DNA of 54,291 nt, filler included, from Jimgerdemannia flammicorona (taxonomy: Eukaryota): the NCBI GenBank assembly GCA_003990765.1. It is 3 parts of 3 records of this genome, joined end to end, with 100 filler letters (N's around TTAATTAATTAA, not from the genome) between each part and the next. Parts side by side here need not be neighbours in the genome. Positions count along the whole stretch, not along the records: positions 18,139 to 36,166 come from RBNJ01002324.1; 2 more parts are not named here. One strand, written 5' to 3'. Position 1 is the first letter of the stretch; each line of letters opens with the position of its first letter. Of this stretch, positions 1 through 54,291 are shown one piece after another. Below the pieces are notes generated by a model that made no database searches, was not told the DNA's origin, and saw only the letters and a list, made by a program, of their open reading frames with translations. A program made the translations under genes and the position numbers.

Positions 1-164
1 CCCCCCTCTCCAATAATAATAATAATAATAATAAAGCGCTCTCCCCACGTCTCAGCAAACATTACAGGCGACTATTCAGAGCACCAACACCAAGCATCCC
101 ACCAACCCGACCAAAGAACCAACTGCAATTCGGCCACCACGACTCACGCAAAATTCCACCGGAT

Positions 165-473
165 TCACACCCACCACACCTTCTCGAGCCTTCTGGTAGC
201 AGGGATCTCATGCTCCACCCATTCTGCCTTGCCGGCCAAAACATCTACGCAGGTCTTGCACGCCACCTTGTTTTTCTTGGCGCACCGGGATATGTGCTGG
301 TACACCTTGGGGACCACGTTCTCGCCCTCGAACAGCTCGTGGCAGGCGGGACACTGGGCCTTGGCCGGCATTGTCATTGTCATTGTCATTGTCATTTTTT
401 GGATGGACTGTTTGGACAGGCTGGAGGGGTTACGGCGGATGTGCGCACTGTCGATTGGTTGGACTGAGGGCAT
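165..473 (-). CDS. Small ORF with a C-x2-C...H-x3-C zinc-finger-like motif, function unknown
   Basis: Translation contains CPACHELFEGENVVPKVYQHISRC and then CKTC. CpG content is normal, and a (TTGTCA)n microsatellite encodes MTMTMT. It lies near the contig start. Confidence 0.3.
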   Translation of the reverse strand: MPSVQPIDSAHIRRNPSSLSKQSIQKMTMTMTMTMPAKAQCPACHELFEGENVVPKVYQHISRCAKKNKVACKTCVDVLAGKAEWVEHEIPATRRLEKVWWV

Positions 474-1381
474 GGGAGTCGGAATCTCGGTTCAATGTAG
501 TTGGGATGTAAAAGTGAACTGAGAGGGAGATCCATTTCTGCTCAAGTGATTGATATCAGCTTAAAGATATTACTGATGGACTCCCGAGTTTGCGGTTATC
601 GATCGCAACCTTACCGGTCGACGATGCGATGTGCGAATAGTCAGAACCAATCGCCAAGCGAGCACCCGCGGATCGGAGTCTTGAAAACGGCTCGGGAAAG
701 AACCTTCCGGCGAACGGACCAATGCACTACCAAGTGTACGACCGTTTCGAGCCACAGCTTGGAAATGTGTAACTTTATTCGGGCCTTGCTTGGTTAACAA
801 TAGTGCGCATTGTGGCTCAGATGCAGCCAAATCATTCGTCATGTTTTGCCACCCTCCCCCACTATCGAAGATTGTGGGTATGAACAGCGATGGTGTCATT
901 CGATAATCCATGTATATATATAAATTGAATCTTCGCCGAACACTAGTGAGATCAGCAATGCACCCTCGACGTGTCAACATCGACTTCACATTATCAGCCA
1001 TAGAACTCGCCCTCGGAACACCTCATGAAATTACTCGCCGCTGCCTAGCCTCGCACGTCAAATCTTCGCCATCGTCTCCCCTCTACCACACTACATCCTG
1101 ACGTCACTCCACTCAATCGCCCCTCCGATTCGCCATCGCGATCTGTACGGTATGCGCGCAGAGGTACATGAACGCCTTCGGCTCCGGCCCCGGCGCTGGG
1201 TGTAGGAGGAATGTGTTAGAGACGAGGAGGTACAAGCCGTTATGCGCGGGTGTGGCCATGATGTATGGGTGATGAGGGAGGTTCTGGGAAGTGCAGATGG
1301 TTGGGAGGTGTCGATTGCGGATCGTATATATATACTGTGTGATGGGACTTGTGAAATTCAATCACAAATAGTGCAGCACCA

Positions 1382-1656
1382 TTGTTGATTATATTTGCTT
1401 TGGAACTGCGCATCACGATGCGCGGGTTGGCTGTGTCGGCCAAATGGGGCGAGGTGATATGGGCTGAGATCATAGATGTGAGTGCGTGGAGGGGGATGGA
1501 GATGTACCTAAGCCCTTTTCGAGATAGGACGAAAGGGACGGAGAGGGTGAGCGCGGAGTTTGTGGAAGCAGTTATAAAGGGGTGCCCGATGCTAAGGAAG
1601 TTTCAAGTCAAGGGGAGACTTTTTAAGGAAAATGGTACGATGCCTTTCTATCTATC

Positions 1657-1660
<4 letters not shown>
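1382..1660 (+). pseudogene. Fragment of a possible F-box/RNI-like leucine-rich repeat gene
   Basis: AVIKGCPMLRKF resembles the xxCPxL motif of fungal RNI-like LRRs. The ORF ends at a long poly-A run (~1659-1702). A converging minus-strand fragment (1652-1918, LIDACSRIEFLYL) has a similar LRR-like motif. Confidence 0.3.
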
Positions 1661-1705
<45 letters not shown>

Positions 1706-2235
1706 GGCAGAATAGCATAACTTTGTGGAAGTCCCTACATTTATGAAAAAGACAGAATGCCCCGACAGATCATAATTTTGTTCGGTTACGAATCCTGCGC
1801 CAAGAAGACGTGAATGTACCACGCAAAGATACAAAAACTCGATCCGCGAGCACGCGTCGATGAGCCGACACAACGCGGTTTCCTGGGTGGACGTCTGGCC
1901 CATCCCCATTATCCGCATGAAGAGGTCGTCGACAAAGATGAGCGAGATGGAGATCAGATTCGGGCAGAATTGAGTCAGGGCGCGAACGATCCCGCTGGGG
2001 GTGAGAGCAGAGCAGTGGTATAGTCGGACGCGTGCAGGTACTCCACCAGCTGGTCCTCCAAGGTGGGGCCGGGGTCCTGTAGCGAGGGGGGCGTGGCGAA
2101 CGGGGTAACTTCGGAGTGTTGGTAGCAGCGCGATATTGGATAATTCGAGGCGTTGGATGGTGGGGGGAAGGATCGGAAGGTGGGGGTTCCACCAATGATA
2201 AGGGTTGTGTATTTTGATTTATGAGATTCTGCATA

Positions 2236-3404
2236 CTTTTATTTATATATAAAGTAGGAGGAAGACCAGAGATATTATAATCTGGAAGATTGAGAGGTTC
2301 AGGGGGGCTGTGAGAAATATAGATGCTATATTTTTGGCTATTGGTTATATAGTTCAGAGAAGGCCTTCTACCATTCTTAGTAATATTAGAATAGCAAGCT
2401 TTCTGTAACTGCTGAGGATATATATGATAAATTGATCAAAAATTATAATGGTTTTAGTTTCTTTAAGATGAAGCAGCTAAATCAGGAAAGTTCTAGTAGG
2501 CCTAAAGTAGCTCAAAGAGATATTTATAGATTTAAGTAGTCTTGAAGAGTAGAGAAAAGAGAACATTTATATATATAAGATCTGAAAGAAAGATTCAGAA
2601 GGATCTTAGAAATGAAAAAAAAAAAAAATTCTCTAAAAAAGAGATTCTCAGTAAAAATGACTAATAAGATTTTTAAGTACTTAGAAGATATTGAAATATT
2701 GTAAAATATTTAAGAAAGGACAGAAAAAACTAGAGAAAATATATAAAAATATACTTTTTAATATTTTTTCTAAGATAGTTTCTGGGTCAGATCAGATTTT
2801 GAATTAGATTATAGATTAGATCTTAGATTGGGTTCAAAGATAGATCAGGTTCAAAGATAGATTGACTATTTTTTGAGTTAGATATACTATAGATTCAGCT
2901 ATTATTCAGATTTTGTAAATATCTAAATTGGTTATTTTTCAGATTTTATAAATTTTTGAATCAGCTCAATTATATATAGGTCAGGTCAGGTTACAGAACT
3001 CTATGTATGATCCATATCACTAGCTTAATATATATGACACATAATACAAGTCTAGCATACATGACTCATATGTAATATCAGCTCTTGATCCATATAGCCT
3101 GCATCATTAGCTGGCTTACTCTATCTTTTTATCCATGTAACTCACTGTTCCGGCCAGTTCTCCTCACATCCTATACTGTTCCCTCTCTTCCATTTGGGCA
3201 TATTCCTCTCCATTTTATCAACTCTTCTCACTTCATCACACACACACACATTCTATTATTTGGGCTGGTTTCACTGCCTCTTTTTCTCATTTATTTTCCC
3301 AAATATATATATATATTGACTACAACAATCCTTTCATGCACTTTTGTATGTGTTTATATAGTTGGAGAACTTAGTATGGTATAGTATAAGTTTTGAACAT
3401 TACA
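2236..3404 (-). mobile_element. AT-rich degraded LTR-like relic related to the family D LTR
   Basis: 2490-2620 (ttctagtaggcctaaagtagctcaaaga...tctgaaagaaagattcagaaggatctt) matches 51599-51745. It ends in TTACA at 3404 (TGTAA on the minus strand) and is CpG-free. The left boundary is approximate. Confidence 0.5.
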
Positions 3405-3679
3405 GCCATATGTTTATATATTGAGTATAGAAGAGCCATCTGGCTAGTTACCGATCACCGACTTCATAAAACGAACATGCACTGAATCGTCTTTAGGGCC
3501 CATAACGCTGTTTCACTGCATACCGCATATCCGACCAATCTGTCAATTGGCTATTCAGTGGCATATTGAGCTCTGCAAATCCCTACGCCACAATGTATTA
3601 AAATTCATTTATTTTAAACTCGTAATACTACTAAAGTTTCTGCTCATTTATATTTTTAGTTTTTATTTTTATTTTTTAG

Positions 3680-4075
3680 TTTGTCTTTCAATAGAGGTTT
3701 TAATGTGAATTGCCCTCTTAATCCACCCTTCCGCTGACCCCTCCTCGATCAAAGCATCCCTCCATCGGACCTTGATATCTTATTCATAGATGGGATTTTT
3801 CCCAGTATATTCAAAGTTCAAGAAAAGCCGGCTTGTTCAATCTCAAGCCTGGCCTCTCCTCAAGAATGTGTCGAGCAGCCTGAGGACCTCAATGATTCTC
3901 CGGATCTCCTTGCGACCATTCAGGTATTACTCTACTAACTCCAATGAAATATGGTTAATGTCGATCGCCTCGACGAACTTGGGGTAATGGTCGATGCAAA
4001 CCTGGAATGCATCGACATCGTTTTTCCGGATCGTGACGTAGACAATTGGCTGGTACTCTGGGAAGACACGACTAT
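3680..4075 (-). pseudogene. Degraded coding fragment, family unknown
   Basis: The minus frame reads HSRVFPEYQPIVYVTIRKNDVDAFQVCIDHYPKFVEAID...KVRWRDALIEEGSAEGWIKRA, with several TAA/TGA stops. Confidence 0.3.
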
Positions 4076-5141
4076 GGGGCTAACTAGGCTATTATTCAGT
4101 CTGCTCAGAAACGTTAATTGAGTTCAGTAATTTGGAGTAAACGAATTGAATAAAATAAATTCCGTTGAATCAAGCGAACTGATTAAACATGGTTTAACAA
4201 ACTCAATTAACTCGGTTTAAAATGAACTAAATCAATAAATTGGATTGAGCTAGATGAGTTTACTAAACTGAATGAGGTTAACTAATAGACTTCACTGAAT
4301 CAGGTCAGTTAAGTGAATTGGATTCTATAAATTGGATTGATAAACTAAGTTTATATTGTAGATCATAATGGCGAAGAGCGACACTTTATTGATAATACAC
4401 ATAATGCGCTTTTACGCATTGTGATTGCTACTGTCCAACTACTCGATAACCCTCCCCTTGACCACGGGCTTGACACTAGTCTTTTCCTTCCTCCATTTAC
4501 CTTCTCTCCTTCCTCCTCCTTCAATTTTCTCTCTTTAACTTGGCTACCACCGTCTCGCACCTTTAAACTTCGCATCCTTTACACCCTCTCCAACTATAAG
4601 CCCATGTACACCTCTCAGACAACGTGGCCATCCCTTCATCGAATGCAATGTACACGTCGTGTATCCTGCCCTTGGTCGTAGTATACGTCGCGAGCAAATA
4701 TGACTTATAGTGATTACATACTGAGACCCTCATAAACGTATACGTCACAACTATCACTTCCCTAGAATAGACAGGTTTCGTCCTTGCTTAAGGGGCTCAT
4801 CAGTTGGCAATAAAAGCAGCAAAGACCGGTATGCCAATTGCAAGCAGCTACGTGAGATCAACATCGGCATAGAGTGCAATCATGAATGAGGAGTGCATTC
4901 GATCAACTGCGTCTGTCAGTTCTGAACACCTGTATTGATTACCAAGGGTTGGCGACTTAATGTTTTCTCTTCGAGCTACCCGAAGGCTCCAACTACGCTG
5001 TGTGGCGGGAGGCCATGGTGAAGGTTCAAGTAGTAAACGCCACACTAGATTTAAAAAGAAAACTGTCACGATAGAAAAACTGTTAGAGGTATTGGTGGCT
5101 GAAATATTACAATTGTGACCCGAACGATTCAGCATTTCGCA

Positions 5142-6357
5142 ATGCTCAAATCCTCTCTTCGTCTCCCCAAAGGTCCGGTGTCTGCCGACAGGTAAGTGCG
5201 CATTACGAAACTTGCTTTACTATGACTGTCCAGTGTTTTATGGGTGTGCATTACAGGTTGCCTCTAAAAATCGGAGTAAACGTGTCGGTGGAGCGATACA
5301 ATACTTTCGTTGTTCTTCGCGAGGCTCCCGGATTTAAGTTCAAACTGAACACCGACGGTGACGTATATATCATTGACATGGCTCATTCCGAGCACGAAGC
5401 CGTCGTCTCACTCCTACAAGCTTTATTCCGAGTCGCTAACGGCGGCGTTCTTAGGAATTCTCCAATTCGTGTCTGGGGACAACCTTGTAAGAGAATTCCC
5501 TGCAATCTGTTTGAACCCTTGACTGCTATATGATTTTCAAACATTCTTAATCCTTCCCTTAGATCATAGTGCACCTGGTGGACTTCTTGTCGCTCCGGAC
5601 GTCGCTGTCTCACCAAACAACGTTCTTGCTCAAGCCCCTGTTTTGCCCTATCCCGGACCTCCCCCCGGCAATACTGAGGTATTTTAAATTTTTGTTCTGT
5701 ATTGCCACCTTTGTTTTGAAAGCGATATCCAATATTTGTTTTTGTAGAACTATCCGTACGCGCGGATAGTTTGCGAGGTTGGGTTACATCAATCCACGCA
5801 AGACTGGGAGTTCAAATGTCAAAATTGGTTGCAAGAGCCTTATGTTCGCTATGTATTTGGGGTCAAAATCCATGAGAAGAGGAACTCTCGAAACCCGAAT
5901 GGCCAATATCATCGGTCGATGACGGTAAGTCTTAAACGGATATTTTCTTGCTGTATATTTAGAATATCCTAAAAACATTTTTTGAAAATTAGGCCCGACT
6001 CTGGCGGCAGGGAGCGCCAGCGCCCGGCTACACTCAGGTGAAGCTAAATTTCTATAGTATCAATTAAATACGATTGAATTCCAGAGGCTTACTTGCATTT
6101 TTTTCAAAACTTCATAGTGGGACTTTGGCACGCTGGCAAAGCATTCGCATATTCCCACTGGGTGTAATGCTATGGGTCTCCCTGAATTCCAAATCCAGAT
6201 CCCAACGAATGAGATTTTCTGGGATCCACCGATCGTTGCGGGTGTTCCCAACGTACTCGGATATGTCGCGCTCGCTCCACCAGCTTTTCCCCCCAATATC
6301 AACATAGATCTCTATTGTATTCAGCAGGAAATATTAACAACTCAGAATAATGGTTGA
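5142..6357 (+). CDS. Intact 6-exon gene, 285 aa, Uma2/DUF820-like PD-(D/E)XK restriction-endonuclease-fold protein
   Basis: Exons 5142-5191, 5257-5486, 5563-5678, 5748-5924, 5993-6037 and 6118-6357, with GT-AG introns of 65-80 nt, join into an open 858-nt frame. Motifs HSEHE, APDVAV, IVCEVG and QSTQDWEFKCQNW fit the Uma2 pattern (H...PD...EV..S...K). Confidence 0.8.
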
Positions 6358-6644
6358 CGCTTTTTTCATGATACGTCTGTAGAACCCTGGTTGATCTTGT
6401 GCTGGCTGTAAACTTTTGCGCGCGGCCCATTTTTTTTACGTTTGAGGGAGCATATTCATACGTGCATATACATTTGTTTTTTGTTGTCGAGAATAAAGAC
6501 TGCTAATGTGATTTTTCAGTTAACATAGCTATAATGATCTGTGGATTTAAGCAAAAGGTAAAATAAATACAAACAGAGAAGAGCAAGGAGTGTATCTCAA
6601 CTGCTTCTATATCAGGTCTCTGCCACCTCTACAATAATGCTTTT

Positions 6645-7370
6645 CATACTATAAATCACTATCTAGGAAGAACTAATGCTAATATGAATATACTCTTACA
6701 GATACTTCAAAGGATTAATATCTAGTAAAGATAATAAATAAGGAGTTTTACTATAGAATCATCATCTATCTGAGATAGTATGTATGAGATGTTCTAATAT
6801 TTAGAAGAATAGGCCTAAATAATCATTAACAGAATATAAAAAAAAAAAAATGAAACTAATAGAGAAATGTTTAAGAAAGAAAAGCTACTAGTTATATATA
6901 TCTGAATATAAAAGAAATAAGTAATGAAATAAGTATATAGACTTAATTATCTAGAAGAAATAAATATCTATAATAAAGCTAAGAGAATAATATAGTGGTC
7001 AGAAATAGAGAAAGATATTCAAAAATTTATCAAGATCTAAAATAAATATTAGAAGCAGAAATAAGATTAATAGAATTAAGACTAATCTTATTTACTTATA
7101 TTATAATATATATAATTAACTCTTTACTTATAATATTAACTAATAATTAATATATTATTATCATTATAGATTTTTTCACAAAATAGTAAAAGCAGAACTT
7201 AAAAAAAATGTCAATTGTTGATTTTCTATATAGAGAAATATATATTAGATTAAAAAAAAAAAAAAAAACTAAAGATTATATAACTAAGATATAGATATTA
7301 TAAAGAAATAATATAGAAATAATTTATAAGTTTTTAGAGATTATTAAGATAGAAGTTAAAGCTCTAATAT
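6645..7370 (+). mobile_element. Heavily mutated Ty3/Gypsy RNase H end and integrase relic (family A-related, 'A2')
   Basis: A decayed match to HYPGxTNxNADALSR at ~6655 and to the family A integrase zinc-binding region. It is also homologous to the reverse complement of 29400-29900. Confidence 0.6.
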
Positions 7371-7399
7371 ATTAAAATATAGTAGAAGCTTTATATAAT

Positions 7400-9123
7400 A
7401 AATTATTACATATCTATAAGCCACCAGAATTTTTAATAAAATTTCTGACTAGTAGTTATAGATACTAAATATAGTATAACTATATATAGATATATCTAGT
7501 ATACTATATTTAGTTATAGCTTTGAATCTGTATAAATACTTTCTATACTAAGTATATTATAATCTTAGCTCTACTTTCTCTAATTATAAAAATAAAGTAA
7601 TATTCTTATTACAAAACTCTTAGATCTGACTTATTAATAATTCTGAGCCTAATTAACTTGATATATAAGTACAGTACTTTCATCAGGATAAGAATCTGAA
7701 AGTAATACTTAGATTATACTATTATAATAGATAATTAGAACTCAGTGCTTTCTTATAAGAACTCAGAACTTAGAGCTAATAGTTAATTCTAATTATCTGT
7801 AATATATTAATTTTATTAGTATATAGTTTTATTATAATTTAGTAGGAGCAGAAGTTACTCACTTATTTCTCAGTCAATATTATCAATATTATTAGTGATA
7901 ACTAAAGAATATCTTCACTCTGACTACTCTTTAGAATTAAGCTAAAAAAGTCAATAAAATTATCACTAAGTAAACTAAGATCTATATCAACTAAGAGAAA
8001 TTTGACAGACTTAATAATGAAACTATTCAAGAAGTATTTAATATATTTATTATACTCAACAAAGAAGTTGTCTATACTCAAGAAATCAGAAAAGAATTTA
8101 AAAGATTAATTAGTAATTACTTCTATAAGAAATATATAAGAGAATCTATCAAAGCTATAAGTAAATATTTTCTGAATCTTCTTCTCAATAATTACTATTA
8201 TAAAGCTAAGATCTTTCTAAACTATAAGAAATATTATACTAACTAAAGAAAATCTTACCTCTACTACTGAGTTCTTTATATATAAATAAAGATAATTTAA
8301 CAATAAGAATTACAAATAGCTAGATTTAGTAAAGTCTCTACTATATTATCTTGATCTAGAAAAATAGTTAAAGAAATACCTGAATTGCTATATATCCACT
8401 ATTAAGAATATTAAGTTTATCAAAATTACTATAGAAGATTTAATAATAACTTCATCAAAACTACTAACTTATAAACTAATTATTAAGTTTTCCCACTTTG
8501 ATAATATTATAGAAAAAATAACTATATATTATACTATCCCTGAAATAATAGTATCTGAAGGAAGACTACTACTATTCTACTATATAAGTGATGAGAATAG
8601 TAGAATGACATTAGCAGATAAAAAAATAGTAGCTCTAGCTAATTAAGTAGTTATACTTATTCAAGTTCTCTATTTTAGTATTAAAACAAACAAACTTATA
8701 AAAGATCTCTAACTTATACTATTTGAAGATAAAGCAGACTAAGTAATAATATTTATAGAATAAGTTAATATTAATTATTATACCAATAGATAAAATAACA
8801 ATCAAAACTCAGATAGTACTCTTAATAATAATAAGTACTATAAGATTAAAGATTAATATATATATATAACTATAAGCTCACAAGTAGAGAAAGTCACTAC
8901 TCATTCTATAGATATAGCTACTCAGTAGTGATATAATCTTTTAATATATTATCTTATCTGAGAAACCTATACTAAAATTAATATAAGTAAAGAAAGGAAG
9001 AGCATAATATATAGAATAAGATATAGACTAATTTTCTCTACTATACTTAGTATAGTAAAGCTACTAGATATATAGCTAGTCTAGGATAAAAAGATGTAAT
9101 ATTCAGAAGAGAGAGAGAGAGAG
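7400..9123 (+). mobile_element. Extremely AT-rich relic, probably an LTR remnant plus gag of another element, ending in a polypurine tract
   Basis: TATAAATA at ~7532, gag-like decayed frame at ~8640-8830, and the purine run gaagagagagagagagag at ~9106-9123. Confidence 0.3.
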
Positions 9124-9364
9124 TATAAGTTCACAACTTCCAAGCCATATATATTACCTCTGAACAAATTGAGAAATCACCTACAAGATCATGAAGCTAA
9201 GTTAAACTGAAGTTACAGCATACAAAGCTGAGTCAACTCAAAGTTATAGAATATAAAATTTATACAAACAGAATCTTACTAATCAAGACCAAATATATAT
9301 ACTAAGTATTTAGATGTGTTGAAATAGAGAACTATAAATAACCCTAACTCTCATATATATAAAT

Positions 9365-10444
9365 ATGATCACTGAGATCTACAACTATATCTGTACTGAT
9401 ATTTGAAATACTATTATCAATTAAGCCATACTCTCTCTGTCCCTCATAAATATTCATAGTCTAGTACTCTTCTACATACTTTGTAGAAGTTTGATGGAAT
9501 ACCCTGAATATACTTAGTGAGACTTACTAAATCAGACAAATCTCAAGCTACTATCAGATCAGCTATCTTCTGAAAAATATAGTTAAACACTATTATGATA
9601 TGGATATTACTCAAATATCTCAATACCAGAAACTCATCATATATAAATACTGAGAACTCTTTTATGAGTACAGTTTCTTTATTCCTTATCTCTAAGTTAC
9701 TACTGCTATGACCAAATTAATGATATAGTATAAGAACTCAATCACAAGTATATCAAGTATGTTCAAACTACAAACAGAACCTTTCTATACTCTGATAGCT
9801 ATATTTTACAAATACCTCAAGTTGGATATATTATGAAGGACATCTATAATATAATCTAGTTTGATAATGATAAAGCAGAAAATAATAATCTCTTTGATAC
9901 TGACATGACCTCAAGCCAAGGATCTCTGTCAACCTTGATCACTCTACCAACCTTACTAATAAATTTACAACAGTTTATAACCACCTATGAGACCTATTGA
10001 GACAATGATCACTAGTATGAGTACTAACTCACATTTATTCCTGACTACTTCAACTATAATGAAGAGACTAGAGAACACAACCTATATCTCAAGACAACTC
10101 TTGAGATTGAACTGACCACTCTATCTCCTGAGTATGAGTGATATAAAGCATAGCTACTAGCTTACTACAACTCAGTAATACATAGTACCATCATTCATAG
10201 AAAGTATATAGTCAGTAAATCTGATGAAAGTAAAGATGATATATCTCTCCTTTATCTACTAACTTTATACCCAGCATACAAGACAGATAATGCTATCCTG
10301 TTGAATAGTGATGAGGTCCCAATGTATTATTATCTTAGTAAATAGAGAGAAGTAATCTGAGAACTACTCTTCCTAGATAATTACTTCATCAGAGATGAGA
10401 TCATTGATAGTAATGTTATTGAAGACTATTCAGATAGTATCTAA
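9365..10444 (+). pseudogene. Decayed copy of the family B LTR-encoded ORF
   Basis: Colinear with the reverse complement of 12766-13863. It is 1080 nt from ATG to TAA, with many C-to-T and G-to-A stops. Confidence 0.8.
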
Positions 10445-11061
10445 ATCTATAGATAGCTCAGCAGTCATTAGTATAGTTAGATTAGCCTTATACTATATAA
10501 CTATATTCCAACTCAGCAAGGTACTAAGTACTATATCCATATTTAGGCTAGTCCAGATAGTCTTCTATTAGTATAAATACTCTCTCCCCCAGACCTCAGA
10601 ATCTCAGACCCAAACAGATAAGAACAATCCTGAATACTTCTCCACAATATTCCTTCACACAATTACTTCTAATATAGCAATATCATGAATAGCAAATAAA
10701 TCTATTTAATAACCCACAAACTACTCTTAAGTAAATCTAAACCCCATTAAGTCTCACTCCTAACCATATTATGAAATTTCATAATTGGGTATTGTCTGCA
10801 GCAATATGCCAATTCAACTAAGCTGGTCTTAGTTTCTTCAACTTTCTGAAATATGGAAAATCCTGAACATCCAGAACTAGTCTAAAAAAGAACTTTGGTT
10901 GAGACATCAACTCAGTCTTGAAATCAATAAGTATAGAGAATATACTCTATATAAAATTGATCTTAATCTAAAGAAAATAGTTTTCCAGAATATCTAAGAC
11001 TTCCAGAAAACTCTTCCAGAACTATATAATGATTATCTTAATAAGTAACTCTCTTATAACT

Positions 11062-11073
11062 TGGTAGCAGTAG
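11062..11073 (+). promoter_or_regulatory. Primer-binding site of family B, initiator tRNA-Met type
   Basis: TGGTAGCAG begins 3 nt after the LTR end and is complementary to the CUGCUACCA 3' end found in many eukaryotic tRNA-iMet. Confidence 0.7.
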
Positions 11074-12079
11074 TTTATAATCTAATTCTGCTTCAAGATA
11101 CTTCTTCACTCTATTATAAAATCTCTATGAGAATTTCTACAAATTAATATAAAGCCCAACCTATAAACTATGAACTATCTGACAATCTGGAGAGAATTGA
11201 ATCTAATATATAAGGACAATTTGACCTCTATACCTACAATAAGTAGAACAGACTTTATCTATAAAAAGAAGTACTCTAATTAAATCAGCAAATAAGTAAA
11301 ACTCTTTATATCAAACTTCTTGCTCTACACCCTACAAGTCAAGATGAAGAAGGTCTTATAGAAGCCTTCTTTACTTTTCTCAACAAGAGTTTTATCAGCT
11401 TTACAAATCTGAGCAATCTAGAATAACTAGCAGTTATTTTTCTAGCCTTAGTTCCTTATAAAGCCCAAGTCTCTGTAGCTAAGTGGCTCAACTCTACTGA
11501 CTTTTACTATACAAGAACCAAGACTACCTTATACTACTACTTCTAGAATTATAAGGCCTGCTATATTCTTAAGGAAGAAGTAAGAAAAACTCTTTATCAA
11601 TAACCTGACCCTGAACCAGAAGTAGGTCCAGCTACTACCTTATCTAAAACTAAGACCAATACTGAATCAGAATCTGACTTTGAATTAAGTCTATCTGAAA
11701 TCTGATATATAACTAATTCTATCTACTTCAATGCTGAGCAAATCTAACTATACAGAGATCAAAGTCAAGAGGAGGATGAGTATCTCAGTAAATTTAATAT
11801 CAGAGATACCACTAAAGAAAAAGTATCTCTATCAGAACAAAACACACTTATATAGCAATAGACAGCTATCTATCAAGCCCTTACTCCAGATCTACAACTA
11901 TTACTCCAGCAACTTATACAGACTTAAAGAACACTATCACACTCTATACTAGTATCTCAAGTTATCTCAGTAACACCACTACCAGTAGTCTAACTACCTC
12001 CAGTAAACAATATAGCAAATCAACAGATTCTAGACCTCAGAGCTCAGATAGCCATAATGGTAGCAACCATTACTATCTT

Positions 12080-14151
12080 TGTAAGAGAGTTGCTTTTTAG
12101 GGTAACTATTACATAGTTCTGGAAGGGTTTTCTGGAAGTTCTGGATATTCTGAAAGACCATTTTCTTATGGTCAAGATCAATTTCGTATGGAGTACGTCC
12201 TCTATGCTTATTGATTTCAAGATCAGATTGACATCTCAACCAAAGTCCTTTTCTGGACTAGTTCTGGATATTCAGGATTTTCCGTATTTCAGAAAGTTCA
12301 AGAAACTAAGACCAGCTTAGTTGAATTGACATATTGCTGCAGACAATACCCAATTAGGAAATTTCGTGATGGGGTTAGGAGTGGGACCTAACAGGGAGTG
12401 GATTTACTTAAGAGTGATTTGTGGGTTATAGAATAGGTTTATTTGCTATTCATGATATTGCTATACTAGGAGTAATTGTGTGAAGAAGTATTGTGGGGAA
12501 GTATTCAGGAATGTTCTTGTGTGTTTGAGTCTGTTCAAGTCAGAGATTCTGAGGTCTGGGGGAGGGGGTATTTATACTAGTGAGGGGCTATCTGGACTAT
12601 ACTAGATATGAATGTAGCACTAAGTGCCTTGCTGAGTCAGAATGCAGTCACGTAGTACAAGGGTGATCTGACATGTCAAGAGATCGCCTGACTGCTGAGT
12701 CAGTTCACAGTCACATCGTACAAGGCTAATCTAACTATACTATGACTGCTAGACTATTTATGGGTTTAGGTGCTGTCTGGGTAGTCCTCGATGATATCAC
12801 CATCGATTGCATCATCTCTAATGAAGTAGTCGTCTAGGAATAATGGTTCGCGGATTACTTCTCCTTGTTCGCTGAGGTAATAATACATTGGAACTTCATC
12901 TCCATCCCATAGGATAGCATCGTCTGTCTCGTATGCTGGATAAGGTGTTGGTGGGCGGAGGATGGGTGTATTGTCTTCACTTTCGTCGGATTCACTGTCT
13001 GCATACCTTCTATAGGTTACAGCACTATGAGTTGCAGAATTGTAGTAAGCTGGCGGCTGTGGTTCATGTCGCTCGTACTCAGGTGGTGGAGTGGTTGGTT
13101 CAATCTCGAGGGTTGTCTGGAGGTACAGGTTGTATTCTCTGGTCTCCTCATTGTAGTTGAAGTAGTTGGGAGTGAACATAGGTTGGTATTCGTGCCAGTG
13201 GTCATTGTCCCAATAAGTCTCGTATGCAGTTATGAACTGTTGTAAGTTCATCGGCAAGGTTGGTGGCGTGATCAGGGTTGGCAGAGATCCTTGGCTTGAG
13301 GTCATGTCGGTGTCAGAGAGATCATTGTCTTCTGCTTTATCTTCATCGAAGTGGATTATATTGTAGACGTCCTTCATGGCATATCTGACTTGAGGCATTT
13401 GCAGGATATGGTCATCAGGGTGTGGGAAGATTCTGTCTGTGGTCTGGACATATTCGAGGTACTTGTGGTTGAGTTCTTGTATCATGTCATCAATTTGGCC
13501 GTAGGACAGGGTAGCAATCATTTCACTGGTAGTGACTCGGAGGTGGGGAATAAAGGTGTTGTACTCATAGAAGAGTTCTCGATGTTTGCGGGCGATGAGC
13601 TTCTGGTGTTGAGACATCTGGGTAATGTCTGTGTCATAGTGGTGTTCGACCATGTCTTCCAGGAGGCAGCCAATCTGGTAGTAGCTTGAGATTTGTCCAA
13701 TTCGGTGGGCCTCACTAAGCATGTTCAGGGCATTTCATTGGACTTCCACGAAGTAGAGGGGTGCCAGGCTATGGATATTCATGAGGGGTAGAGGGGGTGT
13801 AGCTCGGTTGACAATGGCATTCCAAATGTCAGTGCGGATGTGGTTGTAGATCTCAGTGGTCATATTTGTGTGTTTGGAAGTTGTGATTGTTGTTTGTTTT
13901 AGTTCTCTGATTCGACATGTCTCTGTGCTCAGTATATATGCATTTAGTCCTGATTGGTAAGATTCTGTTTGTATAAATCTTGTGTTCTGTGACTTCGTAT
14001 TGACTCAGCTTTGTACACTATGACTTTGGTTTGACTCAGCTTTGTGATCAAGCAGGTGATTTCCAGATTTATTCAGAGGTCGCATGTAATTTCGGTAGCT
14101 TGTTCAGAGGGTGACATGTAATTTCGGTGGCTTGGAGATTGTGCGCTTACA
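12080..14151 (-). mobile_element. Young family B solo LTR (2072 bp) inserted in inverted orientation into gag of its own family
   Basis: TGTAAG...CTTACA termini and a perfect 5-bp TSD ATCTT (12075-12079, 14152-14156). The uninterrupted target is visible near 47490 on the minus strand. CpGs are largely retained. Confidence 0.92.
12766..13863 (-). CDS. LTR(U3)-encoded protein of family B, ~365 codons, with one premature TGA at 13735-13737 (318 aa open from 13722)
   Basis: Starts MTTEIYNHIRTDIWNAIVNRATPPLPLMNIHSLAPLYFVEVQ*NALNMLSEAHRIGQISSYYQIGCLL and has an acidic, Pro-rich C-terminal half. It lies wholly within the LTR, upstream of the TATA box (reverse complement of 12569-12576). Confidence 0.8.
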
Positions 14152-17100
14152 ATCTTAGCTGAACAAGTCTGACCAATAAAAAGTCTGAGCCTACTTATCT
14201 TCAATAGTACTGCACAGGAAGTTTAAAGCTTCATTAGTGTAGTTGACACTAACTTCAAAGTCAACCAATAGACCAATGAGTGAGTTGTTGACTACCTTCT
14301 GATAAATAATTAAGACTATACTCTGAAACAACTCTTTGCTATCACTATAGCTTATGTCTGCTAAGTTATTATATTCTTCTGAGGACCTACTAAATAATAG
14401 TGGCAAACTCTTTCTGAAAAACTCCTCACATAGGATATCTAATCTATAGTAGTTAGCCAGAATATAGCAAATAATGTTCCAAGATATAGAGACCACTCTG
14501 TGGTCCCTGGACTCAAATAACTCATAATTACTCAATATTATAGTGAAACTCTGATTGCCAAATCTCAAGTAAAACTCTATAACCTCAAGTTTGATATATA
14601 GTAAAGAAGAATTTGAAATCTTCTATATAAAACTTGAGTCACTTCTGAACACTGTTGGTCTAGGGTATATTGCCAATAATGAAGTATGAAATAGTATAAG
14701 AGCAGACTATTTATTTGATATATTATCTGAATAGTTTATAAGAAAAATTCAAGAATAAAGATGCTTAGTTAGTTGTGATTACCAACAATAGTGCCTGGTA
14801 AGAATCAAGACTATGATTAAGTGAATCCTAACAGCTGGACCAATTCTGCCTTGAAGACAATTCAACAATAAGAAAAAGACTTAGACTAAGAAAGAAGAAC
14901 TCAAGTATGAAGCATCTCAAGCTCCCTCTACATCCACATCATAGATACTCTGAAATCATAAATCCATCTAGCCAAGTATCTTTAAGAAACTTACTGAAGG
15001 AGAAAGAAATGAGCTTTGAAGAAACAGAGCATGCTTCTATTACTGAAAGACAGGACACATAGTCAGTACCTGCTCCAACTGAAAACTCTGAACAGCAATA
15101 CAAGTAACTATTACCACTCTGCACTACCTCAACAATCTGACCACCAGAATACTAGACTTTATCAAGTTAAGGCCAACTACCAAGGGCCCAATCAAAGGAA
15201 ACCAAAAAGTAGCTAGATATGACCTATATGTAACTGAAGAAGCTATAATTTCTAACTGAGAAGTTAAGCAAGTCTATATAGAAATCAGCATTCAAATTCC
15301 TGAAGGACATATTAGAAAAATATGCTGTTACAGCAGCCTAGTACTGAAAGAACTCTCAGTAGAAAGAGAAGTCATTGATGAGGATTATATAGGCAAAATT
15401 ATTATCCTTATCTAAAACCATAGTTAGATACTATTCAAAATCTCTATTGGTTTCTGTATTATCCAAATCCTATTTGAAAAAATCAAATCAACTCTGATAG
15501 TTAAAGAAGAAGTCCCTGAACTACTGTCTACTATTCAAGAATCTAGAGGATTTGACTCATCAAACAAGGCCCCAGCCCAACCTACCACAAGTAAGAAAGA
15601 ACAATTCTATAAGAAAATTAAAGATAGATTTATACCAAGTGGCTGATACCCCTATAATAAGAATATACTCTTTCCAAATGATTGATAATTACTTCTCTTA
15701 TATCAATGAACTAGCCCAAAGAAGAACTAATAGAAGGAAAGCTCTTACAACTAAAATTACCATCATTGAATCAGACAAACTACTTATACTTTAAGCTTTT
15801 GTCAACTAAGTATCTGTCAAGATCATGATAGACAGTAGTATCTCAGGCAACTTCATCAATAAAGAAATAGCCAACAGACTCAAGATCCTGACCTCTCTGA
15901 TATAACAGACTCAAGCAGTTGCTATAGCTGATGGAATCTCCTATGTTATTAGTAAGGAAGTCTGCAATCTACTCTTCTGAATTGACAACTACTGAGTACA
16001 TATTATACTCCAGATTATATCACTTCCTGATAATGAAATCATCCTTAGGATCTCATGATTAAAATAAAAGAACTCTATGATTAATTAGATAAACCATTCC
16101 TTGATCATCAAGAAGAAATGCCATAATTTCAAACTATAAGACAAAAAAGACCCACTCAATTCTAGTGACTCTAGACCAAAGATCACTTATATCAATAAGT
16201 TATAACTCAAGAAATTGGCCAAGAAATGCTCTCTCTTTGCTATCTCTATCTGCTCATCTAAAGAAGAATCTGAAAACCTTAAAGAAGGCTTCTCCAAAGT
16301 TGACAGTCATATCAGATCCCTACTTCAGAAATTCCAAGACTATTTCTAAAGAAACTCCTGAAAGACCTATCACATAAATAAGTAGTAGACTATACTATCA
16401 AGACCATTCTGGATACCAAGCTTACCTTTAAGTCAATCTACTACATGTCTTTGAGAGAAATTGATATACTCAAAAAAGAGATCAATAAACTCCTAAAACA
16501 AGGATTCATTAGACCCAGTATATTACTCTATAATACACTAGTTCTCTTTATTGTTAAGAAAGAAAGAGATCTATGAATGTGCATAGACTACTATGATCTC
16601 AATAAATAAACAATCAAGAACTGCTGCCCATTATCTAGAATTGATGAGATATTTGATAGACTTACTAACCCACAATTCATAAGTTCTTTTGACCTATAAA
16701 ATGATTATTGACAAATTACCATAAAGGAAGAAGACATCTATAAGATAGCCTTCCAAACTTACTATGGATATTTTGAGTTTCTGATTATGCTCTTTAGCTT
16801 AACTAATACTCCTGCAATCTTCCAGACACTGATGAATACCATCCTGTATCTATACCTAGATAAATTTGTTATTATCTATATTGATAATATTCTAGTCTTC
16901 AGCAAAACCCTAGAGAAATATCTTGAACATCTTGAACTAGTACTACTGAAACTCTGAGAAAACTGACTCTTTGCAAAACTCAGCAAATATGAATTCTTTT
17001 GAAGGAAATTTAATATCTTAGATATATTATTACTCTCAATAGAATTAAAGTAGACTCCAGCAAAATCTCCACAATTAAGAATTGGCCCAGATCTAAGAAG

Positions 17101-17810
17101 CTGAAAGACCTTCAGTTATTTCTAGGACTAATAAACTACTACTGACAATTTGTTGAAAACTTTACCAAGATTGCTACTGCTCTTATCTAAATAACTAAGT
17201 ATAGTAAGTATAGTAAGAAAGAAGAACAGCCCTGGACCATAAAATAAGAAAAAGACTTCAACAATTTTGTGAATTAGAAATCTGAATAAGATATAGCCTT
17301 TTAAGTACTGAAAGATGTCTTGATAACTACTCCAGTACTTCAAGCAGCAAACTCTGCCCTATCTTATGAAGTTACTACTGATGCCTCTGATCTAGCTCTT
17401 GGAGCAGTACTTATACAAGAAGGACACCCTGTGGCCTATCATTCTTATAAGTTTAATGATGCTGAAATCAACTATATAATCTATAAAAAGAAAATACTAG
17501 CCATCATAGACACTTTGATCAAATAGCAATTATATCTAAAAGAAGTATACTTTATCATATTAACAGACCACAAATTATTAGTCAATATCAAGATCCAAGC
17601 TACTCTTTTCTGAAAACAAGCCAGATGAATGAAAGTCCTCATCAACTTTAACTATGAAATTCAGTATCACCCTAGTAAGAAGAATATTGTTACCAATGTA
17701 ATCTCTAGACTACTAATTGAAAAAGTCATCCAAACTCTTATCTTGGTTACCAACTCTATTATATAATAAATTATCACAATATATATTAATGATAAAGAAG
17801 CTCAAGTACT

Positions 17811-18038
17811 CGGTAACATTTAGGTTACACAAGACTCAGACAACACTTTCTACAACGTTTTTGGTGTCCGACGAATAACAACATGGACGGCAACGATCGA
17901 TCTGGTGAGCGTACTGGCCAGGGGGGCGGCGGCGCCTTTGGCTGGCAGCAGGTGGGGAGGAGGGGAGATGGTTTGGGGATGCCAGGGGCCTCGATGGCTA
18001 GCCGGGGCCCCAGCGGCGGAGGGAGGGGAGGTCTGAGG
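17811..18038 (+). mobile_element. 5' end of a young LINE (5' UTR and Gly-rich ORF1 start at 17883), cut by the contig end
   Basis: Abrupt switch to CpG-rich DNA. ggtaacatttaggttacacaa...taacaacATGG matches the LINE 5' end at 30481-30559 (agtaatattcaggttatataa...taacaacATGG). Confidence 0.65.
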
Positions 18039-18138
18039 NNNNNNNNNNNNNNNNNNNNNNNNNNNNNNNNNNNNNNNNNNNNTTAATTAATTAANNNNNN
18101 NNNNNNNNNNNNNNNNNNNNNNNNNNNNNNNNNNNNNN
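18039..18138. other. Artificial contig linker
   Basis: 44 N, TTAATTAATTAA (stops in all six frames), 44 N. Confidence 0.98.
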
Positions 18139-18760
18139 GATTACCGGCAGGGCCGTGAATGCTGGTGGACCGAACCGAAGGGATAGTCGGTAAGGGCTGG
18201 GATGAGGATGGGGGTGCGAGAACCGCCGAAAGAGAAGCAGTAGCGCGATCGATAAAGGCTTGATCGATGATGGGAGACGCGTCCTGACCAGAAACGGCAG
18301 GAACTGCACTAGCCGGTGCCGCCGAAGATACGATGTCGGGGCGAGAGCGTAAGAGCTGAAAAAGTTCATCGAACCGACGGTCTTGCGCGGATGCATGCTC
18401 TTGGAGCTGAGCAACGCTGGCTTCGATGGAAACATCAGAGGCCGGTGTGCTGAAAAAAGCCGGTCCGGCCGCCGTAGCGCTAGTAGGAGCCTTGGATGCG
18501 GCACGCGCCGATAGACGCGTGATTCGGCGGGGTGCGGAAGTAGAGTGGTCAGGGAGGGTGGTGAGATAATCCACGAGGATAGCAACGTCGGGGTTCTCGC
18601 TATCAGATTCCAGGTCGTCTTGCAGAAAACGGAGCACACGCTCGATGAAATTAACGTCCGAGCGGAAAGGGCAGGAGGCGGAGCCCAGGTCGTGTTGGCC
18701 CTTCGACGTATGGGAAGGGTCGTATCGACACAAAAGGCAGGAATTTGCGGAGAGGACCAT
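18139..18760 (-). CDS. N-terminal part of an ORF with a C-x2-C-x11-H-x6-C motif and an Ala/Ser/Pro-rich region; possibly the gag-like ORF1 of a young retroelement (DIRS/Ngaro-like?)
   Basis: At least 207 codons, intron-less, CpG-rich and truncated by the contig end. The class assignment is inference from composition only. Confidence 0.35.
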
Positions 18761-19659
18761 GGTAATATAATGAAATGCGTACGAATGTACGGAAGCGCAA
18801 AAGCGTAAGTGTAAAGCGCGTACTAAGAATGTTGGGTGAATGGTAGAATTACATATAAAAGTAATGCGCCTACCGCGCTAGTACCAAAAAAGGAAAGACT
18901 ACGCCTGATTTAGACACGCCTTAGACAAACAACGGCGTTGAAACATTTTGGGCGCTATACGCCCAAGACCTTCCTGCATTCATTGACCTGTGGTCTCGAG
19001 CGAGCCCCCTCATGGATTGTTGGGTGTACTGGGCTGTGTGGGGCGCTTGGGGTTGTGGGAGAGAGCATCATCCAGTGGGTAGAGGCTGTTGGAGCAGAGG
19101 GTGCTTGCGGTTAGTGGGAGAGGAGGAGTGCTCTGTTGAATCTTGTGTTATCATTTATGTCTTCAATTAATAAGACGTCATCAATTACGTCATCAACTAA
19201 ACCACTTCACACACCATCTACGACAGCAGGTAGAAAATCACATCATAATACTTGAGTTGTTGGATATAGATTTCGGAAAGTGTCAAACGCGTTAAGGAAA
19301 TCACAGTTGTATTATAATGATGTTGCTGCACGGCATAATGCTTGATGCATCATTTATCGTTGTCTATCGAAATCCATAAAAGATAGAGGTCACCATGCAC
19401 ACATGTAGAGCGAAACTAGGCAACAGTGCAATTTTATAATGCATTCAGTATCGAGTGCAGGATGGGTTGACGTTGAATTATAGTGACATCATAATCACAC
19501 GTCTACTCCTGTCAATTAGGCTACACAAACATCGGCCATTAATCGCGATAATGACAATAGCCATTAGTTCCAACTTCTCGGCCTTCTGCCCGTAATGCTT
19601 CAGCAAACTGGAAATGAATGACAACGTCAATTTTATTTCTCTTATTTAAAGAGATGCCC

Positions 19660-20072
19660 ACATATGCCATTCTGGAAATGGAGACGATCCAAGATCTTCG
19701 CTCTGCCTTATCCCTTACTTCACCCGCGGCGCCTCTCACGGAATCTTAAAAGCTCAACATCCTCAATATCTCATCTATTCAGAAAAATGTTTTAGCCATA
19801 TTGAATTCTACGATCCACCCTGTCAAGCGGTGAAACCGTTTAGAACGAATTATCTGAAGAAGAAAAGGAGCATTCATGGCAGGGCTTTTCATCATCCATG
19901 ACATGTAAGTACTATGTATATGTAAGTTGTCTATAGTAAGCATAACGATCACACTCTGACTAGTTCAGATGTCTATAAAACTGGGAGTAAGCGCAAGTCT
20001 TATGAGACTCATAGATACTGGCAAGATCAGTTCTGTCGTTTTATCTATTGAAATTTTGAGGAACGTAAGTGT
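19660..20072 (+). pseudogene. Spliced host-gene fragment interrupted by the family A 5' LTR
   Basis: CpG-normal sequence with a GTAAGT donor at ~19905, a CTGAC...CAG acceptor at ~19968 and a second GTAAGT at 20065, just before the LTR start. In-frame stops are present. Confidence 0.35.
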
Positions 20073-20315
20073 TGTAACGGTGACCCCAGAATGATGACAT
20101 CAGCACAGGAGACAGCCTTTCCTTATAAGCCACCAGATCAGAGTACAAGAAGATCATATGGCATATGAGATGAGCAATGATGACCAACTGTGAGTCATTG
20201 TGACCACAGCACAAGCATTCTGAAGAATATAAAAGAAGGATCAAGGAACTGCAGTAGCAGCAACCAACAAGAACTACCAATCCCAAAAATAGCTCAAAGA
20301 CTTATCACAAACAAA

Positions 20316-21131
20316 ATGCCTGCTGCCCACCAAACCTCAAGATCAAGGAATCATCAAGGTATCTTGGTCAAGGAAAGGATGTTCCAAGACATCAGAAGAG
20401 CCATGAGGACCCGCTCAAGAAGGACTCCTAGTGTCAACCTGGGTACTGCAGACCCCTATCACTTCATTCTCTACCATCACGAAATGGAAACAAGGATCAC
20501 CATTGCCACCAAATGCCTCCAAATGTGGCAGGAATATGAAATAGGAAACCTCCTCTGTCGGAAGTTCCCACAGGCCAGCCCTCAAGAGCTACAAGATGCC
20601 ACTCCCATGGACCTACGTGAGGCAAGGACAGCAAAGAAGATCCATCAGATCTTCAGGCATGCACTATGGTCGATCCCCAACTTGGAGTATGTTAGAGTCT
20701 CAGACTTCAGAGACCTGTCATCCCGCCATATCAATGCACTAGAAGCCAGGGTAGCCACAGAAGCCCAGTCTACCATCACACTCAATAGTGAAGAAGTAGA
20801 AGACTTCTGGCACCCTATCTTTCAGGATAACCCAGACCAATTCCTGCAAGGATTGATCTCAGTATTCCAAGGCCCAAGTATCCAGGTTAGATCTTCACAA
20901 GACCCCACATTTGTCCCCTATTTTGTAGAAGAGAACCTCATAGACTGGAGAGCTTCAGATCTTGTCCCTGATTTCCCCACCAAATGTGATGATGTCATCG
21001 GCGATGACGTCATCCTGCATGACATACCCGAAGCACATGAGATATGCAGCCTGCACAATGAATTCACGGACCTCATCTCCTTCAGTGATGATGATGATAA
21101 AGCTCCCATGGTCCTGAACTTTCTGCTCTAA
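20316..21131 (+). CDS. LTR(U3)-encoded protein of family A, 271 aa, intact
   Basis: An uninterrupted frame MPAAHQTSRSRNHQG...DLISFSDDDDKAPMVLNFLL with ATG context ACAAAATG. It lies wholly inside the 5' LTR, upstream of the TATA box, and has homologous decayed copies in the other two family A LTRs. Confidence 0.82.
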   Translation: MPAAHQTSRSRNHQGILVKERMFQDIRRAMRTRSRRTPSVNLGTADPYHFILYHHEMETRITIATKCLQMWQEYEIGNLLCRKFPQASPQELQDATPMDLREARTAKKIHQIFRHALWSIPNLEYVRVSDFRDLSSRHINALEARVATEAQSTITLNSEEVEDFWHPIFQDNPDQFLQGLISVFQGPSIQVRSSQDPTFVPYFVEENLIDWRASDLVPDFPTKCDDVIGDDVILHDIPEAHEICSLHNEFTDLISFSDDDDKAPMVLNFLL

Positions 21132-21138
21132 GTTCTTT

Positions 21139-21270
21139 GTTACATTAGATAATGCCAGCACCGGTATTCTCATGTAACACTGGATAATGCCAGCACTGGT
21201 ATTCTGAGGTGACACGAAATTGTTCCAGCACTGGCATTTTGATGTGATACTAAATAATGCCAGCCCTGGA
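21139..21270 (+). repeat. ~35-bp tandem repeat in family A U3, between the ORF stop and the TATA box
   Basis: Unit is approximately TGTAACACTGGATAATGCCAGCACTGGTATTCTCA. About 4 copies here and about 5 at 28388-28555. Confidence 0.8.
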
Positions 21271-21713
21271 ACTTAGTAGTTTTAGTTATTGGAATTTATA
21301 TTTAGCTTTATATCTTAGCAACTATTGAATTATATTTTGTATAAATACCTCTCTTATTTCCTCTGAAATAAAGTCAGTCAAGTTTCAGTCAAGTTCCGGT
21401 TTCACTTATACACACTTCCTTATAAGCAATCTAAGAGATAACAAGACAGTTAAAGATAAGAAGTTTGAGAACTATAAGACCTTAGAAAGGCACTCCAATA
21501 AGAACTTACTTATAACAACTTGAGTTAGTCTAAGAGATATACCTTGAAGAGAATCTGGCATATTTGAAGGACTCAGCGACCACTATGTGACAACTTGGTG
21601 CCCATTGGCTAGTGATTCAAGACAAATCCCTCACTTTCAAGCTGAAAAACAAACAACCCCCACAACAACTACCCTGACTACAAGAGTCACTCCCTGCAAG
21701 AATTCATGACAAG

Positions 21714-24700
21714 ATGGAAATGCATCCCCCTACATTCTATGGATATACTACTGAAGAGTCAATCCTGACCTTCATTGAAGACTTTGAACAATTTGCCGCC
21801 ATATGAGCCCTTGGTATGGATGCTCAATTGGTCCTTCTACCAGTCAGCCTCAGAGGACCTGCCAGAGTCAAGTTCAATACAGCCACCATTGCTGATACTG
21901 GTGCAGCCAAACTTGCCAACATGAAGGCCTTCCTCAGAACAATATATTATACCAAAAAGATCAAGCAAGCTCTCAAGGATCAACTCAATACTATCTGCCA
22001 GAGACTTAGTGAAGATCCCAACTCATTCTATACCCAAATTTGCCACCAGATTGTCTTGACTGGCTATGATGATCGCCTCAAGGAACAAATAGCAGATTCA
22101 ACCTTCCTCAAAGGAGTTCACCCTGAAATTGCCCTAGCAATCCAGTCTACCCCAGCTGCACTGACCCTTGATCAGAAAGTGGTCTTTGCACAGAGATATT
22201 GGACCGCCAGACACCCTGCTGAACACTCAATGGAGAAAATAACTGGCATCAAGATGGAGCCATCAAAGCCAACTAGTATCTTACCTACCATAGTTGTAAA
22301 CAGACAACCAACCCCACCTATCCCCAAGACAGCCAAAGCTGACCCAGTGGAAGAACTTGCCAAGCAGTTTGCTGAGATGACTGCACACCTTGGTGATGTT
22401 GTTAGAGAAGTCCGAAGTGCCAACAGGAGACTAGTGCAGAGATTTGCAGCTGCTACAGAAGAATGCAATAACATTACATACTTCAGATGTGGAGAAGAAG
22501 GCCACTATGCAAAGAATTGCATGACCAAAACAAGACACAAAGCCCAACCAAGCAATGCTAGCAGAACTAGAGAACAAACTAATGCAGTAGTCATCGAGGA
22601 GATTGGTGACACTGATGATGAAGAGTATTACAAGGAGCTCGAATTCTACCCTACTACTGAAGGTACCAGAACCTGGTCCAAGCCCTATGACAAGAAGAGC
22701 AACAGCAAGCCAGTTGGAAGACCAAAAAAGACTCCAGCTGTCACTATTCAAAGTAAGACCCAACATGAGGAGATTAATCAAGACATGGAGTTAGATGAGG
22801 CCACCTGCCAAATTATCAAAGATACTACTCTAGTCTCAGGAGAAAGTGAGAGCAAGAAGGAACAGAAGCTGTGCAAGACCAAGATCCACCAGTATGACAT
22901 CTACAAAGACCTCAAGGAACAGAAGGTCAATGCCACTTTTGGGCAGCTAGCTGAAGTCCCTGCCTTCAGACAGCAATTGAGAGTAGGACTTGCAACTACT
23001 GTCAAGAATCAAGAGTACAAGATTGTAGAAGCTCACAATGCACAAGAAGAATCTGAGAACTCAGGTGAAGAATCTGAAGACCAGCGCAAGACATCAGCCT
23101 ATACCCCCTGCCAGATCGAAGACTTTATCTTTGATGCCATCATTGATACTGGTGCTGGAGGATGCCTCATGAGCAAGAAGGCAATTGACCACCTAGGTTG
23201 GGACATTGAAGAGTCCACCAAAATGGTCTATGTCACAGCAGATGGTACATGAGCTACCCCCCTTGGCAAAATCTGAGAAGTTCCCATCAAGATAAGAGGA
23301 GCTACTATCCCAGTAGACATGATTGTTACAAGCGCCACCAACTATGACATCCTCATTGGCAACCAATGGCTTCACAAGGCCAAGGCCATCATTGACCTCA
23401 ATGCCCAGAAGATGCAGATCAACTACAGAGGGAGAAAGATACAAGTTTCTATCAATATCCACAAAGGAGTCCTGCCAGACATAGAGGAAGGAGATGAAGA
23501 AAACACAGAGGTCTTCATGCACTCGGTGAACAAGAACAAGAACAAGAACAAGACACTCAAGCTCACAGATGAGCAGTGGTATAACAAGATCATCGATGGG
23601 TATGCCCCTCAAGGAAGATGCCCCCATGGTACTAAAATGTACTGCTCCGAACACCTGAATGACTGCTGGTCCTGTATCAGTGAAGTCAGGAAAATCTGCT
23701 AATGAAAATATGAGCAAGAAGCTGCCAAAGCAAAAAGGAAAGCTGAAGAAGATGACCAGCCCCCAGAGCTTCAAGCTGACAGTGACGATGAGGAGGAACA
23801 AGAACCAGACATCACTCTCAAGGTCAAGAAGTTTCACCCTGAAGCCAAGATCCCAGAATACAAGACTAAAGGAGCCATAGGAATGGATCTTGCCAGCATC
23901 CAAGATACTACCCTCAAACCACAGATCACTACCCTACTTGGCACTGGAATTGGAGTCAAGTTGCCAGAAAACCATACCGGAATTATCAAGACCAGGAGCA
24001 GTCTGGCCAAAAGTGAAATCTCAGTTGAAGGAGGAGTAATTGACCCTGATTACACTGGTGAGATTTTTCTCATAGTCAGAAATCACAACCACACCACCCC
24101 CTTCGAAGTCAAGAAGTATGACAGGATTGGCCAGATGCTGATCTATGAAATCAAGAAGCCCAAGATCATAGAGACCACTGAACTTATCAAGACCAAAAGA
24201 GGAGAACAAGGCTTTGGATCTACTGGAAGAGGAGCCTATGCTACCACCAAGATTACCGAACTTGAGCACAAGAAAGACAAGGACCAGAATAAGCACACAT
24301 ATACCATTGGAGAAAATTTCCCCTGGAGGAATAACTTCTCAAGATCCTGCACCAGAACGAAGGAGTACTTGCTACAGACTTTAGGGATATCCACAATCAA
24401 GGACCCAAGTACTATCACAAAGTTGACACTGGTGATACCAAGCCTATCTACCAGAAAGCCAGACCCATACCACCTGCCTACAGAGAGTGGCTGTGAGCTA
24501 AACTCAAGAAAATGGAAGAAGCTGGAATCATCAAGCAAGCTATCAGCCCCTGGGCCTCACCCATTGTCCTTGTCCCGAAGAAAGGAAGCAAGCCTGGAGA
24601 GTTTGCACCAAGACTCTGCATTGACTATAGGAAACTCAATGCCATCACCAAGAAGGATAGGCAGCCCTTGCCGAATATTCAAGAAATCCTTACCACTCTT

Positions 24701-25747
24701 GGAAATGAAGCCAAATACTATACTACCTTGGATCTGTTCTCAGGCTTTCATCAGATCGGTCTCACTCAAGATGCCAGTGAGAAATCAGCCTTCATCACAC
24801 CTGATGCCACCTACATCTATCTGCGAATGCCATTTGGAATGTGCAATGCTCCAGCAAGTTTCCAGCAAATGATGAACAGAGTCTTCAGCAACGAGATTGG
24901 AAAATGGCTCTTTGTCTATGTTGATGATGTGATCATCTTCAGCAACACTGCATGGGAATATGTCAATCATATACAGCTAGCCCTCATGAGGCTCAAGGAG
25001 CATGGCCTCTACATCAAGCCCAAGAAATGCAAGTTTGTAGCTCAAGAAATCGCCTACCTAGGACATCTCATCAACCAGACTGGAATCCACACAGACTCCA
25101 TGAAGATCAAGGCTGTTGTAGCCTACCCGAGACCCAGAACAACCACAGAAGTCCACACCTTCCTTGGACTGGCCAGCTACTACAGAAGATTTATCAAAGG
25201 ATACTCCAACATTGCAGCACCTATCTATGAGCTACTGAAGAAGGAGACCAAATTTGAATGGACCAAGGAGCACCAAGAAACCTTCAATGAACTCAAGACC
25301 AGGTTGACCCAAGCACCCATCCTCAGAAGACCAGACTGGAACCTAGAATTCATCCTACAGACAGACGTGAGTGCTATAGGACTTGGAGCAGTCCTAGCTC
25401 AGAAGAAAGATGGACATGAATATGTTATCTCCTATGCAAGCTGAGGTACCCATGGAGCAGAACAGAACTATGAGTCATACAAGCTTGAATGCTTAGTGAT
25501 AGTTTGGGCAGTAGACAAGTTTCACTACTACCTAGCTGGAAAACACTTCACCATTCAGACAGACCATTCTGCTCTTGCCTGGCTATTCCACACTCTGAAC
25601 CCCAAAGGAATATATGCTAGATGGATCTACAGACTGCAAGAATATGAGTATACTATCAAGCACTACCCAGGAAAGACTAACACCAATGCTGATGCACTCT
25701 CAAGGACACTCCGAAACATCCCCATCAAGACTACTCAATATGAATAA
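21714..25747 (+). pseudogene. Family A gag-protease-dUTPase-RT-RNase H polyprotein
   Basis: Decayed zinc knuckle (Y)FRCGEEGHYAKNC, protease IIDTGA, RT LRMPFG and YVDD, RNase H LQTDVS and TNADALSR. It has a few C-to-T-type stops (TGA, TAA) and a frameshift near 24320. Confidence 0.93.
23817..24227 (+). CDS. dUTPase domain of family A pol, between protease and RT
   Basis: All five trimeric dUTPase motifs are present: GMDL, RSSLA, GGVIDPDYTGE, RIGQ and RGEQGFGSTG. Confidence 0.93.
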
Positions 25748-26987
25748 GGAGCTATACTATGGATTAATCAGCTACCTTGGGCAGCAGAAGATGCCCAACC
25801 ACCTCGAACCCTGGACAATCACCATCATCAACCAGACTTGGAAACAGTTTGAATTAGACAACACTACACTCAGAAAAGGAGGAAAGCTAATAATATCTGA
25901 ATATAAGAAGTATCAAGTAATGAAGGAAGTATATGAGCAAGGACACTTAGGAGGAACCAACACATATGACAAGGCAAGAAGAACCATGTGGTGGCCCAAG
26001 ATGGAAGAAGACCTGCGCCAATTTGTCAAAAGGTGTGACAAGTGCCAAAAACAGAAACAAGATCAGCAAGACCAGGTACCCAGATCATCAAGAATTGAGC
26101 CTATCCCCTTCCACCACATCACAATGGATATCATTGGACCACTACCAGTAATACTATCAGGAAATCACTATATTATAGTTATTGTAGACCTCTTCACCAA
26201 ATGGATAGAGGCAGGAGCATTACAAGAAGCCAATGCCCTCTCTATAGCTGACTTCCTACACCAAGAAATCATTTGCCACTATAAGACACCAAAGCAAATC
26301 ACAACAGACTGTGGTACAGAATTTATCAATGGATTCCATGAGATAATGTATCAGAAATACAAGATCCAGTACATCAAGACCACTATGTACCACCCTCAAG
26401 GAAATGGACAGATAGAGAGAACCAATAAGACCCTCAAGAACATCCTAGTAAAGATCTCAGAGACATATGAGAATTGGGATAACTATCTCCCAACTGCCCT
26501 CTCTGTTCTACAAGACATACAGTCACAGAGTACACATTTTACCCCAAGAGAGCTGCTCTTCAGAGAAGAAGATTCTGATAGAACCTCAGCTACAAATCTA
26601 GACCTAACTTGGAGATGGGTTGATGCAGAAATCCAGAGACTACACCAAATCAGGAAGAAGGCTGAGGATTACATCACCAAGTTACAAGGACTGATAAGGA
26701 AGAATACAGAAAAGAATTACAAGGCCCTAGAACCCATCCAAATCGGAGAAAAGGTTCTACTGTATCAAAATATGGTAGAAGCCTCATGGTCATGAAAACT
26801 GGAGCCCAAATGGGAAGGACTCTTCTATGTGCAAGATATTAAGGGAACTACCTTCTGGTTTAGAAAAATCTCAGGAACCATACTGCCTACCACAGTATAT
26901 AGGAACAGACTCAAGAAGTACCATAAACCTATACAAGAGAAGCAAAACGTGATAACTACCCATGAGGTTCTAGTCCACGAATCATAA
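25740..26987 (+). pseudogene. Family A integrase, encoded in a separate frame with its own ATG
   Basis: GHLG...CDKCQ zinc domain, MDIIGP/TTDCGTEF/NGQIER DDE core and a GPF-like KWEGLF...NRLKKYH region. One internal TGA at 26793. No chromodomain. Confidence 0.9.
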
Positions 26988-27541
26988 CAGCATATCCTGT
27001 AACCAGCAGGCTATCTGTCTGGACCATTCTCTAAGAGATATGGTACTGGCAACTACTCATCTATGAGACTTTTGCAGTCAGAGGAGTTTGAACCGTCAAC
27101 TGATTGGTCAAGATCAGAATCAGGCCCTTGCTCTATATGAAGGGAGCAACTCTTCACCATCACGCCAAAATATAAAGAGAAGACACCAGCCCATAAACAC
27201 TAGTTTTTGACCCCTTGCCAGAGGTTATGGGATCAGCAAATTTTCAAGACTGGACTAATGAATAAGAATGCTCAGAAAGATCCTTATTCAGGAGAAAGAT
27301 GTAACAATGACCCCAGAATGATGACATTAGCACAGGAGACAGCCTTTCCTTACAAGCCACCAGATTGGAGCACAAGAAGATCATATGGCATATGAGATGA
27401 GCAATGATGACCAACCATGAGTTATTGTGACCACAGCACAAGCATCCTGAAGAATATAAAAGAAGGATCAAGAAACTACAGTAGCAGTAACCAATAAGAA
27501 CCACCAACCCCAAAATAGCTTAAAGACTTACTACAAATGAA

Positions 27542-28381
27542 ATGCCTGCTACCTGCTAAACCTCAAGGTCAAGGAATCACCAAGGTATCTCAGTTGAGGA
27601 AAGGATGTTCCAAGACATCAGAAGAGCTATGAGGACCTACTCAAGAAGGACTCCTAGTATCAACCTGGGTACTGCAGACCCTTATCACTTTATTCTCTAC
27701 CACTATGAAATGGAAACAAGGATTACCATTGCTACTGAATGCCTCCAAATATGGTAGGAGTACGAAATAGGAAACCTCCTCTGCCAGGAGTTTCCACAAG
27801 CCAGCACCCAAGAGCTACAAGATGCCACTTCCATGGATATACGTGAAACAAGGACAGCTAAAAAGATCCATCAGATCTTCAGGCATACACTATAGTCGAT
27901 CCCCAACTTGGAGTATGTCAGAGTCTCAGACTTCAGAGATCTATCATCCTGCTGTATCAATGCACTAGAAGCCAGGGTGGCTACAGAAGCCCAGTCCACT
28001 ATCACCCTCAACAGTGAAGAAGTAGAAGACTTCTGGCACTCTATCCTTCAGGACAACCCAGATCAATTCCTGCAAGGATTGATCTCAGTATTCCAAGGCC
28101 CAAGCATTTGAGTTAGATCTCCCCAAAACCCCACATTTGTTCCTTATTTTGTGGAAGAGAACCTCATAGACTGGAGAGCTCCAGACCTTGTCTCTGATTT
28201 CCCTACCACAGCCGAACGTGATGACATCATCAATGACGTCATCGATGATGTCATCCCGTGCGACATACCTGAAGCACGTGAAGTACACGAAATGCATGAC
28301 CTACATGACGAATTCACAGATCTCATCTCCTTCAGTGATGATGATGATAAAGCCCCCATGATCCTGAACTTTCTGCTCTAA
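27542..28381 (+). pseudogene. Decayed family A LTR ORF in the 3' LTR
   Basis: Colinear with 20316-21131. It is 840 nt (net +24) with several transition-derived stops. Confidence 0.85.
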
Positions 28382-28862
28382 GTTTTTTGTTACACTGGAT
28401 AATGCCAGTACCGGTATTCTCATGTAACACTGAATAATACCAGCACTGGTATTCTCATGTAACACTGGATAATACCAGCACCGGTATTCTGAGGTGATGC
28501 AAAATTGTTCCAGCACTGGCATTTTGATATAACACTAAATAATACTAGCCCTGGAACTTAGTAGTTTTAGTTATTGGAATTTATATTTAGCTTTATATCT
28601 TAGCAACCATTGAATTATATTTTGTATAAATACCCCTCCTATTTCCTCTGAAATAAAGTCAGTTCTGGTTTCACTTATACACACTTCCTTGCAAGCAATC
28701 TAAGAGATAACAAGACAGTTAAAGATAAGAAGTTTGAGGACTATAAGACCTTGGGAAGGCACTCCAATAAGAACTTGCTTATAACAAACTTGAGTTAGTC
28801 TAAGAGATATACCTTGAAGAGAATCTGGTATATTTGAAGGACTCAGTGACCACTATATGACA

Positions 28863-30475
28863 ATATATATACTAAAACTTTCTCTTCTATCTTAATAATC
28901 TCTAAGGATTTGTAAATCTTCTCTACATTATTCTATTATAGAGCCTGCATCTTGGTTATATAATTCTCAGTCTTATTTCTAATTTAGTATAGTCTCTATA
29001 TCTTCATATCTACATATTTCTATAGTATCTTTATTGAATATTAGAGTTTCTTAAGGACTTTCTTTTCTGAACAGTATTTCTTATAAAGTAAAATAGATAC
29101 TTTATAATTAGATATCTCAGAGAGTAGATAATATTATTGACAGATAGTAATTTCAGTTTTTATAGTTATTATAGATCTTAGTAATAATATTTTTAAGAGT
29201 CTTATTTATCCTTTCTGCTTATCTATTTCTCTGAGAGTAATAGATTGTAGTCTGAATATACTAGATCTTGTACTTCTTATAGAAACTCTCAAAAAACTAG
29301 TTCATGAATTCTATTCCTCTATCTGTAGTTACTTGTATTGAGGTCTTGAATCAGCAGATGATTTCTTTGTAAAAGAAATCAGTAATTAATATATATTAAC
29401 TTTCTTAAGAGATCCTACTTCTATCTATTTTATAAAAATATCAATAATAATAATGATATATCAGTTATTAGTTAAAGTCAAGAGTAGTGGGCCAATTATA
29501 TCTATTATAATATATATAAAGAATATTAATTCAATGTATACTGATTCTGAGGTCTAATTTCATTAGTCTTATTTCTATTTCTAGGATTTATTAGAGATCT
29601 TGACAAATTATCTGATATCTTTCTCTATTTCTGGCTACTATATTGTTCTTCTTATTTTATTAAATATATTTGTTCCTCCTAGATAGCTAAGTTTATATAC
29701 TAATTTCATTACTTGCTTCTTCTTGTATTCAGATATAACTAGTAGTTTTTCTTTTTTCAATATTTCTCTATCAGTCTTGAATTGTTTCCATATTCTGTTA
29801 ATAATCATTTATATCTATTCTTTTAGATATTGAGACATCTTTCACTGTCTCAGATAGATAATAATTCTATAATAGAGCTCCTTTTTCATAGTTGGTTTGC
29901 TGGTTGAGAGTTCTTCAGAGTATTTATGAGAGAATATCTGCATTAATATTGATTCTTTTTAGATGATATATAATAGTTATATAATAGGCTTATAACTTTA
30001 TAATCTATCTGACATAGATTTCTTTAGGTTATCTAATAGTTAGTAGTCAAGTAAGGGCTGAGTAGTCTATTTGAATGATGAAGTATCTTTCAGTAAGATA
30101 GTAGTAGAACTTTTCTATAGCCCAGATGACTATAAGATATTCTAACTTATAGATTTTATATTTCTTTTTAGCTTCTCAGATTCTTTGACTAAGATATGTG
30201 ATAACATACTCTACTTTATCTTTCTTCTGAGCCAGGACTACTCCTAGTTCTTATATACTTATATCTGTCTACAAAATTAATTTCTGAGACTAATCTGATT
30301 TTTCAAGAATAGATACTTGGGTCAGTCTGATCTTGAGCTCATCAAATACTTTCTGTTACCTACTAGTTTACTGAAACTTGATATTCTTCTTATTGAGTTC
30401 ATAGATTAGATCTGTAATATTGAAAAATCCTTTAATAAATCTGCAATAGTATGAGGCTAGTTCTACAATAGACTT
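28863..30475 (-). mobile_element. Old A2 Gypsy relic (RT end, RNase H, integrase)
   Basis: The reverse complement aligns by eye with the family A RNase H/integrase and with 6645-7370. It is very TA-rich. Confidence 0.75.
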
Positions 30476-30480
30476 TTTTT

Positions 30481-33400
30481 AGTAATATTCAGGTTATATA
30501 AACTTCAAGCAACTCCCAAGATATCTTTTTTTTTTAGAGAAAAGATACTAACAACATGGCAACTAATGAGCATTCCAAGGTATATACTGGGCAGAGTGAC
30601 CTTAGTATATTTGACTGGCAGATGGGGTGGAGCCATGACTTGAGGGGAAGTATGAGAGGCTTGCTGGTAGGAGGTTGTAGAAGAAGAGAGGGCAGAATTA
30701 GTGAACAGGGGTCTGGGAGGATGAGCTTTACCAATAAGGTGAAGGGAGGTTGACTGATACCAATGGTGGGGCTGGAGGGCTGGCTGAGAAAGGGCAAGGA
30801 GATAGAGAGGGCTGTAGATTCTGAGAGAGCAGTCTATGGAGGCAAGAGCAGCAGGACTGAAGTAGTAGCTGGGAGGAGTAGAACTGCTGATAGAGGGGGG
30901 ACTGCTAATCTGAAAAAAAATCCAAATATAACAGTTGATGGTGGATCTGGACAGAGAGTAGGCACAAGGCCTGAGGACCTAGCAGATGGTGTGGCAGAGC
31001 TGGTAGCAACTCTATTACTTAAGAAATTAAGGTTCAAATTTACTGTCATATTGTACTTCTGAGACTTGGCAGTTATAGTAAGGATAATTCTGGGGCTTTT
31101 GGCTCAGAAGGTGAAGGGAGCTACCTCAGTGAAGTTTTTGAAGAGACAGAAAGAAGTGGAGATTGCTAAATAAAAAAAAAAAAAAAAAAAAAAAGAAGTG
31201 GAGATTGGCTTTGAGCAGGAGGAGGTGCTGTTGGAGGTGATGAAGAAGAGAGTAGTAGTGGGGGGGGGTGGTAATCTCCATGATATGGTACTTGTACTAG
31301 GACTCTCAAGTGATACAGTTGATAGTACTGGACATATCAACTATATTGAAGGAGATGGTCAGGGGGTTGATTGTAGAGGCCATCAAGGAGTATAGAGAGA
31401 TCATAGATATTGAGTTTAGGGTCTGAGAGAGTACTGAGTTCAGGACTAGGGATGTAGACATCAGAGTGTAGCTGATGGACAAGAAAAATATGAGAAAGGT
31501 GAGGGACTGGTCAGTGGTTCTAAAGTAGAGATCTATGGAGTATAAGGTGTAGGTGAAGGAGATGCTAAAAGAAGAAGAAGACTTGCTGGAGGTATTGGAA
31601 GATCTGGCAGGGGCTGTGGAGAGAAGAAGATTGATCTGAAAGGAGTTTAAGGCCAAGATGATTGTAGAGATTGTCAATGGTAAGAGAGTGCAGCTGGATC
31701 AGACAGCCTGGGAGAGAGCACAGAGGAGGCAGATTCAGAAGGAGCTGTTGGAGAAGTTGGGAGGAGAGATGGTGGGGGAGACCATAGTTGAAGATGTGGG
31801 GTTGTAAGTAAGTATCTGGGTGGGGGAGAAGGGGGCAACTCTGGAGGTACCCTAGAGAGCAGAAGGTGGCTCTATATTGAGTGTAGTTGTGGAAGATGCA
31901 GAGATGGTTGAGGGGGAGCATCCTCAGTATGGAGTGCCAGATGGGGCTGCTAGTGAGGAGAAACTGCAGAATGTTCTAGAGGAGGATTGAAATGAGTCAG
32001 TAAGATGGAATACTGAGAGAGAGCAGGTAGAGAGGGTGAAGAGAGTGATTGAGAGAGTTGAGGAGACTGTGGATGAAGAGAAGTAGCTGTGGAAAATACT
32101 AGAGAATATGGCAGCTGAGGAGCTGAGAGGAGAGGACTTTTAGATACTAAGTGAGAGACACTGAGGTGAAATCCTACATAGTGAGGAGGTGCTAAGGAAA
32201 ATCTACAATGAGATTATGGTAGTACTGCTGGAGGCTGAGACCTATCAAGTGGATGATGACAGGGAGATAGTACTTAGAGTGATTGTGAATGATTACACAG
32301 CTTACATGTGGGGACTGAGAAAGAGACTGGAAAAGTGGTGGGTAGTATATAAGGAATACCAGTTAGAGATAGAGACTATGGATGAGTATAGAATTATAGA
32401 GTGGGCACTTTCTCTCCAAAAGCATTATTAACTATGAACAGTATAACTAGAATCTTCTCTTTAAATATCAATAGACTGAGAGGTATGATGAGATGACAGA
32501 ATATCTTTATCTAGTTGAAGGGACTGGATGTGGACCTTTTTTTATTACAGGATATGGGTTATGATATAGACTTAGACTTTCTGGACTAGATGAGAGAATG
32601 GAGCAGTATGGCAGTATAGTAGGGTTGAGTAGATATTCTGGTCAGAAGGGGGTAGGGGACATTGGAGACATTGGACATTAGAGGAGCTAATTAGTGTAGA
32701 GAGTGTGGAGGAGACCAGGTTAGAGTCTCCTGACTGTGGGATCATACTATTGCCCAGCAGAAAGAGGGGAGCAAGTGGATTGGGTCCAGGGTCTACAAGA
32801 GGCTAGTGTTCTGGCAGATGTAGAGATCAACTGTCTGAGGGATAACTTTAATATGATACATAATAGCAGGTTGGACAGGACTGATAGAGAGAGGGGTATG
32901 GCAGATAGGAGTAGAGAGATAGAGAACTAGAAGGAGATTGAGAGACTGAGTTCTTTGGTAGATGCTGGGCAACTTGAGTGGACAGATCATAGGGTCTATA
33001 CTCACTGGATAGGAGGACTGAGATCCCAGATAGACTGGGTATTGATAGCTGAGTGCTGGGGTACAGATGTCTGGAGCAAGATTGAGATAGTCTGGTGTCC
33101 TTGGTCTGATCACTGGAGATTACTGGGTGGAGGAAAGTTTGGAGATACATAGTAGAGATGAGTCTAGATATTGGTACCTGAATACTACATTGCTGGGAGA
33201 TAGTGTCTTGTGAGAAGAATAGGTTGTAGATACTGGTACTAAGGTTATTAGCTAGAGGGCACAGGGGTTGGAGATTGGAGATCATTGAAATCTAATGCTC
33301 AGAAGTATTGGAGTGAGGTAGAGAGAGAGAGGGAGGGCCAGTAGAGGTAGCATATTAGGTAGACTTCATAGAGACTGGAAAATCTACTAGAGATGTGGGC

Positions 33401-36166
33401 TGGATCATTGGAGAACTGTGGAGTAGAGGACTGGAGGATTCAGAGAATTTAGTGGGAGGTAGAAGAACTGAAGGGATTGCTTAGACAGGAGGAGAAATTG
33501 TAGGTGAAAGAGCTAGTAGCTTAGTTGAGGTAGCAGGGTATGGAGAAGTGAGAGTAGCCTACTAAATTCCTGTCAAGACTGCTATAGGCAAGGAGGATGA
33601 GGCAGCAGTGAGAGAGAGTATTAGATGAGATAGAAGAGATGATAACTGGGACACTGGGGATCTTGGGCCTACTGTGGTCTTGCTGGAGGCAGCTGTAGAG
33701 TGATGAGGAGGAGGAAGAAGATGCCCTAGGCATTGAAAGGTAGCTGGAGAATTGGCACCCAGATCTGGCTATGGGCCTGGGTAAACTTGAAGTCCTGGTG
33801 TGTGGAGAGGAGGTGTGTTGGGTCTTAGTGATGATGAATTTGGAGACAGCCCCTGGAGAGGATGGGCTGCCTTGGGATTTTTAGAAAAAGATGGCTAGTA
33901 TTGAGGTTATATTAGAGGAGATAGTGTGGATGTATGATGAGGTCATCTGCTCAGAGTCCTGGATTGGAGAACAGTGCCTGGGACTTGTAGTTCTATTGTA
34001 CAAGAACAAGGAAAGAAGAGAGGATTGGAAGAACTGGAGGCTAATTATGCTTCTGAATATAGATTGCAAATTGGTGACAAAGATCTTGGTGGCCAGACTG
34101 CAAGGGGTGACTCAACAGGTGCTAGGAGCTGAGCAGAGAGACTTTGTCAAGAGTTAGTTGATTTAAAATAGAATGGTATGGGTCCATGGTGTTATTGAGG
34201 GTACTTGTACTGCCAGGGTTGATGGTTGACTAGTTTTTCTAGATCAAGAGAAGACATATGACAGGGTTTGGTATATGTAGCTAGAGGGAGTATTGAAGTA
34301 AATGGGGGTTCCCTCAGGGTTTAGAAGATCATTGATTTGTCTATTGGAGGAGAGTCAGATAGCTATTATGGTGAATGGGTATAGGGGAGAGTCCTTTTCC
34401 CTGGGCAGAGGAGTACTGCAAGGGAATCCACTGTCACTAATTCTCTATATCCTCTTATTGGAGCCCTTGCTGGATAGGATTCAGTACAGAGTTAGGGGTT
34501 TGAATATTTTAGAAGTAAACTGAAAGATTGGGACCTTTGCTAATAATATAGTAGTTAGGCTAGACTCCGTAGAGGATGTGGTGGTGCTGAAGAATATAGT
34601 AGAATAGTATGAGGCATGTTCAGAGGCTAGGCTCAATTGGTACAAGTACAAGACTCTGGCCCTAGATAGAGGGATAGTTAGAGGAGATATAATCAGAATA
34701 GTGGTCCTAGCTAGTGAAGTGGTCTGCTACTTGGAGATCTATTTTTCAGTATATAGTTCTTTGCTGTCTTATGGTTGATGGGAGCAGTGGCTACTAGCTT
34801 GGGGGAATGTTCTCTTAGAGTGGAGAGGCTGATATATCTCTCTGATAGGGAGAGTGATGGTACTAAATATGTACTGGCTGCTGAAGTTGTAGTATATTGG
34901 GTATTACTTGAACTTTCCAGCATAGGTGGTCAAGAGACTGTTGAAGATGACTAGGTCATAGATTTGGACAGGGCAATGGAGCCAGATCAGCTGAAAGATA
35001 TTGACATTGTCTATAGACAGAGGTGGGCTAGATCTAGTGGACTTCACCAAGCATCTGTACTATCTGAGGGTATAGTGGCTAAAGTGAGCAAGCAAATTAC
35101 AAGGTCAAGAGTAGATACCTCTTATGCAGAGGGTGTGGGAAGTTCAGTGCTCCCCCCAAGATACAACTGGAGACCTGCTCTCTCTAGTGGCTCTCAAAGA
35201 TAGTCAGAAGATATGCTATAGAGGATTCTGGTAGAGAGTGGTGGATGGTGTCCACTACATTAGTCTCAGATAGAGGGGGAATAAGGGAGAGGAGAATTAA
35301 GGACTGCAGATATAGATATAGGACTGTCTACTGTTAGGAGGTATACTGGTGGAGAATTTTCAGCTAGAAGATAGTACAGAATATCTATGGAAGTATGGGA
35401 GGGATTTGTGGTCAGAGGTGTGGCAGGGGGTAGAGATTAGTGAGAAGTAGAACTGGAATAATATCTAGTCTTGGTGCAAGCAGGTGGTAAGGTGGCTCTC
35501 TCTCAAGTTCTGAGTAGTGTGATGGTGGATGCTGAGGTGCAATATGATGCTGAACTATCAGTCAGGACACTTAGTGGAAGGGGGTAATTTGAAGTATGAG
35601 GAGTATCTGGATGTTGAGCAGGTGGGAGATATAGTACAGATCCCTGAGTATTAGATTGGAAAGTATGAGGTTCTGGGAGATTTCTGGGGAGCTATCAAGA
35701 ACTAGCTGGAGTTGTAATCTTTGAGAGGAGGGGAGGGTAGGAGGTAGAATAATCTCTGGCATAGGTTGGTGGGAGGAGTTGAAGATGAGTAGTTGACTTT
35801 AAGGTGGGCTCTGGCTGTTTGAGTTGGGCTTGCCAGACATTGGCTCTATATATTTGAAGATGGTCAATAATTAGTAATTGGGGTGAGGGTTACATAATAA
35901 GAGTGACTGCTACTGAATGTCTTGAATGGTTGGTGGCAGGGGTGGAGACTGGAAGGAAGTATCCATAGGAAGCTTGTGGAATGTATTTACAAGAAGAGTA
36001 GGGGGAGAGTTGGAGTCTTTGAGGAGTTGGTAACTCTCTAGAGAGGTAGAGAGGATGGGAGAAAGAGGGGTCTATATAGAATTGGGTGAAGGGTGGGCCT
36101 GTTTCTTATATTAATATAATATAGATTGGATGATAATTAGTAATAAAAGTGAGAAGAAAGAGAAAA
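30481..36166 (+). mobile_element. L1/Tx1-type LINE, near full length, decayed: ORF1 ~30556-32431, ORF2 from 32434
   Basis: APE endonuclease motifs SLNINRL, DLFLLQD, DNFN, SQIDW and SDH. RT motifs APGEDG, NWRLIMLLNIDCK, LDQEKTYDRV, QGNPLS and FANN (decayed FADD). The 3' end is A-rich with AATAAA. Confidence 0.9.
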
Positions 36167-36266
36167 NNNNNNNNNNNNNNNNNNNNNNNNNNNNNNNNNN
36201 NNNNNNNNNNTTAATTAATTAANNNNNNNNNNNNNNNNNNNNNNNNNNNNNNNNNNNNNNNNNNNN
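36167..36266. other. Artificial contig linker
   Basis: 44 N, TTAATTAATTAA, 44 N. Confidence 0.98.
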
Positions 36267-36938
36267 AAAAAAAAAAAAAAAATACAGGCAAATTTGCTTG
36301 CAAATTTGAACAATCTAAGGGATATAAGAGGGTTGCTTTTTAGGGTAACCATTATATAGTTCTGGAAGGGTTTTCTGGAAGTTCTGGATATTCTGGAAGA
36401 CTGTTTTCTTATGGTCAAGATCAATTTCATATGGAGTATATCCTCTACACTTATTGATTTTAAGATTGTATTAACATCTCAACTAAAGTCCTTTTTCAGA
36501 CTAGTTCTAGATATTTAGGATTTTCCATATTTCAGGAAGTTCAAGAAACTAAGACCAGCTTAGTTGAATTGGCATATTGCTGCAGACAATACCAAATTAG
36601 GAAATTTCATGATGGGGTTAGGAGTGGAATCTAACAGGGAGCAGAATTACTTAAGAGTAGTTTGTGGGTTATTAAATAGGTTTATTTGCTATTCATGATA
36701 TTGCTATACTAGGAGTAGTTTGTGTTAAGGGATATTGTGGGGAAGTGCTCAGGAGTTGTGTTTGGATTATTCAGATCTGAGATTCTGAGGTCTGGGGAAG
36801 GGAGTATTTATACTAGTGAGGAGTTATCTGGACTATGCTAAATATGGGTATAGCACTAAGTATCTTACTGAGTTGGAATGCAGTCACATTGTACAAGATT
36901 AATCTAACTATACTATGACTGCTAAGCTATTTATAGGC

Positions 36939-38036
36939 TTAGATACTGTCTGGGTAGTCTTTGATGACATCACCATCAATGACATCATCTCTGATAAAGT
37001 AGTTATCTAGAAAAAGTGATTCACAGATTACTTCTCCTTGTTTACTAAGATAGTAATACATTAAGACTTTGTTACTGTCCCACAGGATTACATCGTCTGT
37101 CTTGTATGCTGGATAAGGTGTTGGTGGGTGAAGGAGGGGTATATTGTCTTTGCTTTCATCAGATTCACTATCTGTATATCTTCTATAAGTTATAGTACTA
37201 TGAGTTACAGAGTTGTAGTAAGCTAGTGGCTGTGGTTCATGTCACTCATACTTGGGTGGTAGAGTGGTTGGTTCAATCTCGAGAGTTGTCTAAAGGTACA
37301 GATTGTGTTCTCTGATCTCTTCATTATAGTTGAAGTAATCAGGAGTAAATGCAAGTTGGTATTCATGCCAGTGATCATTGTCTCAGTAGATTTCATAGGT
37401 GGTTATGAACTGTTGTAAGTTTATTAGTAAGGTTAGTAGTGTGATCAGGGTTGGTAGAGATCCTTGGCTCAAGGTCATGTCAGCATCAGAGAGATTATTG
37501 TCTTCTGCTTCATCTTCATCGAATCAGATTATATTGTAGATGTCCTTCATAGCATATCCAACTTGAGGTATTTGCAGAATATAGTTGTCAGGGTGCAAGA
37601 AGATTCTGTCTGTGGTTTCAATATACTCAAGGTACTTGTGGTTGAGTTCTTGTATCATATCATCAATTTGACCATAGGACAGAGTAGCAATCATTTCGCT
37701 GGTAGTAACTTGGAGACAGGAAATAAAGGTACTGTACTTATAAAAGAGTTTTTAATATTTACAGGTGATGAGTTTCTAGTGTTAGGACATCTGGGTGATA
37801 TTTGTATCATGATAGTATTCAACTATATCTTCTAGAAGGTGGCTGATCTGATAGTAGCTTGAGATTTGTCCAATCCAGTAGGCCTTATTAAGTATGTTCA
37901 GAGCATTTCATCAGGCTTCCACAAAGTAGAGGGGTGCTAAGTTATAGATATTCATAAAGGGCAGAGGGGGTGTGGCTCAGTTGACAATGGTATTCTAAAT
38001 GTCAGTACAGATGTGGTTGTAGATCTTGGTGGGCAT
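36939..38036 (-). pseudogene. Decayed family B LTR ORF in the 3' LTR
   Basis: Same length (1098 nt) as, and colinear with, 12766-13863. Stops are transition-derived. Confidence 0.85.
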
Positions 38037-38377
38037 ATTTGTATGTTTGGAAGTTGTGGTTGTTGTTTGTTTTGGTTTTCTATTTTGATGTGTCTCAGTG
38101 CTTGGTATATCCCTTAACCCATAATGTAGGCAAATTTGCCTGCAAAAATATTTGGCATAAAATATCTCACTCTACACTATATATATTTATAAGATAAACA
38201 TATATACTGTAATTCCAACATAATCAAATATGTATGTCAGTAAAAGTTTGGAGCCAAACACACTACAATTGACATTAGTCAAGCAGTCATTGTCAACACT
38301 ATTGTTCTGGCTGCAGGCAAATTTAAATCACATAATTTAAGGACTATAATTGGTCATGATATCTATGTTGCGTCATG

Positions 38378-38607
38378 CTCCTTGTCTCATGTTAATTGGA
38401 TAAAGATACTCCTGTCACATATGCTCCTGTCGTATATTAATTAGATAAAGATTACTCCTGTCGCATGTTAATTGGATAGAGATTGCTTCTGTCACATGTT
38501 AATTGGATAGAGATTGCTCCTGTCGTGTGTTAATTGGATAGAGATTGCTCTTGTCATGTGTTAAATTGGATAGAGATTGCTTTTGTCGTGTGTTAATTGG
38601 ATAGAGA
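38378..38607. repeat. ~32-bp tandem repeat, about 7 copies
   Basis: Unit is approximately CTCCTGTCGCATGTTAATTGGATAGAGATTG. Confidence 0.9.
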
Positions 38608-39019
38608 TATAATAAATACTCTATTACTCTTCTTCTGTACTTTTTATGTGTTTTTCTACTCTACATTACACATTCCCTATGTCTCGTGAAGGAAGTCCAA
38701 AAGCAACTGATGCTCAGGGTACTGATGCCCTGGGCCAGGACATTGATTTAAATACTTTCCTATACACTGTTTGCTTGCACCTCACACGTCAACAGGAGGG
38801 CCTTATGCATCAACAGGAGGAGAATACTAGAATTTTATCTATTTTGTCAGCAGGTACACATTTCTCATTACTTTGCGCTAACCTTCAGATTCTGTTTAAG
38901 CTAATAAGAGATCTTATTACCTCTGTAATCTCCACAAGCTCTATCACCAACTCAGCCAAATACTCCACCAACTCTACCTCAAACACCACAAATGCTACAA
39001 ACACCACAAGCACAATTAC

Positions 39020-39192
39020 TACAAACACCACCAGTTCAGCTGCAAGATCTGCTGCAAACACCACCAGTTTAGCTGCAAGATCTACCACAAACACCACCAG
39101 TTCAGCTGCAAGATCCGCCACAAATATCACCAGCTCAGCTGCGAGATCCACCACAAACACCACCAGCTTGGCTGCGAGATCTGCCACAAACA
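39020..39192. repeat. 33-bp tandem repeat, about 5 copies
   Basis: Unit is approximately ACAAACACCACCAGTTCAGCTGCAAGATCTGCC. Confidence 0.9.
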
Positions 39193-39479
39193 CGAAGCTG
39201 GCGATGCTCTTTGGAGGCACTCTCAGAGATACCTGTTCTTCGGATATAGTCCTTTTCACCTTCACCATGTCCTCCAACATAGCAACTTTTGCCTTCACCA
39301 AATACTAATGCTGCCGCCATATTACAACTCTGCCAAAATTACAATCATGTCAATAGGAATGGTAATATTGTGAATACTCAAGGTTGTTTACATGATCCCT
39401 GTCTATTTCACCATATATGTGCCTCATGCCATAGTCCAGACCATGGCTATTATAACTATCCAAATTGACAGCAGTGAAG

Positions 39480-40335
39480 TATCGGACTAGTGAAGGGTGT
39501 CAGACGGTGAAGAGCATCAGATGGTGAAGAGCATCAGATGGTGAAGAGCATCGGACAGTGAAGAGCATCGGATGGTGAAGAGCGTCGGATGGTGAAGAGC
39601 GTCAGACGGTGAAGAGTGTTGGATGGTGAAGAGCATCAGATGGTGAAGAGTGTCAGATGGTGAAGAGTGTCAGATGGTGAAGAGCATCGGATGGTAAAGA
39701 GCATCGGACAGTTATATGAGAGGAGAGATCCTGTTTAGGTATGTGTGAACTTGCATGAGAAATGGTGAAATATCTGTGGGATATATTTGATCTATCTAAT
39801 CTAATAGTTCATTTTCCTTTGCTTTATGAACGGTACCTGGATGGTGAAGAGCATTGGATGGTGAAGAGCATTGGACAGTGAAGAGCATTGGATGGTGAAG
39901 AGCATCAGATGGTGAAGAGCATCGGATGGTGAAGAGCATCAGATGGTAAAGAGCATTGGACAGTTATATGAGAGGAGAGATCCTGTTTAGGTATGTGTGA
40001 ACTTGGCACAAGAAATGGCAAAACATCTGTGAGATATATTTGATGATTTATCTAATCTAATAGTTCATTTTCCTTTGCTTTATGAATAGTACCCAGATGG
40101 TGAAGAGCGTCAGACAGTGAAGAGTGGTCAGACAGTGAAGATCATCAGACAGTTCAGACTTGTGAAGAGTGCCAGACAGTTCAGACTTGTGAAGAGTACA
40201 GGACAGTTCAGACTTATGATGAGCATTGGACAGTTCAGACTCATCTATGGGTATCTGGCTCCTCATGTTCTATAAGTATCTGACTCTTCGCATTCCATAG
40301 GTATCTGACTCCTCATATTCCACAGGTATCTGGCT
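39480..40335. repeat. Compound minisatellite: 19-bp arrays, a duplicated ~130-bp spacer, and 27-bp and 26-bp units
   Basis: GATGGTGAAGAGCATC(A/G)G arrays at ~39480-39710, 39838-39962 and 40095-40150. GACAGTTCAGACTTGTGAAGAGT units at 40148-40240 and GGTATCTGACTCCTCA units at 40250-40335. Confidence 0.9.
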
Positions 40336-42149
40336 CTTGACATTGACATTACTCAGTCTCCTCAGACACTCCTTCTATTGCTCTTATATCTTAGGCAATA
40401 TACATTATGACCCCTGTATATAGAATATACATAATCTATAATTGTAATTGAATAGTATAAGAAATCAAATAACAATTCTGCACTGGAAAAGTGGGGTGAA
40501 TGGTTACATTTTCGCTTATTATACATAGATTGATGACGTCATACATATTTGCCTGCATGTGACTATGGGTTAAGAGATATATATTTGGTCCTGATTAGTA
40601 AGATTCTGTTTGTATAAGTCTTATGTTCTATGACTTCATATTGACTCAGCTTTGTGCTCTGTGACTTCAGTTTGACTTAGCTTTGTGATCAAGCAGATGA
40701 TTTCCAGATTTGTTCAGAGGTCATGTGTGATTTTGGTGGCTTGTTCAGAGGGTGATGTGTGATTTCTATAGCTTGGAGGTTGTACACTTACAACTCTCCT
40801 CTTCTTAGCTTTCAATATCCTCATTGGGACCTTCTAATTTTGTTCTAGTGTTGTTATGCCATTTGGGAGATCAAAAGTCTGATAAAGTCCATTTTTTCAG
40901 AAAGTGATATGCTCATAGTACAGTTGTCTAACATGTTGGATTCATATATTAAAGGGTTGTATATTCAATGCTGTGTGCCAGAAGTGATTCTGATGTCATT
41001 CACTGCTGGAGAATTTCCTCTAAGGAATCTTCTTAAATGTCTACATCTCATTTCCCACTAGTGGTACAGAAAGAATAGACTAGCTTTCAGTTTTGCTATT
41101 TGTTTCCAGAGAGTCAGTATTCTTTTATCTTGACTTACTGAGTTCTTGATTTCATTCATAATAATTATAATGTTTGGAGAGATAATATATAGTATGTACT
41201 AATAGTGCAGGAGTGTTTGGGTTTTAGTTGTTCAAGGAATCATATTCCTGAACTAAGTCAGTAGCATTCTGGAGATTGGTCTTGGGTTCCCATATTACAT
41301 TATAGATTGGATAACCTTTCTATTTAACAAGGTACTCAGGGTGGTTCTTGTGGCCACGTTTGTTGAAGATTTGTTCAACTTCGTACTCTTCTTGGTTATT
41401 AATAATGATAGGTATAGGTGGTTTGATGGTTTGGTTCGAGAATAGCTTATCATCATTTTCATTATATTGCTTGAGATGAAGACTGGGTGAATCTTAATAG
41501 TGTCTGGTAGTGCCAATTTGTAGGAAGTAGGAGAGACTTGTGCAATGACTTCAAATGGTCCAATAAACTTGCTATTCAGCTTTGTAAATAGTCTGTGCTT
41601 GAGGTTGTCAACTTGGTATCCTCAGATGTCTAGTAGAACTTTTTCTCTAATATTAAAGGTTTCTTCTCAGCAGTATTGGTTAATATACTACAACTGTTGT
41701 TCTTGAGCTTGTGATAAATTCTCAATGGCAATCTGGCTTAGATTGCACATTCAGAACAGAAATTCTTCAACAGCTTTGACTGTAGAGAATTCATCAGTAG
41801 TTCAGATAAGTGTCAGAGGAGTGTTTGGATTTTGTCCAGTATTAGCAAAGAATGGGGTCATTCCAAGGGAGGCTTGTTTGCTATTATTATAGGTAAACTC
41901 GACTGTGGTGAGGTGTTTATGCCAATCATCTTGTCTGTAGAAGACATAGTTTCTTAGCATTTATTCCAGAGTTTGGTTCATTCTTTTGGTTTGACCATCA
42001 GTTTCTGGATAAAAGGCTGTGGATAGTACAAGTTTTGTCCCAAGGTATGCATGGAGGGCTTTCTAAAAATGGCTGGTGAATTTCAGGTCTTGGTCACTAA
42101 TAATGACTTAGGAAGACCATAATAGCAGAAGATATTGTCAAACAAGAGT

Positions 42150-43320
42150 AGTAGAGGCTCCTTTCTCTGCTACCTTATTAGTCACAAGGTTTGGTAGGCA
42201 ACCTTCCAAGTTTCCTTTCCCCTATTATTACCCCTTCTACCTTGAATTGGTTTGCTGTGCCTGCAGGGGTATGGTGGGAGGAGGGCAATGGTGATGAGTT
42301 GCCCCTTTATTGGTGTCGGATCGGTGCTTCCTCCACTTTTTCATGGATTCTGGTACCTTCAGCTATATCTGGGGTATACCCATTTTGGTGCAGTGCCTTC
42401 TTCCTTTTGCCATTGCCAACAAGGAGTTATCTTGGTATGTCTTAGGCTACATAGGGAGTCAGCTGACCTTGGGCATCAAGTGCTCAGTATAAGTTACCTG
42501 CAGGTCCTCAGTACCTGTGATAGGGCCCTCTGGCTTTGGCGAGCTTCCTGGTGAGTACAGTTCTGGCATAGGTGACTGTTTTTCGGGTGTTGTCAGGATA
42601 GGAGGAGAGATGGCTGTCACAGATAGGAGGAAGGGCAATAATGGTGAATCAGTAGGGTGCCAGACTGAGAGCAGTCATCGGGGCTGAGGCAGGTACTGCT
42701 TCAGTGGGGCCTTTGATTGGTGCAGTATGATTAGGTGGTAGGTATCACTCTTGGCTTCTTTTGGCAGTCAGCAGGGTTGGGCCCCAGTCATCAGGGGGGA
42801 TCGGGGGGCCCAAGACTACTCATTTCAGACATCTTGACTGCACTCAACTAGAACTGGGAGCTGACATAACAACATGATTGAGGCTCACAGGTTTGAGTAG
42901 TGGAGTATTGGGGGTTTCCTCCCACCTCATATATAAGTCCTTTACTTACCTTGACTGGGAGAACCAGGCTCTACCCACTATGTTATGCTTTAATAGGGGT
43001 TTATTCTTTGCCTGTCATTCTCTTTAGGGTGGTAGGAGCTATTCTATTTAGCTTAGGCATGGCCTTGTATATACATTGGGTTCTCAGGCATATGCTTTCA
43101 GTCATTGGCATATGATTGGGTTTCCCCTGGTGATAGGGAGAGATGGTGTACAGAATGAGGTGTGGGTCTATATCAGCCCTGCTGTACCTGGCATGGTTAA
43201 GCTACTGGACAATAGCAAGCCTAGGTTAATGGGAGAGCAGTGCTTGGTGGGTGGTGGGGGAGGGTTTTAGCCTATATAGTCTAGGTTCCCTTCCAATAAA
43301 AATCTGTGGAACATGAGTCC

Positions 43321-43364
<44 letters not shown>
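42150..43364 (+). mobile_element. Poly-A-tailed non-LTR insertion in the family B integrase
   Basis: 10-bp TSD AAACAAGAGT (42140-42149, 43365-43374), AATAAA at 43295 and poly-A from 43324. Removing it restores the integrase sequence DIATLLFDNIF..GLP. Confidence 0.85.
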
Positions 43365-43368
<4 letters not shown>

Positions 43369-46300
43369 AAGAGTGTAGCTATATCTGATGCTGTTGCAGT
43401 AGTAGTAGTTGACATAAAGTGGGCTTGTTTGCTGAGGTAGTCCACAAAGACAACAATTGCATCTTTCCCATTCTTAGTTCAGGGTAGTTGTATAATGAAG
43501 TCTATCCCAATTAGCAGATAGTACTGGAATAGGGTAGAGTAGGCCAGGTTTTACAAGTGTTGAGAACTTGTTCCATTGGTAGACATCATAGGAAGTGATG
43601 TAGGTTTTGAGCTAATCTGCCATATGGGGCCAATAGAAGTTTCAGGAGATAACTTTATAGCATTTGTCAAATCCTAAATATCCAGCTGTAGGGGCATCAT
43701 GACATTCAAATAGGATAGTCCTTTGGAGATCTCAGTTGTTTGGGACATACAGTCTGTCCTTATAGTAGATAGCATTGTCCTTGAGTTGGTATTGATGGTA
43801 TTGGGTAGGCTTGTCAGCATCATCACTATTCAGAATTTCTCGGAGTGCTTGAGCTTCTTTATCATCAGCATATACTGTAATAATTTGTTCTATGATAGAG
43901 TTTGTAATCAGGGTGAGAGTTTGGATAACTTCTTCAATTGGTGGTCTTGAGATTACATTGGCAACAATGTTTTCCTTGCTAGGGTGGTACTGGATTTCAT
44001 AGTCAAAGTTGGTGAGGACTTTCATCCATCTGGCTTGCTTTCGAGAAAGGGTAGCCTGGGTCTTGATGTTGACTAATAACTTGTAGTCAGTCAATACAGT
44101 AAAGTGTGCTCCTTCTAGATATGGTCGCCATTTGATCAGAGTATCTACAATAGCTAGTATTTCCTTCTCATGAGTTGCATAGTTGATTTCAGCATCATTG
44201 AACTTGCAGGAATGATAGGCCACAGGGTGTCCTTTTTGCATAAGCACTGCTCTAAGAGCTAGGTTAGAGGCATTGATAGTAACTTTATATGGTAGGGCAG
44301 AATTTGCTGCTTGAAGTACTGGAGTGGTTATCAGGGCATCTTTCAGTACTTGAAAGGCAGTATCTTGCTCAGGTCTCCAATTTATAAGATTGTTGAAGTC
44401 TTTTTTTTATTTCATGATCCAGAGCTGTTCTTCTTTCTTGCTATGCTTGGTCATTTGGGTAAGGGCAGTGGCGATTTTGGTGAAGTTGGTAACAAATCGC
44501 CTGTAATAGTTTGCTAATCCCAGGAATAACTATAGGTCCTTCAGCTTTTTGGGTTTGGGCCAATCTTTGATTACAGAGATTTTGCTAGAGTCTACTTTGA
44601 TTCTATTTGGCATGACAATATGTCCAAGGAACTGGATTTCTTTCAGGAGAAATTCACACTTGCTGAGTTTTGCAAAGAATCAGTTTTCTCAGAGTTTCAG
44701 TAGTACTAGTTCAAGGTATTCAAGATGTTCCTCCAGGGTTTTGCTGAAGACTAGGATGTCATCAATATAGACAATAACAAATTTGTCTAGGTATGGGTAC
44801 AGGATGGTATTCATCAGTGTCTAGAAGGTTGCTGGAGCATTAGTTAAGCCAAAAGGCATAACCAGGAACTCAAAGTATCCATAACAGGTTCAGAAGGCTG
44901 TTTTGTAGATGTCTTCTTCTTTTATGGCAATTTGCCAGTAACTATTTTGCAGATCAAAAGAGCTCATGAATTGCAGGTTAGTGAGTCTATTGAATATTTC
45001 ATCGATTCTCAGTAGTGGGCAACAGTTCTTGATGGTCTGTTCATTGAGATCACAGTAATCAATACACATTTGTAGGTCTTCTCCTTTCTTTACAATGAAG
45101 AGGACTGGTATACCATAGGGTAATACACTGGGTCTGATGAATCCTTATTCTAGGAGTTTATCAATTTCTTTCTTGAGTGTATCAATTTCTCTTGGTAATA
45201 TGTGGTAGATTGATTTGAAGACTGGCTTAGCATCTGGGATAGTCTTGATGGTATGGTCTACTGCTCATTTAAGAGGTAGGTCTTTTGGGAGCTTCTTTGG
45301 GAATATGTCTTGAAATTTCTAGAGTAGTAGTCTGACATGGCTGTCAACTTTGGAAAAGTCTTCTTCAGAGTTCTTGGGGTCTCCTTTGGATAGATGGATG
45401 GAGATTACAAAGAGAGGGCATTTCTTGGCCAATTTCTTAAGTTGTAGCTTGTTGATGTGGGTGATCTTTGGTCTAGGGTTACTAGAACTGAGTGGGTCTT
45501 TTTCATCTTACAGTTTGAAGTTATGGCATTCTTTCTTGATGGTCAGAGAATGGTTTACCCAATCGATCATGAGGTTCTCTTGTTTCAACCATGGAGTTCT
45601 AAGGATGATTTTGTTATCAGGAAGTGGTACAATCTAGAGGATAATATGTACTTGGTAGTTACCAATTTGGAAGGATAGATTGCGAACTTCTTTACTAATG
45701 ACATATGAGGTTCTATCAGCTGTGGTAACTGCTTGAGTTTGTTGTACCAGAGAGATAAAGACCTTGAGTCTGTTGGCTGTCTCTTCATTGATGAAGTTGC
45801 TCAAGATACTGCTGTCTATTATAATCTTAACAGGTGCTCAATTGACAAAAGCTTGAAGTGTAAGCAGTTTGTCTAATCCAATGGTGGTGATTTTGGTTGT
45901 AGGAGCTTTCCTTCTGTTGGTTCTTCTTTGAGCCAGTTCATTGATACAAGAGAAGCAATCATCAATCATTCAGGAAGAGTACATTCTAATGCTATGGAGA
46001 CATCAGCTACTTGGTATATATCCATCTTCGATTTTCTTGTAGAATTGTTCTTTCTTGCTCATGGTAGGTTGGGCTGAGGCCTTATTTGATGAGCCAAATC
46101 CTTTGAATCCTTGGATGGTGGGCAGTAGTTCAGGGACTTCCTTGACTGTCAGGGTTGACTCGATTTTCTCAAATAGAATCTGAGTAATGTAGAAATCAAT
46201 AGGGATCTTGAAGGGTGTCCAACTGTGGTTTTGGATAAGGACAATAATTTTGCCTGTATAATCTTTATCAATGACTCCTCCTTCTACTGAGAGTCCTTTT

Positions 46301-47691
46301 AATGCTAGGTTGCTATGACAGCATATTCTTCCAATATATCCTTCAGAAATTTGGATGCTGATTCCTATATAGACTTACTTGACTTCTTAGTTGGAAACTG
46401 TAGCTTCTTCAGCTACATACAGGTCATATCTAGCTGCTTTTTGACTTCCTTTGGTTGGAGCCTTCACAGTTTGTCTTAACTTGACAAAGTCCAGTATTCT
46501 GATAGTCAGGTTATTGAGGTGGTGCAGGGTAGTAACAGTTGCTCATATTGCTGTTCAGGGGTTTCAATTGGGGCAGACACTGGTCATATATCCTGTCTTT
46601 TGGCAATAGAAGCATACTCTACTTCTTTGAAGTTCATTTCTTTCTCCTTTAGTGAGTTTCTTGAAGATACTTGGCTGGGTAGGTTCATGATTTCTAGGTA
46701 TCCATAAGATGGATGTGGAGGGAGCTCAGGATGCTTCATGCTTGGGTTCTTCTTTTTTGGTCCAAGTCTTTTCCTTATTATTGAATTGTCTTCAGGGCAG
46801 CATTGGTCCAGCTGTTAGGATTCACTTGACCATAGTCTTAATTCTTACCAGGCACCATTGTTGGTGATCACAACCAACTGGGCAGCCTTGTTCTCAGATT
46901 TTTCTAGTAAGCCATTCAGATAGTGCATCAAATAGATGGTCTGCTCTTGTACCATTTAATGCTTTGTTATTGGTGATATATCCTAGGCCAACAGTGTTCA
47001 GAAGTGACTTGAGTTTTGTACAGAAGGTTTCAAATTCTTCTTTGCTATATACATCAAATTTGAGGTTGTGGAGTTTTACTTGAGATTCAGCAATCATGGT
47101 TTTGCTGTGATATTGAGCAATTATAAGTTGTTTGAGTCCAGGGGCTGCAGGATAGGCTCCATATTCTGGAGCATTATTTGCTACATTCTGAGCAACTACT
47201 ATAGGTCAGGTATTCTATGTGAGGGGTTTTTCAGGAAAAGTTTGCCACCATTCTTTGGCAGGTCCTCAGAAGAATGTAACAACTCAGTGGATATAGGCTG
47301 TGGTTATTGTAAAGAGTTGTTCTAGAGTGTAGTCTTGATTATTTGTCAGAATGCAGTCAGCAACTCACTCATTGGTCTATTGATTGGCTTCAAAATTGGT
47401 GTCAACTATATTAATGAAGCTTTAGACTTCTTGTGCAGTACCATTGAAGGTAGGTAGGCTTAGATTTTTGGTAGGTTGGATCTGTTCAGCTAAGGCAGTA
47501 ATGGTTGCTGCCATTATTGCTACTTGGACTGTGAGGTCTAGAATCTGTTGGTTTGCCATATTGTTTACTAGAGGTAGTTGGACTGCTAGTAGTAGTATTA
47601 TTGATACTACTTGAGATACTAGTGCAGAGTGTGATGGGGTTCTTTGGGTCTGTATAAGTTGCTAGAGTAATAGTTGTGGGTCTGGAGTAAG

Positions 47692-50600
47692 AGCTCAGAA
47701 GAAAGATAGACATAAATATGTCATCTCCTATACAAGCCAAGGTACCTGTAGAGTAGAACAGAACTATGAGTCATATAAGCTCAAATACTTAGCAGTAGTT
47801 TGGACAGTAGATAAGTTCCACTACTATCTAGCTAAGAAATACTTCACTATTCAAACAGACCATTCTGCTCTTACCTAGCTATTTCACACTCTGAACCCCA
47901 AAGAAATATATGCCAGATAGATCTACAGGCTGCAAAAATATGACTGTACTATCAAGCACTACTCAGAGAGAACAAATACCAATATTGATACACTCTTAAG
48001 GATACCCTGAAATACCTCTATCAAGACTATTCAACATGAATAAGGAGTTATACTATGGATTAATCAGCTATCTTGAGCAGCAGAAGATGCCTAACCACTC
48101 TTGAACCCTGGACAATCACCATCATCAACCAGACTTAGAAACAGTTTGAACTAGACAATACCATACTCAGAAAAGGAGGAAAGCTTGTAATATCCAAACA
48201 TAAGAAGTATCAAGTAATGAAGGAAGTACATGAACAAGGACACCTAAGAGGAATCAATACATATGATAAGACAAGAAGAATCATGTAGTGGCCCAAAATG
48301 AAAGAAGACCTACACCAATTTGTCAAAGAGTGTGATAAGTACTAAAAATAGAAATAAGATCAGTAAGACCAGATACCCAGATCATCAAGAATTGTGCCTA
48401 TCCTCTTCCACTACATCATAATGGATATCATTGGGCTACTACCAGTAACACTATCAGGAAACTGCTATATTATAGTTATTATAAACCTCTTTACCAAATG
48501 GATAGAAGTAGGAGCTTTACAAGAAGCCAATATTCTCTCTATAGCTAACTTCCTGTACCAAGAAATTATCTACCACTACAAAACACCAAGACAAATCACT
48601 ACAGACTGCAGCATAGAATTTGTCAATAGATTCCATGAGATAATATATCAGAAATACAAGATTCAGCACATCAAGACCACTATGTACCACCCTTAAGAAA
48701 ATAGATAGATAGAGAGAACTAATAAGACTCTCAAGAATATCCTGGTAAAGATTTCAGAGATATATGAGAATTGAGATAACTATCTCTCAACTGCTCTCTC
48801 TGTCCTATGAGATATGTATATGGTCACAGAGTACACACTTTACCTCAAGAGAACTGCTCTTCAGAGAAGAAGATTCTGATAGAACCTCAGCCATAAATCT
48901 AGATCTAACTTAGAGATAGATTAATGCAGAAATCTGGAGGCTATATCAAATCAGGAAGAAGACTAAAGATTACATCATCAAGTCACAAGCACTGATAAGG
49001 AAGAATGTGAAAAAGAATCACAAGACTCTAAAACTCATCCAAATTGAAGAAAAGGTCCTACTGTATTGAAATATAATAGAAGCCTCATGATTGTAAAAAC
49101 TAGAGCCCAAATAGGAAGGACCCTTCTATGTGCAAGATATCAAGAAATCTATCTTTTGGCTTAGAAAAATCTCAGGGACTATACTGTCTACTATAGTATA
49201 TAGGAACAGACTTAAGAAGTACTATAAACATATATAATAGAAGTAAAATATAATAACTGCTTGCGAGGTTCTAGTCTATAAATTATAACAGCATGTCCTG
49301 TAATCAGCAGACTATCTATCTGAACCATTCTCTAAGAGATATAGTACCAGCAACTACTTATCTATAAGATTTTCAAAGTCAGAGAAGTTCAAACTATCAA
49401 CTGATTGGTTAAGATCAGAATCAGGCCCTTACTCTATATAAAGGGAGTGATCCTTCACTATCATGCCAAAATATATAGGGAAGATACTAGTTTATAAATA
49501 CCACTTTTTGACCTCTTTCTAGAAGTTATGGGATCAGCAAATTTTTCAAGACTAGACTAATGAATAAGAATGTTCAAGAAGATCCTTATTCAGGAGAAAG
49601 ATGTAATGATAACCTCAGAATAATGATATCAGTACAAGAGATAGCCTTTCCTTACAAGCTATCAGATCAGAGCACAAGAAGATCATATAGCATAACTCAG
49701 GCTATGAGATGAGCAATGATAACCAACTGTAAGTCATTGTAATCATAGTTCAGACATCTTGAGAAATATAAAAGAAGGATCAAGGAACTGCAGTAGCAGC
49801 AACTCAACAAGATCCACTAATCTCAAAATAGCTCAAAGACTTATTATAAACAAAATGTCTACTGCTCACCAAACCTCAAGGTCAAGGAACTACCAAGACA
49901 TCTCAGTTAAAGAAAGGATATTTCAAGATATTAGAAGAGCCATGAGGACCTATACAAGAAGGACTCCTAGCCTCAACCTGGGTACTACAGATTCTTATCA
50001 CTTTATCCTCTACTGCTATGAAATAGAAACAAGGATTATCATTACTACCAAATACCTCTAAATATGATAGGAGTATGAAATAGAAAACCTTCTCTGCTGA
50101 GAGTTCCCACAGGCTAGTCTTTAAGAGTTATAAGATACCACTCCCATTGATATACAAGAAGTAAGGACAGCTAAGAAGATTTATTAGATCTTTAGGCATG
50201 CACTATGGTTGATCTTCAACTTAAAGTATGTTAGAGTCTCAGATTTCAGAGATCTGTCAGCCCACCATATCAATGCACTAGAAGCCAGAGTGGCTATAGA
50301 AGCCCAGTCCACTATCACCCTCAATAGTGATGAAGTAGAAGACTTCTGGTATCTCATCCTCCAGAATAACCCAGATCAATTCCTGTAAGAATTGATCTCA
50401 GTATTTTAAGGTCCAAGCATCCAGATTAGATCTCACCAAGACCTCACATTTGTTCTCTATTTTGTGGAAGAGAACTTCATAGACTGGAGAGCCCCAGACC
50501 TCCTTATTCCTGCTACTGCCAAACATAATGACATCATTAGCAATAATATCATCCTGCATGATATGTATGAAGTATGTGAAATGTATAACCTATGCGATGA

Positions 50601-51137
50601 GACTGAAACATTCATGGACCTTATCTTTTTTGAGGACAGTGATAACAAGAATGAAACCTCTATGGTTCTGAACATTCTGCTCTAAGTTTCTTAGTTATAC
50701 CAGCATTCTTTTCCTGTATAATAGCTGTTCCTCTACCAGTATTCTGACCTTGTGACTCAGAATTATTCCAGCATTCTGAACCTGTGCAATCATCTGTACC
50801 AACTCTGGAACTTGGCAGTTTTCTGTGTTCTAGCATTTTATTGGTTATTGGAATTTATATTTAGCTTTAAATCTTAGCAATCATTGAATTATATTTTGTA
50901 TAAATACCCTTCTTATTTCCTCTAAAATAAAGTCAGTTTTAGTTTACTTATATACAATCTCTTGTAAGCAATCTAAAGAGATAACAAGATAGTTTAAAGA
51001 TAAGAAGTTTGAGGACTACAAGATCTTGGAAAGGTACTCTAATAAGAACTTACTTATAACAAACTTGAGTTAGTCTAAGAGATATATCTTAAAGAGAATC
51101 TAATGTATTTAAAGGACTCAGTGACCACTATATAATA
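47692..51137 (+). mobile_element. Family A 3' half (RNase H, integrase from ATG 48036, PPT, 3' LTR 49602-51137), more decayed
   Basis: Colinear with 25396-28862. The LTR starts TGTAAT after caggagaaaga and ends with a decayed CACTATGTGACA. Confidence 0.92.
49855..50685 (+). pseudogene. Third copy of the family A LTR ORF, with a divergent C-terminus
   Basis: 831 nt (net +15), ending DLIFFEDSDNKNETSMVLNILL. Confidence 0.82.
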
Positions 51138-53912
51138 ATATTAATAAGACTTAGAACTGAGCTAAAGTATTTATAGTCTTAGAGTACTGAGGTAGATAGT
51201 AACTTTTTTTAAAGTTCTGAGTAATGTAGTAGTATATTTTAAGAAGAAATATCATATTGAACTTTTGGTTGAGATATTTGGTAAAAGGTGAGAGTTTTGA
51301 GTATAAGAATTATTTTAATGTAAAATAAGATGAGAGAATTATATAGATGTCTAAACATTGACTAGGTAAGTATGAGATACTTAGTAACTTCTAGATAATA
51401 GTTAGAGGCTACTTAAGAATAAGACAGCAAGATAATAGAGAAGAGGATAGATGAGATAACTTGAGAGAGTAATTAGTAGATATATTAGTAATGAGTGACT
51501 CACTATTGAATAAATATTAGTAGTATGAGTGGGACTCTTGAAGAGATCACTTGTAACAGTTCTAGTTTCTTTAAGAGAAAGTGGCTAAATCTAGAAGTTC
51601 TAGTTGGCCTAAAGTAGCTCAAAGAAATACTTAAAGGTTCAAGTATTCTTGAAGGATTTCTGGGAGAAAATATTCTAAACTTTATTCAGATAGAGAATAA
51701 GGATATTTATATATAATCTGAAAGAAAGATCCAGAAGGATCTTGGAAAAAAAAGAGAAATGCCAAGAAATAGATTCTTGGCAAAGCTGACTAATACTATT
51801 CTACAATGTTCTGAAAGGTTCCATAACTAGCTAAGACAGGATGCTTAGCACCAAAGAAAGATAAGAATGTTCTGGTAGTGTCTGGGCACTGAGAGAAGGT
51901 TTCTAAGTGAGTAGAAGTTAACAGAACATAGTAGAATATTTAAGAAATAATAAGAAAAGACTAACTAAAAGATGTAAAAATGTACTAAGACTAAATATGA
52001 CTGTAAAATTGTTACATCTCTCTCTCCTTAAGAACCAATATCCTCATTGAGTTCTTAGGTAACACAAGAGTAGATATACTTAACCAAAATTTCTCAAACT
52101 TGAATTGGTATATTGGTAGAAATTAGCCATCCTTATATAGAGCAAAGGGCTTATTACTAGACTAACTAACTGAGAGGAGTTCAAACTCAGCTAGTAGCTT
52201 CATTTCAGTGGACTTCTTGTTTATTAAATGTTCTGCTGGTTCCAGGGTCTCAAAGTAAACTTCTGATATATAAGGCACTGGTCATTGCTATAGGTCATCA
52301 ATAATCCAAGGAAGTCACTATAGGGATTGGGTAATGCATTTTATCTCAAAGTCTTGAACTAGATCTTGAGAGTTCTTGAGGTTGACCAGTAGTTTCCAGG
52401 TAGCATCATATTCAGGATAACCCATCTACTTGACTAGGTATTCAGGATAGTAGTAGCAGATTTATTTGTCAAGAATTTTCTCAGCTTTATACTCAATATA
52501 GTCTTCAATAATCACAGGGATGGAAGACTTAGGAATTTGACCAGGGTAGGGTGGTGACTGGTTCCAGGTCTTGAGGTGTGATATATGAAACACTGGGTGT
52601 ACTCTTATGGTTTCAGGTAGCTTAAGATAGTAGGAGGATGCAGAGACTTGTTCAGTAATCTCAAAAGGTCTGATATACTTGAATTGGAACTTGTTCAAAG
52701 AGTAGTTGACTTGAGATTATATCTTGAGATTCTTAATAGATAGTAGGACTTGATCTCCAATAGTGTAAGTGACATTACAGTATTTCTTGTCAGTATACTT
52801 AGCTTGATACTGTTGAGCCTTCTGAAGATTCACAGTAGCAATCTTAAGTAGTTTGTTCATTTTGTCTATAAGATTCTTGGTGGTTAGGACTTGTATTTGA
52901 CTGGTTTTCTTAAAAGAGAATAGACTTGTAGGGGTCTTGGAATCTTGACCATGGAGTAACCAGAAAGGGGAAAGACCAGTAGATAATTGGACAGCATTAT
53001 TGTATACAAACTCCACATAAGTCAGATAGATGTCCCAATTATCTTGCTCATAAGAAACATAGTTTCTAAACATTTATTCTAGAGTTCTGTTCATGTACTC
53101 AGTTTGTCCATCCATTTGTAGGTGAAAGGCAGTAGATATAACCAATTGGGTTCCCAGAGTCTTGAAGAGGATTTGCCAGAAGTGACTGGTAAACTTAGGG
53201 TCATGATCACTAACAATTACTCATAGTAGACTATAGTGATGGAAGATGGACTTGAAGAAGATTATTATAATCTCAGGTGTAGTAACATTGATAGTGATTG
53301 GTTCAGCAACCATAGTCTTGATCAGGTGGTCAATGAATATGATGATAGCATCAGTACCAGATTGAGTTTGTAGTAGTTGAGTTATAAAGTCTATAGTGAC
53401 TTACTCAAACTTCTTAGTAGGAATTGGCAGTAGTTATAACAAACCAGCAGGTGCTTGGTTGGTAGACTTATTGCACTGACATAGATCATAGCTAGCAATA
53501 TAGTTCTTGATTTCCTTGACCATGTTTGGCCAATAATAGCAGCATTGGATATTCTTAACAGTCTTCTCAATTTCCAGATAACTGGTGAGAGAGGAGTCAT
53601 AGTATTCTTGCAAAACCTTGTAGTATAGGTTTATGTTTTCAGATAGATAGATTTGGTCTTGATGATAGATCAGATTGTTCTCAACAGTATATGTATCCTT
53701 GAGTTTATTTAAGAAAACTCTAGTAGCAACTATATCTTCTTTATAAGCTTGCCTGATTTGGTCTAGGAATTCTGATACCAAGATAACTTATATGATTGTA
53801 GTGAGGTCTGGGTATCTTGATAAGGCATCTGGTACTACAAGTGTCTTGCCAGACTTGTAAATAATCATCAGATTGAAGGTTTGAAGCTTGAGGCTCTACT
53901 TGGCTTATAGAT
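51138..53912 (-). mobile_element. Family D chromovirus Gypsy relic: integrase, chromodomain, PPT and part of the 3' LTR
   Basis: Integrase motifs YYWPNM...CQCNK, YNNAVQLSTGLSPF and VHPVFHISHLK. Chromodomain EYKAEKILD...EYLVK*MGYPEYDATW at ~52350-52500. PPT AGGAGAGAGAGA is the reverse complement of 52017-52028, and the LTR starts TGTAAC at 52016. Confidence 0.88.
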
Positions 53913-54291
53913 TTTTTTTTTTTTTTATTATCAGTCTATGAATAATTATACACTATCACCACCCACTACCCAATCTCTATAGGGGAGCTCCTCCCCATCC
54001 TCTCATGAATAAAGATCACTCTCTCACTAACTACTCCAACTCTCCTGCCACTCTGTCCACAGATTTTCTCCACCAAGCAGTACCTCTAACCACTCTGCAG
54101 CCCCCAACCAAGCCACCAGCCCATCAAGGTGTCTTCCATAAGACTCTGCCACTACAACAATCAGCTCCCCAAGCTCTGTCTCCTCCTATTCTCAAAAACA
54201 AATAGCCAGTGACTGGCCAGCCTTACCCAAATGGCCAAAGCCCAATCTAAGGTGAGCCATTCCTTTCCTTTTTTTTTTTTTTTTTTTTTTT
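53913..54291 (-). mobile_element. 3' end of a LINE-like insertion
   Basis: A poly-T run at ~53913-53927 interrupts family D pol. The minus strand is purine-rich and resembles the 3' part of the LINE in contig 2. Confidence 0.5.

Follow-up and report, generated by a model that had tools for sequence, protein, structure and literature searches.

Can the long terminal repeat (LTR) of a fungal retrotransposon, where genes are not expected, harbor a protein-coding gene of its own? The question is raised by an intact open reading frame (ORF) inside an LTR of Jimgerdemannia flammicorona, within the 54,291-nucleotide stretch of joined genomic parts analyzed here (the window), and by a similarly placed frame in the LTRs of a second element family. 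We lean toward the view that, in two Ty3/Gypsy families that carry a dUTPase and diverged long ago, each LTR has two promoters and holds a genuine accessory gene, inherited from their common ancestor.

Family A is represented by an element whose 5' LTR (A1; 20073..21593, plus strand) has TGTAAC...GACA ends and is followed by ACT and the PBS-like TGGTGCCCATTGG, whose internal region (21594..27299, plus) encodes gag (CCHC), PR, dUTPase, RT, RNase H, and IN but is interrupted by stops in frame and by changes of frame, and whose 3' LTR (A2; 27300..28863, plus) has a purine tract, AGGAGAAAGA, just 5' of it. A third family A LTR, A3 (49602..51131, plus), belongs to a 5'-truncated copy. Family B comprises B1 (about 9095..11059, plus, the start being approximate), followed by ACT and the PBS-like TGGTAGCAGTAG; B2 (12079..14152, minus), a solo LTR with TGTAAG...TTACA ends that sits in a B internal region; and B3 (36323..40793, minus), a 3' LTR with a purine tract just before it, which is split by a foreign 2.4-kb insert at 38111-40576. 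These are true LTRs, as seen from their TG..CA ends, from TGGTGCCCATTGG or TGGTAGCAGTAG after the LTR and AGGAGAAAGA or AAGAAGAGGAGAG before it, and from the 5-bp target duplication AAGAT around B2. The Ty3/Gypsy order gag(CCHC)-PR-RT-RNase H-IN was found in full in family A, with dUTPase between PR and RT, and the domains detected in family B (dUTPase, RT, RNase H, and the IN SH3) follow the same order. The initial annotation had called family B a chromovirus, and a PF00385 chromodomain indeed lies at the C terminus of its integrase (41227..41463, minus; E 1.1e-10). Family A had been described as lacking one, and none was found in the single family A frame that continues the integrase, which is the basis on which we do not class family A as a chromovirus. 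Likewise, blastn gave no similarity between the A and B LTRs, which had been reported as dissimilar in DNA sequence. The two LTRs of the complete family A element diverge by 14%, so that comparisons of LTR copies mix changes from before and after insertion. The repeats of this host show heavy C-to-T decay.

A long sense ORF is present in the 5' two-thirds of every family A and family B LTR of the window (three copies each). ORF A1 (P0001; 20316..21131, plus; 816 nt) is intact and encodes 271 aa, while ORF A2 (27542..28381, plus; 840 nt) and ORF A3 (49855..50685, plus; 831 nt) are frameshift-free with four and nine in-frame stops. ORF B2 (12766..13863, minus; 1098 nt) has a single in-frame TGA, at codon 43; ORF B3 (36939..38036, minus; 1098 nt) has 11 in-frame stops and no frameshift; and ORF B1 (9365..10444, plus; 1080 nt) is a remnant with many stops. 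The coordinates and lengths first annotated were confirmed. The accompanying remark that the six lengths are divisible by 3 is correct as arithmetic, but in B1 it conceals frameshifts, since deletions of 4 and 22 nt take the frame from 0 to 1 and back to 0. Only A1 is fully open among the six copies; the ORFs were used unrepaired, with stops translated as X.

Reading frames in the LTRs have evolved as coding sequence

With stops in five of six window copies, the ORFs might be chance open frames or functionless, decayed remnants. The way in which they have diverged argues otherwise. In pairwise comparisons of the family A copies of the window, all eight gaps in ORF A were multiples of 3, against 2 of 29 in the LTR flanks, and B2 and B3 were aligned with zero gaps across the 1098-nt ORF versus five in the flanks. 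Transitions account for 144 of the 149 differences between A1 and A2; since such transition-only decay biases Nei-Gojobori dN/dS, we replaced it by a context-matched permutation for the window copies. Synonymous differences were in excess in each pair: 53 of 100 for A1-A2 when 30.8+-4.4 were expected, 74 of 176 for A1-A3 (56.9 expected), 95 of 193 for B2-B3 (62.3 expected), and 121 of 265 for B2-B1 (86.2 expected). The observed value was reached in 11 of 5000 permutations for A1-A3 and in 0 of 5000 for each of the other three pairs. The excess was confined to the frame of the ORF and was gone in frames +1 and +2, a specificity that decayed remnants or chance frames do not account for.

Relatives from elsewhere point the same way. 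Nei-Gojobori dN/dS was 0.19 for ORF A against both L001 and L002, with dS saturated, and open relatives of ORF A were found at 86-26% identity, including full-length proteins of 323, 291, and 342 aa; that the frame stays open in relatives as distant as 35-54% identity is a further argument against remnants. The N terminus of P0027, a relative of ORF B, is open and has W at the position of the B2 TGA codon 43. Such relatives are few: a family A profile search gave 5 matches among 1.84e9 representatives, with no B-type protein among them, two relatives of ORF B were found in databases, a metagenome scan for related loci returned two loci only, both short, and a scan of viral contigs for such loci returned none. 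Contigs from four runs, including soil metagenomes, proved to be short pieces of a repeat family present in very high abundance, in which transcript ends or credible splice joints were not found; none of the best-supported 12 of their 48 indels fell within 20316-21131 or 27542-28381, which is a hint only.

Taken together, these results show that the A and B LTR ORFs evolved as coding sequence under purifying selection, and we find it hardly credible that they are chance frames or functionless remnants. The proposal of an LTR-resident accessory-gene family, made in the initial annotation, is borne out by the in-frame-only indels of ORF A, by the frame-specific synonymous excess, and by the N-terminal homology described below.

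Relationship between the A and B proteins

An alignment of the N-terminal ~120 aa of the A and B proteins had been made by eye, with HHalign suggested as its test; both hhalign and HMMER reproduced it, above chance. The hhalign P value fell from 0.077 to 5.7e-4 and then 3.4e-4 as more divergent A members joined the profile, and the observed score of 35.9 was reached by none of 193 column shuffles (highest 26.7). In HMMER searches, the A HMM scored 21.0 bits against P0027 (E 9.4e-9 at Z=1) and 0.1 against the reversed sequence, with a maximum of 8.8 in 2000 shuffles, and the B HMM scored 18.5 bits against P0019, again reached by 0 of 2000 shuffles. Run over 156 ORFs of the window, the A HMM had pieces of ORF B as its best non-self matches.

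The likeness is faint and local. Identity is ~20% over the aligned part and its detection needs profiles, pairwise BLASTP of A against B being nonsignificant (E 0.21 and 1.2); the alignment is limited to the N-terminal third (~120 residues), the proteins diverge completely past residue ~140, and nothing in B corresponds to residues 142-212, the best-conserved block of family A. Two unrelated ORFs, acquired separately at one and the same place in the LTR and alike at the N terminus through chance or convergence, could produce this divergence and the nonsignificant BLASTP result, and the hhalign probability of only 37.7% and the shallowness of both profiles (Neff 1.5-2.3) also leave room for them. 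They would not, however, be expected to score reciprocally in HMMER at levels that no shuffle attained and reversed sequences missed entirely (~0), to gain hhalign support with a deeper A profile, to align collinearly from near the N terminus of both proteins, or to be flanked by an identical promoter layout, and we think independent gain improbable. At the level of sequence profiles, the A and B proteins are shown to be homologous over their N-terminal ~120 aa, after which each continues into family-specific sequence and an acidic tail. The architecture first proposed, a helical N-terminal part followed by an acidic tail, was recovered in this form, the helices being predicted in poor models and the tails having a net charge of -13 to -33.

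No Pfam family was matched by the A or B proteins, and a profile search against the sequences in PDB found none at E<=10. AlphaFold2 models were poor for A (mean pLDDT 45.1, with residues ~54-150 alone at 58-73) and for B (mean pLDDT 30.2); when the two are compared through the hhalign alignment, their helices approximately coincide, which carries no weight at such pLDDT. With a poor model as query, the best Foldseek match in PDB had E 0.36 and the best match in a wide fold search with VIA-align had Z 4.0. The best ESM Atlas scores were 0.88 for A and, to unnamed clusters, 0.93 for the B N terminus. A handful of unrelated clusters (an unnamed one of 127 aa, Closter_coat, Translat_reg, and DUF6192) came up with both queries, a weak lead at most. 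By Kyte-Doolittle analysis of 21 sequences, no membrane or hydrophobic segment was found: the maximum 19-residue mean was <=1.5 in 20 of them, and the exception, 1.78, lay in a variant tail.

How did two lineages come to have the same gene? The initial annotation supposed that it had moved between them with the LTR. Exchange of LTRs, as might occur when co-packaged RNAs recombine, has a precedent in the fungal Gypsy element crapaud, for which the accessible part of PMC10787394 documents LTR swapping among subfamilies; the unlike LTRs of the complete family A element and the chromodomain present in B versus none found in A would also suit it. A recent transfer should have left the ORF more alike than the rest of the element. 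Instead, the ORF differs between A and B roughly as much as does Gag, for which tblastn gave no match: the ORFs, ~20% identical where aligned, are detected by profiles only, and the LTR DNA is unalignable. Identity between the families is 33-41% in dUTPase and 29-33% in RT-RH, and they have in common the position of dUTPase, TGTAA LTR starts, the spacer and TGGT that follow the LTR, and a layout with two TATA boxes. With Gag too diverged to be detected in comparisons of the two families, and RT ~33% identical, vertical descent fits better than recent LTR transfer, and the supposed movement with the LTR was not supported. Given the divergence of ORF, LTR DNA, and Gag, any transfer would be about as old as the lineage split and indistinguishable from vertical descent. 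We infer that the ancestor from which A and B descend already had the gene, which then diverged along with the two families, and we give LTR exchange little credence.

Putative promoter layout of the LTR and a proposed role for the protein

The A and B LTRs have a common layout that consists of a TATA box (P1), the ATG and ORF, tandem repeats, a second box GTATAAATAC (P2), and AATAAA, and P1, the repeats, P2, and AATAAA are present in every copy that extends over their positions. P1 lies 65-88 nt 5' of the ATG in all eight LTR copies examined. In A1, it is a TATAAAAG box (20228..20235, plus) 88 nt 5' of an ATG in good context, with no intervening ATG, and its position is -87/-88 in A2 and A3, -80 in L002, and -65 in L001; in B2, it is an ATATATA box (13933..13939, minus) about 75 nt 5' of the ORF B ATG, the corresponding positions being -71 in B1 and -77 to -81 in B3. 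Blocks TATAAAAGAA and CTTAYCACAAACAAA-ATG are conserved in A1 and L002, with 39-42% identity between the two proteins. From the ORF stop to P2, A1 has enhancer-like 35-nt tandem repeats (21139..21269, plus), varying in copy number among LTRs, and B2 has two copies of a 63-nt repeat that carries TGACTCA (12630..12735, minus), of which B1 and B3 are one unit short. P2 is the motif TATAAATA in GTATAAATACC in both A1 (21340..21347, plus), where it is the putative promoter of the genomic RNA, and B2 (12569..12576, minus). The AATAAA poly(A) signal follows at 21367..21372 (plus) in A1, 27 nt past the P2 TATA, and at 12438..12443 (minus) in B2, 133 nt past it. No P2 box was found in the 284 nt 3' of the L002 stop codon.

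The ORF stands 5' of a TATA/AATAAA pair within the LTR and would lie wholly inside U3, with the transcription start, poly(A) site, and U3/R/U5 borders placed by promoter and poly(A) motifs only. A different partition would make P1 the sole genomic promoter and put the ORF in a very long R or 5' leader, as the first cistron upstream of gag; some plant Ogre-type elements have an ORF1 upstream of gag. The constant distance of P1 from the ATG in 8 of 8 copies and, in A1, the good context and lack of an intervening ATG accord with that arrangement. It requires an R of about 1.1 kb, however, and leaves unexplained why an identical GTATAAATAC box stands behind the repeats and ahead of AATAAA in all seven covering copies of LTRs that are otherwise unalignable between A and B. 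It also sits poorly with the spacing of 26-27 nt from P2 to AATAAA in family A, which is the usual TATA-to-start distance. We regard a leader cistron as unlikely and continue with the U3 placement.

On these motifs, P1 would give rise to a short mRNA of ~1.1 kb with its 3' end at the LTR's own AATAAA, so that every LTR, solo LTRs included, would be a self-contained gene. P2, behind the enhancer-like repeats and just before AATAAA, would direct the genomic RNA; as the genomic promoter, it would place the ORF in U3, and the ORF would thus be copied to both LTRs in each cycle. We hypothesize that the LTR protein is an acidic trans-activator of P2, in a feed-forward loop like that of foamy-virus Tas with its internal promoter. 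This is a tentative guess by analogy. In acidic activators, a tail studded with hydrophobic residues accompanies a targeting domain; the A and B tails are acidic, and activation of P2 is predicted only.

The protein might instead assist RNA export or packaging, in the manner of Rev or of the Cer1 protein CERV, or it might counteract silencing by the host. LTR elements do have accessory proteins with such roles (CERV, in the accessible part of PMC10309623), the A1 N terminus is Arg-rich (net charge +7 in 50 aa), and repeats in this host show heavy C-to-T decay. Against these roles, the basic patch is absent from P0016 and family B (net charge 0 and -1), and no RNA-binding or other domain was recognized in Pfam; we give these roles a fairly low probability. 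A broader, speculative reading is that the LTRs of an entire fungal Gypsy clade are autonomous genes, each with promoter, ORF, and terminator of its own, solo LTRs that outlast their element continuing to make a trans factor for the main promoter or against silencing. The gene would then predate the split between dUTPase lineages with and without a chromodomain and be an ancient third gene of these elements.

Significance and comparison with known systems

U3-borne accessory genes are so far known as a peculiarity of retroviruses (MMTV sag and, in part, nef), and the A/B gene would extend them to fungal retrotransposons. LTRs are routinely masked as non-coding, and a neutral clock is read from their divergence; for families A and B, both assumptions fail with a gene under selection in the LTR, and the gene would have been overlooked because annotation treats LTRs as non-coding. 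It is a candidate regulator of element activity that solo LTRs could still express, and the A and B HMMs provide a direct handle for surveying fungal genomes.

A gene embedded in the LTR of a fungal Gypsy element was not described anywhere in the open-access literature that we searched. Among dUTPase-bearing fungal Gypsy elements (PosPlaTy3 and others), PosPlaTy3-5 are described with dUTPase between PR and RT, as in A and B. The accessible part of PMC2864245 does not mention an LTR-borne ORF; one of those elements is depicted with an 'add. ORF' to which no function is assigned and whose position is not visible there. Additional ORFs (aORFs) of LTR retrotransposons, as covered in the accessible part of PMC7264820 for plant Athila, Grande, RIRE2, and Retand and fungal Boty, resemble the A/B gene in being extra ORFs conserved family-wide without relatives outside the elements, whereas the A/B ORF lies inside the LTR itself, in sense orientation. 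[quoted passage not shown] CERV of the Caenorhabditis elegans element Cer1 is similar as a species-restricted Ty3/Gypsy accessory protein that acts in trans on the element's RNA, according to the accessible part of PMC10309623.

Membership by sequence of the lentiviral Nef or foamy-virus Tas-Bet families was rejected, with no Pfam match and no PDB sequence match at E<=10, and the fold searches with the poor query model gave nothing better than the Foldseek and VIA-align values above. Sag was rejected as well, there being no Pfam match and no type II membrane anchor, to judge from the 20 of 21 sequences at <=1.5. The internal promoter of foamy-virus Tas (Bel1) is located in env, not in the LTR. 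Tas differs from the A/B protein in this respect and in that no sequence or fold relation was found; the likeness is of proposed logic only, a second promoter for an acidic trans-acting protein near or in the 3' U3 that switches on the LTR promoter. MMTV sag is a superantigen gene in the U3 of the LTR, and Sag is a membrane glycoprotein of a mouse betaretrovirus. The A/B proteins have neither a hydrophobic segment nor a Pfam family, their host is a fungal-type Ty3/Gypsy element, and their ORF has its own TATA box. As in MMTV, a sense gene lies within the LTR; it would precede the putative main promoter there and be duplicated at both ends of the provirus.

Host retrotransposons of the window

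The window is crowded with nested, decayed LTR retrotransposons, among which self-comparison and inspection of LTR ends defined two families. One family A element (20073-28863) has a 5′ LTR, A1 (20073-21593, +), and a 3′ LTR, A2 (27300-28863, +), and the internal region between them encodes gag (CCHC), protease, dUTPase, RT, RNase H, and integrase; a third LTR, A3 (49602-51131, +), ends a 5′-truncated copy. Family A LTRs start with TGTAAC and end with GACA, the 5′ LTR being followed by ACT and then TGGTGCCCATTGG and the 3′ LTR preceded by AGGAGAAAGA. Family B LTRs are ~2.07 kb long and comprise B1 (about 9095-11059, +), followed by ACT and TGGTAGCAGTAG; B2 (12079-14152, -); and B3 (36323-38110 plus 40577-40793, -), which has a purine tract before it and is split by a foreign insert. 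B2 is a solo LTR: the sequences bordering it run on without a break in the other B copy (47695-43843), and a 5-bp AAGAT duplication flanks it. Family B domains are dUTPase, RT, RNase H, integrase SH3, and a chromodomain (PF00385, E 1.1e-10), while Pfam found no chromodomain in the family A frame continuing integrase. A and B are thus two different Gypsy lineages, as in the initial annotation. In both families, dUTPase lies between protease and RT (23883-24872, +, PF00692, E 1.3e-25; 46006-46374, -, E 6e-17), an arrangement that matches the one described for PosPlaTy3-5 of Postia placenta (PMC2864245).

Differences among repeat copies (7001-12000, 29001-30000, and the LTR copies) are almost solely transitions; C-to-T changes affect 45-67% of CpG and 19-51% of CpA sites and are rare at CpT, and GC falls to 19-30% in some stretches. 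This signature identifies the decay as a RIP-like or methylation-linked process.

The 2.4-kb insert that splits B3 (38111-40576) reads TTAA|CCCATAATG at one end and CTATGGG|TTAA at the other. Its inverted CCC..GGG termini and TTAA duplication resemble those of piggyBac-type DNA transposons; it holds a 230-aa frame (38616-39305) with many Ser/Thr/Ala repeats and, at 39468-40022, tandem repeats of 17 nt. Region 31001-36000 has a strong one-sided GC skew of +0.40 to +0.55 across 5 kb with a faint RT match at 33885-34154, and looks like an additional degenerate retroelement in which one strand took most of the mutations. Gypsy integrase remnants occur at 28901-30451 (-) and 51551-54291 (-), one 64% identical in DNA to the family A integrase and another with Integrase_H2C2 and SH3_Tf2-1. 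Two long stop-to-stop frames in GC-rich DNA (18086-18877, -, 264 aa; 1773-2435, -, 221 aa) have no Pfam match and score below 4 bits with the profiles of the A and B LTR proteins. Four N runs of 44 nt, in pairs 12 nt apart (18039-18082 and 18095-18138; 36167-36210 and 36223-36266), represent masked or unresolved sequence outside the present finding; one pair adjoins the B copy 1 end and the other adjoins LTR B3.

Coding constraint on the LTR ORFs

In both families, the LTR contains a sense ORF whose start lies 243-290 nt inside the LTR and whose end lies 460-690 nt short of the LTR terminus. Of the six copies, ORF A1 (20316-21131, +) alone is open and encodes 271 aa; the gag-pol of the same element carries in-frame stops and two frame changes. 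ORF A2 (27542-28381, +, 840 nt) has four in-frame stops and ORF A3 (49855-50685, +, 831 nt) nine, both with no frameshift. ORF B2 (12766-13863, -) is interrupted by one TGA at codon 43, and ORF B3 (36939-38036, -) by 11 stops with no frameshift. In ORF B1 (9365-10444, +, 1080 nt), stops are numerous, and deletions of 4 and 22 nt shift the frame from 0 to 1 and back to 0. The lengths initially reported are correct, but their divisibility by three masks these B1 frameshifts.

Since copy differences are nearly all transitions (144 of 149 between A1 and A2), with C-to-T change favoring CpG and CpA, a plain dN/dS is biased, and three other tests were used. The first was the indel pattern. Each of the eight pairwise gaps within ORF A measures 6 or 9 nt, as against two multiples of three among 29 pairwise gaps in the LTR flanks, and B2 and B3 differ by no gap in the 1098-nt ORF and by five in ~900 nt of flank. 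Second, each difference was re-placed at a random ORF site with matching base and neighbor (5000 permutations). Synonymous differences numbered 53/100 for A1-A2 (30.8 ± 4.4 expected), 95/193 for B2-B3 (62.3 expected), and 121/265 for B2-B1 (86.2 expected), none of which was reached in any permutation, and 74/176 for A1-A3 (56.9 expected), which was reached in 11. This excess over expectation was lacking or reversed when the test was run in frames +1 and +2.

The third test concerned relatives. For ORF A, a word-indexed search gave six at 55-86% identity and an exhaustive profile search of 1.84e9 representatives gave five, with additional longer members from cluster look-up. Full-length open ORFs are present at two related loci outside the window, L001 (323 aa, 54% identity to A1) and L002 (291 aa, 42%), and in the database protein P0016 (342 aa, 35%); dN/dS of A1 against either locus is 0.19 (Nei-Gojobori), with dS saturated. 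ORF B has two database relatives, P0008 (66% identity) and P0027 (89%), the latter with an open N-terminus and W at the position of the B2 TGA. The indel pattern, permutation test, and open relatives exclude a chance ORF or a dead remnant, and show ORF A and ORF B to be genes that purifying selection maintains, or maintained until recently.

The two LTRs of element 20073-28863 are 86% identical and 14% different, three in-frame indels included, and inspection of the LTR ends revealed no clean target duplication around it. Polarization with A3 assigns 34 synonymous and 17 nonsynonymous changes to the A1 branch, and 18 and 24, plus three stops, to the A2 branch. The element probably arose by recombination between two copies, as has been described for crapaud in Podospora (PMC10787394). 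If so, the copy comparisons partly sample divergence among once-active lineages, and dating by this LTR pair would be wrong.

Homology between the two LTR proteins

BLASTP between A and B gave no significant E value (0.21 for a C-terminal 20-mer; 1.2 for the region aligned by eye in the initial annotation). That alignment was recovered by hhalign, which pairs A 21-148 with B 4-133. The P value was 0.077 with close members alone in the profile, 5.7e-4 once the related proteins P0015-P0017 were added to the A profile, and 3.4e-4 (probability 37.7%) after further inclusion of the L002 ORF together with the open N-terminus of B. Shuffling the columns of the B alignment 193 times gave scores of at most 26.7 (mean 14.7, SD 2.6), below the observed 35.9. 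With HMMER, the A profile scored 21.0 bits against P0027 (E 9.4e-9, one comparison) and the B profile 18.5 bits against P0019, another related database protein (E 4.3e-8); reversed sequences scored 0.1 and -1.6 bits, and 2000 shuffles per target gave maxima of 8.8 and 8.0 bits, short of the unshuffled scores. When the A profile was run against the 156 stop-to-stop ORFs of the window, its own copies were followed by the two ORF B pieces (11.6 and 5.1 bits), and all others scored at most 3.9 bits. A and B are thus very likely homologous over the N-terminal ~120 residues. The similarity stops there: B lacks a counterpart to family A residues 142-212 (...WNPILQDNPDQFLQGL..F.GP...PYFVEEN.IDWR), the block with the strongest conservation in that family.

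The initial annotation had the gene moving between lineages with the LTR. The two families share a TGTAA LTR start, an ACT spacer and TGGT after the LTR, and a two-box LTR layout. Their dUTPases are 33-41% and their RT-RNase H regions 29-33% identical, and family A Gag has no match in B (tblastn, E ≤ 0.01). If the gene had co-diverged with the elements from a common ancestor, an accessory protein detectable by profiles alone would be expected. A recent transfer is not supported; an ancient one is conceivable.

LTR anatomy, possible function, and known systems

A TATA-like box (P1) precedes the ATG by 65-88 nt in all eight LTR copies examined, as TATAAAAG in A1-A3, L001, and L002 and as ATATATA in B1-B3. 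A1 and L002 have diverged in the DNA upstream of the ORF save for the blocks TATAAAAGAA and CTTAYCACAAACAAA directly before the ATG. A second box (P2), an identical GTATAAATAC, lies 127-244 nt downstream of the stop in all seven copies reaching far enough and was not found in the 284 nt after the L002 stop; AATAAA follows it by 26-27 nt in A and 123-133 nt in B. Tandem repeats lie between the ORF stop and P2 (a 35-nt unit four times in A1; a 63-nt unit twice in B2, each with TGACTCA), and their copy number differs among LTRs as 35-nt and 63-nt gaps. Since repeats, TATA, and poly(A) signal in this order form the classical U3 enhancer-promoter-R arrangement, we read P2 as a putative genomic-RNA promoter, which would place the ORF inside U3. 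P1, to judge by its motif, may be the ORF's own promoter; its transcript would meet the LTR poly(A) signal after ~1.1 kb, so that any one LTR could constitute a complete gene.

The tails of both proteins are acidic (net charge -13 to -33), as had been proposed, and neither protein has a membrane-type hydrophobic segment or a Pfam family. We found no PDB sequence relative, no informative ESM Atlas neighbor, and no fold match with predicted models, themselves poor. The conserved features are an N-terminal domain predicted to be helical, an acidic tail that is soluble, and a putative dedicated promoter adjoining the main one; family A tails carry the hydrophobic-acidic motifs DLIxF[SE]D and ...LNF.L. 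By analogy, the protein might be a trans-activator of P2, a tentative reading. RNA-handling and anti-silencing roles, taken together, are a slightly less favored alternative. A1 has an Arg-rich N-terminus, but neither P0016 nor B retains it, which argues against an arginine-rich motif of the Rev type.

The proposed trans-activator with a separate promoter follows the logic of foamy-virus Tas and its internal promoter. The nearest positional precedent is MMTV sag, a membrane protein gene in the U3 of a mammalian retrovirus, to which the LTR ORFs are unrelated by the tests run. On the sequence evidence, we regard the LTR gene and the A-B homology as solid. No description of an LTR-embedded gene in fungal Gypsy elements was found in the open-access literature, which excludes most subscription journals; one fungal element in PMC2864245 is drawn with an 'add. 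ORF'. Additional ORFs of LTR retrotransposons are described, in the sections available of one review (PMC7264820), in the internal region only, whereas the ORFs reported here lie inside the LTR.
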